In this document: positions 1 to 64,000 of the stretch, piece after piece
Layout of the letters: the number at the start of each line of letters is the position of its first letter
How positions within the stretch are numbered: the first letter of the stretch is position 1
Source of the DNA: Patescibacteria group bacterium
Lineage (GTDB): Bacteria > Patescibacteriota > Minisyncoccia > Phycocordibacterales > UBA9973
NCBI GenBank assembly: GCA_028868715.1
Contig: JAGWUB010000002.1
Span: 8,430 to 72,429, forward strand
Length of the DNA: 64,000 nt
Direction of reading: 5' to 3'
Notes under the pieces: model-generated
Told to the model about the DNA's origin: nothing
Database searches by the model: none
Seen by the model: the letters and a program-made list of their open reading frames with translations, nothing else
Translations under genes and position numbers: made by a program

Positions 1-138
1 AAGATAAACCAAGTCAATGAACTCAAGGAAGAATTTTCTGAATTAGAAGGAGAGAGTAGCCTTCTTACCCATGAATTATTAAAAATTAAATCAGAAGAAG
101 AAAAACTCAAAGAAAAAATAAACACACTGGAACAATAG
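1..138 (+). CDS. 3' end (partial) of an upstream gene; C-terminal coiled-coil tail (…ELKEEFSELEGESSLLTHELLKIKSEEEKLKEKINTLEQ*)
   Basis: Frame +1 is open from the window edge to TAG at 136-138. The heptad-like, charged sequence looks coiled-coil. The N-terminus is outside the window. Confidence 0.3.
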   Translation, partial: KINQVNELKEEFSELEGESSLLTHELLKIKSEEEKLKEKINTLEQ

Positions 139-186
139 AAGCTCCAAATAGTTTGTGTTATAATATATACTGTAGCTTTTTTAAAA

Positions 187-579
187 TTGCATATTATGTC
201 AAACGAAAAAAAAAGTATATTGATAGTTGATGATAAAATTTCCACTATGTCTTCTTTGCTTAACATGCTTACAACTGAAGGCTTTAATGTGATCCAAGCG
301 ACAAATGGTGAGGAGGGCCTAAAAAATGCTTTTCAATTTCATCCTGATATTATTTTACTTGATATAGTGATGCCCATTATGGATGGTTTGACAATGCTTA
401 AAATTCTGAGACGTGATACTTGGGGGCGGAATGTCCCCGTTGTCGTTTTAACAAATTTAGATAATGACAATAGCGCTGTTGCTGCCCTTGATAGTTTAGC
501 TTACGATTACTTAATCAAAAATCAAACCAAGGATGAGGAGATAATGCAGATAATAAAAAATAAAATTAACCAGCAATGA
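187..579 (+). CDS. Stand-alone response-regulator receiver (CheY-like REC) domain protein
   Basis: ILIVDD…DIILLDIVMPIMDGLTML…VVVLTNL…YDYLIKN carries the phospho-acceptor Asp pocket and the conserved T/K positions of REC domains. There is no output domain. The stop overlaps the start of the next ORF (ATGA). Confidence 0.75.
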   Translation: MHIMSNEKKSILIVDDKISTMSSLLNMLTTEGFNVIQATNGEEGLKNAFQFHPDIILLDIVMPIMDGLTMLKILRRDTWGRNVPVVVLTNLDNDNSAVAALDSLAYDYLIKNQTKDEEIMQIIKNKINQQ

Positions 580-1289
580 TTCAATTTTCTAAAAAAATAA
601 TAATTATCTTTCTATTCTTCTTTATTTTTTTAAATTTTTCTCATACTTCTGCCGTAGAAAATATAACTCCAACCATAACATTATTTCCAACGATATATTA
701 TGCTGGGGATGAAGTTTTACATATAGAAGGACGGGCACAACCAAGCTCAAATGTTGAAATTGTTTTTAATTCAATTGACTGGGCGCCAAAAAGTTTTACC
801 GTAGGGAGTGATGCTAGTGGTAAATGGGTTTTTCTTCAGAGATTGTATCTAGAGGAGGGAAGGTGGGAAGTAAAAGCTCGAAATACCATAGACACGACAT
901 CTCAATCCGTTTGGTCTGATTCGGCGGATTTTATTTCTGTACCAACAGTTTTTGTGTTTGCTGGTATAAAAATAAAATTTTCTACGTTAAATGTACTTTT
1001 GATCGCTAGTTTAGCTTCTTTTGTGCTTATTATAATCCTATCAATTTTTAGATTTAAATCAGTTCAAAAAGAAGTCAGGGCTTTTCGCCTCGGATCTACC
1101 GAAAGACTAATAAAAGGAAGAATAGACGATGTGCGCCGAGATATAACCGAGGAATTGTGGCGTTTAGAGAAAAAACTAAAGCAAAGCGGATCTTTTACCC
1201 CAGAAGAGGCTGAGCATCGGGAAAAGCTCCTAGTGGAATTAAGAAAATATGAGAAAGAAATGGAGGAAGACATAATGGGTGTTTTGTAA
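576..1289 (+). CDS. Single-pass membrane protein: signal/TM segment, extracytoplasmic beta-rich domain, TM helix, cytoplasmic charged coiled-coil tail
   Basis: Hydrophobic N-terminus (IIIIFLFFFIFLNF), a second hydrophobic span (VLLIASLASFVLIIILSIF) and a K/E/R-rich C-terminus. Appears translationally coupled to the REC gene. No recognisable family. Confidence 0.45.
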   Translation: MIQFSKKIIIIFLFFFIFLNFSHTSAVENITPTITLFPTIYYAGDEVLHIEGRAQPSSNVEIVFNSIDWAPKSFTVGSDASGKWVFLQRLYLEEGRWEVKARNTIDTTSQSVWSDSADFISVPTVFVFAGIKIKFSTLNVLLIASLASFVLIIILSIFRFKSVQKEVRAFRLGSTERLIKGRIDDVRRDITEELWRLEKKLKQSGSFTPEEAEHREKLLVELRKYEKEMEEDIMGVL

Positions 1290-1319
1290 TAATAACCATA
1301 TAAGTGATATAATATAAGC

Positions 1320-2291
1320 ATGAAAAATATTTTCATTACAAGAGAAATACAAGCAGAAACCATAAAAACACTAAGAGACAAAGGATACAATATAACAATT
1401 GGTAAAAAAAAGACTCCTCTAACTCAACAAGAAATAATCAAAGAAATAAAGGGTAAAAACTATGATGCGGTCATTACCTTACTCACTGACAAAATAGACG
1501 GAAAAGTTTTTGACGCCAGCCCAGCTACCAAACTTTTCGCTAATTATGCTGTCGGCTATGACAATATTGACCTAGTCGAAGCTACTAAAAGAGGAATTAG
1601 TGTAACTAACACACCCGGAGATTATGTAGATGGTGTGGCCCAGCATGCGATAGCTCTTTTACTTGCTTTGATGTCTCGGCTCGTAGAAGCAGATACCTTT
1701 GTGCGAAAAGGAAAATATAAGGGATGGGATCCAATGCTTTTCCTGGGATATAAATTAAAAGGTAAAACTGTGGCTGTCATAGGTACCGGCAGAATAGGTG
1801 AACAAGTGGCCTACAAACTTCACTGTGGTTTTGGTACAAAAATAATTTATTACGATACAGTAAAAAATGAAAGAATAGAAAAAGATTGTGATGCGCAATT
1901 AATGACTTCTCTAGATGAAGCACTTTCGGTGGCGGATATAATTTCTATCCATGTTCCACTTTTACCTTCTACCCATCATCTAATAAATAAAGAAAATTTA
2001 AAGAAAATGAAACCTTCTGCATATATTATCAATACTTCCCGTGGCCCAGTGATTGATGAAAATGCTCTAGTCTATGCTCTTAAAAATGGTGAGATACGTG
2101 GTGCAGGTTTGGATGTGTATGAATTTGAACCAAAACTTGCAAAAGGGCTCACGAAATTAAAGAATACAGTACTGTCGCCCCACATCGCCTCAGCACAATT
2201 TGAATCAAGAGAAGAGATGGGAAGAATTTTAGCAGAAAATGTTATAGATTTTTTTGAAGACAGAATACCTAGAAATAAAGTCAATAAATAA
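1320..2291 (+). CDS. D-isomer-specific 2-hydroxyacid dehydrogenase (glycerate/hydroxypyruvate reductase or D-lactate dehydrogenase-like), NAD(P)-binding
   Basis: GYDNIDL…TNTPG substrate-domain motif, GTGRIGEQVA Rossmann motif, and the catalytic R/E/H context (…TSRGPVIDE…LDVYEFEP…SPHIASA). Confidence 0.8.
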   Translation: MKNIFITREIQAETIKTLRDKGYNITIGKKKTPLTQQEIIKEIKGKNYDAVITLLTDKIDGKVFDASPATKLFANYAVGYDNIDLVEATKRGISVTNTPGDYVDGVAQHAIALLLALMSRLVEADTFVRKGKYKGWDPMLFLGYKLKGKTVAVIGTGRIGEQVAYKLHCGFGTKIIYYDTVKNERIEKDCDAQLMTSLDEALSVADIISIHVPLLPSTHHLINKENLKKMKPSAYIINTSRGPVIDENALVYALKNGEIRGAGLDVYEFEPKLAKGLTKLKNTVLSPHIASAQFESREEMGRILAENVIDFFEDRIPRNKVNK

Positions 2292-2297
2292 AAACTT

Positions 2298-3752
2298 ATG
2301 GAACCGCAGATGGGAAAACTTATAGTGGCTAGGCATGGAGAGTCCGAGTGGAACAAAGCCAATTTATTTACCGGTAAAACTGATGTACATTTGAGCACGA
2401 ATGGATTTAAAGCATCAGAAGAATTGGGTGCTCTAATCAAAGATATTGAAATACATAAAGTTTTTGCTTCCACTCAAGCACGCACTATAGAGACAGAGGT
2501 CTGTATGATGAGTGGAGGAAAACAATGTTGTTCTGAAAATATACACTATTCCAGTGCGCTAAATGAAAGAGATTATGGAGATTATACTGGAAAAAATAAG
2601 CTAGAAAAAGAACATGAATTAGGGAAAGAGGAGTCTGATACACTTCGCCGTGCTTGGAATTATCCCATACCCAACGGGGAAACTTTAAAAATGGTATACG
2701 AGCGGTCAGTTCCTTTTTTTCTGCAAGAAATTTTACCAGTTTTAAGAAATAGCGAGAACGTGCTCATTGTTTCGCACGGAAATACCGTGCGATCTCTTTT
2801 GAAATACATAGAAAAAATTTCAGATATAGATATAGAGAAAGTAGAAATGCCATTTAATGAAATTTTTATTTACGACCTCGATCACGACGGACATTTTATA
2901 AATAAAGAAATAAGGAAAATAGGTGATAAAGTGAAGCCTGTGCAAGAAAGCAGAGTAAGGTCACTGACACAAATTGTAGCTACCATCGGTCCAGCTTCTT
3001 CTGAATACGTTGTGTTAAATGAAATGGTAAAAGCAGGTATGGATATGGCTAGACTAAATTTTTTCTGGCCGGAACCAGAAGAAATAAAAAAAAGAATTGG
3101 ACTGATAAAAAAAACTGCCAAAGAGAACAACACTAATATTAAAATATTAGTAGATTTACCAGGGCCTAGACTACAAGATAAAGACGGGCATATATATGAC
3201 ATCAATGCTTCTAAAGCTATAACCGCCAAAGACAAGGAATTAATAAAATTTGCGATAGAAAATGATGTAGATTACTTATCGGTATCCTTTGTTGGAAATA
3301 AACAAGATATTTTGGACTGTAGGGAGGAAATAAAAAAATGGAATGGTAGACAAAAAATCATCGCTAAAATTGAACGAGCAGTGGCTATAGAAAACATAGA
3401 TGAAATAATAGCAAATGCAGATGCAATCATGATAGCCAGAGGGGATTTGGGAAACGAAATACCCATTGAGAAAATACCATTTGCCCAAGATGATATTATT
3501 AAAAAATGTAAACAAGTTGGTAAACCAGTGATCACCGCAACCCAAATGCTCTATTCTATGAAAGACAACCCATCTCCGACTCGTGCTGAAGCCACCGACG
3601 TGGTCAATGCTGTCATGGAAGGTTCAGATGCTGTTATGCTCTCTGAGGAAACATCTATTGGAAAATATCCCATCAGGGCAGTGTATGTGATGGAGCACTT
3701 GGCGCTTGAAGCAGAATTACATTTAAAAAATCCTAAGTTCAACACTTTTTAA
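2298..3752 (+). CDS. Fusion protein: N-terminal 2,3-BPG-dependent phosphoglycerate mutase (histidine-phosphatase, ~aa 1-205) joined to a minimal pyruvate-kinase-like A-domain barrel (~aa 215-484) that lacks the B (lid) and C domains
   Basis: The N-terminal part has RHGESEWN, LNERDYGDYTG and SHGNTVRSL, the dPGM hallmarks. The C-terminal part has IVATIGPAS, MIARGDLGNEIP, ITATQMLYSM and PTRAEATDVVNAV, matching PK motifs. The NFSHG and DTKGPEIRT motifs are degenerate (ARLNFFWPE and VDLPGPRLQ), and there is no ~100-aa B-domain insertion or C-terminal domain. Confidence 0.7.
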   Translation: MEPQMGKLIVARHGESEWNKANLFTGKTDVHLSTNGFKASEELGALIKDIEIHKVFASTQARTIETEVCMMSGGKQCCSENIHYSSALNERDYGDYTGKNKLEKEHELGKEESDTLRRAWNYPIPNGETLKMVYERSVPFFLQEILPVLRNSENVLIVSHGNTVRSLLKYIEKISDIDIEKVEMPFNEIFIYDLDHDGHFINKEIRKIGDKVKPVQESRVRSLTQIVATIGPASSEYVVLNEMVKAGMDMARLNFFWPEPEEIKKRIGLIKKTAKENNTNIKILVDLPGPRLQDKDGHIYDINASKAITAKDKELIKFAIENDVDYLSVSFVGNKQDILDCREEIKKWNGRQKIIAKIERAVAIENIDEIIANADAIMIARGDLGNEIPIEKIPFAQDDIIKKCKQVGKPVITATQMLYSMKDNPSPTRAEATDVVNAVMEGSDAVMLSEETSIGKYPIRAVYVMEHLALEAELHLKNPKFNTF

Positions 3753-3754
3753 TT

Positions 3755-5002
3755 ATGGCTATTATTTCAAAACTAGAAGCCAAAGAAATTTTAGATTCTA
3801 GGGGGAACCCCACCGTCCAAGCCTCCTGTCGGCTACAAGATGGAACAATAGAAATTGCCTCAGTGCCATCTGGAGTAAGTACCGGTAAATATGAAGCATT
3901 TGAGCTTAGAGATAATGATATGAATAGATATAGAGGCAAAGGGGTAGAGAGGGCTGTGGGAAACATAAATGGAGAAATTTCAGAATTTTTAGTTGGAAAA
4001 GAATTGGACCAGAATACTCTAGATGAGGCTCTGATAAATTTAGATGGTACAAAAAATAAACAAAGACTTGGGGCAAATGCCATACTGGCAGTTTCGCTGG
4101 CTTTTGCGAGAGCCTCAGCTAAAGAGAAGGGAATACCACTTTTTAAGTACCTAGCAAATATATATTTTAAAAATGAAAATGAAAGAATGTATAAAATTCC
4201 ACAACCAGTTTTCAATACCATAGAGGGTGGTAAGCATTCAGATAGCGGACTATCTTTTCAGGAGTTTTTATTAGTTCCACAAGAATTTGAAAATATAAAA
4301 ATAAAATTAGAAGTAATAAAAAAGATATTTATATCCTTAAAAGATCTACTGGTAAAAGATGGGTATGAAGTAAATCTAGGTGATGAAGGTGGATTTTCTC
4401 CAAAGCTTTCATCTGATGAGAAAGTTTTAGAATATTTCAATATGGCTATTTCTTCTGCTGGCTATAATGCAGATCAAGTAAAAATTGGACTAGATGTTGC
4501 TGCCACGACTTTTTTCAAAGATGGCCTTTATCTTATAAAAGAGAATAAATTAAATACGCGAGAAATGATAGAAATGTATAAAAAATTATGTGAGCAATAC
4601 AAAATAATTTCAATTGAAGATGGGCTCAACGAAGAAGATTTTGCTGGGTTTGCGGAAATGAATAAAGCATTAGGTCAGATGATAAATATTGTGGGAGACG
4701 ATATTACTGTCACCAACATTGATCTAATTAAAAACGCAATAAATAATAAATCCATCAACACTCTCCTCATCAAACCAAATCAAATTGGCACACTTTCGGA
4801 AACTATGCAGGCCATCAGATTGGCAAAAGAAAATAATATTAAAACTTTCATATCTCACAGAGGTGGCGAGACAGAGGATACTTTTGTTGCTGATTTGGCA
4901 GTCGCCGTGGGCGCTGATTTTATAAAGGCCGGTGGCCCAACTAAGCCGGAGCGAATAGTAAAATATCATAGACTGATAGAGATAGAAGAGCTTATTAAAT
5001 GA
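3755..5002 (+). CDS. eno: Enolase (phosphopyruvate hydratase)
   Basis: AIISKLEAKEILDSRGNPTVQA…SVPSGVSTGKYEAFELRD is the canonical enolase N-terminus, and the C-terminal barrel motifs (IKPNQIGTLSET, SHRGGETED) are present. Starts 3 nt after the PGM::PK ORF. Confidence 0.9.
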   Translation: MAIISKLEAKEILDSRGNPTVQASCRLQDGTIEIASVPSGVSTGKYEAFELRDNDMNRYRGKGVERAVGNINGEISEFLVGKELDQNTLDEALINLDGTKNKQRLGANAILAVSLAFARASAKEKGIPLFKYLANIYFKNENERMYKIPQPVFNTIEGGKHSDSGLSFQEFLLVPQEFENIKIKLEVIKKIFISLKDLLVKDGYEVNLGDEGGFSPKLSSDEKVLEYFNMAISSAGYNADQVKIGLDVAATTFFKDGLYLIKENKLNTREMIEMYKKLCEQYKIISIEDGLNEEDFAGFAEMNKALGQMINIVGDDITVTNIDLIKNAINNKSINTLLIKPNQIGTLSETMQAIRLAKENNIKTFISHRGGETEDTFVADLAVAVGADFIKAGGPTKPERIVKYHRLIEIEELIK

Positions 5003-5033
5003 CTTTTTAAGCCTATTCTGTTATATTCTCTCT

Positions 5034-5855
5034 ATGTCTAAATTATCTGTGGGAATTGTTGGCTTGCCAAACGTTGGAAAATCTACGCTTTTTAATGCGC
5101 TTACTAAAAAGGGTGTGCCAGCAGAAAATTATCCTTTTTGTACCATTGATCCATCAGTAGGAATTGTTCCGGTTCCAGATGAAAGGCTAGATAAGCTTTC
5201 AGCTATGAGTAAGTCCAAGAAAACCATACCGGCGGTGGTAGAGTTTGTGGATATCGCAGGTCTGGTTAAAGGAGCTTCTACTGGAGCTGGACTCGGTAAT
5301 AAATTTTTGTCTCACATACGTGAGGTGGACGCTATTATTGAAGTGGTCCGAATTTTTGAGGATAAAGACATGATTCATGTGCACGATAAAGTGGACCCAC
5401 TTTTTGATATTGAAGTTATAAATTTTGAATTAGAACAAGCTGGAATTAAAAAGCCAACACTATATGTATTAAATACATCAGAAGCATCTGACAATGTAAA
5501 AAAAGATTTTATCTCAAGTCTTCCTGGGCCTTACTTAGAAGTAGACCCGATTTTTGGTACAGGATTAGATAATTTAATTAAATCTAGTTACGATTTATTG
5601 AACTTGATTACCTTCTTTACCACTGGAGAGGATGAGTCTAGAGCCTGGACAACCAAGCGGGACGCTAAAGCTCCAGAAGCAGGACGATCTATTCACAACG
5701 ATTTTAAGGAAAAATTTATTCGCGCGGAAGTAATAAACTGGAAAGATTTACTTGATTGTGGGTCTTATGCAGTTGCTCGATCAAAAGGACTAGTACGCAC
5801 CGAAGGCAAGGAGTACGTCGTACAAGACGGCGATGTTATCGAGTTTTTGGTGTAG
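5034..5855 (+). CDS. ychF: Ribosome-binding ATPase YchF/OLA1-like (Obg family), short form lacking the central helical insertion
   Basis: GIVGLPNVGKSTLFNALT P-loop, DIAGLVKGAS G3 region, and a C-terminal TGS-like segment (EGKEYVVQDGDVIEFLV). At 273 aa it is ~90 aa shorter than E. coli YchF. Confidence 0.7.
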   Translation: MSKLSVGIVGLPNVGKSTLFNALTKKGVPAENYPFCTIDPSVGIVPVPDERLDKLSAMSKSKKTIPAVVEFVDIAGLVKGASTGAGLGNKFLSHIREVDAIIEVVRIFEDKDMIHVHDKVDPLFDIEVINFELEQAGIKKPTLYVLNTSEASDNVKKDFISSLPGPYLEVDPIFGTGLDNLIKSSYDLLNLITFFTTGEDESRAWTTKRDAKAPEAGRSIHNDFKEKFIRAEVINWKDLLDCGSYAVARSKGLVRTEGKEYVVQDGDVIEFLV

Positions 5856-6378
5856 CTGGTTTCTTCTTCTTATATTTTTTTACTTTCACTGCCACCTTCT
5901 TTATTTTTGGTTGAGCCTTTACTTTTATTGGCTTCTTCAAGCCCTCAATCTCATGCATGAGTAATGTGAGTGTGTTTTCTATATTTTTAAATTTCTCATT
6001 TTCTATTTGTTCATGTCTTTCTTCTTCTTCATCCTCAGAAATTTCTTCCACGTCCTCCTGAATTTCATCCACATCTTTTTGAATTTCATCCACGTCCTCC
6101 TGAATTTCATCCACATCTTTTTGAATTTCTTCAATGTCCTCTGACACTTCCTCCAGTTCCTCACTTTGTCTATTCACAGTGATTTGAATAAAAATTGAAA
6201 GGTAAATCGCTTCCAAGGATACTGCTGTTGTCAAAATTAATAAAATGCTTGAGGTATCAAAACCCAAAAATCGCAATCCAAAAATACCTATAAAAAAGAT
6301 TGTGTGAATTATTAAAGACCCAGTTGACCCGATAGCTGCCGTTAAGTTTTTAGAAAAATCATTAAATTTATCATTCAT
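5836..6378 (-). CDS. Membrane-anchored protein with an acidic 7-aa tandem repeat (DVDEIQE/K x5) and a lysine-rich basic C-terminal tail
   Basis: N-terminal hydrophobic helices, the repeat (EEIQKDVDEIQEDVDEIQKDVDEIQEDVEE) encoded by 21-nt DNA tandem repeats at ~6034-6153, and the C-terminal KVKAQPKIKKVAVKVKKYKKKKPATPKTR. The 3' end overlaps ychF by 20 nt on the opposite strand. Confidence 0.5.
   Translation of the reverse strand: MNDKFNDFSKNLTAAIGSTGSLIIHTIFFIGIFGLRFLGFDTSSILLILTTAVSLEAIYLSIFIQITVNRQSEELEEVSEDIEEIQKDVDEIQEDVDEIQKDVDEIQEDVEEISEDEEEERHEQIENEKFKNIENTLTLLMHEIEGLKKPIKVKAQPKIKKVAVKVKKYKKKKPATPKTR
6034..6153 (-). repeat. Near-perfect 21-nt tandem repeats (~5.5 copies) inside the coding region
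   Basis: cacgtcctcctgaatttcatc alternates with cacatctttttgaatttcatc, directly visible in the sequence. Confidence 0.85.
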
Positions 6379-6425
6379 AATTAGTCTTATTTATTATCTA
6401 ATCCTTATATGATATACTTTTTTAT

Positions 6426-6977
6426 ATGAATGCACAATCAAAAGTTCTTAAATGGTCCCTTATTATTGGTATTGTTATCGTGATTAACTTGTTTTTTAAT
6501 TACTCTCTTTCTTTGGTTTATAAACATCCGGTATACGAAAACTTTTGCCCGAATACAGCTCAAACCATCGAGACTATTAACACAAGAGAGCAGTGTATTC
6601 AGATAGGTGGACAGTGGAATGGCAATGTCTATGCGGTGCCTGCGCCTGTACCAGTAGAAAAAATAGCACAACCACAAGGTTATTGTGACCAGCAATTTAC
6701 TTGCCGAAATACTTTCGAAGCTTCACAAAAAGTATATGATAGAAATGTATTTATTACTCTGGTTCTCTTGGGTGCTATTTGTGTGGCGGTTGGAACTTTT
6801 CTCGGAGTAAATATGCTGATCAGTATTGCACTGTCTATCGCTGGGGTTTTATCATTTGTTATTGCCTCAATGCGATATTGGAGCTCTGCTGATGATCTAA
6901 TAAAAGTTGTTATTTTAGGAATTGCACTCGCTATTTTAGTTTGGGTGGCTATGAAAAAATTTAAAGATAATAAGTAA
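6426..6977 (+). CDS. Hypothetical membrane protein (N-terminal TM, Cys-containing extracytoplasmic segment, C-terminal TM helices)
   Basis: Hydrophobic segments at both ends and a coherent ORF with no antisense alternative. No family recognised. Confidence 0.4.
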   Translation: MNAQSKVLKWSLIIGIVIVINLFFNYSLSLVYKHPVYENFCPNTAQTIETINTREQCIQIGGQWNGNVYAVPAPVPVEKIAQPQGYCDQQFTCRNTFEASQKVYDRNVFITLVLLGAICVAVGTFLGVNMLISIALSIAGVLSFVIASMRYWSSADDLIKVVILGIALAILVWVAMKKFKDNK

Positions 6978-6981
6978 AAAT

Positions 6982-7851
6982 ATGTTTGAAAATTGGAAAA
7001 TATTTGAAGGTACTTACGTCAACCCCATCGTCCTAAAAGACAGAATGACAACGATAGAGGAGGTAAGACAAAGCTCCAAGGACAAAAATAAGGAAGTGAA
7101 TGAAGCTATTTTGGAGCGTTTGAAAATTATTGAAGTAAAATATTTATCAAAAGACAAAAAAGTTTATTTAGGGCAGATAGTCATCGATAAAGATTTGGCT
7201 GACAATATCTTGAAATTGTTTGATTATATTGAAAAAATGAATAACAACACTGATACAGCAGATGATAAGAAATTTTTTATAGAAAAAATAATACCGATAT
7301 CAAATGAAAAATATAAAGACAACGATGCTCTGTCTATGGAAGACAACAATACCTCTGCATTTAATTACAGATTAATAGAAGGAAAAAACAGATTATCTTC
7401 ACACGCCTTTGGTTTTTCTATAGATATAAACCCCAAGGATAATCCGGTTATGATTAATGGAGTAGTAAGTCAACCAAGAAATGGCAAGTATGATGAAAAA
7501 AATTCAAATACCTTAACCCCGCATCATAAGGTGGTAGAATTTTTAAAACAACGAGGATTTGAATGGGGTGGAGACTGGAAGTCTTCAAAAGATTACCATC
7601 ATTTTCAAAAGATCCTTCCCACCAAAGAGTACCTAAAGAATTATATTGATAACGCAATTGATAACACAGAAGAAAATATTTTAGATACACTTGGAAAGTT
7701 ATTTATCAATAGTTACAAATTGGAACATTTTCAGGCACTACTCAATTTTGTTAAAAATGATGTTATTATCAGCAAAATTGGCAAAGAACAATACTTGAAA
7801 TTTTTTAATCTTTTAAACGAGCAAATACATAATGCACAAATACGATCATAA
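6982..7851 (+). CDS. Hypothetical protein with a C-terminal LAS-type (peptidase M15 / VanY-like) metallopeptidase signature
   Basis: SSHAFGFSIDINP (H…D zinc-ligand motif) and GFEWGGDWKSSKDYHHFQ (WGG-W…D-HF motif of M15 D-Ala-D-Ala / L-Ala-D-Glu peptidases). The call rests on motifs only. Confidence 0.4.
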   Translation: MFENWKIFEGTYVNPIVLKDRMTTIEEVRQSSKDKNKEVNEAILERLKIIEVKYLSKDKKVYLGQIVIDKDLADNILKLFDYIEKMNNNTDTADDKKFFIEKIIPISNEKYKDNDALSMEDNNTSAFNYRLIEGKNRLSSHAFGFSIDINPKDNPVMINGVVSQPRNGKYDEKNSNTLTPHHKVVEFLKQRGFEWGGDWKSSKDYHHFQKILPTKEYLKNYIDNAIDNTEENILDTLGKLFINSYKLEHFQALLNFVKNDVIISKIGKEQYLKFFNLLNEQIHNAQIRS

Positions 7852-10663
7852 GAAAATTGAAAAAAAATGGCAAAATATTTGGGAGAAAAAGGGAGTTTAT
7901 CATGCCGATGATAAATCTAAGAAACCCAAGTATTATACTTTAATTGAATTCCCATATCCTTCCGGTGATGGCCTTCATGTAGGACACCCTAGGCCGTACA
8001 TAGGTATGGATGTTATTTCTAGAAAAAGACGAATGCAAGGGTACAACGTACTTTACCCGATAGGTTGGGACGCCTTTGGATTGCCGACAGAAAACTATGC
8101 CATAAAGACTGGTAAGGATCCCAGAGTGGTTACCAAGAAAAATACTGACACTTTTAGAAAACAAATAAAGTCTTTAGGGGTTTCCTTTGATTGGTCACGA
8201 GAAATTAATACCACTGACCCAAAATATTATAAATGGACCCAATGGATATTTTTACAATTTTATAAAAAGGGCTTAGCTTATAAGGCTAAGATGACCATTA
8301 ATTGGTGCCCAAAGGATAAAATAGGTTTAGCCAACGAAGAAGTGATAAATGGGTGTTGCGAGAGGTGTGGCACACCAGTTGAAAAGCGAGAGAAAGAACA
8401 GTGGATGCTGGGCATTACTAAATATGCTGAGAGATTGGATAAAGATTTAGATACCGTTGATTATTTACCACAAATAAAAATAGGGCAGAGGAATTGGATA
8501 GGGAAGTCTGTGGGCGCAGAGATAGAATTTAAAATATCTTCAACCAACGAAAGTATAAAAGTATTCACCACTCGACCAGACACTATTTTCGGCGCTACAT
8601 TTATTGCGTTAGCTCCTGAGGTGGCAAAGAAAATAACAGGTAAAGATTTTGGCATAAAAGTAGATACCGATCGAGAGAATAAAGAAAAAATTGGTATAGA
8701 TACTGGGTTGAAGGCTAAAAATCCTGCGAGCGGTGAACAAATACCCGTATTCGTAGTCAATTATGTATCCGCAGATTATGGCACAGGAGCTATAATGGGA
8801 GTACCGGCGCACGATGAAAGAGATTTTGAATTTGCGAAAAAATATAATTTACCAATTATAGATGTGGTAATACCCATTAGAGTTGATAATACCAATCCTC
8901 ATATTTCTGGTAAAAAAATTGTTGAAAGAAAAGCTGTTCAAGCAATAATTAGAAATCCAAAAAATGGAAAAATTCTTTGTTTAAATTGGAAGGCTCATCC
9001 ATGGACTACGTTTGTGGTTGGTGGAGTGGAAAAAGGAGAAGATATTCTAGAAGCCGCAAGACGAGAAGTGTTAGAAGAAACAGGTTATAAAAATATAAAA
9101 TTTATAAGAGTATTAGGTGGCCAAGTAAGAAGTGAGTTTTTTGCAGCACATAAAGACGAAAATAGAGTTGCATATTTTAATGCTATTTTATTTGAACTAG
9201 AGAACGAAGATAGGATCGAAGTTTCAAGAGAAGAAATTGAAAAACATGAAGTTGTATGGAAGGACCCAAAAGATATTCGTTCTGATACTATGCAATGTGG
9301 AGAGCTAGATATTTGGCTTGAAAGACTAAAAAATGAAAACGCTGTTAATGCAGAGAATGGTATTCTAACTAACTCTGGAAAATTTAATGGCATGGACAGT
9401 GAAAATGCTAAGAAGGAAATCATTAAATTTGTTGGTGTAGAGGAAAAAACAACCTTCAAGCTTCGGGATTGGATATTCTCTAGACAGAGGTACTGGGGTG
9501 AACCAATACCTATTATTCATTGTAGTAAATGTGGTATGGTTCCAGTTCCTGAAAAAGATTTGCCCGTAGAGCTTCCTAAGGTAAAAAATTATCAGCCGAC
9601 GGATAGTGGCGAATCACCACTGGCCAATATTTCTAAATGGGTCAATGTAAAATGTCCAAAGTGTAAAGGGGGAGCATTGAGGGAGACAGATACTATGCCA
9701 AACTGGGCAGGCTCAAGCTGGTATTACCTTAGATATACAGACCCTAAAAATAAAAATGCATTTGCTGACAAGAAAAATTTGAAATACTGGACACCAGTAG
9801 ATTGGTACAACGGTGGCAACGAACACACCACGCTTCATCTTTTATATTCTCGTTTTTGGCACAAATTTCTGTATGATTTAAAGCTCGTACCAACTTCCGA
9901 GCCGTACATGAAGCGTACTTCTCATGGCATGATTCTCGGTGAAGGGGGAGTAAAGATGTCTAAATCAGTCGGCAACGTCATCAACCCAAACGAAATCGTA
10001 AAAATATATGGAGCCGATACAATGCGAGTTTACGAAATGTTTATGGGGCCGTTCGATCAGTCTGTGGCTTGGAGTGACGAAGCGATCATAGGTCCACGAA
10101 GATTTTTAGAAAAAGTTTGGAAGTTGGGGGAGCTGGTAGAGAAAAATTCAGTCCGTGTCGGAGCCCGCTTGCGGGTAAAGCGGCGTGATTTTTCTCTACC
10201 AGATTCCACTATAGCTAAACTCTTAAACAAGACAATAAAAAAAGTTTCTGAAGATATAGAAGCTATGCATTTCAATACCGCCATTTCTGCAATGATGATA
10301 CTTGCTACAGAAATGCAAAAATCAGAATCTGTTTCAGAAAAAGATTTCAAAATGTTTTTACAAATTTTAGCCCCATTCGCACCACACATTACCGAAGATC
10401 TCTGGCAGACACTCGGAGAGAAAAAATCTATCGATCTTTCCGTTTGGCCCAAGTGGGATGAAAATTTAATTCAAGACGAAGAGGTGACCATAATAGTTCA
10501 AGTAAATGGCAAAGTACGCGGACAATTTAAAGCTTCTGTAGACATAAGTGAGGCTGAAGCTAAAAGCAAAGCAGAGAATTTACCAGAAGTTAGGAAATGG
10601 ATAACCACAGGTGTCAAGAGGTTTGTGTTTATCCCCAGAAAACTTATTAACATTGTAGTTTAG
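7832..10663 (+). CDS. leuS: Leucyl-tRNA synthetase carrying an inserted NUDIX hydrolase domain (~aa 365-485)
   Basis: HIGH (DGLHVGHPRPY) and KMSKS (VKMSKSVGNV) motifs, the TTRPDTIFGATF and GTGAIMGVPAHDERD editing-domain motifs, and RDWIFSRQRYWGEPIP. Between LPIIDVV and FKLRDW lies a ~145-aa extra segment containing a perfect Nudix box, GGVEKGEDILEAARREVLEETGY. Confidence 0.9.
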   Translation: MHKYDHKKIEKKWQNIWEKKGVYHADDKSKKPKYYTLIEFPYPSGDGLHVGHPRPYIGMDVISRKRRMQGYNVLYPIGWDAFGLPTENYAIKTGKDPRVVTKKNTDTFRKQIKSLGVSFDWSREINTTDPKYYKWTQWIFLQFYKKGLAYKAKMTINWCPKDKIGLANEEVINGCCERCGTPVEKREKEQWMLGITKYAERLDKDLDTVDYLPQIKIGQRNWIGKSVGAEIEFKISSTNESIKVFTTRPDTIFGATFIALAPEVAKKITGKDFGIKVDTDRENKEKIGIDTGLKAKNPASGEQIPVFVVNYVSADYGTGAIMGVPAHDERDFEFAKKYNLPIIDVVIPIRVDNTNPHISGKKIVERKAVQAIIRNPKNGKILCLNWKAHPWTTFVVGGVEKGEDILEAARREVLEETGYKNIKFIRVLGGQVRSEFFAAHKDENRVAYFNAILFELENEDRIEVSREEIEKHEVVWKDPKDIRSDTMQCGELDIWLERLKNENAVNAENGILTNSGKFNGMDSENAKKEIIKFVGVEEKTTFKLRDWIFSRQRYWGEPIPIIHCSKCGMVPVPEKDLPVELPKVKNYQPTDSGESPLANISKWVNVKCPKCKGGALRETDTMPNWAGSSWYYLRYTDPKNKNAFADKKNLKYWTPVDWYNGGNEHTTLHLLYSRFWHKFLYDLKLVPTSEPYMKRTSHGMILGEGGVKMSKSVGNVINPNEIVKIYGADTMRVYEMFMGPFDQSVAWSDEAIIGPRRFLEKVWKLGELVEKNSVRVGARLRVKRRDFSLPDSTIAKLLNKTIKKVSEDIEAMHFNTAISAMMILATEMQKSESVSEKDFKMFLQILAPFAPHITEDLWQTLGEKKSIDLSVWPKWDENLIQDEEVTIIVQVNGKVRGQFKASVDISEAEAKSKAENLPEVRKWITTGVKRFVFIPRKLINIVV

Positions 10664-10681
10664 GTATAGTACAATAGACCT

Positions 10682-12787
10682 ATGTATTCAAATATATTTC
10701 ATAGGATTTCTTTATTATCACTTTTTGTAGTTGTAGTATTATTACCAATATTTTTCTTGCCTTTTGTTAATGTTTCAATTGAAACTGGCAAAGGACTATT
10801 TTTAGTAGTTGGTCTTCTGGTTTCAGTAATTCTTTGGATAATTGTTAGATTTTCTGACGGAAAAATTGGATTACCAAGGTCTATGGTTCTTGCTGCCGGC
10901 GGAGGCATTGTCTTAGTTTCTCTTTTGTCATCTCTTTTCTCCGGAGCACTCGGTGCAACTCTTTTTGGTACAATGTTTGACGTCGGTACTTTTTGGTTTA
11001 TTTTTGCCTGTTTTCTTTTAATGCTGATATCTTCTATTATTTTCCGCGATCCTAAAAATTCCAGAATAGTTTTATTTGGGACAATACTTTCCTCTGGTGT
11101 ACTTTTAATTTTCCAAGTATTACATTTATTTTTAGCTAAGTTCTTATCTCTAGGAGTTTTAGCAAGTAAAACTGATAATCTTTTAGGTTCTTGGAACGCA
11201 CTTGGTATTTTTGCTGGTTTCTTTGTTGTATCCTCGCTGTTTGCGATTGAGTTTTTCCCGATTGCTAAAAGATTGAAAATAATATTAGGAGCATTGACTA
11301 TATTTTCAACATTATTGATTGCGATTGTTAACTTTGTTTTAGTATGGGAAATTCTAGGTATCTTTGCTTTGCTTATCTTTGTGTACAAGATTTCTATTAA
11401 CGCCAACCAAATGCAAGGTGAGACTAAAGTTCAATTCCCAATCTTTTCTTTTGTGATAGTTTTGTTATCTCTCTTCTTCTTTATGTCATCTAGTTTTATC
11501 GGGGGATTTTTGCCTACAAAATTAGGAGTAATCAACAATGAGGTCAGCCCATCCTTTACATCTACAATGTCTGTAACCAAATCAGTTATTCAAGCAAGCC
11601 CAATTTTTGGTATAGGTCCAAATAGATTTGGAGATGCTTGGGCGCTTTATAAACCCACCATTATAAATTCTAGTCAGTTTTGGGATGTAGCCTTTAATTC
11701 TGGTTCTGGTTTGATACCGACATTGACTGCTACTACCGGAATACTCGGCATTCTTAGTTGGCTTGTTTTTCTCGTACTATTTATTTTTACGGGTGTTAAA
11801 TGGCTATTCTTTAGTATAAAAAATAACGTGAGTCTAGAAACCGTATCCTTCTTCTTCCTATCTCTTTACTTGTTTATTTCTTCTTTCTTTTACTTCACTG
11901 GTACGGTCATATTCCTGCTCGCCTTTGTATTTGCCGGAGTGTTTATCGGGTTAGTTTCTTCAACTCGTAAAAATGGGGAAATCTCTATGTCATTTTTCGA
12001 TGATCATCGAAAGAGTTTTTTCTTCATGCTTTTCCTTATCATATTAATGATTGCTTCCGCTGCAATTGGCTTTAATTATATTCAACGTTTCGTTTCTGTT
12101 CCTTACTTCACAAAAACACTTTCCACAGGAAGTGTACCAGAGGCAGAAACTTCAATAAACAAAGCTTTGTTGTTAAATTCTAATGATTTATACCTTCGAA
12201 CCTATGCGCAAGTATATCTGGCTAAATTAAATGCCATAGTTTCTAAAGGATCAGCTACTTTATCTGACGCAGACAAAGCGGATCTACAAAGTTCTTTTGA
12301 TCAAGCTGTAAATGGTGCACAACTAGCGACAGTCTACGATTCAAAGAATTACCTAAATTTCCAAATGCTAGGATCAGTATTTCAAACCGCGGGTTTGATC
12401 GGAGTGAAAGATGCTTACAGTAAAGCGCTGGATGCGTATAAAAAAGCTTCAGAACTAAATCCAGCTAATCCAAGAATAAAACTTCTTTTGTCCAATGTCT
12501 CTGGCGCCCTTAATCAAACACAAGACGCAAAAACTTACGCCAATCAGGCGCTGACCCTAAAGCCAGACTATATTGATGCCTTGATTACTTTGGCTCAGAT
12601 ATCAAAAAATGAAGGTGATATCACCACAGCAATTTCGTATGCTGAACAAGCCCTTGCAATATCTCCAACCAATAAAGATCTAATAAACTATGTGGATTCT
12701 TTGAAAAACGGAACTTATGCTAACACACCAGCTCCGACAACAGATACTACAACCACAACCCCAACACCTACTCCAAAAAAGAGATAG
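10682..12787 (+). CDS. Polytopic membrane protein (>=10 TM helices) with C-terminal TPR repeats and a Thr/Pro-rich tail; possibly an O-antigen-ligase/Wzy_C-like glycosyl-carrier protein
   Basis: Long hydrophobic N-terminal two-thirds. The C-terminus has TPR-like helices (AYSKALDAYKKASELNP…, YANQALTLKPDYIDALITLAQ…, YAEQALAISPTN) and ends TTDTTTTTPTPTPKKR. The family assignment is inference. Confidence 0.45.
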   Translation: MYSNIFHRISLLSLFVVVVLLPIFFLPFVNVSIETGKGLFLVVGLLVSVILWIIVRFSDGKIGLPRSMVLAAGGGIVLVSLLSSLFSGALGATLFGTMFDVGTFWFIFACFLLMLISSIIFRDPKNSRIVLFGTILSSGVLLIFQVLHLFLAKFLSLGVLASKTDNLLGSWNALGIFAGFFVVSSLFAIEFFPIAKRLKIILGALTIFSTLLIAIVNFVLVWEILGIFALLIFVYKISINANQMQGETKVQFPIFSFVIVLLSLFFFMSSSFIGGFLPTKLGVINNEVSPSFTSTMSVTKSVIQASPIFGIGPNRFGDAWALYKPTIINSSQFWDVAFNSGSGLIPTLTATTGILGILSWLVFLVLFIFTGVKWLFFSIKNNVSLETVSFFFLSLYLFISSFFYFTGTVIFLLAFVFAGVFIGLVSSTRKNGEISMSFFDDHRKSFFFMLFLIILMIASAAIGFNYIQRFVSVPYFTKTLSTGSVPEAETSINKALLLNSNDLYLRTYAQVYLAKLNAIVSKGSATLSDADKADLQSSFDQAVNGAQLATVYDSKNYLNFQMLGSVFQTAGLIGVKDAYSKALDAYKKASELNPANPRIKLLLSNVSGALNQTQDAKTYANQALTLKPDYIDALITLAQISKNEGDITTAISYAEQALAISPTNKDLINYVDSLKNGTYANTPAPTTDTTTTTPTPTPKKR

Positions 12788-12790
12788 CAG

Positions 12791-14470
12791 ATGAATAAGA
12801 TACTGAGGATTCTTGGCAAAGAATATGGGAATGTAAACCAGGCAGCACTTCTCTTAGGTATTTTTGCCTTTCTTTCGCAGATTTTAGCACTTTTCCGTGA
12901 TCGGTTCATGGCGCATTTTATTGGTCCTTCACCCACACTGGATGCTTATTATGCTGCTTTTCGTGTCCCAGACTTGATCTTTATCTCCATAGCCTCCCTA
13001 GCTTCTATCACGGTGCTCATCCCTTTTTTGGTGGAAAAAATGGATGATGGAAAAGTAACCCCTAAAGCTCAGAAATTTTTGAATGAAGTTTTCACTATTT
13101 TTTTTCTTACGATGATCTTGGTTTCATTTGTAGTTTTTTTACTTTTACCTATTCTGATACCATTTATCGCGCCAGGGTTTACTCCAGTTATGCAAGGAAA
13201 ATTAATTGTACTTTCACGCATAATGTTACTTTCTCCTATATTGATGGGACTTTCAAATCTCTTTGGCACGGTAACTCAGCTTTTTCGTAAATTTTTTATT
13301 TATTCCTTAAGCCCAATTCTTTATAACATCGGAATTATTATCGGAGTTGTGTTTATCTATCCTATCTTTGGAGTTTATGGTTTAGCCATCGGCGTTGCCC
13401 TCGGAGCCTTGATGCACTTTACTGTGCAAATACTTGCTTCATATAGCTGTGGATTCGTACCCAAGTTCTCAATATCTGTAAATTTTAAGGAAATAAAAAA
13501 AGTTGCGATGATTTCACTTCCACGCACCCTTGGTTTGTCTTTTAACAATATTGCCCTTATTTCCATAATTGCATTCGCGTCTTTTCTAAAGAGTGGTTCA
13601 ATATCTATCTATAATTTTGCGGACAATCTCCAATCTGTACCACTAAACATTATTGGCATATCATATGCTGTAGCTGCTTTTCCAACATTAACTAAATCAA
13701 TTTCTCTAGGAAAAATGGACGACTTTAGAAAACATTTAAAATCTGCCGCTCGGGCTATTACGTTTTGGTCAATCCCGGTTATCTTTCTTTTTATTGTTGT
13801 TCGTGCACAAATCGTGCGTGTGATACTTGGATCGGGATCATTTTCCTGGGACAACACCCGCCTAGTCGCGGCTTGTTTGGCCATCTTTTCAGTATCAATT
13901 TTGGCTCAGGGAATTACTACACTACTTTCTCGTGCCTATTATGCCAATGGCGACACCAAACGTCCCCTTATAGTTAATTTTTCTTGCTCAATATTAATTG
14001 TAATTTTGTCCTATATATTTATTCACTTTTTTGAAACCATGCCAATGTTACGGTACTTTATAGAATCAATGCTAAAAGTTAATGATATTCCGGGTACGGA
14101 AGTATTGATGTTGCCACTCGCATATTCTGCAGGTACTATTTTGAATGCAGTACTACACTGGTATTTTGTTCGTAAAGATTTTATGCACGGTGAATCTTTT
14201 ATTACGACTACTTTCTTTCAGAGCTTGGGAGCATCATTTTTCTTGGGCCTAGTCGCTTACTTGAGTTTAAATATTCTTGCGCCATTTTTTGGCACGACCA
14301 CTTTTTTAGGAGTGTTTTTGCAAGGATTTTTATCTGGACTTTTGGGTATAGCAGCCGCAATTTTAATATTACATTTACTTAAAAATCAGGAGTTAAAGGA
14401 TGTTCTAAAAACTCTTAAAACTAAGTTCTGGGATGTAAAAGTCATAGCACCATCCCAAGAAGAGCTGTAG
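12791..14470 (+). CDS. murJ: Lipid II flippase MurJ (MviN)
   Basis: N-terminal LSQILALFRDRFMAHFIGPSPTLDAYYAAFRVPDLIF is the conserved MurJ signature, and the ~14-TM architecture fits. Confidence 0.85.
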   Translation: MNKILRILGKEYGNVNQAALLLGIFAFLSQILALFRDRFMAHFIGPSPTLDAYYAAFRVPDLIFISIASLASITVLIPFLVEKMDDGKVTPKAQKFLNEVFTIFFLTMILVSFVVFLLLPILIPFIAPGFTPVMQGKLIVLSRIMLLSPILMGLSNLFGTVTQLFRKFFIYSLSPILYNIGIIIGVVFIYPIFGVYGLAIGVALGALMHFTVQILASYSCGFVPKFSISVNFKEIKKVAMISLPRTLGLSFNNIALISIIAFASFLKSGSISIYNFADNLQSVPLNIIGISYAVAAFPTLTKSISLGKMDDFRKHLKSAARAITFWSIPVIFLFIVVRAQIVRVILGSGSFSWDNTRLVAACLAIFSVSILAQGITTLLSRAYYANGDTKRPLIVNFSCSILIVILSYIFIHFFETMPMLRYFIESMLKVNDIPGTEVLMLPLAYSAGTILNAVLHWYFVRKDFMHGESFITTTFFQSLGASFFLGLVAYLSLNILAPFFGTTTFLGVFLQGFLSGLLGIAAAILILHLLKNQELKDVLKTLKTKFWDVKVIAPSQEEL

Positions 14471-14528
14471 ATTACTTTTCAGCCTTTGAATTATTGGTTT
14501 TTTCGGCTTTTTCTGCTAGAATTATAAA

Positions 14529-16286
14529 ATGTTTGTAAAAAAGATTTTTCAGCATATTTGGCCACGAATAATGAAATATAAATGGTCATTTTTCCTGACC
14601 TTTGTATTTTATGCATTTAGGGTTTTATTTGATTCAGTCCTAAAGACTCTTTATTTTAAAAAAATCATTGATGTGTTATCAATCCCAGGAATAAACAAAG
14701 CAGCATTTTCAACTGTTCTTATTCATCTCGTAATTATCAACATTTTGATTTTAGTGGGAGGGTATGTTTTTTCACGTCTGGGATCTTGGTGTATAGTTTA
14801 TTTTCAAAATAATGTAATGCGTGAACTTGCCGATTATTCTTTTGGCAAGATGATCAATCATTCATATAATTTTTTCTCAAACCGCTTTACGGGTAGCCTA
14901 GTCACAAAATCAAGGCGCTTTGTTCGTGCCTTTGAAGTGATGCACGATACTCTCATCTTTAATTTTTGGATGACCTTTATTACCTTGCTTGGTATTTTCG
15001 TGGTTTTATTTATCCAGGCTCCCACGATTGCCATTGTCTTTTTCGTTTGGGTTATTTTATATCTGATAATAATTTCTTTCTTTATCAGAAGAAGAATGAG
15101 ATACGATATTATTAAAGCAGAAGCTGATTCTAGGGTGGGGGGAAGATTGGCAGACGTTTTTTCAAACATCTTTGCCCTAAAAGTTTTTTCGGCCAAAGAA
15201 CGTGAAAAAACTTCTTTTGGTAAAGTAACTGAAAACGAACAATATCACCGTGGTAACTCATGGTATTTTGGAAACAAACAAGATGCCTTGCAGGCTGGGT
15301 TGATGACTGCTGTGCAGGCAGTCGTGTTGTATATAATAATAAAATTTTGGTTGGCAGGTACGATGAGTACTGGTACAGTTGTCCTAATTCAGATATATAT
15401 GGTATCTGTGTTTGATAGATTGTGGGACTTGGGTAAGGCGCTGACAAGATTTATGGAATCCGTTGCCGACATGAAAGAAGTTATAGATATTTTTGAAATT
15501 CAACCAGATATTTTAGATCCCCAAAATCCAGAAAAATCAAAAATGACACTAGGGAACATAGAGTTTGATAACATTAATTTTCGCTATGGTTCAGGGAACA
15601 AGGTTTTAAGTAATTTTAATTTGAAAATATCCGCAGGTGAAAAAGTTGGCTTGATCGGACATTCTGGTGCTGGTAAATCAACTATCACTAAACTTCTTTT
15701 AAGGTTTGTGGATGTGTCTTCTGGGAGCATAAAAATTGATAATCAAGATATACGCAATGTAACTCAAGACGACTTACGGAATGCGATTTCCTATGTACCC
15801 CAAGAACCAATGCTTTTTCATCGCACTATTAGCGAAAACATAACTTATGGCAAGCCGGATGCGACAGAGGAAGAAATAATTTCTGCGGCTCGTCGCGCTC
15901 ATGCACATGAATTTATTTCTACACTGCAAAATGGATATGATACGCTCGTAGGGGAGCGAGGCGTGAAGCTCTCTGGCGGAGAACGTCAACGGATTGCCAT
16001 CGCGAGGGTAATGCTTACTCATACACCTATTTTAATTTTAGATGAAGCTACTAGCTCTCTCGATAGTGTTAGTGAATCTTATATTCAAGATGCCTTTAAT
16101 GAACTTATGAAAGGTAAAACTACAATAATCATAGCCCACCGACTTTCCACCATTCAAAAAATGGATAGAATTATTGTTTTAGACAATGGTCACATAGTGG
16201 AAGAGGGAACGCATAAAGAGCTTTTAAAAAAAGGTGGCATATATGCCGATCTTTGGGATCACCAAACCGGTGGATTTTTAGATTAA
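14529..16286 (+). CDS. ABC transporter, fused permease/ATPase exporter (MsbA/lipid-A-flippase-like)
   Basis: Six-TM N-terminal domain, then Walker A (GHSGAGKST), the LSGGERQRIAIAR signature and Walker B (ILILDEATS). Confidence 0.85.
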   Translation: MFVKKIFQHIWPRIMKYKWSFFLTFVFYAFRVLFDSVLKTLYFKKIIDVLSIPGINKAAFSTVLIHLVIINILILVGGYVFSRLGSWCIVYFQNNVMRELADYSFGKMINHSYNFFSNRFTGSLVTKSRRFVRAFEVMHDTLIFNFWMTFITLLGIFVVLFIQAPTIAIVFFVWVILYLIIISFFIRRRMRYDIIKAEADSRVGGRLADVFSNIFALKVFSAKEREKTSFGKVTENEQYHRGNSWYFGNKQDALQAGLMTAVQAVVLYIIIKFWLAGTMSTGTVVLIQIYMVSVFDRLWDLGKALTRFMESVADMKEVIDIFEIQPDILDPQNPEKSKMTLGNIEFDNINFRYGSGNKVLSNFNLKISAGEKVGLIGHSGAGKSTITKLLLRFVDVSSGSIKIDNQDIRNVTQDDLRNAISYVPQEPMLFHRTISENITYGKPDATEEEIISAARRAHAHEFISTLQNGYDTLVGERGVKLSGGERQRIAIARVMLTHTPILILDEATSSLDSVSESYIQDAFNELMKGKTTIIIAHRLSTIQKMDRIIVLDNGHIVEEGTHKELLKKGGIYADLWDHQTGGFLD

Positions 16287-16359
16287 ACAAACTGGACAAA
16301 ATAGAAAAAAAGTAGTATTGTGACTTTGGAAAAGTATACTCTTTAGGAGGAAGGTGTAT

Positions 16360-16494
16360 ATGTTTTGGATGATAGTTGAAGTTGCGTTAGGTGTTGTCGT
16401 TGCATCTGTAATCTACTTTTTTATCTTCGTTGGGCGGATTGTTAGTCGTGGCACAAGGGCGCAACGATTGATCGACGAACATTTCGACAGATAG
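16360..16494 (+). CDS. Putative 44-aa small membrane protein (MFWMIVEVALGVVVASVIYFFIFVGRIVSRGTRAQRLIDEHFDR)
   Basis: Strong SD (AGGAGGAAGG) 6 nt upstream of the ATG, and a single TM helix followed by a basic tail. Too short for the ORF track; not verified. Confidence 0.3.
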   Translation: MFWMIVEVALGVVVASVIYFFIFVGRIVSRGTRAQRLIDEHFDR

Positions 16495-16599
16495 ACCGTG
16501 AATCAATCGCGGACAAAATGGCTTCTTGAACAATATGTTTCGAGGAGCCATTTAAACTTTATGCTGAAATTTTATAGGTTTTCTGTTAATATAGAATAA

Positions 16600-18402
16600 A
16601 TGGATTTAAAACACATACGAAATTTTTCAATTATAGCCCACATAGACCATGGTAAAAGTACCTTGGCTGATAGAATGCTGGAAATTACCCACACAGTGCC
16701 AGAGCGTAAAATGCGTGATCAAATGCTGGATTCCATGGAGCTGGAGCGTGAGCGAGGTATTACTATCAAGATGCAACCAGTTCGCATGGAATACGTTTTA
16801 AACGGTGAAAAATACATTTTAAACCTCATAGACACTCCAGGGCATATAGACTTCTCTTACGAGGTCTCAAGGGCTTTAAAGGCCGTAGAAGGCTCTATTT
16901 TACTGATTGACTCTACGCAGGGTGTACAGGCACAAACGCTTACCACGCTCGCTTTAGCGCGCGAGGGAGGCCTAAAAATAATCCCAGTACTATCCAAAAT
17001 AGATTCTCCACTCGCCAGAACAACTGATATAAAAGAAGAAGTAGTAAAGCTTTTAAATTGTGATCCAAATGAAATTTTATTAGTTTCTGGCCGCACCGGC
17101 GAAGGAGTAGAGAATCTTTTAAAAGAAGTTGTAAAGCAAATACCAGAGCCAAAAGAAACCCATAAAGGGGAGAACGTTTTACGGGCACTTGTTTTTGATT
17201 TTAAATATTCAAATCATCGTGGAGTAATTGTATTTGTGCGAGTACTTGATGGAAAAGTAAGGAAAGGTGATAGCTTACTTTTTGCGGTTTCGGGGGAAAA
17301 GTTTACTGCTCTTGAAGTCGGAACTTTCTCTCCAGAGGAAACTCCACGTGACTATCTCTCTGCTGGAGACACGGGGTATATAGTCACCGGTATCAAGAAA
17401 CCAGGCATAGCATCCGTCGGAGACACAATTACAATTTCTAAAAATCCACTTCCTGCTTTTCCGGGGTATATGCAACCTCTCCCAGTAGTCTGGGCTAGTG
17501 TATTTCCTGAAGATGCAGATGATTTTGCAGAATTAAAACTAGCCTTGGGTAAATTAAAGCTCTCAGACTCGGCTTTTTCATATGAGGAAGAATCTTCAGG
17601 ATCTTTAGGTAAAGGATTTCGCTGTGGATTTTTAGGGATGTTACATTTAGAAATTATTACTGAACGCTTAAAACGCGAGTTTAATCTACAGTTGGTAATT
17701 ACCACACCTTCAATTACTTATGAAGTTTTGATGAAAAACGGCAAACGAGAAAAAGTTTATTCACCCTATCATTTTCCAGATGATAGTAATGTGGAAAAAG
17801 TTTTTGAACCTTGGGTGACGATAAAGATAATAACTCCAGCAAATTATCTAGGGAGTATTATGCAACTCTTATTTGACCATGAATCTGAAATAGGCGAGAC
17901 GGAAAACTTTGGAGACAACCGTTCCTCTGTTTCTGTAAAAATGCCACTCCGCGAGCTGATGCGTAATTTTTTCGATGAGTTAAAAAGCACGTCTTCAGGG
18001 TACGGGTCTATCTCCTATGAAGTAGAGGGAATGCGTGAGGCCAATGTAACTAGGCTGGATATGCTAGTTGCCGATGAAGTAGTGCCAGCTTTCTCTAAAG
18101 TGATTTCTAGAAAAAGAGTAGAGATTGAAGCTGAAAAGGCAGTAGAAAAATTGCAAAAACTTTTGCCGAGGCAGATGTTTTCTTTGAAAATTCAAGGTAA
18201 GGCTCTGGGCCGAATTATTTCCTCACGCTCGCTTTCTGGTATGAAAAAGGACGTCACTCAACACATGTACGGTGGTGATATTACTCGAAAAATGAAACTT
18301 CGCGAGAAACAGAAAAAGGGTAAGAAGAAAATGAAAGAAAGAGGAAGAGTAAATATTCCCCAAGATGTATTCTTGAAGATGATGCGCACTGGCGAGAATT
18401 AA
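16600..18402 (+). CDS. lepA: Elongation factor 4 (LepA) GTPase
   Basis: IRNFSIIAHIDHGKSTLADRML, DTPGHIDF and a LepA-specific C-terminal domain. 600 aa. Confidence 0.9.
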   Translation: MDLKHIRNFSIIAHIDHGKSTLADRMLEITHTVPERKMRDQMLDSMELERERGITIKMQPVRMEYVLNGEKYILNLIDTPGHIDFSYEVSRALKAVEGSILLIDSTQGVQAQTLTTLALAREGGLKIIPVLSKIDSPLARTTDIKEEVVKLLNCDPNEILLVSGRTGEGVENLLKEVVKQIPEPKETHKGENVLRALVFDFKYSNHRGVIVFVRVLDGKVRKGDSLLFAVSGEKFTALEVGTFSPEETPRDYLSAGDTGYIVTGIKKPGIASVGDTITISKNPLPAFPGYMQPLPVVWASVFPEDADDFAELKLALGKLKLSDSAFSYEEESSGSLGKGFRCGFLGMLHLEIITERLKREFNLQLVITTPSITYEVLMKNGKREKVYSPYHFPDDSNVEKVFEPWVTIKIITPANYLGSIMQLLFDHESEIGETENFGDNRSSVSVKMPLRELMRNFFDELKSTSSGYGSISYEVEGMREANVTRLDMLVADEVVPAFSKVISRKRVEIEAEKAVEKLQKLLPRQMFSLKIQGKALGRIISSRSLSGMKKDVTQHMYGGDITRKMKLREKQKKGKKKMKERGRVNIPQDVFLKMMRTGEN

Positions 18403-18498
18403 AACCTACTGTTTTAATCTAAAGATAGGGGAGTAAAGCAATATCATACTTAATATGATTAATATACTGATTACTGCCCAAATAATTTGAATCTTCTT

Positions 18499-18527
18499 TT
18501 GATGTTTTTTATTGAAAAGCATATAAT
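18499..18527 (+). promoter_or_regulatory. Sigma-70-like promoter candidate (TTGATG - 17 nt - TATAAT) upstream of the 18548 gene
   Basis: -35 at 18499-18504 and -10 at 18522-18527 with 17-nt spacing, about 20 nt before the start codon. Confidence 0.3.
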
Positions 18528-18547
18528 ACAATGTATCATATCACATT

Positions 18548-18931
18548 ATGCGAGATTTTCAACAAAAAAAAAGATGGAGAAGTGTGGTAGAGTCTTGGCC
18601 GGTTTTGACAATTTTGGGCATATTGTTACTGCTTTTTGCTTGGGGGATAATCGGCCTTTGGAGTAAGATGCAAATTACAGCAGAAAACAAGAAAATAGCG
18701 GAAAATCAACTAAAGGAATTAAAGGAAAAACAGGCAATATTCTCAGCAGACGTTGCAAAATTAAATAGTCAAAGTGGTATGGAGGAAACAATTCGGGAAA
18801 GGTTTCCGGTAGTGAAAGAAGGCGAAGGTTTGATAGTAGTGGTGGATGATAAAAATAAAACAGAGGCGCCAAAAACTGAGACTGGAGGATTTTTCTCTTT
18901 CTTATATTTCTGGAAAGGCTGGTTTAAATAA
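18548..18931 (+). CDS. Septum-formation-initiator-like (FtsB/DivIC-type) small bitopic protein
   Basis: N-terminal TM helix, then a coiled coil (KKIAENQLKELKEKQAIFSADVAKLNSQ). The architecture suggests the family but it is not diagnostic. Confidence 0.35.
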   Translation: MRDFQQKKRWRSVVESWPVLTILGILLLLFAWGIIGLWSKMQITAENKKIAENQLKELKEKQAIFSADVAKLNSQSGMEETIRERFPVVKEGEGLIVVVDDKNKTEAPKTETGGFFSFLYFWKGWFK

Positions 18932-18933
18932 AG

Positions 18934-19004
18934 TGCGGGATACGAGAATCGAACTCGTGTCTAATCCTTGGGAAGGACTCGTTCTACCACTAGACCAATC
19001 CCGC
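18934..19004 (-). tRNA. tRNA-Gly (anticodon CCC)
   Basis: The reverse complement GCGGGAT…AGTCC-TTCCCAA-GGATT…CGAG-TTCGATT-CTCG-ATCCCGC-A folds as a cloverleaf with a 7-bp acceptor stem, TTCGATT T-loop and CCC anticodon. No encoded CCA. Confidence 0.8.
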
Positions 19005-19089
19005 ATTTTCATAGTCAAATATATTCCAATTTTTATACATTGACAAGTATGCTATAATATAAATATTAGAAGATAAGAATATAAATAAT

Positions 19090-19326
19090 ATGCAAAACGT
19101 AACTATTTACTCAACCCCTACATGCCACTTTTGCCAGATGGCTAAAGAGTTTTTTAAGGCTAATAACGTGGCTTATACCGAATACAATGTCGCTAGCGAC
19201 CTTGAAAAAAGGAAAGAAATGATAGAAAAAAGCCAGCAAATGGGTGTACCCGTCATTATAATTGGAAACGATTTGACTGTTGGTTTTGACAAGCCTAGAA
19301 TATCTAAATTGCTCGGGGTTGCTTAA
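19090..19326 (+). CDS. Glutaredoxin-like protein (NrdH/YruB-type thioredoxin fold, CHFC active site)
   Basis: IYSTPTCHFCQMAKEFF…GVPVIIIG is the classic Grx/NrdH layout. Confidence 0.7.
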   Translation: MQNVTIYSTPTCHFCQMAKEFFKANNVAYTEYNVASDLEKRKEMIEKSQQMGVPVIIIGNDLTVGFDKPRISKLLGVA

Positions 19327-19346
19327 TAAAACTTAAACATAAAAAA

Positions 19347-19374
19347 AGAACCCAATCAAGGGTTCTTTTTTTTA
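19347..19374. terminator. Rho-independent terminator (agaaccc-aatcaa-gggttct followed by T9); likely bidirectional
   Basis: Perfect 7-bp stem followed by a T-run, with an A-run on the 5' side. Sits between convergent genes. Confidence 0.5.
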
Positions 19375-19384
19375 TTATATTTAG

Positions 19385-19534
19385 TTAGATAACTTTTTCA
19401 CCTCTCACAAGTCTCAGGACGATTATTATTAGTGCGATTACCAAAAAAATGTGAATGAATCCTCCCAAGGTATACGAGGTTACTACGCCTAGGAGCCACA
19501 AGATGACTAAGATGACGGCTATTGTTGTAAGCAT
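19385..19534 (-). CDS. lmo0937-family small hydrophobic protein (DUF5670-like), 49 aa: MLTTIAVILVILWLLGVVTSYTLGGFIHIFLVIALIIIVLRLVRGEKVI
   Basis: Sequence pattern typical of this widespread ~50-aa family (…VILxxLWLLG…GGxIHxLLVIA…). Not in the ORF track because it is under 60 aa. Confidence 0.5.
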   Translation of the reverse strand: MLTTIAVILVILWLLGVVTSYTLGGFIHIFLVIALIIIVLRLVRGEKVI

Positions 19535-19619
19535 GTTTTTTATTTTATTAATTAATATATTCGACCAAATTATCTATCGGTACTATAGATGACGATTTAG
19601 AAGTAGAAGAATTACATTA

Positions 19620-20771
19620 TCACATAATAGTATTTGTTGGTATAGAGACGCTAAAAACGCTACCTTTTTTTTGTACGCTTTGAACTTTTACTGAACCTCC
19701 ATGAATTTCTGCAACCCATTTTACGATAGCCAGTCCGAGGCCTACGTTATTTTCGTGAGATCTTTGAAATTTATCTGCTCGATAAAATCTTTCAAATACA
19801 TGAGGTAAATCTTCTTCAGATATCCCGATTCCATCGTCAGCCACACTTATGGTGATAAGATTTTTTGATTTTTTAACACTGATTTTTGTATGACCATTTT
19901 TACGTCCATAAATTATAGAATTCTTAACAAGATTTATTATCATCTTGGCCAAGTATCCCTCATCTCCAAGCATTATTATGCGTGGCATTTCCGAGGAGGT
20001 AATTGAAATATTTTTTTTATAGGCGAGGGGCTTACATTGTCCTACAACTTTTTTGACCAAAACCCTTAAGTCTAATTTTTTATAAACAATTCTGTTTTTT
20101 AATTCCCAAGCTTTAGAAGTTATGAGCGACAGATCTGTAAGAATTTTGGCGAGGCGTCCAATCTCATAATTTATATCTTTAAGCGCAGTTCTCATTGGCT
20201 TTGGTTTCTTTGATATGTGTCTCATGGCTAGATCGACATTTCCTTTAATTATTGCGAGTGGAGTGCGAAGCTCATGAGTCGCATCGGCGATTGATTCTAC
20301 TTTCCACCTTTCTACTTCAAGGAGCCTTTTGGATTCCTTAATCTGATCTACCTCTTTACGTTCAGTTATGTCTCTTATATTGCATTGAATAACGAGTTCA
20401 CCACCAGCTAGATAAGAATTGCTCACAAACTCGACAGAAACTAGTTTACCGGCCTTAGTTTCTAGAGGCAAATCTTCGTAACGTACATAACCCTCATTTT
20501 GTAAAATTTTAAAAACATCCTTAGACGCCCTCACATTTCTGAAGGCTCCTACTTCCCACAACTTTTTATTTAAGAATTCTTCTTTAGAATACTCAAGTAA
20601 TTTAATCAAAAATGGATTTACATCGGTAATTTGACCAGTCTCTGAATCGAGCATTAGTATTCCATCGTGAGCTGACTCAAAAAGTCGGCGATATTTTACC
20701 TCCGACGCCAGCAACTTCTTGTTTATATTATTGGAAACTTTTTTTATCTTTTTACCTAACTTTTTTTTCAT
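19620..20771 (-). CDS. Sensor histidine kinase with N-terminal PAS domain, cytoplasmic (no TM)
   Basis: PAS-like N-terminus (SAHDGILMLDSETGQITDVNP…), H-box HELRTPLAII, and HATPase_c N/G boxes (NLVKNSIIYG, DDGIGI, GLGLAIV). Confidence 0.85.
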   Translation of the reverse strand: MKKKLGKKIKKVSNNINKKLLASEVKYRRLFESAHDGILMLDSETGQITDVNPFLIKLLEYSKEEFLNKKLWEVGAFRNVRASKDVFKILQNEGYVRYEDLPLETKAGKLVSVEFVSNSYLAGGELVIQCNIRDITERKEVDQIKESKRLLEVERWKVESIADATHELRTPLAIIKGNVDLAMRHISKKPKPMRTALKDINYEIGRLAKILTDLSLITSKAWELKNRIVYKKLDLRVLVKKVVGQCKPLAYKKNISITSSEMPRIIMLGDEGYLAKMIINLVKNSIIYGRKNGHTKISVKKSKNLITISVADDGIGISEEDLPHVFERFYRADKFQRSHENNVGLGLAIVKWVAEIHGGSVKVQSVQKKGSVFSVSIPTNTIM

Positions 20772-20780
20772 TGTTTTAGA

Positions 20781-21485
20781 TTATTCTTTTAAAACAAATC
20801 CAACCCCACGCACAGTGTGGATTAATGGCTTTTTGTTGCCTTTGTTTATCTTAGAACGAAGGTATTTTATGTGGACATTTAACTCATTTCCAACCTCTTT
20901 AAACGTTGGCCCCCAAGCATGGTCTATGAGGTCACGTCTTTTGACAGCTTCACCTTTGCGGGAGATAAGAGTATCTAACAGCTTATACTCTTTTGGGGTA
21001 AGGGGAATGACAACTCCTCCTCGAGTCACTTCATGTTTTTTCTTATCCATAACCAAATTAGCAACCTTAAGCATATCTTCATCAGTTGTTTTTCTGCGAC
21101 GCAAAATTGCACGAATTCTAGAAAACAATTCAATCAAACTGAAGGGTTTTATTAGATAATCATCTGCGCCGGCGTCGAGTCCAAAAACTTTATCTTCAAT
21201 GGCACCTCTGGCAGTGAGCATGATTACCGGTGTGTGAATGTGGCGAGCTCTGAGTTCTCTGCAAATGGCAAAACCATCTTTACTCGGAAGCATAACGTCT
21301 AAAAGAATCAAGGAGTAATTATTTCTCATTGCCTTACTCAAACCTTCCTCTCCGTCATAAGCTACATCAACAGAATAGCGCTCTTCCTTCAATGCTTTTT
21401 TAAGTATATTAACTAATTTTTTTTCATCTTCAATTATTAAAATTGCCATGACATTAATTCTATCATTTTCAATATATTTGCGCAA
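20781..21485 (-). CDS. OmpR-family response regulator (REC + winged-helix DNA-binding domain)
   Basis: AILIIEDE…LILLDVMLPSKDGF…IMLTA receiver domain, then the trans_reg_C motifs (LTPKEYKLLDTL…, VWG…YLRSKI). Confidence 0.85.
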   Translation of the reverse strand: MRKYIENDRINVMAILIIEDEKKLVNILKKALKEERYSVDVAYDGEEGLSKAMRNNYSLILLDVMLPSKDGFAICRELRARHIHTPVIMLTARGAIEDKVFGLDAGADDYLIKPFSLIELFSRIRAILRRRKTTDEDMLKVANLVMDKKKHEVTRGGVVIPLTPKEYKLLDTLISRKGEAVKRRDLIDHAWGPTFKEVGNELNVHIKYLRSKINKGNKKPLIHTVRGVGFVLKE

Positions 21486-21622
21486 TACATAATTAGCCTT
21501 ATTATTAAGTTTATATTAAAGTTATGCACAATGTATTAACAGGTTTTATCACTTTTTTAGTTGGTAATGCTTGACTACGCTTGAATATTAGAATACAATT
21601 ATTAAGATTAGATTAAATTACT

Positions 21623-22135
21623 ATGAACAAAAAGCAAGAGGTAAAATCACAGAAAATATTAACTCAAGCATATACTGACTACAAAGATATGCTTAGTAAG
21701 CGAGCTTTTTTTAAAGTGAACGATCGGGTGGTTAGTGAATACTTGGTACAAGATACTTTTATAAAAACTTGGAAATATCTTATGAAAGGAGGGAAGATAG
21801 AAATAATGGGAGCTTTTCTCTATCACGTTTTGAACAATCTTATCGTAGATGAATATAGAAAACATAAAACAACTTCTCTCGACTCGCTTTTAGAAAAAGG
21901 ATTTGAGCCACGCGCTGAAGATCACGAGCGGATCTTTGATGCCTTGGATGGAAAGACTTCATTTGGGCTAATAGAGCATCTGCCTAGAATATATAAGAAA
22001 GTAATACGTATGAAATATGCCCAAGATTTATCGCTTAAAGAAATGTCTCAAATCACCGGAAAATCAAAAAATGTCATTGCGGTGCAAACTCATAGGGGAT
22101 TAGAGAAACTTAAATTATTGTATAATCCTGCTTAG
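21623..22135 (+). CDS. ECF-type RNA polymerase sigma factor (sigma-70 regions 2 and 4)
   Basis: Region-2-like segment (…QDTFIKTWKYL…) and a region-4 HTH (LSLKEMSQITGKSKNVIAVQTHRGLEKLK). Divergent from the two-component-system operon. Confidence 0.7.
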   Translation: MNKKQEVKSQKILTQAYTDYKDMLSKRAFFKVNDRVVSEYLVQDTFIKTWKYLMKGGKIEIMGAFLYHVLNNLIVDEYRKHKTTSLDSLLEKGFEPRAEDHERIFDALDGKTSFGLIEHLPRIYKKVIRMKYAQDLSLKEMSQITGKSKNVIAVQTHRGLEKLKLLYNPA

Positions 22136-22140
22136 TCTTT

Positions 22141-22386
22141 TTGTGTCCTCGGCAGGATATCTCGGTTTACCACCGCGGGTGCTTTTCCGTTTAGTTTTAC
22201 TAAACATGGAAAAGCCTTTCGCTTCCTGCCCGAAATAAAGCAGTTTATTTCTCTCGGACACAGTTGTGTCCTCGGCAGGATATCTCGGTTTACCACCGCG
22301 GGTGCTTTTCCGTTTAGTTTTACTAAACAAGGAAAAGCCTTTCGCTTCCTGCACGAAATAAAGCAGTTTATTTCTCTCGGACACAC
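22141..22386. repeat. Two tandem 123-bp direct repeats (~97% identical). On the minus strand each ends with the last 17 nt of the adjacent tRNA-Arg (TCCTGCCGAGGACACAA).
   Basis: Unit 1 is 22141-22263 and unit 2 is 22264-22386, differing at 3 positions. The same 17-mer starts the tRNA region at 22387. Each unit contains a strong nested hairpin (gcttttcc-gtttagt-ttt-actaaac-at-ggaaaagc) and an AT hairpin (aaataaa-gcag-tttattt). Confidence 0.85.
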
Positions 22387-22389
22387 TTG

Positions 22390-22461
22390 TGTCCTCGGCA
22401 GGAATCGAACCTGCAACTACTCCTTAGGACGGAGTCGTTATATCCATTTAACTACGAAGAC
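22390..22461 (-). tRNA. tRNA-Arg (anticodon CCT)
   Basis: The reverse complement GTCTTCG-TA-GTTA…ACTCC-GTCCTAA-GGAGT-AGTT-GCAGG-TTCGATT-CCTGC-CGAGGAC-A is a clean cloverleaf of 72 nt. Confidence 0.8.
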
Positions 22462-22546
22462 ATTTTAAACTACCTATTTATAAGATAACATATAAAAATC
22501 CATTTGAAAATTTGGTTTTTTTACCTATTTTTGCTAGTATTTATAT

Positions 22547-22795
22547 ATGTCTCCAGAGGAAAGAGAGCTTTTAAATAGAAGCGTAAAGCTTGCCGAAGAG
22601 AATAATGAAATGTTACATTCAATGCATCGCTCTCTGCGCTTACAGCGCATTATGAGTATTGTATATTGGGTGTTTATAATTGGTTCGGCTATCGGTGCAT
22701 ATTATATAATTGCACCATATCTGAATCAGTTAAAGAGCTTATATGAAAGTGGTGCAGGAGATGTTTTGAGAAATATAAATAATATGCCTAGGTAG
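22547..22795 (+). CDS. Hypothetical small membrane protein (82 aa)
   Basis: A single hydrophobic helix (IVYWVFIIGSAIGAYYIIAPYL). The stop overlaps the 5' end of tRNA-Phe by 10 nt, so the real 3' end is uncertain. Confidence 0.3.
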   Translation: MSPEERELLNRSVKLAEENNEMLHSMHRSLRLQRIMSIVYWVFIIGSAIGAYYIIAPYLNQLKSLYESGAGDVLRNINNMPR

Positions 22796-22857
22796 CTCAG
22801 TGGTAGAGCGCAGCCCTGAAGAGGCTGGCGTCGGGTGTTCAATTCACCCCCTAGGCA
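22786..22857 (+). tRNA. tRNA-Phe (anticodon GAA)
   Basis: GCCTAGG-TA-GCTC-AGTGGTA-GAGC-G-CAGCC-CTGAAGA-GGCTG-GCGTC-GGGTG-TTCAATT-CACCC-CCTAGGC-A. Confidence 0.85.
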
Positions 22858-22911
22858 CATAAAGAAGATTTCTAACTATACATTATTAAAAGCACAGAGT
22901 ATAATTAAAAA

Positions 22912-23919
22912 ATGAGCTATTCTGGACTTGTTAAAACCCTAGCAACAATACTAGTGTTATTTGTGGTTGTTGCGGGAGGATATTTATTTTGGGAAAACTC
23001 TAAACTTAACAAAGGGCTTAATAATCAAGCTTTAGATAAAAACACGCTACCGTCTCCAGAAATTTCTAAATTACCACTTGATACTCAGGATAAAAATATT
23101 AAAAATCCCACTGAGATAGGGTCAAACACCACAGTAGTACAAAAAAATACCACGACCAAAAGCACTACTCAGGCAAAAGACTTTTATAAAGTTCCTGAGA
23201 ATCCAGATATTAAGACATTAACTGGGGATCAAGGAATTACAGAAAAACCCTATTATAATATTAAATTTTTGGGATTTAATTCAGCCGTAATTATTGATTC
23301 ATTTGGCAATACACAAGAAATGGTTGCCGACTCATTTTTAGGGACCGTAGATGGCATCTCTGTAAATGGCATGGGGCAAGATGGCGCATCTGTTACTTTC
23401 AGTTCTGAAAATACATATAAGTTTGAGTTTTATCCGAAAGATTATTCATTTATTACAATTAAATATGGATTTGGTAATCGTGCAGGTAATTTAATGACTA
23501 TTCATTACGAAAATAATTATAAGCCATGGGATGGAGTGATTAAGTTCGAGACCAACTCAAAAGGTGTTGTTGCAGCAACTTACACAAAGGAAAATGGAGG
23601 AAAGCCAACTATTATTACTCCCTTCGCAGCTGTTTATGGAAAAATGGCTGCTGACGAGACAGGTCCAGATGTAAAGATTGTTGGCAAAGATCAGGGTGAT
23701 GGAAATGTACTTATAACGATAACAGCAACTGACCCTTCCGGCATACATGATATTTATTATTATTTAGATGAGAAAGTCGGTCCTCCTTTGAGTTATACTG
23801 GACCATTTACTATAAATAAATCTAAGATCACCACAGATTTAAGGGCTTCAGCTGTTGATTTAGTTGGAAATTTAGGGTGGTCAGATTTCTTTGATATAAA
23901 AAATCTTAGATCATTCTAG
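22912..23919 (+). CDS. Membrane-anchored extracytoplasmic protein with a C-terminal CHB_HEX_C-like (chitobiase/hexosaminidase C-terminal, Fn3-like) domain
   Basis: N-terminal TM helix. The C-terminal segment (GPDVKIVG…ITITATDPSGIHDIYYYLDEKVGPPLSYTGPFTINKS…LRASAVDLVGNLG) has the Y-x-L-D…Y-x-x-P-I…ARA-x-D-x-x-GN pattern of that domain family. Confidence 0.4.
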   Translation: MSYSGLVKTLATILVLFVVVAGGYLFWENSKLNKGLNNQALDKNTLPSPEISKLPLDTQDKNIKNPTEIGSNTTVVQKNTTTKSTTQAKDFYKVPENPDIKTLTGDQGITEKPYYNIKFLGFNSAVIIDSFGNTQEMVADSFLGTVDGISVNGMGQDGASVTFSSENTYKFEFYPKDYSFITIKYGFGNRAGNLMTIHYENNYKPWDGVIKFETNSKGVVAATYTKENGGKPTIITPFAAVYGKMAADETGPDVKIVGKDQGDGNVLITITATDPSGIHDIYYYLDEKVGPPLSYTGPFTINKSKITTDLRASAVDLVGNLGWSDFFDIKNLRSF

Positions 23920-23924
23920 GCAGA

Positions 23925-24401
23925 CTAAATAGAGCGTACTTTTACGCTATTTTTCTTTTCTTTATCTACCTTTTGCATTTTAACGCTCAAGAGTCCATGT
24001 TTTTCTGTCGCTTCAACTTCTTCAGGCTCCACTTCAGCAGGCAGAGATATTGTACGAGAAAATTTACCCCAATATAATTCCTTAGTAAAATAGTCAGATT
24101 CGTCTATAGTTCTGTTTTCTTCACGTTTACCGCGGATGGTTATGATATCTCTGCCAATGGTTAATTCTAAATCTTCCGGTCGAACTCCAGCCACCATTGT
24201 TTGTATTATTATTTCTTTTTCTGTTTGGTAGACGTCTACAGCCAACTCCGCTTCATCTGGTTCTTCTTCAATCCAGTCGTTACTTGATTTTTTGTCGTCC
24301 TTGTTTAATTCGTTTGAATATCTCCTTAGGTCTTCTTGTTCGTCCTTCATGCTTATGCTTCCGGTCAACCTTTCAAAAAAACTCCTTTTTTTATTTTCCA
24401 T
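23925..24401 (-). CDS. Hsp20/alpha-crystallin family small heat-shock protein
   Basis: Alpha-crystallin domain (VDVYQTEKEIIIQTMVAGVRPEDLELTI…ITIRGKREE…GKFSRTISLPAEVEPEEVEATEKHGLLSVKMQK). Confidence 0.8.
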   Translation of the reverse strand: MENKKRSFFERLTGSISMKDEQEDLRRYSNELNKDDKKSSNDWIEEEPDEAELAVDVYQTEKEIIIQTMVAGVRPEDLELTIGRDIITIRGKREENRTIDESDYFTKELYWGKFSRTISLPAEVEPEEVEATEKHGLLSVKMQKVDKEKKNSVKVRSI

Positions 24402-24456
24402 AATTTTTTATTTCAGCCCAAGGCTGATCCGCCTTTGGCGGAAATTAATCTACTAA

Positions 24457-25146
24457 TTAACTCATCCTTCTTACTTTTTCAAAAAGTAACATTACGACGA
24501 CAGTGACGACCCACAAGAAAGCAAACACTTTCAGAAAATCGCTTCCGCCATTTCTTATTATAAAAAAATTAAAGATACTATGCAAGGAGATGGCAAAGAA
24601 TAAGCCTACTGCAACATGCCAATATTTTCTCAATCCTTTGTAATGAAATGCAATTCCCAAAGCAATACCAAGAATTCCACTCGAAACGGTGTGTAAAAGA
24701 GTAGAACCCAAGAATCTAAGTTCTCCGGTGAGCAGACTTACGGTAGTCGCACCTATGCTCAAAGAAAGTGGTTTAATTAAAAACAGTGCATTTTCAAGGG
24801 CTGCAAAGCCCAAGGCTGCAGTGATAAGATAAATAGGCCACTCTACTGGTTCATCGATATCATTTGTTCCATAAACCACTACCAATACAGCTATATATTT
24901 TAATATTTCTTCCGCGCTAGCCCAACCAATCAGTCGCCAAGTATTACTACTGACATAAGTTTGGATAAATTTTTCAATTGGCAAAACACAAATGACCGCA
25001 GTCATGCCCAAAATAAAAACTATAGTCAGTAATCCCTTTGGCTGAACTCTTTTTTCTTCTTCTTTAACCCAAAACCACAACCACAAAAGAGAGGGGAGAA
25101 TTCCACCAAAGAATGCTAAAGCTAAAATTTTTGGATCGTTAAACAT
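24457..25146 (-). CDS. PrsW-family intramembrane metalloprotease (anti-sigma-factor protease-like)
   Basis: Polytopic membrane protein with the PrsW motifs: EExxK (ASAEEILKY), FAALEN, the TLLHTVSSG His motif, and HSIFN. Confidence 0.55.
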   Translation of the reverse strand: MFNDPKILALAFFGGILPSLLWLWFWVKEEEKRVQPKGLLTIVFILGMTAVICVLPIEKFIQTYVSSNTWRLIGWASAEEILKYIAVLVVVYGTNDIDEPVEWPIYLITAALGFAALENALFLIKPLSLSIGATTVSLLTGELRFLGSTLLHTVSSGILGIALGIAFHYKGLRKYWHVAVGLFFAISLHSIFNFFIIRNGGSDFLKVFAFLWVVTVVVMLLFEKVRRMS

Positions 25147-27283
25147 TTGATTTATCGTGTGCTCCTTTGAGGGGCCATTTTTCTACCATTAAAAAATTCT
25201 TATGGTCTGGTAAAATAGACCAAATTTCTTCAGTCACAAAAGGCATAAATGGATGCAATAATTTTATGGAGTTTTCCAATATATAATAAAGTGTCTCTCC
25301 ATAGCCGTCCTTACCCTTGGATTCTTCGATAATCTCGTCTGCGAATCGGTGCCATATATAAGCATACAACTTTTCTGCTGCTAAATAGAATCGGAAATTG
25401 TCCATATCAAATGTTATATCTTTAGCCATTGTATTCCATTCATCTACCAACTCTTTTTTTAAGCCACCTTCTCTTTTGATCGAGAGAACATAGCGAGTAA
25501 TGTTCCAAATTTTATTAGCAAAATTTTTGTATGCTTTTACTTTTCCTAAATCAAACTTTCCATCTGCGCCAGGTCCAATACCTACAATCATAGACATCCG
25601 TAAGGCATCAGCACCGTATTCATTTATGATTTCAATTGGGTCTATGCCATTACCTTGCGACTTACTAAATTTCTGTCCCTTGGCATCGCGGAGCATCCCA
25701 TGCAAGTAGACGGTTTCAAATGGAATTTCGCCTATTAAATATTGTGACATCAAAATCATTCTAGCAACCCAGAAAAAAAGAATTTCATAGCCGGGGTTTA
25801 TTACACTAGTTGGATGGAAGTTCTTTAAATCTTTAGCACTTATATCTGGCCAGCCAAGAGTAGAAAAAGTCCAAAGTCCAGAAGAAAACCATGTGTCCAA
25901 GGTGTCTTCATCTTGAGTCCAGCCTTCGCCATTAGGAGCTTCGATTCCACAGTAGGTCTCATTTTCTTTATACCAGACTGGAATTCTGTGGCCGTACCAA
26001 ATTTGTCGGCTGATACACCAATCGCGTAAGTTTTCTATCCAATTAAAGTAAACCTTTTCAAAATGGTCAGGGAGTATTTTTATATCCTTATTTCTCACAG
26101 GTTCCAGCATCAATTCTTTTAGTGATTTATTGTCACGGTCAGGAATTTTTTTATTTACATCCACAAACCACTGGAGCATTATTTGTGGTTCGATTATTCC
26201 ACCTGAGCGTTCGGCGGTAGCTACACGATTTATATAATTTTCATCTATGGAAACGAGTAATCCTTTGGCTTTTAATTTTTCAACTATTTTTTCTCGGGCG
26301 TCCAGAATCTTCATCCCAGCAAATTCTTGGGCAACTGGTAAGAGTTTTCCGTATTTATCTATAATTTGTTCTTTGTCTAGTTTGTATTTTTCCGCTAAAG
26401 CGAAGTCTTCGTGTGAGTGCCAAGGAGTGATGGTCATTACCCCTGTGCCAAATTCCATATCAATCATATCATCCTTGATTACAGTGGCTTCTATTGGCCC
26501 ATTTATCCATTCTAGTTGGATCTTTTGTCCATGAGTATACTTTGCATAGCGTTTATCGTCCGGATGCATTACCACATATTTATCACCAAATTTTGTTTCT
26601 GGTCTTGCCGTGGCTATCTCAAAAGGTCCGTATTTAAAGGTATAAAATTTATTTTTCTGTTCCACATAAACTATCTCATCATCCGAGATGACTGTTTGCC
26701 CCTTAGGATCCCAATTCACGATACGATGCCCCCTATAAATTAATCCATCATCATACATTTTTTTAAACGTAGTTCTTACGGCGAGATTTCGCGCTTTGTC
26801 CAAAGTGAAAGCTTCGCGGGACCAATCTAAGGAGGCGCCGATTTTTCGTAGTTGGGTAACTATAGTTTTCCTACTATCAGCGACAAATTCATCTACGCGT
26901 TCTAAAAATTTTTCTCGGCCGATGTCTCTTTTTTTTAAACCCTCCTTCTCAAGAATTTTGGAAACTTTTGAATCAGTGGCTATAGCAGCGTGATCCGTGC
27001 CAGGGAGCCAGAGAGTTCTTTTGCCCAGCATGCGGTTGTAGCGAATCATGGTGTCTTGCATAGAATCCTCCAACACGTGTCCGAGGTGTAGTACGCCGGT
27101 GGCATTTGGGGGAGGCAGAACAATGGAAAAATAAGGTGCATCAGCTTTAGCTATACCTTTTTCTACACATATATCGGGATTAAAAAAACCACTATCTTCC
27201 CATAGTTTGTAAATCCGATCTTCAGTATTTTTCGGATCATAAGGCCTCAGCAGTCTCTCGTCCACCCCGTTAGAGATTTCCAT
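25139..27283 (-). CDS. valS: Valyl-tRNA synthetase (short form, 714 aa)
   Basis: PPPNATGVLHLGHV (HIGH), GTDHAAIATD, the TARPETKFGD and GTGVMTITPWHSHED editing-domain motifs, and KFSKSQGNG (KMSKS). The C-terminal coiled-coil extension is short or absent. Confidence 0.85.
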   Translation of the reverse strand: MEISNGVDERLLRPYDPKNTEDRIYKLWEDSGFFNPDICVEKGIAKADAPYFSIVLPPPNATGVLHLGHVLEDSMQDTMIRYNRMLGKRTLWLPGTDHAAIATDSKVSKILEKEGLKKRDIGREKFLERVDEFVADSRKTIVTQLRKIGASLDWSREAFTLDKARNLAVRTTFKKMYDDGLIYRGHRIVNWDPKGQTVISDDEIVYVEQKNKFYTFKYGPFEIATARPETKFGDKYVVMHPDDKRYAKYTHGQKIQLEWINGPIEATVIKDDMIDMEFGTGVMTITPWHSHEDFALAEKYKLDKEQIIDKYGKLLPVAQEFAGMKILDAREKIVEKLKAKGLLVSIDENYINRVATAERSGGIIEPQIMLQWFVDVNKKIPDRDNKSLKELMLEPVRNKDIKILPDHFEKVYFNWIENLRDWCISRQIWYGHRIPVWYKENETYCGIEAPNGEGWTQDEDTLDTWFSSGLWTFSTLGWPDISAKDLKNFHPTSVINPGYEILFFWVARMILMSQYLIGEIPFETVYLHGMLRDAKGQKFSKSQGNGIDPIEIINEYGADALRMSMIVGIGPGADGKFDLGKVKAYKNFANKIWNITRYVLSIKREGGLKKELVDEWNTMAKDITFDMDNFRFYLAAEKLYAYIWHRFADEIIEESKGKDGYGETLYYILENSIKLLHPFMPFVTEEIWSILPDHKNFLMVEKWPLKGAHDKSNV

Positions 27284-27350
27284 AATATATTAAAATGATT
27301 TAACCAATATAATAAGACTTGAATCTCGTTATCTCTAACGGGGTCCATCC

Positions 27351-28538
27351 CTAAATAATATCACATTTAAGCTTTAGATTACCAGTTGCTTTGATAGTAT
27401 CCATTTTAGGTACTTTCTTTTTGTTTTTAATATAATTTAAATACCCAGCAATGCCGATCATCAGTGAATTATCTCCCGTGAGTTCTTTTTGTGGCAGAAG
27501 TAGCTTAATTTTATATTGCTTGGCAAGCTTTTTCATCTCTCTTTGTAGGTGTATGTTGCAAGCCACCCCGCCACCGACGATGATAGTTTTGATTTTATAT
27601 TTCTCAATTGCCTTGGCTGTTTTGTAGATTATTGGTTCAATAGCCGCGTTTTCAAATTCTAGAGCAATTTGCATTTTTGTTTCCTCACTAATCTTGGGTA
27701 ATCCACCAAGGTCTCTAATCAAATAAAGCACCGCGGTTTTCAATCCAGAATAAGAAAATTTAAAATCTTTAGATTTCAGCATTGGGCGGGGAAGAGCGAA
27801 AGAAAAACCAATCTTTTCAGGGTCGCTGTCTCCGCGTGCTCGCGGAGCGCTCCCTCTCGGCTCGACAGCCTGCGAGAGACCCTTCGAAGATTGTTTTTCT
27901 TTTGCTCTTAATTCTTCCGCAAGTTTTGAAATCTGAGGACCGCCTGGGTAGTCCAAGCCTAGCATGCGGGCGACTTTGTCGTAGGCTTCACCGATAGCAT
28001 CGTCTAAGGTTTCACCAATTATTTCATACTGCATCCATTTTTTACTGACGATCAACTGTGTATGTCCACCAGAGACTAAAAGCGAAAGCATAGGTGTTTT
28101 CACTTTTTCAACTTTGAATTTTCCCTTATTAGTTTTTACATTTTTCTTTCCGAACACCGAAAGTATATGCCCCTCCATGTGATTGGTGGGTATCAAAGGC
28201 ACATTCCATTTTTTTGCCAAATCTTTAGCAAATGTAATTCCTTCCCACAGACACATTTCCAAACCGGGGCCGTAAGTCACCGCTACTGCATCTACAGGAG
28301 TCTTTTTTTTACCAAGCTTAGACTCTATCATCACTTGCTCAAATAAAATTGGCAAATTTTTAGCATGTTCTCGCTTGGCGAGGGCAGGGTATACTCCGCC
28401 ATATGGGATATGTTTTGGTATTTGCGAATTGGAAGCATCTGCCAAAATCTTAAAAGAAGCATTTTGAGTGCCTCCACCCACTTCCATTATGGTTATCCCC
28501 GTATCATCGCAAGATGTTTCTATACTTAATATTTTCAT
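27351..28538 (-). CDS. tsaD: tRNA N6-adenosine threonylcarbamoyltransferase TsaD (Kae1/YgjD) with a ~30-aa GC-rich in-frame insertion
   Basis: MKILSIETSCDDTGI, HMEGH, and FALPRPM…FSYSGLKTAV. The extra segment …KEKQSSKGLSQAVEPRGSAPRARGDSDPEK… is encoded by a GC-rich double-hairpin stretch at ~27795-27885. Confidence 0.85.
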   Translation of the reverse strand: MKILSIETSCDDTGITIMEVGGGTQNASFKILADASNSQIPKHIPYGGVYPALAKREHAKNLPILFEQVMIESKLGKKKTPVDAVAVTYGPGLEMCLWEGITFAKDLAKKWNVPLIPTNHMEGHILSVFGKKNVKTNKGKFKVEKVKTPMLSLLVSGGHTQLIVSKKWMQYEIIGETLDDAIGEAYDKVARMLGLDYPGGPQISKLAEELRAKEKQSSKGLSQAVEPRGSAPRARGDSDPEKIGFSFALPRPMLKSKDFKFSYSGLKTAVLYLIRDLGGLPKISEETKMQIALEFENAAIEPIIYKTAKAIEKYKIKTIIVGGGVACNIHLQREMKKLAKQYKIKLLLPQKELTGDNSLMIGIAGYLNYIKNKKKVPKMDTIKATGNLKLKCDII

Positions 28539-28623
28539 AAATTGTAGGATGATTATATCCTATTTGTGAGATTTTTTCTAATGAGTTATACTATCGTATT
28601 ATTAGGTATAATAAATACATTTT

Positions 28624-29109
28624 ATGAATACAAAAGAATTTTTTATTAAAACATTGAAAGATGAACAGAAGAAATTTAGAGACGTAATCGAGGCTTTGCC
28701 CGAGGATCAGTTTTCTCACAAGGTTCACGACAGAGCTCGCGAGGCAGGGAATCTAGCAGCTCAGCTTACAGCTCAATGGGAAGCAATTTCTGGAATACTA
28801 ATCAGTGGGGTTCCAGCTTTTAACGCTCATGCAATGAAAGCTAAAACTAGAGCAGAAATGCTTTCAGTTTTTGATACAGGATATAGCTATCTCTTGAAGA
28901 ATGTAGAAAATATTTCTATTGAAGATTGGGAAAATGGCAACGGCGTCCTAGATATGGGCCCAAATGGTAAATGGGAAGACAAAAAATATAATATGTCTTG
29001 GGGTTTTCTTTTTGATGCAATTCATCACCGAGGACAACTCTCTACATACCTTCGTGCGATGGGAGCAAAAGTTCCTTCAATCTACGGCCCTAGCGCAGAT
29101 ACTCAATAA
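28624..29109 (+). CDS. DinB_2/YfiT-like (DinB superfamily) metal-dependent protein
   Basis: Four-helix-bundle family signature IHHRGQLSTYLR near the C-terminus. 161 aa. Confidence 0.6.
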   Translation: MNTKEFFIKTLKDEQKKFRDVIEALPEDQFSHKVHDRAREAGNLAAQLTAQWEAISGILISGVPAFNAHAMKAKTRAEMLSVFDTGYSYLLKNVENISIEDWENGNGVLDMGPNGKWEDKKYNMSWGFLFDAIHHRGQLSTYLRAMGAKVPSIYGPSADTQ

Positions 29110-29121
29110 CTAAATTAATTG

Positions 29122-29193
29122 TGCGCGGTGAGGGGATTGAACCCCCGGCCTACTCTACGTCAAAGAGTCGCTCTACCACTGAGCTAACCGCGC
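29122..29193 (-). tRNA. tRNA-Val (anticodon GAC)
   Basis: The reverse complement GCGCGGT-TA-GCTC-AGTGGTA-GAGC-G-ACTCT-TTGACGT-AGAGT-AGGCC-GGGGG-TTCAATC-CCCTC-ACCGCGC-A. Confidence 0.85.
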
Positions 29194-29285
29194 ATGTAGT
29201 GATACTACATTTTTTTGGCAATCCTTTCAAGCCTCAAAATAAAGCCCCCATACGCAACCATTAGCAAGCTCTATAAAAATTAAAT

Positions 29286-30035
29286 TTATGGTGCAAATTT
29301 TTCTAATAGCTTGAGCTCGTCTTTAGTGTTTGGTTGCAGGCCTTCAATCAGGTGAGACACTGGTACTGCTTCTACCTTTTTATTTTGATTACAGGCCAAT
29401 TTGATAAGGTCAGTCAGGTAGTATTCTCCTTGCGCATTTTCATTCTTAAGTTTATCAATATTTTCCCACAGCCAGTCCGCATCAAAGGCATACATTGCCG
29501 GATTTAATTCTTTGATTAATTTTTCTTTTTCTGTGGCATCTTTGAATTCAATTATATCTACAACTTGTTTATCTGGTCCTCGTATTATTCTACCGAAGTG
29601 TCTTAGCCCAGATCTCCACTCTTCAAAATCTGGCACAAGTACTGTAGCTATGGTTATTGTTGGTTTTTTCTCTAGGTGTTTAGAAATTATACGCTCCATG
29701 GTTTCTTTGGAAATAGTTGGTTGATCAGTGGAGATAACCAATATTGTTTTATGAGCTTTGTGTACTGAACTCTTGGCTGACTTTACAGCGTGTCCAGTAC
29801 CGAGCTGTAGAGCTTGTTCAACGTAAATATGATCGCTGCCAAGCACTTCCTTTATTCTTTCTTTTTTATGACCAACGACAATTACGGGTTTAATAGTTAA
29901 ATTTAAACTTGAAACTGCATCCAGGACGTGTTGCAAAAATGGACGCCCCCTAAACATAGCAAGCGCCTTTGGGTCATCAGAATTCATGCGCTTACTTTTT
30001 CCTCCAGCTAAAATTATAATTTGAACATTTTTCAT
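29286..30035 (-). CDS. Sugar-1-phosphate nucleotidyltransferase (GlmU N-terminal uridylyltransferase-like domain only)
   Basis: IILAGGKSKRM…ALQLGTGHAV matches the GlmU/NTP_transferase signatures. There is no LbH acetyltransferase domain. Confidence 0.6.
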   Translation of the reverse strand: MKNVQIIILAGGKSKRMNSDDPKALAMFRGRPFLQHVLDAVSSLNLTIKPVIVVGHKKERIKEVLGSDHIYVEQALQLGTGHAVKSAKSSVHKAHKTILVISTDQPTISKETMERIISKHLEKKPTITIATVLVPDFEEWRSGLRHFGRIIRGPDKQVVDIIEFKDATEKEKLIKELNPAMYAFDADWLWENIDKLKNENAQGEYYLTDLIKLACNQNKKVEAVPVSHLIEGLQPNTKDELKLLEKFAP

Positions 30036-30050
30036 TAATCAAGATTAACA

Positions 30051-30638
30051 TTAACTTTCCCTTTTTTCAATTTCCTTTAGAATTTTCGGAATTTTTTTAA
30101 AGTCTAATATTAAAATTTCTCGCATTGAGCCATCATATAGTGCTGCAGCCGGATGATAAAGAGGTAAGAAATATTTGGTAGACATACCTTTAAATGGCTT
30201 TATCAATAGTTTTCCATGCGCATTTGAAATTTGCAGATCAGGGAAAAAATTATTCATTGCGTGGCGACCGAGAAAAATTATGAGTGCGGGCGAAATTATT
30301 TTTAATTCATCCAAAAGCCATTGTCGGCATGCTGATTTTTCTTCGGGCAGGGGATCACGATTGTTCGGTGGGCGATATTTTACGATATTAGTGATATAGA
30401 TGTCATCCCTTTTGAGATTAATTGTGGATAGCATTTCGTCTAGAAATTTTCCAGCGGCACCGACAAATGGCCGGCCAAGTTCATCTTCTTTTTTGCCTGG
30501 GGCTTCGCCAATAAACATAATTTGGGCAGTGGCACTGCCAAAGCCCGGTACTGCTTGAGTAGCTACTTTCTTTAAGTCACATTCACATTCCTGTATCCAT
30601 TTTTTATGGAGATTTTCTAGTTTTTGTTCCTTATCCAT
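30051..30638 (-). CDS. Uracil-DNA glycosylase, family 4 (Fe-S type)
   Basis: GEAPGKKEDELGRPFVGAAGKFLDEML is the family-4 UDG motif A, and the Cys ligands (ECECD…) are present. Confidence 0.8.
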   Translation of the reverse strand: MDKEQKLENLHKKWIQECECDLKKVATQAVPGFGSATAQIMFIGEAPGKKEDELGRPFVGAAGKFLDEMLSTINLKRDDIYITNIVKYRPPNNRDPLPEEKSACRQWLLDELKIISPALIIFLGRHAMNNFFPDLQISNAHGKLLIKPFKGMSTKYFLPLYHPAAALYDGSMREILILDFKKIPKILKEIEKRES

Positions 30639-30667
30639 TGTTTACAATATATCAGCATAATTTGGAA

Positions 30668-31360
30668 TTACAAACCTTTTATAAATTTTTCTGCAGACTT
30701 TATATCTTCCTGGCAATTTACGGTTTCCCAAAATTTAAAGGTAAATGCTCGAAGGGGATATGTATCAAGATTTTCAAACAGTGTATGGGGTAGCCCTAGC
30801 TCGCCATCTCTGGTGGAGATAGGTAGAAAATCAAAAACTCTGTTATCAAAAATACCAAATCCATTAAAAAATACATCTTCAACATATTTTTCTGCGGTAT
30901 CGTGTCTTGTAAACCCTAAAATATTTTCATTTTCAATTTCAATTCCCAAATAACCCTTCGGCATAATTTTTATTGAGACACCTAACCCGATTGATTTCTT
31001 TTGTATGGCGTTTCTAATTTCAGATTCCATTAATAGATCATCGCCATTGCAGATACAAAAAAGCTCACCTTTTTTTATTAGGTCTTTGCAAGTCATTAGA
31101 GCATCCATGGTACCTTTTTGTTCTTTTTGGATTCGATAAAATACATTATGACCCCGATAATTTTCTTTAAAATACTTTTTGATTTGCATACCGAGCTGGT
31201 CATTTACCACAAAGATGACGTCAGTTACATTTTCTAAATAAGGCTCCACAACGTGTTTCAATAGTGGTTCACCTAAAATCGGAATCATTCCTTTGGGTAT
31301 TTTGTTTGTTGCTGGCAAGAACCTAGTTCCATTACCAGCTGCTAGGATTATGAGTTTCAT
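30668..31360 (-). CDS. NTP_transferase-family sugar-phosphate nucleotidyltransferase (short RmlA/GalU-like)
   Basis: LIILAAGNGTRFLP…KGMIPILGEPLL nucleotide-binding motif. 230 aa. Confidence 0.6.
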   Translation of the reverse strand: MKLIILAAGNGTRFLPATNKIPKGMIPILGEPLLKHVVEPYLENVTDVIFVVNDQLGMQIKKYFKENYRGHNVFYRIQKEQKGTMDALMTCKDLIKKGELFCICNGDDLLMESEIRNAIQKKSIGLGVSIKIMPKGYLGIEIENENILGFTRHDTAEKYVEDVFFNGFGIFDNRVFDFLPISTRDGELGLPHTLFENLDTYPLRAFTFKFWETVNCQEDIKSAEKFIKGL

Positions 31361-31457
31361 TTGTGGCTAAGTATACAGAATTTAACTTACTTTTTCAATT
31401 GTGATTAAAGATGTGCTATAATGGACGGATTAAAAGTTAGATAATTAAAATTAATTT

Positions 31458-31901
31458 ATGAAAAAAAATTCAATAATTATAATCGTAGTGGTTTTACTAG
31501 CTGTTGTCGTAATGTTTTTTGTTTTAAAAGGTTCTGGTAAAAAGGAAGAAAATAATTTAACAGCTCCAATAACTCAAAACAGCACTGGAGCTCAGCTGTT
31601 TTCTAGTTCACCCATGGCGCAATATGCTTACCTTATTTCTGGTCCTACTCTGGATTCGAAAGCGGAGGAAGCAACAATGGGTTTTACAATTACAAAAAAA
31701 GCTTTGCCAGATGGTTCAATGCAAATTACTCTTAACTCTCAAAACGCAGAATACAAGACTCAAACTTATACCGTAAAGGCAGGGGAGAAGCTTTACTTTG
31801 TAGAGAAATTCCTTGCGGATGATAGTGAAAATGCTGACAAAAATCTCAAAGATGATACCGCTATCCTCGTAGATGCGAACGGTTATATCGTTGCTCAATA
31901 A
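31458..31901 (+). CDS. Hypothetical secreted protein (N-terminal TM/signal peptide)
   Basis: IIIIVVVLLAVVVMFFVL signal anchor; no family recognised. Confidence 0.35.
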   Translation: MKKNSIIIIVVVLLAVVVMFFVLKGSGKKEENNLTAPITQNSTGAQLFSSSPMAQYAYLISGPTLDSKAEEATMGFTITKKALPDGSMQITLNSQNAEYKTQTYTVKAGEKLYFVEKFLADDSENADKNLKDDTAILVDANGYIVAQ

Positions 31902-31970
31902 GAAATAAATTAACTACACCATTGACAATAGCATGTAATAATGTTATTAATTTGCTTGGAGGTAGTAATT

Positions 31971-32273
31971 ATGAAACCAACAAGAGATAGTGTGTTGAGT
32001 TTTATAAGCGATTGGTCGGGTAACTCGGTGGAAAGTCTATTACAGAAGGAACAAAATCCATTGGGGACTGCACTTGAGGAGATTTGCACAATGTGCTGTT
32101 TAGAGTTTTCTAGAACTTTCGTTGTGATGAATCCAAAAACATTTACTCTCGGTGAATTGATAAATCAATTGATCGACGATGAGTACTACAGTAGTGCTCA
32201 GCGGTACCGAGAACTCGTTGAAATGGCCAGGTTGGCCGAGGAGAAAGAAATCGAGGAATCATTATGGGTATGA
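31971..32273 (+). CDS. Hypothetical small protein (100 aa from the MKPTRD start), locally GC-rich
   Basis: GGAGGT SD 7 nt upstream of the ATG at 31971. The track ORF begins 30 nt earlier. The 3' end overlaps the next small ORF (ATG within 32264-32273). Confidence 0.35.
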   Translation: MKPTRDSVLSFISDWSGNSVESLLQKEQNPLGTALEEICTMCCLEFSRTFVVMNPKTFTLGELINQLIDDEYYSSAQRYRELVEMARLAEEKEIEESLWV

Positions 32274-32494
32274 TAACAAATGATATTGCGGAGCAAGCGG
32301 CTTCGCAAGAGCAGCGTGTTGAGCTCTCACCGCAGGGTGAAGAGTCGGCGCTAGACATTGACCCTTATCTTCTCATCGTTTCCAAAAACGATGAGGAAGA
32401 CTCGTCCTTAGCTATTGCCCAAAGGGCAGCCTTCAAGGCGCGAGGAGGATATAGACCTCGTGGACGCCACGGCCGCAGCGGAGCAATAATTTGA
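32264..32494 (+). CDS. Hypothetical small protein with an Arg/Gly-rich C-terminal tail (…ARGGYRPRGRHGRSGAII)
   Basis: Translationally coupled to the upstream ORF. GC content is noticeably above the local average. No family recognised. Confidence 0.3.
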   Translation: MGMITNDIAEQAASQEQRVELSPQGEESALDIDPYLLIVSKNDEEDSSLAIAQRAAFKARGGYRPRGRHGRSGAII

Positions 32495-32512
32495 AATAGT
32501 GATCATCTAAAG

Positions 32513-32546
32513 AAAGCCGGCACCTGGAGGACGCCGGCTTTTATAA
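32513..32546. terminator. Rho-independent terminator (aaagccggc-…-gccggcttt + TTTT); probably bidirectional
   Basis: GC-rich 9-bp stem followed by T's; the complementary strand has an A-run/T-run as well. Lies between convergent genes. Confidence 0.5.
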
Positions 32547-32547
32547 T

Positions 32548-32901
32548 TTATATGTGACCCATATGGGTATCTTTAAAACCAGTGTCAAATTTTAGACCAT
32601 AGCCAAGTACTCTATCCATGCTTATATGTGCTATCCAGATAATTAAAATTGGTAAAGTTATGTAAATATGAAATACCAAGAAAATGATGAGCAATAAGAA
32701 AGGGGCGACATAAGTATGTCCAATATTATAAATTAAAGCTCCAATTTTTGAGTCTTTGAAATATCCAATCATAAATAAATCAGGAGTAAAGATAAGTATA
32801 AAAAATAGCCACCAGCTTACACCTATAATTGAGTAAGCCCATATGGCTGTGACCAGAAAGACAAAAGCCTCCAATTTTAATATAAGCGTTATTTTTTTCA
32901 T
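32548..32901 (-). CDS. DUF4260-like small polytopic membrane protein
   Basis: Four hydrophobic helices and a C-terminal …HISMDRVLGYGLKFDTGF… motif reminiscent of the DUF4260 family. Weak call. Confidence 0.35.
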   Translation of the reverse strand: MKKITLILKLEAFVFLVTAIWAYSIIGVSWWLFFILIFTPDLFMIGYFKDSKIGALIYNIGHTYVAPFLLLIIFLVFHIYITLPILIIWIAHISMDRVLGYGLKFDTGFKDTHMGHI

Positions 32902-32929
32902 TTACATTTTTTATTGTAACACAAATCTG

Positions 32930-33001
32930 TGACCCCACAGAGAATCGAACTCTGATTACCGCCTTGAAAAGGCGATGTCCTAACCGTTAGACGATGGGGC
33001 C
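32930..33001 (-). tRNA. tRNA-Glu (anticodon TTC)
   Basis: The reverse complement GGCCCCA-TC-GTCT-AACGGTTA-GGAC-A-TCGCC-TTTTCAA-GGCGG-TAAT-CAGAG-TTCGATT-CTCTG-TGGGGTC-A closely resembles bacterial tRNA-Glu. Confidence 0.85.
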
Positions 33002-33046
33002 ATAATTATTTATTTGCCAATGAAACTTACACTTTCTTTAACCTGT

Positions 33047-33101
33047 GCCTTCTAAAAAGGCGATGTCCACTATATTCTAACTTGGTTAGACGATGGTGCC
33101 A
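33047..33101 (-). pseudogene. Degenerate partial copy of tRNA-Glu (5' half through the anticodon arm, D-arm disrupted, no T-arm)
   Basis: ggcgatgtcc…ttagacgatggtgcca parallels the genuine tRNA-Glu 5' region (ggcgatgtcctaaccgttagacgatggggcca) about 45 nt away, with a 13-nt insertion and point differences. Confidence 0.4.
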
Positions 33102-33163
33102 TTAACATAATGTATATTATATTATTTTTGAGAAAATCGCAAAAAGTGTTAGATTAAAGGCGA

Positions 33164-33250
33164 GGAGACGTGGCTGAGTGGTTGAAGGCACCAGTTTCGA
33201 AAACTGGCATCGGGGCAACTCGATCGTGAGTTCAAATCTCACCGTCTCCG
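33164..33250 (+). tRNA. tRNA-Ser (anticodon CGA), long variable arm
   Basis: GGAGACG-TG-GCTG-AGTGGTTGA-AGGC-A-CCAGT-TTCGAAA-ACTGG-[CATCGGGGCAACTCGATC]-GTGAG-TTCAAAT-CTCAC-CGTCTCC-G. Confidence 0.85.
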
Positions 33251-33316
33251 CATTGACTTGCAAAATTGCTACAGGGTATAATTGTATATTATAAAGTTTT
33301 TTAATTAAATAAATTT

Positions 33317-33763
33317 ATGAATACTAAAAATCTTATTATATCTATAGTTGTTATTTTGGTTGTAGTCTTAGGTTTCTATATTATTATGCGTAAAAATTCA
33401 GAGGCTCCAATGCCATACTCAACTTATGGCACTACCACTCCTTCGGTAGATAATTCTGTATCAAATAACACAACCCCTAAACCCGCCACAACGACTCCAG
33501 CAATCAAACCAGTTAGTCATAACGTAACTATTCAGAATATGGCTTTCAGTCCATCTTCTTTAACTATAAAAAAAGGGGAAATGGTAGTATGGACTAATAA
33601 GGATTCTGTCCCTCATACAGTAGTTGCAAACGATGGAGGATCAAAAAGTTCCACGTTAAATCCTGGGCAATCTTATGCTTTCACATTCAATAATGCTGGA
33701 AGTTTTGCCTATCACTGCGGTATCCATCCTTCTATGAAGGGTACAGTTGTGATTACTCAATAA
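33317..33763 (+). CDS. Secreted type-1 copper (cupredoxin; plastocyanin/pseudoazurin-like) protein
   Basis: N-terminal signal anchor and a Thr/Pro-rich linker. The C-terminal ligand set is H(PHTV)…C-x-x-H-x-x-x-M (YHCGIHPSMKG), typical of blue-copper proteins. Confidence 0.7.
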   Translation: MNTKNLIISIVVILVVVLGFYIIMRKNSEAPMPYSTYGTTTPSVDNSVSNNTTPKPATTTPAIKPVSHNVTIQNMAFSPSSLTIKKGEMVVWTNKDSVPHTVVANDGGSKSSTLNPGQSYAFTFNNAGSFAYHCGIHPSMKGTVVITQ

Positions 33764-33768
33764 AAAAA

Positions 33769-34698
33769 TTATTTAGTGTGTAAAAAAAGATAAATATCTT
33801 CTAGCGCACGGACAGCATCGCCAGCAGCGATGTTGTTTTGATGATAGAGGACGTCGGTGCAATCTCCAGCTGCCCAAACTCCAGAAACTTCAGTTTTTTG
33901 ATTTAATGGATTTATTTTTACGCGTCCGATTTGATCCAGAGGAATCAAAGCTTTTGCAAAATCAGTATTTGGAATTTGTCCCACCTCTACGAAAATACCC
34001 GATACTTTCAGCTCTTTTTGCTCGCCGGTAACTTTATCTTTATAAACCAAACCATCCACAAACTTGTCTCCTTGTATTTCCAAAATATCTACATTTTTGA
34101 TTGCTTTCATTTTTGGATTTTTCAAAACCTTCTCCACCGTAATTTCATCGGCGCGAAAATCTCCTCGAGCAAGCAAAGTCACTGATTTACAGTAGGCGAG
34201 TAGTTGGGCCGCAGTTTCAAATCCAGCATTACCTCCACCGACTACAGCTACATCCATATCTGAGAATAATGGTCCATCACATGAGGCGCAGTAGGTGAGT
34301 CCTTTATGCTCTAGTTGGTCGGCATTTTTGGCTTCTAATTTTCTGCGTCCACTACCACTAGCTATTAAAATTGTTTTTGTTAAAAATTTTTCTCCTGATT
34401 CGCTAGCAACTTCAAAAATGTCCCCATTCTTGGATATGGCAATTGCTTTTTCACCTTCTTTTATTTCCAAGGTTTGACCCTCGCCAGTATTCGCCAGCAC
34501 ATGGGCTTTGAAATTTGCGGCTAAATCGTTCCCAGACAGCGTTGTAGTCCCAATCCAGTTGCTAATTTGTTCTGAGACAATAGATTGTCCACCCCATTCG
34601 TGTATTAGCATAAGGGTTTGCAGTCTTTTGCGCGCAGCGTAAACCGCCGCCGCTGTTCCAGCAGGTCCACCACCAATAATAATTAAATCGTAAGTCAT
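33769..34698 (-). CDS. trxB: Thioredoxin-disulfide reductase
   Basis: DLIIIGGGPAGTAAAVYAAR FAD site, redox-active CASCDG, and the VVGGGNAGFE NADPH site. Confidence 0.85.
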   Translation of the reverse strand: MTYDLIIIGGGPAGTAAAVYAARKRLQTLMLIHEWGGQSIVSEQISNWIGTTTLSGNDLAANFKAHVLANTGEGQTLEIKEGEKAIAISKNGDIFEVASESGEKFLTKTILIASGSGRRKLEAKNADQLEHKGLTYCASCDGPLFSDMDVAVVGGGNAGFETAAQLLAYCKSVTLLARGDFRADEITVEKVLKNPKMKAIKNVDILEIQGDKFVDGLVYKDKVTGEQKELKVSGIFVEVGQIPNTDFAKALIPLDQIGRVKINPLNQKTEVSGVWAAGDCTDVLYHQNNIAAGDAVRALEDIYLFLHTK

Positions 34699-34732
34699 AC
34701 CTTACATTATACACTAGGAGTCAAGTTTTTTC

Positions 34733-35914
34733 CTATTTCTTTCTGCGGAGAAATGCTGGAACAGCGCTCCAGTCATCAGCGTCATCATCTATAATGATAT
34801 CTTCTTGAACGTTTGTTTTTCTTACAAAATCATTGTTTGGTTTAGTTGTGGCTTGGATAGTGTTATTTACTTCTTTTTTAATCACGGCTGGAGTTTCATC
34901 TTTTACAAAAGTTTGACTCGTCAGACCGATGCCACCAAAAAGACTTTTCTTTGGCATGTCGGTAGGGAAGCTGGTAGCAATGACGGTAACTTTCAATTCT
35001 CCTTTCTTTAGTTTTTCATCGCGAATAGTACCAAAGATTACTTTAGCATCTTTATCGATTGATTCAGTGATTATCTTTGCTGCTTCTTGGATTTCTTGGA
35101 TTGTTAGGTCATCTCCACCAGAGATAGCAAAGAGAACTCCCTTAGCACCATGGATTGAAATTTCAAGGAGAGGGGAATTGATAGCCGCCACAGCTGCTTT
35201 TTCGGCACGTTTATCGCCGGAAGCAGTACCGATACCCATGAGGGCACTACCAGCGTCAGACATGACAGCTTTAATATCTGCGAAGTCAACATTTATGATT
35301 CCAGGGGTAGTAATCAGATCTGAAATGCCTTCCACGGCCTGACGTAAAATGTCATCGCAACTAGCGAAAGCATCTTTAAAATTAGTACTTTGATCAGCCA
35401 ATTGAAGCAGTTTATCGTTTGGAATTATAATAATTGCATCTACCTCTTTAGATAGTTCCTCAATACCTTTTTCAGCTATTTTCATTCGATGATTTCCTTC
35501 AAAGAAAAAAGGTTTGGTAGTGACAGCAACAGTGAGGATACCTTGCTCTCTGGCTGCACGTGCGACTATAGGAGCTGCACCAGTACCAGTACCTCCTCCC
35601 ATTCCACAGGCAATGAAAATCATGTCTGCTCCCTTGATCACATCTTGAATTTCTGATTTGGTTTCTTCCGCTGCTTTTTTACCAATCTCTGGATCCATTC
35701 CAGCACCGAGACCTTTGGTAAGATTTTTTCCGATATGTATTTTTTTCTCTGCGAGTGAGTGGTGTAGGTCTTGTGTGTCAGTATTCATGCAGATAAAGGT
35801 AATGCCTTTAACCTTGGAATTAATCATATGGTTAACAGCATTTTTACCTGATCCGCCTATTCCGACGACCATTATACGAGCAAAACTCTCTATTTCTTGG
35901 TTTATTTTTGGCAT
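34733..35914 (-). CDS. ftsZ: Cell division GTPase FtsZ
   Basis: [13 protein letters not shown] tubulin signature, NTDTQDL, and a C-terminal conserved tail peptide. Confidence 0.95.
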
Positions 35915-36063
35915 AATTTTACTTAATTAACGATTTGGTTTATATATGGATGACCATATAACAACGGCACTCGGATATAAAGCAAGTAAACTTGACTCAT
36001 ACTCCTCGCTTGTTGTTATAAAACCATACTACCACTAGGGCAAAAAAAAGCAAACTCTCATAC

Positions 36064-37278
36064 CTAAGGCATTAGTTGTTTTACGCTTGACTTTACTATG
36101 CTTTTTAGGTTTTGGAAAAGACCCGAAAATGAGTTTTCAGAATATCTATCACCACCCTTAGTCGAGGCCAAAAGGCCAATAGCCACAAACCAAGCTGGAT
36201 CACGAAGCTTGGTTTTTGCATTGCCAAAAAGTTCAGTCGTTCCAACAGTCGAAGGAAGTTTCAATATAGACTTTGATAATTCTTCTAGTTTAGAAATATT
36301 TGCACCACCACCGACAAATACCATACCGGCTGGTAAAAGTTCAGACCTCTTAATTTTTTTCAAATTATTTTCTATCGATTCAAAAATATCACACAGCCTT
36401 GCCTCGATAATTTCATCAAGTTTCTTTTTTGAAAATTCTTCTTTGGTGCCTACCTGCAGGGAAGAGTAAGTTCCAAGCTTCAAGCTCTCGGCTTTTTCAA
36501 GTGGAATCTTGAACCCTAGCGCAATATCGTTTGTAATATCACAAGAGCCAATCTGGAAAGTATGGATTGAGATTAATGACCCATTTTCAAAGACTGACAA
36601 TGAAGTCGTCTCTGCACCTATATCTACCAAGGCCACTCCGACGATCTTTTGTTTTTCAGATAAAACAATATTGGACAGAGCTACTGGTGTGGCTATTATG
36701 TTTATGGTTTCTACACCGGCTCTAGCTACAACTTCAAGCAGATCTTCCAAATGTTGCACGGAGTAGGTGACAAAAAGAGCCTTAGCTTCAAGCTTAGTTC
36801 CACGCATTCCCTCCAAGCGACCCAACACTTCCTTTCCATCGAGTCGGAAAGATAGGGGATACATTTGGATGACTTTTTTATTGTTTAAATTTAAATTGTC
36901 TTCGCAGTCTTGCAAAGCTCTGTTTATATCTAGATTTGTTACTTCACCGTTAGCTTTGGAAATGATAGCTTCACCTCCGCTTGTTTCACTTTTTAAACTA
37001 ATACCGCTGACAGATACAAAAGCTCGTTTTATTTTTATTCCCGAAGATTTTTCTGCTTGATTAAGCGCATTTTTTAGAGAGGTTATGGCAGAGTTTGTGT
37101 CTACAATGTAGCCGTGTCTTACTCCGAGGCTTGGAGCTTCGCCCGCGCCAATAATTTTAGGATTTTTTTCTCCCGAAATAAATTCTCCCACTACGACTCT
37201 TGTCATTTGGGATCCTATGTCTATCCCCACCGAAATATTTTTTATCATATGCTTGTTCTGCTTTCTCCATTCTAGCAC
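36064..37278 (-). CDS. ftsA: Cell division protein FtsA (actin-like ATPase)
   Basis: ISVGIDIGSQMTRVVVGE and the actin-fold phosphate motifs. The likely true start is the internal MIKNISVGIDIG at 37245, because the track start overlaps ybeY by 122 nt. Confidence 0.85.
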   Translation of the reverse strand: MLEWRKQNKHMIKNISVGIDIGSQMTRVVVGEFISGEKNPKIIGAGEAPSLGVRHGYIVDTNSAITSLKNALNQAEKSSGIKIKRAFVSVSGISLKSETSGGEAIISKANGEVTNLDINRALQDCEDNLNLNNKKVIQMYPLSFRLDGKEVLGRLEGMRGTKLEAKALFVTYSVQHLEDLLEVVARAGVETINIIATPVALSNIVLSEKQKIVGVALVDIGAETTSLSVFENGSLISIHTFQIGSCDITNDIALGFKIPLEKAESLKLGTYSSLQVGTKEEFSKKKLDEIIEARLCDIFESIENNLKKIKRSELLPAGMVFVGGGANISKLEELSKSILKLPSTVGTTELFGNAKTKLRDPAWFVAIGLLASTKGGDRYSENSFSGLFQNLKSIVKSSVKQLMP

Positions 37279-37609
37279 TATGTTTCATTCCTTTCAAATG
37301 AAGCATTCCGTGTATAACTAAAAAACCCAAGAATTGGCTAAAAGTTTTCTCAAAACTTTTAGCTTCACGCCTTATGACAGCATTACACAACACGAGCTCG
37401 CCCTCATTTTTATGTAAAGGAAAAGATAATATATTTGTAGGTTTATTTTTATTCCGGTAAGTGGTATTTATTTTTTTTGATGTTTTTTCATCTACAAAGG
37501 CCACCGACAGGGAATAGTCCTTGCCCAAGATATCGTCCTTAATTTTCACAAAAGGCAAGCTTGGTAGCTTGCCTTTTGTTTGATTTATCATAGAAAAATT
37601 ATTTTGCAT
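37157..37609 (-). CDS. ybeY: rRNA maturation endoribonuclease YbeY
   Basis: HGMLHLKGMKH zinc-binding motif (H-x-x-x-H-x-x-x-x-x-H) in a ~150-aa protein. Confidence 0.75.
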   Translation of the reverse strand: MQNNFSMINQTKGKLPSLPFVKIKDDILGKDYSLSVAFVDEKTSKKINTTYRNKNKPTNILSFPLHKNEGELVLCNAVIRREAKSFEKTFSQFLGFLVIHGMLHLKGMKHSARMEKAEQAYDKKYFGGDRHRIPNDKSRSGRIYFGRKKS

Positions 37610-37611
37610 GA

Positions 37612-37839
37612 TTACTTCATTTTGCCCATCTTCTTGAGCTTCTCAATTTCCTGCCTTCTGCCCATTCTCTTTAAAGCACTTCTTTTTGTTTTAAGCTTGG
37701 ATTCTTTTCTCAAGTTATAGCGAGACTTCTTCACATGACGCACTATGCCCGATTCTTGCATTTTACGTGTAAAGCGACGCAAAATACTAGAGTTATTTTC
37801 GTTTGGATTTTTCTTCACTTCTATTACTACTTTTGCCAT
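37612..37839 (-). CDS. rpsU: 30S ribosomal protein S21
   Basis: The 75-aa basic protein …ILRRFTRKMQESGIV…KLKTKRSALKR… follows the S21 pattern. Confidence 0.75.
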   Translation of the reverse strand: MAKVVIEVKKNPNENNSSILRRFTRKMQESGIVRHVKKSRYNLRKESKLKTKRSALKRMGRRQEIEKLKKMGKMK

Positions 37840-37928
37840 ATAGCCATAAGGTTAACATAAAAAAGATTTTTAGCAAGTTCTTATAAGGTATTATTGACTT
37901 TTTCACAAAAAAAGCTAATATACTATAT

Positions 37929-38402
37929 ATGAATCAGACAACCGACTATATCACGGAAGAAAAACGAAAATCACTTGAACTAGAGCTTGCTGACCTGAAG
38001 GGACCTAAAAGAAAGAAAATTTTAGAAAACTTAGAGTACGCTAAGTCTTTGGGAGATTTATCAGAAAACGCAGAATATCATCAAACCCGCGAAGACCAAG
38101 GTAAGCTCGAAGAACGAATTGCTAAAATAGAAAAGATCCTTCAATCTTCAGAGGTAGTATCGGGAAAGGGCTCTGGTGGAGACACGGTTGGAATCGGCTC
38201 TACGGTAGTCGTCCAAAGAGAAAATAGTAAAGAATCTAAGACTTACATCATCGTGGGCTCCGAAGAAGTAAATATGGCCGAAGGCAGAATATCCAACAGA
38301 TCACCCTTTGGCGAGGCACTTTTTGGCAAAAAGAAAGGCGAAAAGGTATCCTTTAGTACTCCAGGTGGAGCGGTAAGCTATAAAATAGTAAATGTTTCCT
38401 AA
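37929..38402 (+). CDS. greA: Transcription elongation factor GreA
   Basis: N-terminal coiled coil with LGDLSENAEYH, and a C-terminal FKBP-like domain. A TTGACT-16-TAATAT promoter-like element at 37894-37921 ends 7 nt before the ATG, possibly a leaderless start. Confidence 0.85.
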   Translation: MNQTTDYITEEKRKSLELELADLKGPKRKKILENLEYAKSLGDLSENAEYHQTREDQGKLEERIAKIEKILQSSEVVSGKGSGGDTVGIGSTVVVQRENSKESKTYIIVGSEEVNMAEGRISNRSPFGEALFGKKKGEKVSFSTPGGAVSYKIVNVS

Positions 38403-38424
38403 AAATATTTCAGTAAATTAAAAT

Positions 38425-39888
38425 ATGTCTTCAATTGACGAAATTAGAGAGGCTAGAATAAAAAAACTTAACCTTTTAAAAGATAAAGGTGTAAATCCTT
38501 ATCCAGCGGAATCAAAAAGGGAAATCCCACTCAAAGAAGCAGTTGATAATTTTGATACTCTAGAAAAAAATAAAGATACAAAATGGATTGCCGGAAGAAT
38601 TATGTCTATCCGTGGTCAGGGAGCTATTGTTTTTATAACTTTAAATGACGGCACGGGAACTTTTCAAGGTTTACTTAAAAAAGATATTCTTGGCGCTGAC
38701 AAACTGGATTTTTTTAGCGAAGTTGTTGATATCGGAGACTTTGTGGAGATACAAGGAACCTTTTTCAATACCAATAGGGGAGAAAAAACGCTGGAGACCA
38801 AAGACTGGAGGATGCTTAGTAAGAGTTTGAGACCATTGCCAGAAAAGTGGCATGGATTAGTGGACATAGAAGAGAGATTCCGCAAACGCTATTTGGATAT
38901 TTTAATGAATCCAGAGATAAAAGAACTTTTTGAAAAGAAATCAAAGTTTTGGGATGCGACTCGTAATTTTTTGAAAAAGGAAAATTTTCTAGAAGTTGAA
39001 ACTCCGACGATTGAAGTGACCACTGGTGGCGCAGAAGCGCGACCTTTTAAAACTTATCACAACGATTTTGATATAGATGTTTTTATGAGAATTTCAGTCG
39101 GTGAACTTTGGCAGAAGAGATTGCTTGCAGCTGGTTTACCAAGAGTTTTTGAAATTGGCCGAGTGTATAGAAACGAAGGCTCAAGTCCGGAGCACACCCA
39201 AGAATTTACCGGTATGGAATTTTACGCTGGGTACATGGACTATAAAGAGGGAACAGAGTTCACTGAAAAAATGATTAAAGAAGTAGTGATGGAAACATTT
39301 GGCACTCTGCAATTTGAAACTCATGGACACAAGGTTGACTTGTCTCTAAAGTGGGAACGCATTCCTTACGTAGATACAATCAAGAAACTGATAAATATTG
39401 ATGTACTTTCTGCCACCGAGAAAGAAATGATAAAAAAACTGGAGGAGCTAGGAGTAAAATATGAAGGTACCAATAAAGAACGCTTGACTGATTCACTTTG
39501 GAAATATTGCCGAAAACAAATTGTGGGGCCAGCTTGGCTGGTTGATGTTCCAAAACTCGTTTCGCCACTTTCAAAAGCAAAACCAGAAAACCCATTATTG
39601 ACCGAGCGGGTGCAACTCATTTTAGCTGGGGCTGAAATGACAAATGGATTTTCGGAATTAAATGATCCGATAGATCAAAATGAAAGATTTGAAATTCAAA
39701 GAAAACTGATTGAGGGAGGGGACGAAGAGGCAATGATGCCGGATGATGAATTTGTGGAAATGCTCGAGCACGGTATGCCTCCAGCTTTTGGCTTTGCCTA
39801 TGGGGAAAGATTGTTTGCTTTCTTGGTAGATAAACCTCTCCGCGAAATACAGATGTTTCCTCTAATGAGACCTAAAAATAAAGAATAG
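38425..39888 (+). CDS. lysS: Lysyl-tRNA synthetase (class II)
   Basis: N-terminal OB anticodon-binding domain and class II motifs 1-3 (…FEIGRVYRNEG…, GFSELNDP, GFAYGERL). Confidence 0.9.
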   Translation: MSSIDEIREARIKKLNLLKDKGVNPYPAESKREIPLKEAVDNFDTLEKNKDTKWIAGRIMSIRGQGAIVFITLNDGTGTFQGLLKKDILGADKLDFFSEVVDIGDFVEIQGTFFNTNRGEKTLETKDWRMLSKSLRPLPEKWHGLVDIEERFRKRYLDILMNPEIKELFEKKSKFWDATRNFLKKENFLEVETPTIEVTTGGAEARPFKTYHNDFDIDVFMRISVGELWQKRLLAAGLPRVFEIGRVYRNEGSSPEHTQEFTGMEFYAGYMDYKEGTEFTEKMIKEVVMETFGTLQFETHGHKVDLSLKWERIPYVDTIKKLINIDVLSATEKEMIKKLEELGVKYEGTNKERLTDSLWKYCRKQIVGPAWLVDVPKLVSPLSKAKPENPLLTERVQLILAGAEMTNGFSELNDPIDQNERFEIQRKLIEGGDEEAMMPDDEFVEMLEHGMPPAFGFAYGERLFAFLVDKPLREIQMFPLMRPKNKE

Positions 39889-39913
39889 AAGCCGTTAATA
39901 TTAAAAAAGAAAA

Positions 39914-39950
39914 AAGCCTCACTTTGGCGCGGAACCAAAGCGAGGCTTTT
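39914..39950. terminator. Rho-independent terminator after lysS (13/14-bp stem aagcctcactttgg/ccaaagcgaggctt + TTTT)
   Basis: A long GC-containing hairpin followed by a T-run, 26 nt after the lysS stop. Confidence 0.45.
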
Positions 39951-40203
39951 CGGTATCCCGGTTGCGGATAGGATACCTTAAGATAGATAAGATTATATAA
40001 AGAACTAATTTTTTCACCTAGTGGTGAAAAAGTGGGGCTCTACTCGGCGAAGATGCAAGAGCCCCCAAGGAGGGGTGTGTATGACGCTATCAGTCATGCA
40101 ACACCTACTTTAGATATTACAGCTTTTTAAGAGTAAAAGCATGCCAAGTTATCCACAGGAGGGGCTTGGCGTTATTTTCCTATGTGGAATATAATATATA
40201 ACA

Positions 40204-40250
40204 AGTGGGAAAAAGTGGGAAAAATACCAGTAATGTTTTTTAGTGGAAAA
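40204..40250 (+). promoter_or_regulatory. Candidate MraZ operator: direct repeats AGTGGGAAAA x2 (10-bp period) plus AGTGGAAAA, immediately upstream of mraZ
   Basis: MraZ proteins bind arrays of TGGG(A/N) direct repeats with ~10-bp phasing in their own promoter (E. coli, Mycoplasma). Here two perfect 10-mers sit at 40204-40223 and a third variant at 40242-40250. An additional GTGGGG lies at 40032. Confidence 0.5.
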
Positions 40251-40260
40251 TAAGAAATTT

Positions 40261-40707
40261 ATGCTCATCGGCGAATACATACATACAATAGATGCAAAAA
40301 ATAGAATGTCTTTGCCAGCAAAATTTCGCAAGGAGCTCGGAAAGAAAGTAATTATTACCCCCGGGCTAGATCAATGTTTGTTCATTTTTACAAGTAAAGA
40401 ATGGGTGAAGGTAAGTAAAAAACTTTCTGACTCAAATTCAGATTTATCTTTTCTTAAAGCCGACCAGAGAAGTTTTAATAGATATATGTTTGGCCGAGCC
40501 GCAGAAGCAGAAGTGGATTCAATTGGCAGAATACTGATACCAGAATTTTTAAAAGAAAAAATAGGATTGAAAAATACGGCAGCAATCGTGGGAGTAGAGG
40601 ATAGGGTTGAAGTTTGGAGTGAGCAGGCTTGGTCAGCGCAAAAGGAAGTAGTAGAAAAACAAGCCGAGCAATTAGCAGAGAAGTTGGGAGGTGGGGGAGC
40701 AATGTAG
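40261..40707 (+). CDS. mraZ: Transcriptional regulator MraZ
   Basis: MLIGEYIHTIDAKNRMSLPAKFR…GLDQCLFIF…VGVEDRVEVW is the duplicated MraZ fold. The ATG at 40261 is preferred over the upstream GTG at 40243. Confidence 0.85.
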   Translation: MLIGEYIHTIDAKNRMSLPAKFRKELGKKVIITPGLDQCLFIFTSKEWVKVSKKLSDSNSDLSFLKADQRSFNRYMFGRAAEAEVDSIGRILIPEFLKEKIGLKNTAAIVGVEDRVEVWSEQAWSAQKEVVEKQAEQLAEKLGGGGAM

Positions 40708-41620
40708 CTTTATGCAAAGCATACACAAGACAGTTCTTTTAAATGAAACAATAGAAGGTTTGGATTTAAATAATAAATCAATCGTGTTAGATGCGACTTT
40801 TGGTGGGGGAGGGCACAGCTTGGAGATTTGCAATAGATATCCTGGCATAAAAATAATCGCCCTAGACCAAGACGCTTCGGCTTTCACTAAAGCTAAAAAA
40901 AAGTTTAAGAATGTAAAATGTGAAATTAGTTTTGCAAACGATAACTTTAGAAATTTAGATAAAGTTTTAGGAGAGAAAAAAGTAGACGGCATTATTTTTG
41001 ATTTAGGCTTAAGTTCTGACCAGCTAGAGAATTCTGGACGAGGATTTTCTTTTACCAAGAATGAACCACTCTCGATGCAAATGCAAATGCAAAGCAAAGA
41101 GAATAAAAATTCTAAAGGAGAAGAACTTACGGCAGAAGAAATAGTAAATACTTGGGAAGAGAAGAACTTGGCTGACATTATCTATGGTTATGGTGAAGAA
41201 AAATTTGCCAGAAGAATAGCCAAAGGAATAGTCGAAGCTAGAGCAAAGAAAAAGATTGAAACCACCTTTGACTTAGTGAAAATTATTGAGGATTCGGTTC
41301 CAGCATTTTACAAAAGAGGGAGGTTGCACTTTGCCACCAGAACCTTTCAAGCCCTACGCATAGCAGTCAACGATGAACTTGGTGCCCTAGAAGAAGGGCT
41401 GGCAAAAGGATTCAGTTCACTTTCGGCAGGTGGCAGAATGTCAGTTATCTCATTTCATAGCCTAGAGGACAGGATTGTGAAGAGATTTTTTAAACAAAAA
41501 GAGCGGGATGGTTTGGCAAAATTAATAAATAAAAAGCCAATCACACCCCAAAAAGAAGAAATTATTAATAACAATAGATCTAGAAGTGCGAAGCTAAGAT
41601 CTTTAGAGAAAATAAAATAA
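40691..41620 (+). CDS. rsmH: 16S rRNA (cytosine1402-N4)-methyltransferase RsmH (MraW)
   Basis: HKTVLLNETIEGLD…VLDATFGGGGHS SAM-binding motif and SFHSLEDRIVK. An alternative start is the ATG at 40709. Confidence 0.85.
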   Translation: MGEQCSFMQSIHKTVLLNETIEGLDLNNKSIVLDATFGGGGHSLEICNRYPGIKIIALDQDASAFTKAKKKFKNVKCEISFANDNFRNLDKVLGEKKVDGIIFDLGLSSDQLENSGRGFSFTKNEPLSMQMQMQSKENKNSKGEELTAEEIVNTWEEKNLADIIYGYGEEKFARRIAKGIVEARAKKKIETTFDLVKIIEDSVPAFYKRGRLHFATRTFQALRIAVNDELGALEEGLAKGFSSLSAGGRMSVISFHSLEDRIVKRFFKQKERDGLAKLINKKPITPQKEEIINNNRSRSAKLRSLEKIK

Positions 41621-41621
41621 C

Positions 41622-41978
41622 ATGAAAACAATAGGCATAAAAGTAAGAAATTATACAAATGAAGTAAATATCATAAACAACAATGATATTGAAAGACGTG
41701 TACTTAAGATTATGCTTTTAGCCTTTGGAATTCTCTCTATTTTATATGTTGTCTTTTTGGGTAATATGATTTTTAATATTGTAGAACGTCGCAACCTAGA
41801 AGCCGACGCACGGACACTTTCTAATCAAGTAGGGGATCTGGAAGCTAATTATCTATATATGTCAGACAAGGTTGATCTCCCATTTTCATATTCACTAGGG
41901 TTTAAAGAAATAACACCAAGCTTTGCTACTCGCACTTCGCTCGGTCTTGTACCTAAGAGTAACAGTAATGAAATCTAG
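41622..41978 (+). CDS. ftsL: FtsL-like cell-division bitopic membrane protein
   Basis: Position between rsmH and ftsI, with a single TM helix followed by a short coiled coil. Assigned from synteny and architecture. Confidence 0.45.
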   Translation: MKTIGIKVRNYTNEVNIINNNDIERRVLKIMLLAFGILSILYVVFLGNMIFNIVERRNLEADARTLSNQVGDLEANYLYMSDKVDLPFSYSLGFKEITPSFATRTSLGLVPKSNSNEI

Positions 41979-43686
41979 TTTTATATTTAGATCTAGAATT
42001 ATTCTCGTCTGTATTATTATCTTTAGTTTAGTGCTTATAACTAAACTTTTTTTAGTGCAAATTGTACACCGGAGCGCTTATGAAGAAGTAGCATTGCGTC
42101 AGTACGCTACTCCGTCGTCTGATATTTTTGAACGCGGTACTATTTATTTTGAACGTAAAGATGGACAGCTCATTTCTGCGGCTACGCAGACACTTGGTTA
42201 CAAACTAGCAATCTATCCTGCCAAGGTTGCTAACGCCGAAGATACTTACCAAAAATTATCCAAAATAATACCAAATACTGATTACACTGCATTTATTGCC
42301 AAAGCCGCAAAGAAGGACGACCCCTATGAAGATATTGTAGGTCATCTTTCCAAAGAACAGGCCGACAACGTATCGCTTCTAAAACTTCCAGGAGTTAATA
42401 TTTTTAAAGAAAAGTGGCGCTTCTATCCCGGTGACCAACTTGCTTCTCATACCTTAGGAATTGTGGCCTACAAGGGGAATGATTTGAGTGGACGCTACGG
42501 TCTCGAACGACAATACGATCCTATTCTCACGAGAGACGCAAACAATCCATATGTGAATTTTTTCGCGGAAGTATTTTCAAATATCAATGATACTTTTTTC
42601 AAAAATAAAACACGAGAAGGGGATGTCGTCAGTACAATAGAACCACTAGTGCAAGAATTTTTAGATAAAAAATTAACTGAGGTAAAAGAAAAATATAACG
42701 TTGATTCTATTGGTGGAATAATCATGAATCCTACTGACGGCTCTATTTATGCCATGGGTGTGAAGCCAGATTTTAACCCAAATGACTTTTCACAAGTTAA
42801 AGATGTTTCTGTTTTTGGCAACCCCTTGATCGAGCATGTTTTAGAATTTGGATCGGTGGTCAAGCCCTTGGTGATGGCTGGAGCCTTGGATGCTGGAGTG
42901 CTTACCGCCAATACAACCTATAACGACAAAGGGGAAGTTACCATTGAAAAACACCAAATATACAATTTCGATAAAAAGGCGCGAGGCCCAGGTACGAGTA
43001 TGCAAGATGTTTTAAATCAATCACTCAATACTGGAATGGTTTTCGTGGAAGAAAAACTAGGTAGAAAAAATCTACGGGATTACTTGCTAGCTTACGGACT
43101 CAAAGACAAGACAGGGATTGATCTGCCGAACGAGACGAGCGGACTAGTTTCCGGCATCTTAAATAGTCCACGTGAAATTGAATATGCCAATGCCGCCTTT
43201 GGTCAGGGAATAGCTTTTACACCGATGGAGCTAATTCGAGCTTTAGCCTCATTATCAAATGGTGGAAATTTAGTAGTGCCACATGTTGTCAAAGAAATAA
43301 GATATGATGATGGAACTACTAAAGAAATGACCTATCCCACTACGCCTACAAAAATTTCTAAAGCAACCTCACAAGAAATTACTCGCATGTTGGTGACCGT
43401 AATGGATAAATCATTAAAAGGGGGTCTGGCAAAAATGGATCATTATAGTGTGGCCGTAAAAACTGGTACGGCGCAAGTTGCAGATAATACCACCGGAGGA
43501 TATTATAAAGACAGGAATAACCATTCTTTCTTTGGATATTTTCCAGCCTATGATCCGAAGTTTATAGTATTTCTCTATGCCATCAATCCCAAAGGCGTTC
43601 CGTATGCGTCACAAACGTGGGCTGATCCATTTTTAGATATCACAAAGTTTTTATTAAATTATTATGAAGTACCACCAGACAGGTAA
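41923..43686 (+). CDS. ftsI: Peptidoglycan D,D-transpeptidase (PBP2/FtsI-type class B penicillin-binding protein)
   Basis: N-terminal TM and a PBP dimerisation domain. Transpeptidase motifs are SVVKP (SxxK), SLNT (SxN) and KTGTA (KTG). Confidence 0.85.
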   Translation: MLLALRSVLYLRVTVMKSSFIFRSRIILVCIIIFSLVLITKLFLVQIVHRSAYEEVALRQYATPSSDIFERGTIYFERKDGQLISAATQTLGYKLAIYPAKVANAEDTYQKLSKIIPNTDYTAFIAKAAKKDDPYEDIVGHLSKEQADNVSLLKLPGVNIFKEKWRFYPGDQLASHTLGIVAYKGNDLSGRYGLERQYDPILTRDANNPYVNFFAEVFSNINDTFFKNKTREGDVVSTIEPLVQEFLDKKLTEVKEKYNVDSIGGIIMNPTDGSIYAMGVKPDFNPNDFSQVKDVSVFGNPLIEHVLEFGSVVKPLVMAGALDAGVLTANTTYNDKGEVTIEKHQIYNFDKKARGPGTSMQDVLNQSLNTGMVFVEEKLGRKNLRDYLLAYGLKDKTGIDLPNETSGLVSGILNSPREIEYANAAFGQGIAFTPMELIRALASLSNGGNLVVPHVVKEIRYDDGTTKEMTYPTTPTKISKATSQEITRMLVTVMDKSLKGGLAKMDHYSVAVKTGTAQVADNTTGGYYKDRNNHSFFGYFPAYDPKFIVFLYAINPKGVPYASQTWADPFLDITKFLLNYYEVPPDR

Positions 43687-44782
43687 AAGAATAGATAAGT
43701 TTTTTTTAGTGGTTTTATTTATACTTATTTCTCTCGGGATGGTGATGTTTGTTTCTGCTTCATTAGGACTTTTAGTTAAAAGTCCTAAAATTTTTTATTC
43801 GGTACTTTTTAATCAAATATTTCTCGGTCTTGGTTTGGGTCTTATCGGGATGTATTTTACTTTTAAGTTAAATTATAAATTTTGGCGACAATATTCTTTG
43901 TATATACTAATCGCCACAGTGTTTTTAACCTTAGCCGTTTTTATACCCCACGTTGGCACCAATCAAGGCACTGGAGCAGTCAGATGGATAAGACTTGGTT
44001 TCTTTTCATTTCAGCCGGTAGAATTTTTGAAATTTGGTTTTATAATTTATTTCGCGGCATGGCTGTCTTGGGCTAAAACCAGAGTTCAAGATTTCAAATT
44101 TAGTATGTTGCCCTTGGTGATATTGCTTGGACTTATTGCAGTAATTTTGTTTAAACAACCAGATACTAAAAGTTTTATTTTAATTTCCATAACCGGACTA
44201 TCAATGTTGTTTATTTCTGGAGTGCCAGTTAAATATATTTTAGGTGTCGGCGCTGGCGCTGTTGTGGTGCTTGCACTTCTGGTATACTCTACGCCTTATC
44301 TCCAAGCGCGAGTAAAAACATTTATTGATCCATCCAATGATCCCCGTGGATCTGCTTTTCAAATACAGCAGTCACTTATTGCCTTAGGCGGTGGAGGAAT
44401 TTTTGGGCGAGGGCTTGGTCAAAGTATCCAAAAGTTTAGCTATTTACCGGAACCGCAAGGGGATTCAATTTTTGCAGTTTTAGGGGAGGAGCTTGGCTTT
44501 GTCGGAGTATTCGCGACAATAACTCTCTATATCCTTTTTGCCTTACGAGGGTTTAGGATTGCCAATCATTCTCCAGATTTATTTAGTAGACTTCTAGTCT
44601 CTGGAATTGTTATACTGATTACAATGCAGTCGTTTATGCATATTGCCTCTGTTACCGGAGTCTTTCCACTAACAGGCGTGCCACTGCCTTTTATGAGCCA
44701 TGGAGGTACCTCACTAATGATATACCTCACAGCCATGGGCGTCGTGCTTCAGATATCAAAGTTGCAGCAACATAATACATAA
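43664..44782 (+). CDS. ftsW: SEDS-family peptidoglycan glycosyltransferase FtsW/RodA
   Basis: Ten-TM protein with GAVRWIRLG…QPVEF, …LPEPQGDSIFAVLGEELG… and PLPFMSHGGTS motifs. Confidence 0.85.
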   Translation: MKYHQTGKRIDKFFLVVLFILISLGMVMFVSASLGLLVKSPKIFYSVLFNQIFLGLGLGLIGMYFTFKLNYKFWRQYSLYILIATVFLTLAVFIPHVGTNQGTGAVRWIRLGFFSFQPVEFLKFGFIIYFAAWLSWAKTRVQDFKFSMLPLVILLGLIAVILFKQPDTKSFILISITGLSMLFISGVPVKYILGVGAGAVVVLALLVYSTPYLQARVKTFIDPSNDPRGSAFQIQQSLIALGGGGIFGRGLGQSIQKFSYLPEPQGDSIFAVLGEELGFVGVFATITLYILFALRGFRIANHSPDLFSRLLVSGIVILITMQSFMHIASVTGVFPLTGVPLPFMSHGGTSLMIYLTAMGVVLQISKLQQHNT

Positions 44783-44797
44783 CAAAATATTAAATTT

Positions 44798-45931
44798 ATG
44801 AAAATTGTTTTTACTGGTGGGGGAACAGGCGGACACTTTTATCCCATTATTGCTATCGTTCAAAAAGTTAATGAAATAATTGATAAGGAGAAAATAATAG
44901 GGGCAAAACTCTATTATATTTCTGACAGTCCTTACGACAAGGAAGTTCTTTTTGAAAACGGACTTTTATACGAGGAGGTATCTGCTGGTAAAATGCGCAG
45001 ATATTTTTCTTGGAAAAACTTCACTGATATTTTTAAAACAGGCTTTGGTATCATTAATGCAGTTTTTAAACTATTTTCAATTTATCCTGATGTTGTCTTT
45101 GGAAAGGGCGGATATGCATCTTTTCCAGTTATTTTCGCTGCTCGCTTGCTAAATATTCCAGTTATAATTCATGAATCAGACTCTGCTCCAGGGCGGGTAA
45201 ATCTTTGGTCTGGTCGTTTTGCAAAAAAAGTAGCAATTTCTTTCCAAGATGCCGCGAATTATTTTCCAAAAAAGACGACAGCTTGGACTGGGCAACCAAT
45301 CAGAACTGAAATTGAGCACCCTGCTCCACAAAAAGAAGCATTTGAATATTTTAAACTGGAATCACAGTTGCCAGTTATTTTAGTTTTGGGAGGCTCTCAA
45401 GGTGCAGAGCTAATAAATAACACTGTGCTTGATGCTCTGCCACGGCTAGTAAAAAATTATCAGATTATTCATCAAACCGGTGTCAGAAATTTTAAAAATG
45501 TTAGTGAGCGCGCGGCAGTTGTCTTGGATGACAATCCAAATAAACTACGATATATATCCATGTCATTTTTAAATCCACTAGCGATGAAGATGGCAGCCAG
45601 TGTGGCAACTATTGTGATTTCCAGAGCTGGCTCCACAATATTTGAAATTGCCTCTTGGGGAGTGCCATCAATTTTGGTTCCATTTACTTCGTCCAACGCC
45701 GATCATTCCAAGAAGAATGCCTTCAATTATGCTCGCGCAGGTGCTTGCAGTGTTATTGAAGAGGCGAATATGACTGCCAATATTTTGAGTTCAGAAATCG
45801 AAAGAATAACTGGAAATAAATCAGAATTAGAGCGAATGACTCAAAGCGCCAAGGATTTCAATAAACCCGGTGCTGCCGAAAAGATTGCTCACGCCATCAT
45901 AGACTTGGCCTTATCTCACGAATCCCGTTAG
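44798..45931 (+). CDS. murG: Undecaprenyl-PP-MurNAc-pentapeptide-UDP-GlcNAc GlcNAc transferase MurG
   Basis: IVFTGGGTGGHFYPIIAI G-loop and the C-terminal GT-B domain (LVLGGSQGA…). Confidence 0.9.
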   Translation: MKIVFTGGGTGGHFYPIIAIVQKVNEIIDKEKIIGAKLYYISDSPYDKEVLFENGLLYEEVSAGKMRRYFSWKNFTDIFKTGFGIINAVFKLFSIYPDVVFGKGGYASFPVIFAARLLNIPVIIHESDSAPGRVNLWSGRFAKKVAISFQDAANYFPKKTTAWTGQPIRTEIEHPAPQKEAFEYFKLESQLPVILVLGGSQGAELINNTVLDALPRLVKNYQIIHQTGVRNFKNVSERAAVVLDDNPNKLRYISMSFLNPLAMKMAASVATIVISRAGSTIFEIASWGVPSILVPFTSSNADHSKKNAFNYARAGACSVIEEANMTANILSSEIERITGNKSELERMTQSAKDFNKPGAAEKIAHAIIDLALSHESR

Positions 45932-45988
45932 AAGAACTAAGAAACGAAAAAGCCACCGGGAGCATAGCTTCTTCGGTGGCGACATTAA

Positions 45989-46273
45989 TCAACATCCATT
46001 TTCATTTTTTTCAATGACATGAGCACAAAACACTCTTGTCTTTGAGCCGTATACCATGTAAAACGGCCCGCCACACTTAGAAGGCCCCGTTATTCCCTCT
46101 AGTAAACTTTTGGGAATTTCTGGAATCCATAGAACAACAGATTTTCCACGATTCAGCTCCCAGTAAAGTCGATCTTTTTCCAAAAGGGAGGAAAAGCATC
46201 TTTTGACTTTACTGAATGGTTTATTTTTTAGATAAACTTCATAAGTTCCTAAAGCTTGAAAACTAGGATGCAT
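45989..46273 (-). CDS. Hypothetical protein (94 aa)
   Basis: Intact ORF with no family recognised; it sits between convergent neighbours. Confidence 0.25.
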   Translation of the reverse strand: MHPSFQALGTYEVYLKNKPFSKVKRCFSSLLEKDRLYWELNRGKSVVLWIPEIPKSLLEGITGPSKCGGPFYMVYGSKTRVFCAHVIEKNENGC

Positions 46274-46381
46274 CTAACTTACCTCCTTTATGAACGTATC
46301 TTATTCCTTTGTGAATGTATATTATTCTCATCACAGTGTCAATTGTTAGAAAAATAATGAAATAAATGCTAAAATAGGTAC

Positions 46382-47824
46382 ATGTCAGAAAAAGATACAG
46401 GAAAAAAAAATGCCAGCGTGGTGACTCGTTTTGCCCCTAGCCCAACGGGTTTTATGCACGTTGGTGGCGTACGTACGGCTCTGTTTGCGTGGCTTTGGGC
46501 TAGAAAAAATAATGGCATTTTCATTTTGCGGATTGAAGACACAGACAAGGAGAGGGAAGTAGAGGGCTCCATAGAGCATATAATCGAATCCTTGAAATGG
46601 CTCGGATTAGATTTTGATTATGGCCCCGAAAAAGATGGCCCAAATGCCCCATATATTCAATCAGAAAGATTAGAAATTTATAAAAAGTATGCACAAACTT
46701 TGATTGAAAAAGGTTTTGCTTACGCAGATCCATATACTGGCGACGAAGTAGAAAAATTTAGAAAAGCAGCAGAAGAAAATAAAAAACCTTTTTTGTATCG
46801 CGAACACCGGCCAAAGACTTTTGAAGTTTGGGATGGTGCCAAACCACTTCGTTTCAAAACTCCAGAAATAAAAAGTTATAAATGGAATGACTTGGTGCAA
46901 GGAGATTTGTCTGCTGGGCCTGAAGCGCTAGATGATTTTATCTTGATCAAGAGCGATGGATTTCCGACTTATAATTTTGCGCACATTGTGGATGATATAG
47001 AAATGCAAGTGACGCACGTGGTGCGTGGCCAAGAATTCATTTCCTCCACTCCTAAATATCTCTCTGTGTACGAAGCGCTTGGAGTGACTCCACCGCTTTA
47101 TGCCTCTATGCCCCATATTATGGCCACCGGTGGTAATAAAAAACTCAGCAAACGTGACGGCGCTAAGGATATTTTAGACTACAAAAAAGAAGGTTACTTG
47201 GCTGAAACGATGATAAATTATTTGGCCTTCTTGGGTTTCAATCCAGGTGGTGAGCGAGAAATATTTACCCCAGAGGAACTCATAAAAGTTTTTGAGCTAA
47301 ATAGAATTCAACGCTCTGGCGCCAAATGGAACGATGAAAAATTGGATTGGTTTAACAAAGAACATATAAAATTATTACCAAAAGAAGAAATAGAAAAAAA
47401 TATTTTAGAATGGTTACCGCCTGAAATGAAAAATCCAAAAATTATTCCAGTAATTTTGGAAAGAATTTCAAAGTGGAGCGATATCACCAATATGGTTGGG
47501 GCAGGGGAGCTAGACTTCTTTTTTAAAGCACCCGAATATGCAAAGGAAAAACTTATTTATAAAAATTCTTCGCTAGAAAAAATTACTGGTAATCTAAAAT
47601 CAGCGATTAAAGCCCTAGAAAGTTTATCCGAAAATAATTTTACTGTAGAAAATATTAAAACTGAATTGATGAAAATAGCCGATAGTCTAGACAACAGAGG
47701 TGAACTGTTGCATCCAGTACGTTTTGCGCTTTCTGGGTTAGATAAGTCACCCGATCCGTTTGTTATAGCTTCAATTTTGGGTAAAAATGAAACTTTATCA
47801 CGTTTACAAAAAGCGATTACCTAA
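46382..47824 (+). CDS. gltX: Glutamyl-tRNA synthetase
   Basis: VVTRFAPSPTGFMHVGGVRTALF (HIGH region) and KLSKRDG (KMSKS). Confidence 0.9.
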   Translation: MSEKDTGKKNASVVTRFAPSPTGFMHVGGVRTALFAWLWARKNNGIFILRIEDTDKEREVEGSIEHIIESLKWLGLDFDYGPEKDGPNAPYIQSERLEIYKKYAQTLIEKGFAYADPYTGDEVEKFRKAAEENKKPFLYREHRPKTFEVWDGAKPLRFKTPEIKSYKWNDLVQGDLSAGPEALDDFILIKSDGFPTYNFAHIVDDIEMQVTHVVRGQEFISSTPKYLSVYEALGVTPPLYASMPHIMATGGNKKLSKRDGAKDILDYKKEGYLAETMINYLAFLGFNPGGEREIFTPEELIKVFELNRIQRSGAKWNDEKLDWFNKEHIKLLPKEEIEKNILEWLPPEMKNPKIIPVILERISKWSDITNMVGAGELDFFFKAPEYAKEKLIYKNSSLEKITGNLKSAIKALESLSENNFTVENIKTELMKIADSLDNRGELLHPVRFALSGLDKSPDPFVIASILGKNETLSRLQKAIT

Positions 47825-49088
47825 GTCTATATTTCTAGGAATATTGCTAATAATTTTTGTTTTAACACCAATAGTTTTTTCCTATGCCCAAACGGCGCAA
47901 GATATTGCAAATAAAATAACTCAGAAAAATGCTGACATTGCGAAATTGGAGGAAGAATTGAAAGTTTACCAAGGCCAGCTGGATATGCTCGGAAAGCAAA
48001 AAAATTCTTTGAATGTTTCCATAAAAGAGTTGGATCTAACTAGAAAAAAATTAGTTACAGATATTTCGGTGACTCAAGGTAAAATTGATGCAACCAATTT
48101 AGAGATACAATCATTGAGCTCTGATATTGGTGACAAGGAAGGGGCAATATTAAACCATAAAAATTCTACCGCTTTACTTCTGCGAGAGACGAATGAATTT
48201 GAAATAGAAAACATGATTTTTACCGTCCTTTCCAAGAATAATTTTACCGAAGTATGGAATGATATAGACAACAGAGCCTCAGTCAGAGAAAAAATAATAG
48301 AAAATATAGGAATATTAGAGACGACCAAAGGCGCCCTAGAAGATACTAGATCATCTACTATCACTGCCAAAAATGAACTTGTGAGCCTAAAATCAAAGCT
48401 AGCTGACCAGCAAAAAATTGTAGTACAAAATACTAATGAAAAAAATAAACTATTGGCTCAAACAAAAAATAGTGAGGCAAGTTACCAAGCGCTGCTGGCG
48501 GATCGTTTAGCCAAAAAAAATGCTTTCGAGCAAGATTTGCGCAACTATGAATCGCAGCTGAAATATATTTTGGATCCATCTTCATTACCAGGGAGCGGAG
48601 TTTTAAGTTGGCCACTTGATAAAATATTTGTAACCCAAATGTTCGGTCAACCTGGAGCTGATGGTAAACGCCTGTTTGTTAATGGTAGCCATAACGGAGT
48701 TGATTTCAGGGCATCTATTGGAACACCGGTCAAGGCTATGGCCGACGGAGTTGTCGCTGGAACAGGGGATACAGATGTGCAATGTCCGGGAGTTTCTTTT
48801 GGTCGCTTTGTGCTTATCAAATACAACAATGGCTTAGCTAGTACCTATGGGCATTTATCACTTATAAAAGTTAGTGCTGGTGAACAGGTCACTCGAGGTG
48901 AAATAGTTGGTTATAGTGGCAATACGGGCTATTCTACGGGGCCACATCTACATGTCTCGGTATATGCGCGAGATGCGGTTGACCTAAAAACTTTACCAAG
49001 TAAATCTTGTCCAGGCAGAGTTCTTACTCAACCAATTTCTCCGATCAATGCCTATCTTGACCCTCTATACTATTTGCCACCTCTATAA
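47787..49088 (+). CDS. M23-family metallopeptidase with N-terminal signal peptide and long coiled coil (EnvC/NlpD-like murein hydrolase or activator)
   Basis: Coiled-coil N-terminal half, then M23 motifs (HNGVDFRASIGTPV, GNTGYSTGPHLHVS). Confidence 0.8.
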   Translation: MKLYHVYKKRLPKSIFLGILLIIFVLTPIVFSYAQTAQDIANKITQKNADIAKLEEELKVYQGQLDMLGKQKNSLNVSIKELDLTRKKLVTDISVTQGKIDATNLEIQSLSSDIGDKEGAILNHKNSTALLLRETNEFEIENMIFTVLSKNNFTEVWNDIDNRASVREKIIENIGILETTKGALEDTRSSTITAKNELVSLKSKLADQQKIVVQNTNEKNKLLAQTKNSEASYQALLADRLAKKNAFEQDLRNYESQLKYILDPSSLPGSGVLSWPLDKIFVTQMFGQPGADGKRLFVNGSHNGVDFRASIGTPVKAMADGVVAGTGDTDVQCPGVSFGRFVLIKYNNGLASTYGHLSLIKVSAGEQVTRGEIVGYSGNTGYSTGPHLHVSVYARDAVDLKTLPSKSCPGRVLTQPISPINAYLDPLYYLPPL

Positions 49089-49091
49089 CCT

Positions 49092-49298
49092 ATGGTAAAA
49101 TTAAAATGTATGCCAAATAAAATAAAAAATTCTGCCCAGCATGGCAGAAAAAATAGTGGATTCGTTGAGCTAATAGTACTTATCGTAATAGCTCTGCTAT
49201 TAATGAAATATTACAATATAAACGTATCTACGGTATTAGGCTGGGGCAATGCCTTCTTGAAGTGGTTTACCTCATACTTTGGTTCTATTTTAAAATAA
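49092..49298 (+). CDS. Hypothetical small membrane protein (68 aa)
   Basis: One TM helix (VELIVLIVIALLLM); follows the M23 gene at a 3-nt spacing. Confidence 0.3.
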   Translation: MVKLKCMPNKIKNSAQHGRKNSGFVELIVLIVIALLLMKYYNINVSTVLGWGNAFLKWFTSYFGSILK

Positions 49299-49547
49299 AA
49301 AAGCCGGCCACCCTTAATTTAAGCAGTGGCTAGCATTTTATAAACTATAAGTATTTGGTAACGATGATCTCAATATAAATATTAGTCTCGTACTCAATAC
49401 TCACATATATAGAGACGGCACTCATTTAGATTTATTACACAGATATAGGGTCACAAAACATATATTGTGCGACACGCACCCATATTACCAACAAAGCTCT
49501 TTACCCCTATCCCCTCATACCTCAAATCAACAACTTGGACTTTATAA

Positions 49548-49952
49548 TTATTTACACGAACTTGAGAGCGCGTACCCTGCGGCTTCGGCCTCTGATGACG
49601 TACTAAAATAAACTCTATTTTCTGGTTTGATAGTTTTGCCTGCGGAGCAGCCAATTGTATAATACTTGGCTCCCCTACTGGATGCGAAAAAATTTTTGCC
49701 AGATAGGGAATTTGAGCTCTGAATAGTCTGTGAGGTATTACTTATAGGCTCTACGGCTTTAATTACGCCTGCAGTCTGGCTGTCGGCTACCGATAAGGCT
49801 TGATTTGGATACTCAATTTTTATGCCTGAGCCAGAATTGGCCTTAGATAGTCTACCTAGCTCAAATGAGCTGATTCCCACTAAAATTACAATAATTATGA
49901 CTAAAATATTCTTCCCTTTCTCACTCTCAATAAATTGCTTGATTTTTTCCAT
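49548..49952 (-). CDS. Hypothetical secreted/membrane-anchored protein with a C-terminal Cys…ENRVYF…EA…AGY…C segment resembling the Ada-type zinc-binding fold
   Basis: The start is taken at MEKIKQF (TM helix follows); the track start at 50018 would overlap rpmA. The C-terminus …YYTIGCSAGKTIKPENRVYFSTSSEAEAAGYALSSSCK matches only part of the Ada_Zn_binding pattern. Low confidence. Confidence 0.3.
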   Translation of the reverse strand: MEKIKQFIESEKGKNILVIIIVILVGISSFELGRLSKANSGSGIKIEYPNQALSVADSQTAGVIKAVEPISNTSQTIQSSNSLSGKNFFASSRGAKYYTIGCSAGKTIKPENRVYFSTSSEAEAAGYALSSSCK

Positions 49953-50009
49953 ACAATTGGTTATAGTGTAGTACAAGTAAATTTTAGCATTAAATAATAT
50001 AACAGCAAT

Positions 50010-50282
50010 ATGGCACATAGAAAAGCCGGCGGTACCGCCAAAAACTTAAGAGATTCAAACCCAAAATACCTAGGTATAAAGCTTGCTGACGGCCAAAAGG
50101 CTCAATCTGGCTCTATTATCGTCCGACAGCGTGGTACAGCTATCATGGCGGGTACAAATGTATCTACAGGCAAAGATCACACTCTTTTCGCTCTAAAGCC
50201 TGGTACAGTTAAATTTGGCTCTAGGCGCAAAGTATCCTTTAATGGCAAGACTGTCGTGAAAAAGATGGTCAATGTAATATAA
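50010..50282 (+). CDS. rpmA: 50S ribosomal protein L27
   Basis: [24 protein letters not shown]…SIIVRQRGT… is canonical L27. Confidence 0.85.
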
Positions 50283-50297
50283 ATAAAACTATACCTA

Positions 50298-50329
50298 AAA
50301 AAATCCCCTATTTGGGGATTTTTTATTTT
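50298..50329 (+). terminator. Rho-independent terminator after rpmA (aaatcccc-tattt-ggggattt + T-run)
   Basis: Perfect 8-bp stem followed by a T-run, 16 nt after the stop. Confidence 0.55.
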
Positions 50330-50521
50330 GTGCTATATTTTTAAGTAGCTCACCTTTAGTTTTTTCCTATCGGCTATGGTAAATAAAGAGACGATTTTCT
50401 GTTAGCACACAATTTCATTTGACTTGTTTTTCTCTAAACCCATAGCTACAAAGCCCTTGCCAAAATATAATCATCCATGATTATTGGCAAGGGCCTTTCC
50501 TTTTTATATTAAAATTTAGAT

Positions 50522-50959
50522 TTACTCCACGATAAGTTTAAATGAAGATTTTTTGCCGTTAACATCAACCAAGATCTCATATTCTCCTACTTCTTTTATT
50601 GGCTTTTCTAATTTTATTGCGCCCTCATCAATACTGGCGTGGTATTCCTTCTGCATAGCGTCTACGATGTCTCTACGGTGTATTCCAGAAAATAAGTGAC
50701 CTTTATCATCAGTTCTGCCAGACATGTGAAGCACTTTACCTTTCAACTCTTCTAGATTTTTCATTAAAAGGTCTGTCTGCACTTCCCTTTCTATTTCAAT
50801 ATTTTTCTTGCGGAGTTCTAATTCAGCTACAGCTTTTGCGGTGGCCATCTCAACTAATTTTCTAGGCAATAAAAAATTCATCGCATAACCATCATTGACC
50901 TCTTTGATGTCATGTCTTTTCCCTACCCTAGGTACATCTTTTAAGAATATGACCTTCAT
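50522..50959 (-). CDS. rplI: 50S ribosomal protein L9
   Basis: MKVIFLKDVPRVGKRHDIKEVNDGYAMNFLLP N-domain, a linker helix, and the C-domain. Confidence 0.8.
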   Translation of the reverse strand: MKVIFLKDVPRVGKRHDIKEVNDGYAMNFLLPRKLVEMATAKAVAELELRKKNIEIEREVQTDLLMKNLEELKGKVLHMSGRTDDKGHLFSGIHRRDIVDAMQKEYHASIDEGAIKLEKPIKEVGEYEILVDVNGKKSSFKLIVE

Positions 50960-50965
50960 AAATTA

Positions 50966-52180
50966 TTAATTAGAATTTAATAATTCGACTGCTTTGTCCA
51001 TTTGTGGATCCTTTTTAGCATCTAGGTCTGCCTTGGTGAATTCTACTGGATAATCTGGGGTCAAACCTTTTTCAGAGATAGATACACCATTTGGAGTTAG
51101 CCATTTGGCTACGGTAATTTTTAAAATAGTATTTGGAGTCACATCTACGACTTCCTGTACCGAACCCTTGCCGAAGCTTTGAGCACCCACGAGCTTTGCT
51201 CGGCCATTATCCTGCATAGCCCCAGCTAATATTTCAGACGCTGAAGCAGAACCACCATCTATGAGAATTACAAATTTTAATTTATCGCTAAAGATATTAT
51301 AGCCTCTACTTCTGTATATATTTGGTTTTTTACTGGTGCCATAGTCTTCAGTCACCACAATTTTTCCCTCAGGTAAAAACCAGCTTGCCATGTCCACAGA
51401 AGCATCCAAATATCCGCCGGGATTTCCTCGTAAATCGAGCACGAGCTTATCATCCTTTGACAAAACAAATTCCTTCATGGCGTTTCGGAAAAGGTTTGCG
51501 GAGTTTGCAGAAAAACTATAAAGTTTTATTACAAAAATTCCATCCTTTCTTTGTTCGGTATCAAGAGTTGGAATATTAATAATATCGCGAACAACTTTTA
51601 TTTCCATTGGATCTGGATTTCCTTCGCGTAAAATTGTGAGGGTGACTGTCGTTCCTTTTTCTCCGCGGATTAATTTAATTGCTTCTTCAATAGACAAATT
51701 AGTAGTAACTTTTTTATCTATTTTTAAAATTTTGTCACCAGATTTAATATTGGCGTTATAAGCTGGAGTACCCTTTAGTGGAGCTATCACTGTCAAAACT
51801 TTATCTTTTATCCCGACTTCCATACCGATTCCGCTGAAATTACCAGCTATTTGATCCTCAAATGACTTTGCCTCGTCTGGCTTAAAAAACATGCTGTACG
51901 GGTCATTTAGAGAGCCTATAAGCCCAGAAATCGCTCCATAGACCCTGTCTTGATCACTGGTTTTACTTGCTCCAGGATATTTTTCATTGATTGTATTCCA
52001 AACTTTCCAGAAAGGAGCAAAGTCGGCTTGGGTGGTCACTGCTGTCTCTTTGTTGGTAAGCATTACCTTGTCTATCTCAGGTCTGTGTCCGTAGCCGATA
52101 TAAATACCTAAAACAAAAAATACACCAACTAGAGATATGGTGATAACAATCTGTCTTATTTTAGAAATATTTTGTGGCAT
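50966..52180 (-). CDS. S41-family C-terminal processing peptidase (CtpA/Prc-like) with PDZ domain
   Basis: N-terminal TM, a PDZ segment (…IKSGDKILKID…), and the S41 catalytic region (LRGNPGGYLDASV…, …GSASASEILAGA… Ser/Lys dyad context). Confidence 0.8.
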   Translation of the reverse strand: MPQNISKIRQIVITISLVGVFFVLGIYIGYGHRPEIDKVMLTNKETAVTTQADFAPFWKVWNTINEKYPGASKTSDQDRVYGAISGLIGSLNDPYSMFFKPDEAKSFEDQIAGNFSGIGMEVGIKDKVLTVIAPLKGTPAYNANIKSGDKILKIDKKVTTNLSIEEAIKLIRGEKGTTVTLTILREGNPDPMEIKVVRDIINIPTLDTEQRKDGIFVIKLYSFSANSANLFRNAMKEFVLSKDDKLVLDLRGNPGGYLDASVDMASWFLPEGKIVVTEDYGTSKKPNIYRSRGYNIFSDKLKFVILIDGGSASASEILAGAMQDNGRAKLVGAQSFGKGSVQEVVDVTPNTILKITVAKWLTPNGVSISEKGLTPDYPVEFTKADLDAKKDPQMDKAVELLNSN

Positions 52181-52188
52181 TTTGTATT

Positions 52189-52446
52189 TTATATTTTTTC
52201 TTCACTCTGTCCGACTACTTCTTGTGGTGCACTCTCACTAGTATGAAAATCACTATTTTCTCTGAAATTATCAAAAGGTTTGGTGACCTGCGTAGCTTTA
52301 TACTCTTTGTTTAACATATAACTATAATAAATTACTATCAAACCAGACAAGGTGAACAAGACGTTTTTCCAAGAATAAGGAAAACCGAGGTATGGCAGAA
52401 GTGCCACCCAGACGCCTAAAATTAAAAGTATACGTTCTCTACGCAT
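52189..52446 (-). CDS. Hypothetical small membrane protein (85 aa)
   Basis: Two hydrophobic helices; coherent ORF. Confidence 0.3.
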   Translation of the reverse strand: MRRERILLILGVWVALLPYLGFPYSWKNVLFTLSGLIVIYYSYMLNKEYKATQVTKPFDNFRENSDFHTSESAPQEVVGQSEEKI

Positions 52447-52470
52447 GGATGTATTGTATCAATAGGAGCA

Positions 52471-53532
52471 TTAATATGCAATAACACTAGCAGAAAGACC
52501 ATCAGTAGGCACTTGGGTTCCTGGCTCGAATATCTTTGTGTTTAGAAGTAATAGGAAAATTATAATTGCGAGAACAGCTAGCCCTCTGCCAATCATGGCT
52601 GGATGCTGAAATTCTTTCTTGATAAATATTACTAGGATTAAGGCGAAGATCATTATCAATGCGATCCCGGAATAGATATAAGCCACATATTCTCGCGGTG
52701 AAGTTAGAATTTTTTGGATAAAAGATTTTATATTAGAAATTGTTAAATCATTTCCGGTTGTTGCGATAGAAGAATTTGTTTCCTCACCCAACACTCGCAC
52801 TGCAGTCGGAGTGGCTGTGATTGCTTTTGGAATTGCAGTCGGAGTATTTGCCACCGCCTTCGGCGGGGTCCCGCCAACGGCGGTGATTTTTGGTTTTGCC
52901 ACAGGAGTGATGATAGTTGTTTTTGTCTCTGTAGGTGTCGTGGTTGGGGCGCTTGGAACGGCTACTGGAGTGCCAAAAAATTGTGCTACAAAAACAGTGT
53001 TTTTGCCCTCATATATGCCATTTGCGACCCCAATACCGATCTCGGTGTAGTTTGGCTTTACTATATTAGCCCGATGAGTTGGTGAGTTCATCCAAGCCTG
53101 AGCCACATCTTGTGATTCAAAGAAATTTACCGCCAAATTCTCCCCTGCCATACTATAATCATAGCCAACTTGATCAAGCCAATACCATGGAGTTTTGCCA
53201 TCAGGACTAGTGTGAGCAAAATATCCACGAGTAGCCATATCGTTTGCTTTTAGTTGTGCTGCTTGAGTAAGTAAACTGTTCTCAGTTAGTGGAGCGAGAT
53301 TATTTTGCGCGCGCTCTTCATTTGTTAGCGTTGTCAGTACTCCTGGTAAAACAGAAGCCAAAAAACTTGTCTTATCAAAGACGACAAATACTTGAATCAG
53401 AAAACCAAGTTCAATCACAATAATTACAAACAAGATCAATATCGTAGACTCACGTCGCAAAAAATGCGGTTTGTAATTATTTTCGCCGTGTGGCACAAAG
53501 TATTTTTTCAGCCACTTAGTAAATTTTTGCAT
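52471..53532 (-). CDS. CAP/SCP/PR-1-like domain protein, membrane-anchored, with Thr/Pro-rich linker and C-terminal TM helix
   Basis: CAP motifs (GYFAHTSPDG, MAGENLA, WMNSPTHRANI), a TTTPTETKTT…TPTA linker, and a C-terminal hydrophobic segment. Confidence 0.7.
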   Translation of the reverse strand: MQKFTKWLKKYFVPHGENNYKPHFLRRESTILILFVIIVIELGFLIQVFVVFDKTSFLASVLPGVLTTLTNEERAQNNLAPLTENSLLTQAAQLKANDMATRGYFAHTSPDGKTPWYWLDQVGYDYSMAGENLAVNFFESQDVAQAWMNSPTHRANIVKPNYTEIGIGVANGIYEGKNTVFVAQFFGTPVAVPSAPTTTPTETKTTIITPVAKPKITAVGGTPPKAVANTPTAIPKAITATPTAVRVLGEETNSSIATTGNDLTISNIKSFIQKILTSPREYVAYIYSGIALIMIFALILVIFIKKEFQHPAMIGRGLAVLAIIIFLLLLNTKIFEPGTQVPTDGLSASVIAY

Positions 53533-53624
53533 TGTGTAAATTATACATTAAAAATCTCTAATGTCAATACTGTGATTACTCGAAATATGTATATGTATTA
53601 TAATACTTTTTCTGCTTTCATCAA

Positions 53625-53661
53625 ACAAAAAAGAACTCCCCTATTATGGGAGTTCTTTTTT
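53625..53661. terminator. Bidirectional rho-independent terminator (aagaactccc-…-gggagttctt flanked by A- and T-runs)
   Basis: Perfect 10-bp stem, located just 3' of the 53680..56175 minus-strand gene. Confidence 0.5.
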
Positions 53662-53679
53662 GTTTCTACTTAATTTATC

Positions 53680-56175
53680 TTAGGTCTTTGGGGTGTCTGG
53701 ATGCTTACTGAAAGGAATTAGATTTGTAGGGATAGGTATATTAAGAGAAGGACACATAATGTTGTTTATCTCAGTTGTCGTAGTTAGATAAACTATACCT
53801 GTTGGTATCTTAAGATTCCAAGGAGTAAGAATTTTATCTTTATGCGCTAATTGAAATGCTTTTACATTTTTATCTGTCTGAGCTCCAAAAACTCCATCTT
53901 CTTTGATTCCAGCCTTCAAGAAATCATTCAAGAATTTTTGAACTTTTTTAACCGCAGCAACATTATTATTCTTTTTACCCATCTTTAGATACTTGTCTAA
54001 GTAAATTCCGCAAGAAGTTTCTGCGCCGAGAACTTTACCATCTGTAGAAGCTCCGAGAACTCTACCACCTCCGATGTATCCCCCGCCAAAAGAAGTTCCA
54101 CCAGTATTATCTACGCAGTTGCCACTATTATCTATATGTTTACCAGCTGGAACAGTTGTTTGAGTTCCATCAATATTTGGGCAGACGTCAGGTTGAGTAA
54201 CAGTAATAGATGCATTAGCGGAATTATTCTCTCCATTTGGATCGCGAGTAGAACTGGAAGTGTTTGCTGTGTTTAAAATAACTTGTTCATTTGTAGCACT
54301 GTTTGAAACAGTAGCGGTGATATGAAGTGTTGCACTGCTATCATTTGCTAAGGTGCCAACTGTCCAAACTCCTGTTCCAGAAACGTAAGCTCCAGCACCG
54401 TCATCAGAAACATATGTGACTCCAGCTGGAAGTACATCGTTTACTACCACACTGTTTGCGCTATCAGGACCAGCGTTGTGGACTGTTATCGTGTATACAA
54501 CATTGCTTCCAATGTTTGGAGTCTGATTATCTACTGACTTGGCAATAGAAAGATCTGAACTTGTTCTTACTTCATCAGCAGCAAAACTTGCACTTACTGA
54601 AAGGTTTGCTGTTATATTTGTGTCAGTTCGTGGATTGGTTGTTGAAGTGTCGCTCCAATCTACAAAGTGGTAGCCAAGATTTGGAACTGCTGTGACCGCT
54701 GTGCCGTTTGCACCATAGTTAACTGTTTGTGGTGTAGTGCCAGTGATACTTCCATTAGCATTTGCAGTGTAAGTAAGAGTGAAAGTATCAATAGTAAAGT
54801 TTGCGATACAGGTTGTATCAGCTGTCAAAGTAACTGAACCATCTGTACAATCAGCATCTCCTCCCCAGCCGGTAAAGGTTGATCCCGTACTTGGAGTAGC
54901 ACTAATTGGTACTACTGTTCCCGTGTCGTATGTTCCGCTACCTGAAGTTGTTCCATCTCCAGTTCCAGCCTTATTGATTGTAAGAGTAAATCTGTCAGGA
55001 GCATTAGCAGCAAAGGTCGCAGAAATAGTGTGATTTGCTGTTATGTTTGAAAAGGTATAAGTCGTGACAACTCCTACAGATGAACTATCTACCAAAACAT
55101 CAGCGACGTGAAAACCACTATCAGGAGTTATTGTGTAAACTTGAGATGAACCATAATCTTTCGTTGTTACGCCTGTAGGGGTAACTGTACCATTTGCACC
55201 AGATGATGCGGTGATGGTGAAAGTGTCAATTGCAAAGTTTGCAGTTACACTAATATTTCCTTGAACATTTGAGTCAGTCCGTGGATTAGTTGTTGAAGCA
55301 TCGCTCCAATCTACAAAGTGGTAGCCAAGATTTGGAACCGCTGTGACCGTTGTGCCGTTTGCACCTTGGTTGACAGTCTGTGGCGAGGTACCAGTAATTG
55401 TACCGTTTGCACCAGCTGTGTAAGTCAAAGTGAATTGAGTTATAGGAATAAATGTATTTGTAATTGTACATGTGTATACATGCCCAGCAACGATGGTAAT
55501 ACTTCCATTTGCACAATCAGTGCTGTAGCTTGGAGTATAGCCTGAAGAATTAGATTCAGTTATAGAGTAAGGTCCGGCTACAATATCAGTAGGAGTATCT
55601 AAAGTAACTACAGTATTACCAACTTTAAATGGAGCAAAAGCACTTCCTAGAGCATTACTTCCAGAAACTACTTTGTGAATTACAACTGTACCGTTATTGG
55701 AAGGAGGCACATGTACACAAGTGGCAATAGTTGCGCTTGTATCACCTTGGTTGTCTTTGCCTGGAGGAGTGCTGTGGTAAAGCTTGGCTATAATAGAGAA
55801 ATTACCTGTGGTTGTATAAGTATGCGTACCTGTGAAAGTAAACGTGAAAGGTACATGACCAGAGTTTGGAGTGAAGGTTCCTAACCCATCTGTTACAGTT
55901 GTATCTCCCCAGTCAATCTCTACAGCATATTGACTAGCATCCCCAGGAGGAGCAATACCTGCCCCATTTCCAGAAACAGTTACAGGATTGAAAAGAGGAT
56001 TAGTTGCACAGTTGTTAAAATTAAATGGAGGAGTATGATTTCCACTTATTGGGTCTGAAATACTTGTAATCGCAATCGTTGGACTAGTAGCCGCTAAAAC
56101 TCTAAATACTCCGACCATGCCAAGGATCATTGCGAGCATGATAACTGGAGACAAAAACTTTAATAATTTTTTCAT
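53680..56175 (-). CDS. Large secreted cell-surface protein (831 aa) with Listeria-Bacteroides repeats (InlB B-repeat type), a DUF11 repeat and a C-terminal PG_binding_1-like domain
   Basis: Signal peptide. Repeated [38 protein letters not shown] units (FVDWSD is the List_Bact_rpt hallmark). DUF11-like segment ([49 protein letters not shown]…). C-terminal …[31 protein letters not shown] (LxxxG-x-DG-x-FG-xxT-xxAV-xxFQ). Internal DNA repeats of ~165 bp (54620-54785 and 55283-55447, about 90% identical). Confidence 0.75.
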
Positions 56176-56426
56176 AATGTTTGGTAAAATTAATTTTTTA
56201 CCTAATTAAATATAATAATAATAACGACTTTTCTTAATAATTTATTAACCAAAATACTATAAATTTAAAACCCAGTCTAACACACCATAAAGAGAGCTGT
56301 CAAATAATTGGGGGATATCCTGTGGATATGAAAATCTATAAAAAAGCACATTAAAATAACCTCACAGACTATGACGCTAGGGTATGTGAATATTTACAAC
56401 TTATTAATAATGTTTAGAAATATGTA

Positions 56427-57650
56427 CTAGAAAGCATTAGTGCCGAGGGGGCTACCCAAGCCAGTCGGACCGTCATACCCTGCCACAGCGGTACAGAGTA
56501 AATTTCCGCAAGATCCATTGCTTCCAGAGATGATGTCATGCAAATTATTTAAAACATTTGCATAAGGGAAACCATTGTTGATTGTGCTAGTGTTGCCAGC
56601 CAAAGCATAAGTCGCAGCGATGATCGGTGAAGCTAGGCTCGTGCCACCCACTTTAAACCAACCAGACCTTCCCTGATAGCGGACACTATCATAAACTGCA
56701 GCTCCAGAATTTGGATCAGCGTCGGCCGAAACATCAGCGACTGCGCGATTGCTACAGATAGATGGATTTAGAAAATTCTGGAAACTTGGTTGAGTTTCAT
56801 ATGCCGAGCAACCACTTCCCGCTCCGCTCCAAGCAGTTTCACCTACATAATTGTTTCCATTCAAAGTCAAAGTCGTACCACCCACTGCAGTGACATATTT
56901 GGAAGCTGCCGGATACTCTACTCCATAACCACTGTCTCCAGAACTAAAAGTTATTGCGATTCCGGGCTTGTTGAAATGGCCGTCATAAGTAGTTGTCGTT
57001 TCACTAGAAAACTCTCCCCCACCCCAAGAATTTGATATGACATTTGCACCCATCGTTTGAGCCCTATCTTCTGCAGCGATTAAATTAGCAAAACTATTTG
57101 AGTCTGCTTCCACTAAAAGTATACTGCAGTTTTGGCAAAGAGCGTGAGCTGTCTCTACATCTAATGCAATTTCCAAAGACCAGCCGGCATTTGTAGATGG
57201 ATAACTTGTATCCCCTCTCTGGCTGACTTTTTGGAAGCATGGAGTCGCACTTGAAACTGCGCAATTGTTCATTGATGGTAAACCAAACTTTGAGCTGTAA
57301 GTATTTAAGTCAGATAAAATATTTGGATCGTTATAAGCATCTACGATTGCGATGATTTGTTTAGTGTTTGCGGTGCCACTCAAATTGTATGCACCACGGA
57401 GTTGCGCAGGGCCAAAACCCGCAGGTAGAGATGTAGCCTTTGGTTGACCATTTGCATCTACTACCACTCGTGAATGGCATCTAGCGCTTACGCCACTCTC
57501 ACCAGGGCTACATACTGGAATATGGTTGACTGCCACAGCAGACATATGATTTTGGGCTGCCTCTGGAAGCGAATTTAATCCACCGGCCATTGCTGGACTG
57601 GTTAATAATATTAAAGATAATACAAGAATAGAAATAAATTTTTTTATCAT
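56427..57650 (-). CDS. Secreted serine-carboxyl peptidase (S53 sedolisin-like; S8/S53 superfamily), apparently without a long pro-domain
   Basis: Signal peptide. IAIVDAYNDPN…DLNTYSSKFGLP, SLEIALDVE, SNSWGG, SSGDSG and the catalytic-serine motif GGTSLASPIIAATYALAG. Confidence 0.6.
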   Translation of the reverse strand: MIKKFISILVLSLILLTSPAMAGGLNSLPEAAQNHMSAVAVNHIPVCSPGESGVSARCHSRVVVDANGQPKATSLPAGFGPAQLRGAYNLSGTANTKQIIAIVDAYNDPNILSDLNTYSSKFGLPSMNNCAVSSATPCFQKVSQRGDTSYPSTNAGWSLEIALDVETAHALCQNCSILLVEADSNSFANLIAAEDRAQTMGANVISNSWGGGEFSSETTTTYDGHFNKPGIAITFSSGDSGYGVEYPAASKYVTAVGGTTLTLNGNNYVGETAWSGAGSGCSAYETQPSFQNFLNPSICSNRAVADVSADADPNSGAAVYDSVRYQGRSGWFKVGGTSLASPIIAATYALAGNTSTINNGFPYANVLNNLHDIISGSNGSCGNLLCTAVAGYDGPTGLGSPLGTNAF

Positions 57651-57726
57651 AAATTTTTATTAGACTGATAATTAGATATTTATTATAAAACAATCAACAG
57701 GGCGCGCAAACAAGTTATCCACATAC

Positions 57727-57756
57727 AAAAAACCACCCAAAATGGGTGGTTTTTTG
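57727..57756. terminator. Bidirectional rho-independent terminator (aaaaaccaccc-aaaat-gggtggttttt)
   Basis: Perfect 11-bp stem including A/T runs, 3' of the 57779..58921 gene. Confidence 0.55.
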
Positions 57757-57778
57757 AAATAAAGTTATAAAGCTTTAT

Positions 57779-58921
57779 TTAGTCATTTTCTCTTTCTCTT
57801 GTATTTATTCCAAGATTAACTCTGCCAGTTTGAAGATTTAAACTTTGGTTTCCCTTTAGAGAATTGCCATCATTTTCATTTTCATCAGCATCATTGTCAT
57901 CGTGTCCATGTTTTGCAACAGAGCTGACACATTGACCTTGGTTTCGGAAGGTTGGATTAGTAAAAGTCATCCAGCCACCTTTTTTACAATCATCTTTGCT
58001 TTGAGGACCAGTTATTAATACTGGATTTACAATAAAGGATGCAGAGATAGTGTGGTTGGCAGTAACATTACTAAAAGTATATGTTGAAACTGCACCTACT
58101 GAAACACTATCAACGAGAACATCCGCTACCCTAAAACCACTGTTTGCAGTTATGGTGAATATTTGGTTTGATCCACTGTTTATTACGACTGCACCTGTAG
58201 GTGATATTGTACCATCGGCACCAGCTGAAGCTGTGATAGTAAATGTATTAACCACTGGGTTTGCTGCGAAGGATGCTGCGATTGTGTGGTTGGCAATAAC
58301 ATTCGTAAATGTGTATGTGCTAACTGCTCCAACCGAAGTACCATCTACTAAAACATCAGCGACATGAAAGCCACTAACCGCGGCGATCGCAAATGTTTGG
58401 TTTTGCCCATCAGTAACTAATACTGAACCGCTTGGTGTGATAGAGCCATTAGCTCCAGCGGTAGCGGTGATTGTACGCAATGCAATAGCTGCACCACTTA
58501 CTGTGGTAAGGGCACCAGTTCGTGCACCACCTTTATAATTGTCAGACCATGTTCCAGTTATTTTTCCGTCAGTTCCAATTGTACCAGTTACATGAAGGAC
58601 TGTCTGTGGAGTGACCGCATCTGCCGTAGCTGTGTAGTTTGCAAGAAAATCAATTGAGTTTCCTGAAACAGTACCCGATGTGATGACCCATGTATAAACG
58701 TTTGTTCCTGCTGGACTTCCTCCATGACCAGTAAGGTTTCCGGAGCTATCCTGCACTAGAGACAAATCATGAGAATATTGAGTACCTAAGTATTCCATAT
58801 TCACTACATAGTTCCCCGTCGCGTTATATGCTGGAGCTGTAGCTTGAGCTCTTAGCGCGAAAGATGTGACCAATAATGCTAATACGACAAATATACCTCC
58901 AAATATTTTTATTTTTTTCAT
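57779..58921 (-). CDS. Secreted protein: novel N-terminal domain shared with the 61321..62232 protein, two Listeria-Bacteroides repeats, and an acidic Asp/Asn-rich C-terminal tail
   Basis: Signal peptide MKKIKIFGGIFVVLALLVTSFALRAQA. The N-domain has TGNYVV…LGTQYSHDL…G.LTG.GG.P.G…SG.VSGNSI.F…YT. There are two ~75-aa repeats ([32 protein letters not shown]). Confidence 0.7.
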   Translation of the reverse strand: MKKIKIFGGIFVVLALLVTSFALRAQATAPAYNATGNYVVNMEYLGTQYSHDLSLVQDSSGNLTGHGGSPAGTNVYTWVITSGTVSGNSIDFLANYTATADAVTPQTVLHVTGTIGTDGKITGTWSDNYKGGARTGALTTVSGAAIALRTITATAGANGSITPSGSVLVTDGQNQTFAIAAVSGFHVADVLVDGTSVGAVSTYTFTNVIANHTIAASFAANPVVNTFTITASAGADGTISPTGAVVINSGSNQIFTITANSGFRVADVLVDSVSVGAVSTYTFSNVTANHTISASFIVNPVLITGPQSKDDCKKGGWMTFTNPTFRNQGQCVSSVAKHGHDDNDADENENDGNSLKGNQSLNLQTGRVNLGINTREREND

Positions 58922-59133
58922 AAGATTTAATTAATTAGTAATAATTATTTGATAATAGATTGCAAGTTCACAAAATCGACTCAGGTGAACCTGCAAATAT
59001 ATATACGTATCATCATAGTAAAATCTTTCGTGACTAAATTTTATGAGTGCTTAGAAAATTTTTGTCAAACGAAAAACAGGATCCACTTTTAAAAGTGAAC
59101 CCTGTCTGTTGTTACTATCTTGAAACACGTGAA

Positions 59134-59718
59134 CTAATTCCTCAGCCTAGCCGGATTGCCGAGCTTGTTTTTGTCGATATATTTAAATTCACCAAAGGGG
59201 TCATTTTTAACCTCTTTAGTGATTGCATATAAACTCCATAAGCAAGTTGGAGTACCCGCCTTGCATGCAGTGCCACCGTCGTAGACGATCTTGACGAAGT
59301 ATCTATAGCGATGAGATTTGCCGTCCGAGCCGACATACTCACCCTCAACTTGGTTTGTAAGCCAGCCTTTAGACATATCGGTAAGACCACCATCGCCACC
59401 GCGATCGAGGCGGTAGTCATGGTTGCAGTCTCTCTTACTCAACCAACTGTCGCTCCATCTCATAATTAACTTAATGCTAGCGAAGTCAGTACCCCCACGA
59501 TAAAGGTTGTCACTTATTCTGTCCGAGGTGTCAAATGTTCCCTTGAAGATATGTGACTGGTAGTTGTACCCGAACTGGTCGAAGCCCAAAATGACCTTGT
59601 TTCGAACAGCGTCAATTATGACGCCGTCTTTGATCTTTATGCAGTCTGCCTGAGCCCAGATTGAAGTTGTAAAAAGAACCAAGAGTGCTATTGCACTCAA
59701 AATAATTTTCCCTCTCAT
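59134..59718 (-). CDS. Secreted hypothetical protein (Cys-containing, 194 aa from the MRGK start), locally GC-rich
   Basis: AGGAGA SD precedes the ATG at 59718. Signal peptide MRGKIILSAIALLVLFTTSIWAQA. The leader and signal peptide are near-identical at DNA level to those of the next gene. Confidence 0.5.
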   Translation of the reverse strand: MRGKIILSAIALLVLFTTSIWAQADCIKIKDGVIIDAVRNKVILGFDQFGYNYQSHIFKGTFDTSDRISDNLYRGGTDFASIKLIMRWSDSWLSKRDCNHDYRLDRGGDGGLTDMSKGWLTNQVEGEYVGSDGKSHRYRYFVKIVYDGGTACKAGTPTCLWSLYAITKEVKNDPFGEFKYIDKNKLGNPARLRN

Positions 59719-59867
59719 TTTAATTCTCCTGGAATTTATTTCAAAAAATACAACCAAAATGGTTGTGTATCCATAAAAATTATACCAAGATTACGTTCTT
59801 CTGTCAATTACAACAAAAAAGCGGACCTCTGTTTAAAGAAGCCCGCGAATGATGTGAAAAAAACGAT

Positions 59868-60905
59868 TTAATTGTTTGCATGAACCTTCGGCCGGTTCGT
59901 GAATGATGTATCAGCGTCAATCGCAGCACCCGAAGGGTTAGATATGGTTTTACACCCAACACCATAGCCAAGACCCGAAATGGCATTGTTGATCATCTTG
60001 TCGTTGTTGCCAACGTCGGAGATGCCAGCCTGGTACGATGAGTTGAAGCATAGGTCGCTGGAGATCGTGTTGTTCACCGCTTTGATATTGGTCGCAGTAT
60101 TTGGAGCTGAATAATCAGCAGCAAGGTTGGTGAGATAAACGCCAACATCATTGTTGACGAGTACATTATCTGTCACCTTGGTATTGACTGTATACGGACA
60201 ATCATTACCATCCGGACACTGACCATACCCAGCACCACCAACCACAATGATTCCACCCGAGGCCGAACCATCGCCTGGAAATCCAATGTAAGAATTTCCC
60301 GAAACCCGATTTTTCATTACTGAAGCACTTGCGCCGTAACCTATCTGTATACCGTTCATGGCAATGAAGTAAACATGTCCGTCGCCGGTAACAGTATTGC
60401 CTTGGATCGTAGCCTGTACTCCAGTACCATTTGTGACTATGCCACTTTTTTGGTAACCAGTTACGGTGTTACCGGCAATTTTACCAGTCACCCCACCACC
60501 AGCGAAAAATCCACGCCAATAGATACCTACGCCATGTTGAGTACCATCGTGCGGTGACTCTCCGATATCGTGAATATTGCTATTCAAAATATCCAGCGTG
60601 ATGTCGCCAGCGTCGCCGTTAGCGACGACACCGAAGTAGTTGGCACCGTAGATCTCAGCACCCTTGATAACTCCGCTTGATCCTGGGCCGTAGTAGACGC
60701 CGATGTTGCAAGTAGTAGCATCCACCGGACCGGTGACCAACGTTGGGTTAATGAGGACCGCCGTCATGTTTATACCGTCGCGAAGGAATCCTGTTGGGCT
60801 ACATTTTGGTTGAGGAGGCAGCGTTGTTTGCGCCGACACTGTCATTGCAAAAGTTGTAAAAAGAACTAAGAGTGCTATTGCACCCAAAACAATTTTAATC
60901 TTCAT
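59868..60905 (-). CDS. Secreted right-handed parallel beta-helix (PbH1) repeat protein (pectate-lyase-fold; adhesin or glycan-degrading enzyme candidate), locally GC-rich
   Basis: GGAG SD upstream of the ATG at 60905 (the track ORF extends to 61028). Signal peptide MKIKIVLGAIALLVLFTTFAMTVSAQT. PbH1-like turns (GNTVTGY, IQGNTVTGD, NRVSGNSY, VTDNVLVNNDVGVYL, AVNNTISS, MINNAISG). Confidence 0.6.
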   Translation of the reverse strand: MKIKIVLGAIALLVLFTTFAMTVSAQTTLPPQPKCSPTGFLRDGINMTAVLINPTLVTGPVDATTCNIGVYYGPGSSGVIKGAEIYGANYFGVVANGDAGDITLDILNSNIHDIGESPHDGTQHGVGIYWRGFFAGGGVTGKIAGNTVTGYQKSGIVTNGTGVQATIQGNTVTGDGHVYFIAMNGIQIGYGASASVMKNRVSGNSYIGFPGDGSASGGIIVVGGAGYGQCPDGNDCPYTVNTKVTDNVLVNNDVGVYLTNLAADYSAPNTATNIKAVNNTISSDLCFNSSYQAGISDVGNNDKMINNAISGLGYGVGCKTISNPSGAAIDADTSFTNRPKVHANN

Positions 60906-61014
60906 CTCTAGTCTCCTGTTGAAGTTATTGAATTGATTTGAAAAAACACAGCCTGAATTGGCTGTGAATCCGAGAAATAATATACCAAAATTATGTTTGG
61001 TTGTCAACAGGGTA

Positions 61015-61050
61015 AAACAAAAAACCACCTATTTATAGGCGGTTTTTTGT
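61015..61050 (-). terminator. Rho-independent terminator for the 61063..61245 gene (aaaaccacc-tatttata-ggcggtttt)
   Basis: Hairpin followed by a T-run on the minus strand, immediately 3' of the small gene. Confidence 0.45.
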
Positions 61051-61062
61051 TATGAAGAATTA

Positions 61063-61245
61063 TTATTCGTTTGTGAGCGAGTTCTTAATTTCTTCACGCA
61101 ACTCTGGGGTGTCAGTATGGCCATGATCATTGATGACGTGATGCATCACCAATGGCATTACTTCTGCCTCTGTCCCCGATATCACTACCGAGCAATTTTT
61201 CTCACTCGGCATTTTTCTACAATCCGATACTTTTCTTTGTTCCAT
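61063..61245 (-). CDS. DUF1059-like small metal-binding protein (60 aa)
   Basis: The C-x(6)-C…EAEVMPLVMHHVINDHGH pattern resembles DUF1059 (C…C…TEEEL…H…HG). Recognised from motif memory; moderate at best. Confidence 0.4.
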   Translation of the reverse strand: MEQRKVSDCRKMPSEKNCSVVISGTEAEVMPLVMHHVINDHGHTDTPELREEIKNSLTNE

Positions 61246-61320
61246 AATTTTTATCGTTAATTAATAATTATTTACCTAACCAACCATGAGTATATACTGT
61301 TAACTATATTAATTTATAAT

Positions 61321-62232
61321 TTAGTTGGCAATATCTCCCTCAAACACATCATTAGTTCCATCACTATTTGATTTATCTTGCCAATGGCGATATGTTAAAG
61401 TTTTATTAGAACTATTGTACTCAAAGTTCCAACTAGAATTATTTTCAGTTATTGGAGCTCCAAAAACTGAATGAATGAAGCTACTTCTACTTTTACATGC
61501 ATCTGAGGAAGTAGTGCAAACACTTGGATCAAAAGAAGTGGCAGTAACTGTTTCAGATACAAATCCCTGGAATTTACCTTTTATACCTCCAGTTATTGAC
61601 GTACCATGATGATTGCTTTGTGAACATTTACCAGGGCTTTCTCCATCAATAGTGATAAAGGTGCCGTCCTTATAGGCAGTTCTTACTAAATACGTACCAT
61701 CTCCATTTGCTGTTACTGTAAAAAATAAATTATAAGTATCATTTGCCCACTCAGGACCGCAAGATGAACCATCAGGAGATCCTGAGCTTATTGGTCCAAT
61801 ATGATTTACATATGTAATTGACTTTGCTAGGCCAGAAGTTGTATGCCATTCCCAGGGGAATGTGCCACTTATTGTGCCATCAGAAGCAATCGTTCCTGTA
61901 ATATTCCAAGTTGAACCAACAGCATATGGTCCTGTGTATGTTAAAGTAAATGATATTGTGTTTCCAGAAACAATACCATTTGTAATTAACTCAGCAGTTT
62001 GACCAGCTAATGCATATGGTGAATCACCGGATGGATATCCTCCAGTCCCTGTGAATGTACCATCTGGATTCATCGTAAGCACCATATCGTGTGAGTAAGT
62101 TCCCAAAACTAACCAAGTATAAGTTCCTGTTACATCCCAATTAGGCAATGCTACTGCATGCGCTGGTGAGGCCATTAGAAATGGAGTCAACACAAACGCG
62201 ATGCTAAGAAAAACACTTAATATTTTTTTCAT
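61321..62232 (-). CDS. Secreted hypothetical protein sharing its N-terminal domain with the 57779..58921 protein
   Basis: Signal peptide MKKILSVFLSIAFVLTPFLMASPAHA. The N-domain …TGTYTWLVLGTYSHDMVLTMNPDGTFTGTGGYPSG…SGNTISFTLTYTGPY… parallels …TGNYVVNMEYLGTQYSHDLSLVQDSSGNLTGHGGSPAG…SGNSIDFLANYTATA…. Confidence 0.5.
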   Translation of the reverse strand: MKKILSVFLSIAFVLTPFLMASPAHAVALPNWDVTGTYTWLVLGTYSHDMVLTMNPDGTFTGTGGYPSGDSPYALAGQTAELITNGIVSGNTISFTLTYTGPYAVGSTWNITGTIASDGTISGTFPWEWHTTSGLAKSITYVNHIGPISSGSPDGSSCGPEWANDTYNLFFTVTANGDGTYLVRTAYKDGTFITIDGESPGKCSQSNHHGTSITGGIKGKFQGFVSETVTATSFDPSVCTTSSDACKSRSSFIHSVFGAPITENNSSWNFEYNSSNKTLTYRHWQDKSNSDGTNDVFEGDIAN

Positions 62233-62447
62233 ATATTTTATAAAAATTAAATTTAATAATTTATTAATAATAAGTCCAAATAATCGCCATACAGGACTAC
62301 TTATAAACTGTGCCGAAGCTAAGTGAATTATATTTCATTTTACAAATATTTATTAACTCAATTTTAATCAAACAAGTGGATATTTAAAACCAGTCCATAT
62401 CTAAAGACCATTTTTTATATTGTCAGAACGAACTTTTTGTAGTATAA

Positions 62448-63722
62448 TTGTTCTTAAACCATTTTGATTGTATGAAGGACATGATAATTAAAAAGAAATC
62501 AGATAAAGTCGAAGAAGAGCTTGCTCGCGGAGCGGAAATTTCTATTATTGCTCTCTTTGATCAGCTCATAGAAAAAGCTTACGCCAGTCGCGCTTCAGAC
62601 ATTCATATTGATCCCCTAGTAAAGTCCGTGCGAGTTCGTTTTCGTATCGACGGAGTTTTGCAAGATGCATACTCATTTCCAAAAGAAATAAATAACGAAA
62701 TAATTTCTCGTATTAAAATTTTATCCAGACTGCGAACTGATGAACATCAAGCCACCCAAGATGGCAGATTTCGCTATGTGCTCTACGAGGAAAATAACAA
62801 GCCAAATAAATTTATAGATTTTCGCGTTTCCATCGTACCTACTTATCATGGCGAAAATGCGGTACTGCGTTTACTTTCTGACAAAAATGAACAAGCTACC
62901 CTAGAAGACCTCGGCTTTAGCGAAAGCGATCAGAAAAAAATAGAGGAAGCAATGAAAAAGACAAATGGGATGATCCTCTCCACGGGTCCGACTGGCTCCG
63001 GTAAGACCACCACCATGTATACCCTGATCAAGATGCTCAATTCTTCTGATGTTTCCATCATTACCATTGAAGACCCGATAGAATACGCTGTGGACGACAT
63101 CGAACAAATCCAAGTCAACTCTCGCTTCGGGCTAACCTTTGCCAACGGCTTGCGCTCCATACTGCGTCAAGATCCAAACATTATTATGGTGGGTGAAATC
63201 CGCGACAAAGAAACAGCCAGCATCGCCGTAAACACTGCCCTGACTGGTCACCTACTACTTTCTACTCTTCACACTAATGATGCGGCCACTACCCTACCTC
63301 GCTTGCTAGACATGGGCATAGAGGAATATCTAGTGGCTTCTACTGTATCCGTAGCCATCGGTCAAAGGCTCGTGCGAAAAATTTGCAAAGACTGCAAAGA
63401 AAAAATCCCAATGACTCATGCCATGAAAGAAGCTTTGGCGCAGACTCCGTATGCCAGCCTTCTGGTAAATAGTGATTTTGTACATAAAGGTAAAGGTTGC
63501 GATGCATGTGATGGCAGTGGCTACCGAGGCAGAATTTGTATCAACGAAGTGCTCGTGGCCGACAGTGAAATCCGTGAAGCCATCTTACGCCGAGCCTCGG
63601 CAAATGAAATAAAAAAAATTGCGGTAAAAAACGGCATGACCACCATGTTTGAAGATGGCTTTCAAAAAGTGATAAAAGGATTAACTACTGTAGAAGAAGT
63701 TTTGCGTGTTATCCATGAGTAA
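62448..63722 (+). CDS. pilB: Type IV pilus / type II secretion assembly ATPase (PilB/GspE family), short form without the N1 domain
   Basis: Walker A LSTGPTGSGKTTT, Asp box ITIEDPIEY, His box, Walker B, and the C-terminal tetracysteine motif (CKDCKEK…CDACDGSGYRGR). Confidence 0.85.
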   Translation: MFLNHFDCMKDMIIKKKSDKVEEELARGAEISIIALFDQLIEKAYASRASDIHIDPLVKSVRVRFRIDGVLQDAYSFPKEINNEIISRIKILSRLRTDEHQATQDGRFRYVLYEENNKPNKFIDFRVSIVPTYHGENAVLRLLSDKNEQATLEDLGFSESDQKKIEEAMKKTNGMILSTGPTGSGKTTTMYTLIKMLNSSDVSIITIEDPIEYAVDDIEQIQVNSRFGLTFANGLRSILRQDPNIIMVGEIRDKETASIAVNTALTGHLLLSTLHTNDAATTLPRLLDMGIEEYLVASTVSVAIGQRLVRKICKDCKEKIPMTHAMKEALAQTPYASLLVNSDFVHKGKGCDACDGSGYRGRICINEVLVADSEIREAILRRASANEIKKIAVKNGMTTMFEDGFQKVIKGLTTVEEVLRVIHE

Positions 63723-63765
63723 CCCCGAGTAGTAGAATAAATTCACTACGGGGTAAATTTCTAAT

Positions 63766-64000
63766 ATGGAAAAAAATAAAAAAATAAAAAAGAAGTCGCT
63801 AGTCGACCTAGTTAAAGGAATATCGTTCACTCGCCTCTCAATCAAAGATCAAACTTTTTTTGTGAAGCGATTGTCTTTTTTGATCAAGGCTGGCATACCG
63901 ATGCGCGAGAGCTTGGTCATGATCCGAGAACAAACTCGCAAAAAAGGATATGCCCTAATTTTAGATACAGTGATTGACAATGTTTCGAATGGACAAAATC
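63766..64000 (+). CDS. pilC: Type IV pilus / T2SS inner-membrane platform protein (PilC/GspF family), 5' part only; continues beyond the window
   Basis: …GISFTRLSIKDQTFFVKRLSFLIKAGIPMRESLVMI… is the conserved first cytoplasmic domain of GspF/PilC. The ORF is open to the window end. Confidence 0.7.
   Translation, partial: MEKNKKIKKKSLVDLVKGISFTRLSIKDQTFFVKRLSFLIKAGIPMRESLVMIREQTRKKGYALILDTVIDNVSNGQN

Follow-up and report, generated by a model that had tools for sequence, protein, structure and literature searches.

The tsaD gene described here carries a short GC-rich palindromic segment in a reading frame that, as the ORF listing showed, is unbroken across it. This raises the question of whether the segment belongs to the protein, to an RNA, or to a DNA repeat that landed in the gene. 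The gene (27351-28538, minus strand; 395 aa) lies in a stretch of 64,000 nucleotides (64 kb), which we call the window. It was identified by a Pfam TsaD match (E = 2.8e-73), and the best database match of its product was an identical NCBI MAG protein, MDE2399747.1. GC content reached 0.72 at 27807-27895, compared with 0.377 overall; no other 60-bp GC peak in the 64 kb was as sharp. The ORF, the Pfam match and the GC scan thus agreed with a preliminary description of a minus-strand tsaD interrupted by a GC-rich stretch.

That description had reported two hairpins within about 90 bp. Both were found as described, CTCCGCG-tgct-CGCGGAG at 27830-27847 and CTCTCG...CGAGAG at 27854-27878, and the palindromic stretch proved real; its extent, however, is about 118 nt, not about 90 bp, once an outer stem is counted. 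Inverted repeats, folds and a covariance model placed the full element at 27792-27909 (minus strand), as a three-way junction of stems P1, P2 and P3. The element top strand was defined as the tsaD coding strand. The covariance model scored the window copy at 133 bits (E = 1.5e-29), the sole strong match in the window. The outer inverted repeat is imperfect, 29-35 nt long, and pairs 27792-27827 with 27875-27909, enclosing both hairpins. This outer stem, the three-way junction and the change of orientation between orthologous sites (below) lay beyond the view of the preliminary description.

On the top strand, the P1 5ʹ arm, AAGAGCAAAAGAAAAACAATCTTCGAAGGG (27875-27909, minus strand), encodes ...RAKEKQSSKG, and the P1 3ʹ arm, CCCTGAAAAGATTGGTTTTTCTTTCGCTCTT (27792-27827, minus strand), encodes ...PEKIGFSFAL; both were delimited by inverted repeats. 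The P2 hairpin (27853-27880, minus strand), delimited by inverted repeats and covariation, consists of a GTCTC/GAGAG base, a CGCAG junction, a 4-bp inner stem, which is GGCT/AGCC in the window copy, and a 4-nt loop that reads GTCG in this copy and GACG in the majority of copies. The P3 hairpin (27823-27851, minus strand), again from inverted repeats, has a GCGCU/AGACAGC base, two bulged A and the 7-bp stem CTCCGCG/CGCGGAG; its loop AGCA (tgct on the plus strand, 27837-27840) is invariant. The family core of about 70 nt can be written as GGGGTGTCTCGCAG-P2-GACG-P2ʹ-GAGAGGCAGCGCT-P3-AGCA-P3ʹ-AGACAGCGACCCC. It is clamped by the P1 outer stem of 20-35 bp, whose sequence differs by subfamily and locus.

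As a single sequence, the window copy folded only modestly better than its shuffles (z = -1.9 as RNA and -2.1 as DNA). We judged the structure to be real because of the comparative data, not because of this fold. Compensatory changes on both sides were found in 27 of 45 base pairs, compared with 12.2 expected, and 94.5% of the cells were paired, compared with 85.5% in shuffles; none of 500 shuffles reached the observed values. The covariation score was 0.30, versus 0.06-0.10 for slid structures. In P1, both sides had changed in 18 of 26 pairs among 21 aligned family-1 copies from the tsaD site. The P2 inner stem covaried as GGCC/GGCC, GGCT/AGCC, AGCC/GGCT and GCGC/GCGC. In P3, 42 distinct stems occurred in 111 genomic copies, with 760 of 777 cells Watson-Crick (97.8%), and 99% of the P3 cells were paired in alignment A1.

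The break in the alignment to solved TsaD structures placed 36 extra codons at 27801-27908 (minus strand), corresponding to TsaD residues about 211-246. E. coli TsaD (4wq5/4ydu) has 4 residues at this site, between ...AAQ and RFVFPRPM, which upheld the view that the window protein has an extra loop where other TsaD proteins have a short linker. The stretch encodes the peptide KEKQSSKGLSQAVEPRGSAPRARGDSDPEK that had been read from it. The pLDDT of AlphaFold2 was about 31 (below 50) at residues 219-244 and above 90 in the TsaD core. The insert is therefore predicted to be a translated, disordered excursion on an otherwise confident fold, in agreement with the earlier proposal of a tolerated surface loop.

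The tsaD site and dispersal among Patescibacteria

Among 120 TsaD relatives, an insert was present at this site in about 90%, and 12 had none. The insert peptides corresponded to the window frame in 66 relatives, to the +1 frame in one and to reverse-complement frames in eight. The peptide classes are thus translations of one DNA in three frames and both orientations. DNA comparison confirmed this: the window insert, when reverse-complemented, matched the insert of one relative (L001) with 87.5% identity across 104 nt. Identity of the element between tsaD loci was 72-90%, compared with 61-77% for flanking tsaD DNA and 35-58% for third codon positions; conservation lies in the nucleic acid, not in the protein. 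Instead of protein-level, non-palindromic conservation in all relatives, which the preliminary description had named as the outcome that would speak for an ordinary loop, the same DNA was found in several frames and both orientations.

In all 77 tsaD loci with both anchors, the insert was a multiple of three, stop-free and in frame, which ruled out an intron, an intein or a translational bypass. An intein was further countered by the length of the insert, only 36 aa, and by the Pfam domains of the window TsaD, which were TsaD and HypF_C_2 alone.

The identity of the element did not follow that of TsaD (Spearman 0.15, p = 0.08). TsaD pairs at 95% identity carried unrelated inserts, an 87%-identical pair carried inserts in opposite orientations, and two loci (L004 and L052) had tandem double inserts in opposite orientations. 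P1 was site-specific at tsaD regardless of core type or orientation. In the closest insert-free relative (L205), the left P1 arm was ordinary coding sequence, and the core and right arm were absent.

A pattern scan found the element in at least 119 genomic stretches, all from Patescibacteria, with up to 5 copies per genome (counted on contigs with exact-pattern matches). TsaD accounted for only about 6 of 121 pattern matches; other hosts among these matches were UvrD (12), Tgt (10), Def (5) and RecG (4), and in-frame residence was also found in UvrB, the CCA-adding enzyme, Fmt, LeuRS and DnaE. Some copies lay upstream of dnaA; others were intergenic, for the most part directly downstream of a stop codon. 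Two genomes had covariance-model matches immediately behind the stop codon of ftsZ. With dispersed copies in frame in many unrelated genes, the earlier suggestion of a REP/MITE-like palindromic element that had landed in frame was supported.

The search for further copies, which had been recommended with that suggestion, succeeded in these Patescibacteria genomes and found no other family-1 copy within the 64-kb window. The hairpin sequences did not recur in the window with 3 mismatches allowed (chance expectation 0.01 and 0.00), and neither blastn-short (7-nt word) nor the unfiltered covariance model detected a second window copy, apart from a weak match in leuS described below. No copy was present in 21 kb of a close syntenic relative. 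With a single family-1 copy in 64 kb and none in the 21 kb of the relative, copy number per genome is therefore low. When the insert peptide was searched against a representative protein library, 2 matches were obtained at E up to 0.001, the 32-aa query being underpowered against 1.8 billion proteins. Rfam 15 gave nothing relevant around the window copy at E up to 10, over the whole window at gathering score, or, with E up to 1, at five loci that carry intergenic copies. No earlier description of such elements in CPR/Patescibacteria was found in the searchable literature, which is itself incomplete.

Mobility, orientation and strand polarity

Two loci on different contigs of one genome, SURF_53 (L192 and L197), shared a unit of about 175 nt in unrelated flanks, with arms 100% and 94% identical and a core 93% identical. 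Three further genomes had this unit as well, and there is another group of this kind; the loci L112 and L150 behaved like L192 and L197. A near-identical pair placed at unrelated positions within one genome indicates transposition. The P1 arms differ in most copies, as would be expected of long-standing residents more than of a recent burst, and activity in the window genome is unproven.

Termini were subfamily-specific. In one five-member subfamily, TA stood beside the left end of all 5 copies and beside the right end of 4. TA flanks and the termini GAGCATGTTTGAAA were limited to a single subfamily, and GCGAG-like motifs stood on both sides of GC-rich copies. A heuristic for symmetric termini of the form RGRGC...GCYCY recovered common ends in only 8 of 111 copies and overlooked the subfamily of L192 and L197. 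Neither a terminal inverted-repeat sequence nor a target-site duplication that holds for the family as a whole was found, and no recombinase gene was noticed in the inspected gene lists beside tsaD copies.

Both orientations were observed at orthologous sites in four host genes: UvrD (5:5), Tgt (7:2), Def (4:1) and TsaD (4:2). When the window core was flipped in silico about the P1 axis, tsaD acquired 0 stops, and the product, KEKPIFSGSLSPRARGALPLGSTACERPFEDCFSFA, was identical to the natural inverted allele. Frame use in host ORFs was bimodal (27 sense, 22 antisense) and was confined to the two flip-related frames. These comparisons point to inversion in place; they were made between species, and the pattern would look no different if insertion had recurred at the same specific sites.

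Arms and core differed in their conservation. Median pairwise identity was 0.375 for the arms versus 0.78 for the core, and the arms were near-identical within one copy and divergent between lineages. Core GC stayed at 66-69% in hosts of 29-58% GC, and the GC of the P1 arms followed that of the host (Spearman 0.76). Constraint acts on the core and not on the arms.

The comparison of filled and empty sites with L205, together with the locus-specific arms, led us to consider whether P1 is made from the host flank at each insertion. This idea was weakened by the whole units, arms included, at unrelated loci.

The two strands of the element were not equivalent. On the top strand, P1 mismatches comprised 96 G.T versus 22 A.C (p = 3e-12), and the bias had the same direction in sense (16:7), antisense (17:4) and intergenic (63:11) copies. 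In an independent set from the tsaD site the asymmetry was weak (36:21, p = 0.06), and P3 had none (3 G.T versus 7 A.C). In host ORFs of at least 200 aa, 33 copies were sense and 22 antisense; at gene 3ʹ ends, the top strand was antisense to the gene in 23 cases and sense in 12. Folding of the host mRNA was rejected as the source of the G.T polarity, because the bias does not reverse in antisense copies; it is further countered by the intergenic copies, which are more often antisense to the adjoining gene.

Candidate explanations of the element

Our main reading, to which we give a probability of about three in four, is that the stretch in tsaD is a copy of a family of non-autonomous palindromic DNA repeats that are mobile or recently mobile and specific to Patescibacteria (Paceibacteria-type CPR). 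Copies would insert in either orientation, between or within genes. We infer a selective filter, under which an intragenic copy would survive only if its length is a multiple of three, its frame is stop-free and it falls in a permissive surface loop (about 35-40 residues). The window tsaD copy would be such a survivor, forming a disordered loop between the helix that ends in ...KLAEELRAKEK and the conserved LPRPM motif and having presumably no role in TsaD chemistry. Recombination between the P1 arms, or template switching from one to the other, could turn the core around where it sits, and a resident core may be replaced or converted by other copies. Inversion and replacement together would account for the scatter of orientation, frame and core type over the TsaD tree alongside a site-specific P1. 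Through arm-to-arm conversion, the stems would remain complementary. The core sequence and its helices would be conserved since propagation or maintenance needs the folded shape, probably of one specific single strand.

A more specific version, which we consider possible though rather doubtful, is a structure-specific, strand-polar mobile element. Here the core, and not a pair of terminal repeats, would be the recognized unit, spread as a single strand by a possibly CPR-specific enzyme, and would flip-flop in place; it would acquire or maintain an outer stem adapted to the locus. If this version is true, an in-frame cassette in essential genes would swap two alternative surface loops.

Alternatively, the element might be a multi-copy structured RNA, cis-regulatory or small, whose three-way junction was selected as RNA and whose tsaD copy is embedded in the coding region. 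The strong covariation and the conserved loops GACG and AGCA and junctions are also expected of a functional RNA, as would be a core of about 67% GC whatever the host composition, G.T (G.U) mismatches favoured on one P1 strand and intergenic copies at gene 3ʹ ends, where RNA hairpins act. Sense and antisense placement relative to host genes were, however, about equally common (33:22), flipped copies occurred at orthologous sites, and at gene 3ʹ ends the top strand was antisense more often than sense (23 versus 12), with a polarity bias independent of host transcription. The strict Watson-Crick pairing of P3 (97.8%), with nearly no G.U, would be odd for an RNA helix, no Rfam family matched the window or the intergenic copies, and near-identical paralogues with unrelated flanks resemble transposition. 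We regard this explanation as unlikely.

It is also improbable that these are ancient, immobile palindromes, each fixed by one ancestral insertion at tsaD, uvrD, tgt and other sites and passed on by vertical descent with arm-to-arm gene conversion, templated hairpin correction and occasional in-place inversion. The site-specific P1 at tsaD, the insert in about 90% of 120 relatives, the equilibration of P1 arm GC to the host, the unique arms of most copies and the few copies in the window agree with such fixed residents. They do not account for two whole units of 93-100% identity in one genome with unrelated flanks, for cores that are more alike across distant genomes and different genes than the host genes are, for unrelated inserts in 95%-identical TsaD, or for the tandem double inserts in opposite orientations of L004 and L052.

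A lineage-specific TsaD loop of the ordinary kind, functional at the protein level and GC-rich by chance, is effectively refuted. Its fixed position, its presence in most relatives and the common peptide class GVSQADGPRGSAPRARGDSDPEKI would suit it, but at this very site the same DNA is also read in further frames and from the opposite strand, 12 of 120 relatives lack it, near-identical TsaD proteins have unrelated inserts, the peptide-coding element recurs in UvrD, Tgt, Def, RecG, UvrB and other proteins, and the segment is predicted to be disordered. The functional loop contacting, for instance, TsaB/TsaE, which the preliminary description had offered as its alternative, was not supported, since the peptide is not conserved and UvrD, Tgt, Def and RecG also carry the element.

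If the segment is a mobile repeat, as in our main reading, many differences in length and 'lineage-specific loops' of conserved CPR enzymes (TsaD, UvrD, Tgt, Def, RecG, LeuRS and others) may be repeat insertions, not adaptations. The insert peptides will cause false homology among unrelated CPR proteins, and the element could be used as a phylogenetic or strain marker for unculturable organisms.

Likeness to known repeats and a second insert in leuS

The design of the element recalls the Rickettsia palindromic elements (RPEs; Ogata et al. 2000). According to the summary in PMC10969869, these are palindromic sequences of about 100-150 bp with stable predicted hairpins, comprising several families, which are dispersed in a reduced genome and often stand in frame in unrelated housekeeping genes, where the peptide is tolerated. 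The Patescibacteria element is similar in being a dispersed multi-copy palindrome (118 nt in the window, about 175 nt in the SURF_53 subfamily), in its in-frame insertion into unrelated genes with the host ORF and fold kept, and in that a dedicated transposase is known for neither. It differs in its Patescibacteria host, in its GC-rich three-way-junction core with a variable outer stem, in its occurrence in both orientations and several frames at one orthologous site, where a flip is ORF-compatible, and in its apparently lower copy number. The two are likened by design alone, and a sequence relationship is not expected. We treat the element as an analogue of RPEs, not as a member. The mechanism of spread has been an open question since 2000, for which the Patescibacteria family may serve as an independent system; its sharp core, abundant covariation, measurable polarity and flipping make the question testable by comparative genomics in thousands of public CPR genomes.

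Correia/CREE, Nezha and ERIC are examples of bacterial MITEs. Like MITEs, the Patescibacteria element is short, non-autonomous, bounded by inverted repeats and multi-copy, contains no ORF of its own and can form in-frame fusions. It also has near-identical paralogues at unrelated loci (L192/L197 and L112/L150), and in one subfamily the terminal inverted repeats are clear and TA stands at either side, a feature of MITEs derived from IS630/Tc1-mariner. However, the core is conserved and the P1 repeats are not, which is the reverse of a typical MITE, and no parent IS with matching ends was found for it.

GC-rich hairpin repeats are shared with REPs and REPINs. REPs are single hairpins of 20-40 bp with a GTAG or CGTC tetranucleotide tag at one end, and those of the CGTC type have no known transposase (PMC3733652). 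Strand-specific recognition of a single strand, as by HUH/RAYT, would fit the polarity of the element. In contrast to REPs, the element is branched, 110-175 nt long and without a GTAG tag. Membership among CGTC-type REPs or REPINs was rejected, as GACG (CGTC on the other strand) is the P2 loop, not a terminal tag.

Invertons are likewise segments bounded by inverted repeats and occur in both orientations at one locus, as the element does in four host genes. The identity of arms within a copy, which arm-to-arm conversion predicts, recalls invertons and plastid inverted repeats. The element differs from invertons in that its arms are just 20-35 bp, its inversion was seen between species only, and it shows no sign of a regulatory switch, each state encoding another disordered loop.

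The longest inverted repeat in the window marked a second in-frame palindromic insert, at 10111-10224 (plus strand), inside the LeuRS ORF of leuS (7832-10663). A perfect 15-bp outer stem, CTGGTAGAGAAAAAT/ATTTTTCTCTACCAG, surrounds two small GC-rich hairpins, and the DNA fold had z = -4.35. The covariance-model match was weak (18 bits, E = 0.05), and this insert is probably a distant or decayed relative, not a confirmed member of the family. At another locus (L188), LeuRS carries a true family-1 element in the same slot.

Architecture and covariation of the tsaD element

The gene tsaD (27351-28538, minus strand) is an ORF of 395 aa (Pfam TsaD, E = 2.8e-73). The GC content in it peaks at 0.72 at 27807-27895 against 0.377 overall, which is the sharpest 60-bp peak in the whole window. 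Two GC-rich hairpins had been reported here in the preliminary description, and both were found where it had placed them: one with a 7-bp stem and a 4-nt loop at 27830-27847, and the second at 27854-27878. The stretch was real, but the element was bigger than described, because an imperfect inverted repeat (27792-27827 with 27875-27909) surrounds both hairpins as an outer pair of arms. Therefore, the RNA and DNA folds are a three-way junction of ~118 nt, made of an outer stem (P1) and two enclosed hairpins (P2 and P3). The evidence for this fold from the window sequence alone was modest: as a single sequence, both as RNA and as DNA, it folded about 2 standard deviations better than shuffles.

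From an alignment of 21 copies in a common orientation, we derived a 45-base-pair consensus. Double-sided changes were observed in 27 of the 45 pairs (12.2 expected), 94.5% of cells were paired compared with 85.5% in column shuffles, and the covariation score was 0.30 compared with 0.14. None of 500 shuffles matched the observed pairing, double changes or covariation score, and sliding the partner by 1-3 columns gave a covariation score of only 0.06-0.10. The covariance model made from this alignment picked up many previously unassigned tsaD inserts, on either strand. In the alignment of its matches, P1 was the long outer stem; P2 had a GTCTC/GAGAG base, a CGCAG junction, an inner stem of 4-5 bp and a GACG loop; and P3 had a GCGCT/AGACAGC base with two bulged A, a GC-rich or AT-rich 7-bp stem and an AGCA loop, with GCGACCC downstream. 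The loops and the junction-proximal helices were conserved, and the other stems covaried. No Rfam family matched the element in the window copy, the whole window or the loci with intergenic copies.

The insert in TsaD is kept as DNA

The 120 closest TsaD proteins (356-427 aa) all came from Patescibacteria (Nomurabacteria-like and related), and ~90% of them had an insert at the same position. The insert peptides formed distinct classes that were translations of one DNA: the reading frame of the window (GVSQADGPRGSAPRARGDSDPEKI) in 66 of the 120, the +1 frame (GVSRRRTGREAALREHAETATLKNLF) in 1, and reverse-complement frames (GSLSPRARGALPLSPSACETPRKDCF and one other) in 8. Another 33 were variants outside these frame matches, and 12 had little or no insert. 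Among compared loci of other Patescibacteria genomes, the insert of L001 matched the window insert in reverse complement (87.5% identity over 104 nt), L003 had a 48-nt core in common with the window copy (96% identity) in a different frame, and L004 carried a tandem pair of elements in opposite orientations. Across the 21 family members, identity to the window copy was 72-90% in the element, 61-77% in the flanking tsaD DNA and 35-58% at the third codon positions of these flanks. We concluded from these sequence comparisons that the insert is conserved at the DNA level, not at the protein level.

In the alignment to solved TsaD structures, residues ~211-246 of the window protein were extra, and the alignment broke exactly at the flagged stretch; E. 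coli TsaD has 4 residues at this point, between ...AAQ and RFVFPRPM. The AlphaFold2 model built from 44 homologues gave a confident TsaD fold (mean pLDDT 86, core >90) and a pLDDT of ~31 for residues 219-244, so that the insert is predicted to be a disordered excursion leaving the end of helix 199-218. In all 77 metagenomic tsaD loci in which both flanking anchors were findable, the insert was stop-free and a multiple of three. This result indicated that it is translated, and splicing or bypass was ruled out. The tsaD copy is a tolerated, translated resident of a long-occupied permissive site, and nothing indicated that it contributes to the function of TsaD. The order of NTP-transferase, tsaD, valS, PrsW-like protease and HSP20 genes was kept in the window (25139-30035) and in L001, L003, L004 and L205.

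Dispersal and turnover of copies

A search pattern was constructed from the conserved GC-rich core of ~70 nt (P2 and P3), which matched all 21 known members, and one genome per species was scanned. Neither hairpin sequence occurred a second time in the 64-kb window, and the scan found at least 119 stretches, with all listed records being Patescibacteria MAGs (named Nomura-, Kaiser- or Liptonbacteria, Paceibacterota, Minisyncoccia and, in many cases, by the automated label 'Saccharibacteria'). Several genomes had matches on 3-5 separate contigs. TsaD made up one six-member cluster only among the 121 matches listed, and the remaining ones were inside other long ORFs or had short or absent ORFs. 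Hosts confirmed with Pfam were UvrD helicase, TGT, peptide deformylase, RecG, UvrB, CCA-adding enzyme and Fmt; two further hosts, LeuRS and a DnaE-like polymerase, were identified by eye. Two copies of the same family as the window element (family 1) were present in the UvrD-like helicase of L159 (~aa 91 and ~aa 480), in Tgt of L123 (one sense and one antisense) and within a single host protein of L114. These dispersed copies, together with the translated and predicted disordered insert, supported the initial reading of an in-frame, REP/MITE-like palindromic element tolerated in TsaD.

Intergenic copies were close to the 3' ends of genes, in many cases 0-30 nt beyond the stop codon, and one copy was directly upstream of dnaA. 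In two genomes (L029 5398-5519 and L084 1985-2106), an AT-rich variant was found at the orthologous position directly behind the stop codon of ftsZ; it scored 57 and 50 bits, belonged to the same structural superfamily, and differed between the two genomes by compensatory changes. In host ORFs of >=200 aa, frame use was bimodal, with 27 sense copies in the GVSQADGPRGSA frame, 22 antisense copies in the GSLSP..GALPL..CETP frame and a few in other frames. On average 4.6 of the six frames were open per core, compared with 3.8 in shuffled cores.

In the single genome of Parcubacteria SURF_53, the loci L192 and L197 (contigs QZIY01000017 and QZIY01000014) shared a whole unit of ~175 nt (arms 100% and 94%, core 93% identity) between unrelated flanks. 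The unit starts with GAGCATGTTTGAAA after TA and ends with TTTCAAACATGCTC before TA, and these termini were also found in three further genomes. A second whole-unit group, L112 and L150 of one genome plus L165 and L203, behaved in the same way. Such whole-unit paralogues with unrelated flanks are the signature of whole-unit transposition. Across the family copies, neither a terminus common to all nor a general target-site duplication was found. The P1 arms differed in most copies (median pairwise identity 0.375 versus 0.78 for the core) and were complementary within each copy (median 24 bp at 92%). Arm GC followed host GC (Spearman 0.76), and core GC was constant at 66-69% across hosts of 29-58% GC. 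At tsaD, P1 was site-specific (AAAGAAAAACAATCTTTGCGGGG...) regardless of core type or orientation. In GC-rich genomes (such as L098, L102, L105, L106, L113, L119, L125 and L128), the variable arms were bordered by an extra conserved outer motif, with AGCGAG(Y)G to their left and C(C)GAGCGC to their right. It is a GCGAG-like direct repeat that may mark a preferred target, result from a duplication or belong to the element itself.

The insert state was scattered across the TsaD tree, and element identity did not track TsaD identity (Spearman 0.15, p = 0.08). The 95% identical TsaD of L011 and L051 had inserts unrelated to each other, with sharp limits of DNA identity at ...KLAE and LPRPM. The slot of L051 (5510-5584) held a 75-nt insert formed around a perfect 15-bp hairpin of unrelated sequence, CCTACACCTGGTGTC...GACACCAGGTGTAGG; evidently, the slot takes more than one kind of palindrome. 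One TsaD pair of 87% identity had inserts in opposite orientations. In L205 (GCA_964423445.1), the closest insert-free relative, which is syntenic with the window at ~76% nucleotide identity, the left P1 arm was present as normal coding sequence, and the core and right arm were absent. Other tsaD-insert classes were also found outside the slot (L054 6200-6267, L083 9934-9981, L043 14630-14661 and 21053-21099, L068 1330-1400, L001 4202-4242), some directly upstream of tsaD, one elsewhere within tsaD and one near the valS 3' end, so several related repeat families appear to coexist.

Orientation, polarity and relation to known repeats

Both orientations were found at orthologous sites (UvrD 5:5, Tgt 7:2, Def 4:1, TsaD 4:2). 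When the window core was inverted in silico around the axis of its own P1, tsaD remained without a stop codon and the product, KEKPIFSGSLSPRARGALPLGSTACERPFEDCFSFA, was essentially that of the natural inverted alleles L001 and L055; inversion about an inner axis, one base off, gave the other naturally occurring antisense frame. Therefore, in-place inversion at the P1 arms suffices for the alternative alleles. Both orientations may also arise from repeated site-specific insertion. With in-place inversion, the core would flip between the P1 arms, and arm-to-arm conversion during this step would leave the arms complementary yet divergent between lineages.

Mismatches in the outer arms of P1, read on the element top strand (the tsaD coding strand in the window copy), were 96 G.T versus 22 A.C (p = 3e-12). 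The bias had the same sign in sense copies (16:7), antisense copies (17:4) and copies outside long ORFs (63:11), and of the copies at 3' ends of genes, 23 had the top strand antisense to the gene and 12 had it sense. Since the bias kept its sign in antisense copies and the top strand was more often antisense at 3' ends, host transcripts were ruled out as the source of polarity. The bias points to one particular strand being folded or exposed single-stranded, which could be ssDNA, as for HUH transposases, or an element-specific RNA. P3 had no polarity bias and hardly any wobble (3 G.T and 7 A.C in 777 cells), and the replicate in the tsaD-site set was weak (36:21, p = 0.06).

Rickettsia palindromic elements (RPEs) are described as ~150-bp palindromic repeats; there are ten families of them, R. 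conorii has 44 copies, and nearly half lie in frame in unrelated genes with the fold kept (PMC10969869). Our family is functionally RPE-like. It resembles MITEs as a short non-coding unit with inverted arms and paralogous copies, but lacks the family-wide conserved terminal repeats that define them. With REPs it shares GC-rich hairpins, location 3' of genes and intragenic copies in genes for replication and repair, and, with the CGTC class, no known transposase; however, REPs are tagged hairpins of 20-40 bp, unlike this element, in which GACG/CGTC is a loop (PMC3733652). Our literature search found no account of such elements in CPR bacteria. We concluded that the family works like an RPE or MITE and is outside every described family, with RPEs compared by description.

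Three other features were observed in the window. A GC-rich island (56439-56500, with a GC content of 0.65 across 60 bp) comes after an AT-rich spacer, with no Rfam family there at gathering score. A perfect inverted repeat of 14 bp lies at the tsaD-valS junction (27264-27277 and 27331-27344, ACCCCGTTAGAGAT / ATCTCTAACGGGGT; DNA fold z = -3.68). Its arms are 53 nt apart, one in the first valS codons and the other directly upstream, and the repeat could make the start region of valS inaccessible in the mRNA; the Rfam T-box was not matched. The leuS gene (ORF 7832-10663) contains another in-frame palindromic insert (10111-10224, plus strand), which encodes ...ELVEKNSVRVGARLRVKRRDFSLPDS..., has two small GC-rich hairpins inside a perfect 15-bp outer stem (DNA fold z = -4.35) and occupies the LeuRS slot that holds a true family-1 element in L188. 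Its covariance-model score was only 18 bits, so it is either a divergent or decayed relative of family 1 or a member of a different family.

Follow-up and report, generated by a model that had tools for sequence, protein, structure and literature searches.

Introduction

In the UHB/erp genes of Borrelia burgdorferi, recombination moves cargo behind a common 5′ module. The erp genes encode lipoproteins under defined operator-binding regulators and are carried, in many copies per cell, by multi-copy cp32 prophage plasmids. In these ospE/ospF-related genes, as represented in PMC10016077 from the original studies (Marconi 1996, PMC178399; Akins 1999, PMC96492; Sung 2000, PMC97285), divergent or unrelated mature proteins follow a common upstream promoter region and leader peptide. 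Here, we describe the same arrangement in two genes, A and B, of a 64-kb stretch of Patescibacteria DNA (the window, meaning the whole stretch that was analysed). Unlike the UHB/erp genes, A and B are chromosomal, are the two copies present in the window, have leaders of the predicted SPase-I type, lack a prophage context and carry cargo that appears foreign to the host.

The vsp/vpma (and vlp) loci of Mycoplasma provide a second precedent. Their 5′ UTR and signal-peptide region is highly conserved among clustered genes, and the coding sequences of vsp/vpma have no significant homology past the N-terminus (PMC2268961). A and B likewise have a conserved 5′ UTR and signal-peptide region and are unrelated beyond it. 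The Mycoplasma loci, however, are phase-variable, with the site-specific recombinase Xer1 moving a single promoter and with repeat-bearing lipoproteins as products; A and B each have a complete predicted promoter and terminator and carry globular proteins of widespread families as cargo. Neither a lipoprotein leader nor phase-variation or prophage machinery was found at the A/B locus.

Patescibacteria rely on surface and secreted proteins for contact with host cells. Most of these proteins are unannotated, and how the repertoire changes is poorly understood. Genetic exchange of Patescibacteria with other community members is documented in PMC12455944, a study concerned with metabolic capacities. 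In contrast, the cargo of A and B consists of predicted secreted proteins, and the notable feature of the locus is the common 5′ module rather than the transfer. The case cleanly illustrates gene re-packaging of a kind already known and is not a new type of system. It is concrete and testable: two unrelated, apparently foreign genes have one front end, with the junction inside the signal peptide.

Results

Two unrelated genes with one 5′ module

Genes A and B are annotated in the NCBI MAG under the locus tags KGL67_02115 and KGL67_02120 and are located near the type IV pilus ATPase gene (pilB). Both genes, together with all of their signals given below, are on the minus strand. The shared block extends from the −35 box to codon 18, corresponding to positions 59807-59664 in A (144 nt) and 61007-60851 in B (157 nt). 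The copies are identical in 117 of 143 ungapped columns (82%) and differ by a single 11-nt indel; about 90-100 nt of each copy is non-coding. Within the 33-nt core of the signal peptide, one base differs between A and B, and the chance expectation for such a match is 0. Local alignment of the two 5′ regions scored 66, compared with 11.4±2.9 across the window (1596 pairs of 5′ regions; next best score: 28), which places A/B ~19 sd above the other pairs. The likeness ends past LLVLFTT, protein identity is confined to residues 1-18, and on sequence comparison the mature proteins are unrelated. A homologous 5′ flank and leader peptide are joined here to non-homologous mature regions.

A sequence-only reading of the window had proposed that the two genes begin with almost the same DNA and that one promoter-leader-signal cassette sits on different cargo ORFs. 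The alignment bears out both proposals, and all sequence strings quoted in that reading were found at the positions it gave. The likeness goes far beyond generic signal-peptide composition, which the reading had named as a result that would speak against it, and reflects true homology. Its suggestion of a recent duplication is supported as regards the duplication but not its recency: the copies are ~18% diverged, which speaks against a recent event, and the synonymous sites of B are saturated against its closest homologue.

The module occurs in the window in two copies only, those on A and B. Sensitive local alignment detected none in any other 5′ region of the window or in 99 fetched loci. 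Pattern scans of the GTDB representative genomes (596 Gb; the source genome lies outside that collection) and of IMG/VR each yielded 0 matches. The same scan of JGI metagenomes gave five matches, which we discarded as unrelated chance matches. The searches of the window outside A and B, the GTDB representatives, JGI and IMG/VR thus turned up no native 'parent' gene of the module.

The module is AT-rich (GC 0.31/0.33; GC3 of the first 18 codons 0.28/0.22). A control with homologues revealed a similar drop of GC3 at the 5′ end: three of five B homologues show it, as do 9% of the A homologues. We therefore withdrew the argument from AT-richness, including the change of composition at codon 18, for a host origin of the module; composition is not diagnostic of where it was acquired.

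Predicted promoters, leader hairpins and terminators

Both predicted promoters have the −35 hexamer, spacer, −10 hexamer and TGn extension of the sigma-70 consensus. In gene A, TTGACA (59802-59807) and the extended −10 element TGgTATAAT (59779-59787) are separated by a 17-nt spacer and match the consensus at 12/12 positions. The elements of gene B, TTGACA (61002-61007) and TGgTATATT (60979-60987), also have a 17-nt spacer and match at 11/12 positions overall, which makes this a site with at most one mismatch. Two perfect and four one-mismatch sigma-70 sites are present in the 64-kb window, and the TG extension is found in those of A and B only. The upstream box that the earlier reading had put forward as a common regulatory site is indeed shared; it is the sigma-70 core promoter itself and not a separate operator.

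A conserved 5′ UTR hairpin with a U-run, located between promoter and Shine-Dalgarno sequence, was missed by the sequence-only reading. In gene A it reads ACAACCA-uuu-UGGUUGU, followed by one A and U6 (59743-59766; ΔG −7.2 kcal/mol, z −2.5), and in gene B CACAGCC-aattca-GGCUGUG, followed by U6 (60941-60966; ΔG −13.2 kcal/mol, z −4.85 against shuffled sequences). A single pair of the 7-bp stem has changed in a compensatory way, being A-U in A and G-C in B. The Shine-Dalgarno elements, AGGAG at 59726-59730 (A) and at 60913-60917 (B), align with each other and are each located 7 nt 5′ of the ATG.

Downstream, gene B ends in an intrinsic terminator with a 10-bp stem and U6 (59815-59846; ΔG −16.4 kcal/mol, z −5.3), and gene A in one with a 15-bp stem and a U-run (59069-59107; ΔG −19.3 kcal/mol) that forms the downstream edge of the islet. 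A third terminator belongs to the neighbouring DUF1059 gene (61016-61051; ΔG −19.0 kcal/mol). The leader hairpins are weaker than all three, and in a terminator scan both of them, with their U6, fit the intrinsic-terminator pattern. Only ~5-6 nt precede the stem, and the minimum free energy folds contain no alternative pairing. None of the attenuator hallmarks that we looked for in the A and B leaders (antiterminator fold, leader peptide, known ligand- or protein-binding fold) was found. An Rfam scan of the leaders gave no match at threshold; the best one (32.8 bits against a gathering threshold of 47) was to an unrelated family and covered the neighbouring terminator, and a known RNA family was dropped as a candidate.

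As judged from these signals, each gene is probably a transcription unit of its own, running from predicted promoter to terminator, and probably strongly expressed; the promoters would be active and both products secreted. From the position of the hairpin, we infer that it may act mainly as a 5′ mRNA-stabilizing structure and not as an attenuator. Stem-loops at the 5′ terminus stabilize the ompA and aprE mRNAs, according to references given in the review PMC3997798. The A and B leaders resemble those of ompA/papA of E. coli and aprE of B. subtilis, as far as that review presents them, in having a short hairpin very near the predicted 5′ end and a strong ribosome-binding site downstream of it, on the mRNA of an exported protein that is probably highly expressed. 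They differ from the classic stabilizers in the U6 that follows the stem and is not needed there, and in a possible stretch of ~5-6 unpaired nucleotides 5′ of the stem.

Signal peptides

The predicted signal peptide of gene A, MRGKIILSAIALLVLFTTSIWA, is followed by Q and encoded at 59653-59718, with codons 1-18 (59718-59665) common to both genes. That of gene B, MKIKIVLGAIALLVLFTTFAMTVSA, is also followed by Q and encoded at 60831-60905; here, too, the shared module comprises codons 1-18 only (60905-60852). The predicted layouts are MRGK-IILSAIALLVLFTT-SIWA in A and MKIK-IVLGAIALLVLFTT-FAMTVSA in B, each with Q as the next residue. In gene B, an n-region with K/K, a 13-residue hydrophobic core and a V-S-A cleavage motif can be read from the sequence. 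By visual inspection, both leaders display the properties of Sec/signal peptidase I substrates, namely a basic n-region, an h-region of 10-15 residues, small residues at −3 and −1, and no lipobox Cys; the L-x-x-C lipobox is absent from the leaders of A and B. The two signal peptides are identical at 14/26 positions, compared with a background of 1-8/26.

The two cargo proteins

Gene A (CDS 59718-59134, 194 aa) encodes a small predicted secreted protein as cargo (59134-59652). It matched neither a Pfam or NCBIfam family nor any PDB sequence. We found 43 homologues. The conserved motifs are C..KIxDG, GYNYQ, KWSDxWL, DCxxDxxLDRG and SKGWLTN. The leaders of the homologues are diverse, and all family members have an N-terminal hydrophobic leader that ends just before the invariant Cys26. 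Our analysis defines an uncharacterized, patchily distributed and highly mobile secreted family; clustered at 50% identity, its members among 1.84 billion proteins form about 525 clusters.

The AF2 model of gene B (CDS 60905-59868, 345 aa; cargo 59868-60830) has a pLDDT of 87.9 and consists of stacked short β-strands. Foldseek returned weak matches (E ~1e-3, TM <=0.5) to tailspikes, alginate epimerases/lyases, GH87 and GH110, and the top neighbours are nearly all right-handed β-helix proteins. As modelled, B is a right-handed parallel β-helix protein. It has no Pfam match of its own at E<=0.01; many homologues with 56-80% identity carry a precomputed PF13229 (Beta_helix) assignment. The model thus resembles PF13229 and pectate-lyase-like proteins, and its neighbours are polysaccharide-active enzymes and phage tailspikes. 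Unlike PF13229 members, B is without a Pfam match, and the Foldseek matches are weak. Catalytic residues could not be assigned, which leaves an enzymatic role putative only; B may act on polysaccharide.

Gene B has more than 1700 homologues (top identity 79%). The closest clade (75-79% identity) has a conserved chromosomal context on contigs with 53-55% GC, and the upstream regions and signal peptides of its loci differ from the A/B cassette. Between B and its closest known homologue, on the soil contig L003, amino-acid identity is 81% and third-position identity 43%, with synonymous sites saturated. We rejected L003 as a recent donor of B on account of the third-position value.

Composition and codon usage

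Genes A and B make up the GC-richest stretch of the window. The interval 59134-60905 has a GC content of 0.455, compared with 0.392 and 0.353 in flanks of equal length and 0.377 in the window, confirming the earlier observation of a GC-rich islet. Among 1245 sliding windows of 1772 nt (mean 0.377, sd 0.021) it ranks second, and the first rank is held by an overlapping interval shifted by 33 nt. The 56 ORFs of the window have a GC of 0.379±0.031 and a GC3 of 0.320±0.051. Against these, gene A (GC 0.451, GC3 0.523; z +4.0) and gene B (GC 0.478, GC3 0.462; z +2.8) rank first and second in GC3, and no other ORF fits the synonymous codon usage of the window as poorly (z −2.8 and −2.95). The check by sliding-window GC and codon usage that the sequence-only reading had suggested marks A and B as outliers in both respects.

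GC3 is low in housekeeping genes that are presumably highly expressed (enolase 0.267, L9 0.363, GreA 0.367, FtsZ 0.307), so that expression bias does not explain the signal of A and B. Neighbouring proteins rich in Gly, Ala, Ser and Thr have a high GC2, yet their GC3 is low (0.22-0.33). Elsewhere, both families follow their hosts: A-family genes at 65 other loci match the host GC3 (median z 0.15), and B homologues are equilibrated with the host GC3 at four of five loci.

The locus in relatives and in an independent assembly

A 60-aa DUF1059 gene (PF06348; 61063-61245, minus strand) lies directly upstream of cassette B. Its GC3 of 0.459 comes from 61 codons only and is hence noisy; the gene may have been acquired in one block with A and B. 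In the syntenic locus of a relative (L092-94), PilB is 88% identical and the gene order is PilB, 483-aa, 253-aa, p380-like, p831-like and CAP-like; A, B, DUF1059 and the S8 peptidase are all missing. With the 380-aa neighbour (p380) as query, matches to its repeat domain swamped the search for homologues, and synteny rests on P0220 and P0231. Homology to L092 resumes just downstream of the A terminator at the p380 promoter, and the islet therefore ends upstream of p380.

No B homologue was found within 10 kb at any of 80 A-family loci (GTDB species), nor an A homologue at the six B loci examined. A conserved A+B gene pair was accordingly rejected. Homologues elsewhere have unrelated 5′ regions and, as a rule, the GC3 of their host. 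The nearest relatives of A and B, unlinked and in different contexts, suggest that the two genes have independent origins.

An independent Logan assembly (L001, corresponding to window positions 60930-55309) repeats the order B-A-p380-S8-p831 at 100% identity. It supports the B-A and A-p380 junctions, and the DUF1059-B junction is located outside L001.

The nearest tRNA gene is at 33 kb, which gives no tRNA boundary. No direct or inverted repeats flank the islet, inverted recombination sites are absent, and the Pfam-scanned genes of 41.9-63.7 kb include no recombinase, integrase or transposase. Boundaries of a mobile element or genomic island were rejected in view of these missing hallmarks, and a phage vector because no relatives of A or B were found on viral contigs. 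With their atypical composition and codon usage, patchy distribution across phyla and absence from the syntenic locus of the relative, A and B display the usual marks of horizontal acquisition. The earlier suggestion that the cargo was possibly acquired horizontally is thereby strengthened by the GC3 and codon outliers, the host-matched families elsewhere and the absence from L092-94.

Discussion

Origin of the shared module

The observations are a homologous module, unrelated cargo, cargo of foreign composition, absence of both genes from a relative, and no linkage of A and B elsewhere. We consider it probable that two foreign cargo genes obtained one common 5′ expression and secretion module by recombination inside the signal-peptide region. 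A and B would then be xenologous, carried as cargo by a variable 'secretome' locus next to the pilus ATPase gene. Each unit would consist of an extended −10 sigma-70 promoter, a stem-loop/U-tract leader of ~45-60 nt, AGGAG and the n- and h-regions of the signal peptide. The c-region and cleavage site would be gene-specific, and behind them would come the mature protein and, at the end of the unit, an intrinsic terminator. The module of ~150 nt (−35 to codon 18) would have a single origin and would have been copied onto the second gene, or onto both from a third gene, with the 3′ recombination junction within the coding region of the signal peptide. As a result, two unrelated foreign proteins would have the same signals for transcription, translation initiation and export. 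We infer that the duplication took place in the present lineage and not in a donor.

The last point is where a different history would diverge: (DUF1059)-B-A could have arrived in one piece, both module copies included, from an unsampled donor with intermediate GC content, in which the module was already duplicated. The adjacency, common orientation and similar GC and GC3 of A and B would agree with such a block, as would the GC3 of the DUF1059 gene and the lack of any detectable relative of the module elsewhere in the window; moreover, AT-rich 5′ ends are common among homologues, so the composition of the module does not tie it to the host. However, A-B linkage occurs in none of the sampled genomes (80 A loci, six B loci), the nearest relatives of A and B come from different contexts and have unrelated 5′ regions, and scans of 596 Gb of species-representative genomes and of JGI metagenomes did not find the module. 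We regard transfer as a block as rather unlikely. The idea that the leader hairpin with U6 is an attenuator relieved by a factor, with selection for co-regulation keeping the module copies alike, is compatible with recombination of a module onto foreign genes, and we hold it to be improbable. Both hairpins pass the terminator scan, that of B has considerable stability (−13.2 kcal/mol, with U6), and the stem is kept through a compensatory change, but the ~5-6 nt before the stem leave no room for an antiterminator fold, the A stem (−7.2 kcal/mol) falls far short of the bona fide terminators of the locus (−16 to −19 kcal/mol), and no Rfam leader family reached threshold.

Two further explanations would dispense with foreign genes or with a module altogether. 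GC enrichment might reflect the amino-acid composition or the codon bias of highly expressed native genes, and consensus promoters on A and B do make high expression plausible, just as neighbouring secreted proteins have a high GC2. This account is largely refuted and very improbable: the excess sits at third positions (GC3 z +4.0 and +2.8), where the neighbours are low, enolase, L9, GreA and FtsZ reach only 0.27-0.37, both families follow the host GC3 elsewhere, and the syntenic locus of the relative contains neither gene. Barely credible is an artefact or chance, in the form of generic likeness of signal peptides, which are compositionally similar, or of a chimeric mis-assembly, the source being a metagenome-assembled genome. 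The ~90-100 nt of non-coding sequence in the block, the score ~19 sd out and the 33-mer with 0 expected matches argue against the former, and the Logan assembly, with B-A-p380-S8-p831 at 100% identity, refutes the latter for the B-A and A-p380 junctions.

Possible turnover of the locus

The pilus-adjacent secretome locus of these Patescibacteria might turn over by 'signal-peptide-anchored cargo replacement', with resident promoter-UTR-signal-peptide modules as sockets. Recombination in the h-region would plug in a foreign mature coding sequence, which would immediately be expressed and exported. We regard this reading as doubtful; it is drawn from the A/B module on two xenologous cargoes and from a 303-aa gene beside pilB, whose signal peptide is 16/26 identical to that of a LamG protein at the equivalent position of L092, while the mature parts of the two proteins are unrelated. 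This 303-aa gene is also a precedent, at the same locus, for the recombination proposed for A and B. Contig L003 (53% GC), from a soil lineage, has three different secretome modules in common with the source genome, which would be in line with repeated rounds of exchange with a host or a neighbouring organism.

Should the pattern prove general, common 5′ modules could serve as a search key for recently recruited secretome genes of the CPR, and the module as a ready-made strong promoter, UTR and signal-peptide part for organisms that are hard to manipulate. The analysis also corrects the public annotation of gene A, which encodes 194 aa with a predicted signal peptide instead of 109 aa.

An islet of atypical composition

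Two minus-strand genes for predicted secreted proteins, gene A (59718-59134; 194 aa; KGL67_02115) and gene B (60905-59868; 345 aa; KGL67_02120), lie at 59134-60905, a stretch that the sequence-only reading had described as a GC-rich islet. Sliding-window GC and codon-usage calculations bore this out. The GC content was 0.455, higher than in either flank (0.392 and 0.353) or the window as a whole (0.377), and no interval of that size in the window is GC-richer. The signal was sharper per gene and at third codon positions: GC3 was 0.523 for gene A (z +4.0) and 0.462 for gene B (z +2.8; 56 ORFs: 0.320±0.051), and A and B were the two poorest fits to the synonymous codon usage of the window (z −2.8 and −2.95). 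Neighbouring secreted proteins, which are rich in Gly, Ala, Ser and Thr, were GC-rich at second positions only (GC3 0.22-0.33). Expression-linked codon bias as the cause of the islet was rejected, because GC3 was low in genes expected to be highly expressed (enolase 0.267, L9 0.363, GreA 0.367, FtsZ 0.307).

The islet belongs to a run of genes for secreted or surface proteins that extends from ~52 kb to a PilB-like gene for a type II/IV secretion ATPase, which is transcribed divergently. Elsewhere the window holds ordinary CPR core genes: those for glycolysis, aminoacyl-tRNA synthetases, the dcw cluster, FtsA/FtsZ and ribosomal protein L9. In the NCBI annotation gene A has only 109 aa and starts at Met86; a length of 194 aa, with the start at the ATG following AGGAG, is favoured by the family alignment, the Shine-Dalgarno sequence, the signal peptide and a gene call made independently. 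An independent Logan assembly (SRR32006837) matched 60930-55309 at 100% identity. Its contig breaks fell within the B copy of the shared 5′ sequence described below and within a repeat of the gene for an 831-aa protein (p831), as expected for repeats; the junction between B and the upstream DUF1059 gene is taken from the MAG contig alone.

A shared 5′ module precedes unrelated proteins

The upstream regions of A and B aligned as homologues from the −35 hexamer to codon 18 (59807-59664 and 61007-60851), with 117 of 143 ungapped columns identical and a single 11-nt indel between a U-run and the Shine-Dalgarno sequence. A 33-nt core encoding AIALLVLFTT differed by one synonymous base (zero chance matches expected). 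When the regions from −115 to +54 of all window genes were aligned pairwise, A and B scored 66 against 11.4±2.9 for the distribution and 28 for the next best pair. Beyond codon 18 the two proteins are unrelated, and the c-region and cleavage site are gene-specific (SIWA↓Q in A, FAMTVSA↓Q in B). The near-identical gene starts noted from the sequence are thus real, and the core, the pairwise score and the unrelated cargoes (the mature-protein parts) show that the similarity is not limited to generic signal-peptide composition.

The upstream box that had been proposed as a common regulatory site is indeed shared, but its identity is that of a sigma-70 core promoter: TTGACA-17 nt-TATAAT in A (12/12) and TTGACA-17 nt-TATATT in B (11/12). 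The 64 kb hold two perfect sigma-70 sites and four with one mismatch, and only those of A and B have the TG of an extended −10 element. Approximately 6 nt past the predicted transcription start, both leaders carry an element that the sequence-only reading had not mentioned, a 7-bp hairpin with U6 after it (ACAACCA/UGGUUGU, −7.2 kcal/mol, in A; CACAGCC/GGCUGUG, −13.2 kcal/mol, in B). The stems differ in one compensatory pair (A-U vs G-C). Downstream of the hairpin, AGGAG lies 7 nt 5′ of the ATG in both genes. Both genes also end in separate strong terminators (−16.4 kcal/mol for B, −19.3 kcal/mol for A), and the DUF1059 gene has one as well (−19.0 kcal/mol). With a promoter and a terminator for each gene, A and B are predicted to be separate monocistronic units and not an operon.

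We propose that sigma-70 holoenzyme would start transcription at ~59772 and ~60971. The 5′ stem-loop may then shield the short leader from 5′-end-dependent decay, by analogy with the ompA and aprE leaders as described in references within PMC3997798. A hairpin followed by U6 also fits the pattern of an intrinsic terminator, and the leader could act by constitutive or factor-dependent attenuation; we regard this as improbable, since the leader offers no antiterminator alternative, the stem in A is weak and no Rfam family matched. Downstream of the stem-loop, translation would be driven by the strong Shine-Dalgarno sequence, and the shared n- and h-regions would send the pre-proteins to Sec, with signal peptidase I cutting at the gene-specific sites.

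The family of protein A is small and uncharacterised (43 matches in a word-indexed search; 525 clusters at 50% identity among 1.84 billion proteins). Its members have an invariant Cys directly behind the leader, as well as the motifs GYNYQ, KWSDxWL, DCxxDxxLDRG and SKGWLTN. Protein B has more than 1700 homologues (top identity 79%) across Patescibacteria, Acidobacteriota and Gammaproteobacteria, many annotated as PF13229. No Pfam or NCBIfam model passed for the window protein, and its family alignment found no match among PDB sequences. Its AF2 model is a right-handed beta-helix (pLDDT 87.9) with weak structural neighbours (E ~1e-3, TM ≤0.5) among polysaccharide-active beta-helix enzymes and phage tailspikes. 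Protein B probably binds or cleaves an extracellular polysaccharide.

The cargoes appear to be foreign

The A family is patchy, with 136 loci among GTDB species representatives from many Patescibacteria classes, Chloroflexota, Acidobacteriota, Proteobacteria, Bacteroidota, Planctomycetota and archaea. Across 65 further loci, homologues matched host GC3 (median z 0.15); 17% were strong outliers on the positive side, including several from other Patescibacteria, and a few were negative outliers. This pattern gives the picture of a frequently transferred gene, which appears to enter CPR genomes repeatedly. B homologues were GC3-equilibrated in four of five loci. By these comparisons, high GC3 is intrinsic to neither family. 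The closest relatives of B (75-79% identity) were found on soil contigs of 53-55% GC, in a conserved chromosomal neighbourhood (acyl-CoA synthetase ... B ... FTR1, DUF3108, pyrF, pyrD). This context is consistent with B being inherited vertically in the soil lineages and passed from them to the CPR lineage. Against the closest known homologue, synonymous sites of B were saturated (43% third-position identity), so no recent donor has been sampled.

In a relative whose contigs carry a protein labelled Candidatus Nomurabacteria by NCBI (loci L092-94; PilB 88% identity), the frame of the locus is kept: PilB, x, y, a homologue of the 380-aa secretome protein p380 (66%), then p831-like and CAP-like genes. 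A, B, DUF1059 and an S8 peptidase are absent from this syntenic locus. The islet edge can be put at ~59070, because the sequences are homologous again from the promoter of the 380-aa gene onward. No tRNA, integrase or boundary repeats were found at the islet, and a search for viral relatives of A and B found none. Atypical GC3, the patchy A family, host-matched GC3 elsewhere and absence from L092-94 support the suggested horizontal acquisition of the cargo. Transfer into Patescibacteria is already documented, as reported in PMC12455944.

The A homologue was a strong GC3 outlier in CPR loci L065 (0.80 vs 0.27), L010 (0.77 vs 0.39), L060, L058, L078 and L043. In L096, a Candidatus Doudnabacteria contig, genes for DHO_dh and OMPdecase flank a B homologue (7726-11884) that is a GC3 outlier (z +2.3). 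These pyrimidine-synthesis genes are the same neighbours as in the soil contigs, and L096 may reflect transfer of a larger block or a mis-binned contig. Three different secretome modules of the window have homologues on one farmland soil contig (L003, 53% GC; 75-6566). They are gene B (79%), a 303-aa protein adjoining pilB, matched over its C-terminal half (41%), and the 380-aa protein, matched in its Cys-containing C-terminal motif KDDCK..GW..F.NQGQC. This likeness could reflect repeated exchange with one lineage.

Origin of the module

A-B linkage was found in no other sampled genome, and the leaders and upstream regions of A and B homologues were diverse and unrelated, which argues that the module is ancestral to neither family and that recombination placed it on at least one. 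The apparent 3′ recombination junction is the h/c boundary of the signal peptide. Module GC was 0.31/0.33 against 0.46/0.49 for the cargo, with GC3 of 0.28/0.22 in the first 18 codons. This host-like composition is not proof of host origin, because 5′ ends were generally AT-richer in a control (mean GC3 drop 0.078); among A homologues 9% showed drops of at least 0.25, as did three of the five B homologues.

A parent copy of the module was found neither in the window nor in the public collections scanned. The sequences allow us to say that the duplication would have taken place in a genome holding both cargoes. Since A and B have independent origins, this lineage is the simplest site, and we consider it a reasonably probable one; duplication in an unsampled intermediate donor seems rather unlikely. 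The observation of the sequence-only reading is confirmed and its interpretation of a duplicated cassette on different, foreign cargo supported with refinements; with copies ~18% diverged, 'recent' is not justified.

A further case at this locus involves the 303-aa protein (61321-62232, minus strand) and a 483-aa LamG-domain protein in the corresponding place in L092 (7552-9003), whose signal peptides are identical at 16 of 26 positions. Non-orthologous leaders share 1-8 of 26 positions, and true orthologues shared 18 and 11. Intergenic DNA can be aligned in blocks between the two loci, and the mature parts are unrelated. From these two instances we hypothesise that genes of this secretome locus repeatedly retain their 5′ end while the cargo is replaced. 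A general signal-peptide-anchored mechanism of cargo capture in CPR secretome loci is a doubtful extension.

In Borrelia UHB/erp genes, as described in references within PMC10016077, and in Mycoplasma vsp/vpma genes (PMC2268961), a conserved 5′ UTR and signal peptide likewise precede non-homologous mature regions. A and B resemble these families in arrangement but belong to neither: they have no lipoprotein leader, no prophage or recombinase machinery was found, and only two copies are known. Their xenologous cargo is distinctive.

Other features of the window

Repeat DNA (54581-55434 and 58026-58376) recurs within the 831-aa protein gene and is also common to that gene and the 380-aa protein gene; it flooded a homologue search. 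Both proteins contain divergent InlB B-repeat (PF18998) domains, and the repeats may be units of this type. The only other perfect sigma-70 consensus besides that of gene A (TTGACA-16-TATAAT; 53540-53567, minus strand) lies upstream of a CAP-domain secreted protein gene (52471-53532); promoters of the secretome genes here seem to be unusually strong.

In the leucyl-tRNA synthetase (7832-10663, plus strand; 943 aa) the editing domain is followed immediately by a NUDIX hydrolase domain (PF00293, residues 366-482, E 8e-15). Immediately upstream of enolase, a single 484-aa ORF (2298-3752, plus strand) combines matches to two domains: residues 8-201 match a histidine-phosphatase (phosphoglycerate-mutase-like) domain, and the best stretch matching a pyruvate-kinase barrel is residues 306-462 (profile positions 172-328 of 328). 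An intergenic 123-nt tandem duplication (22141-22386; 98% identity) ends 3 nt before tRNA-Arg(cct) (22389-22461), and a 21-nt periodic repeat of six to seven copies (6022-6168) lies in a DUF948/DUF1003-like ORF (5836-6378, minus strand).
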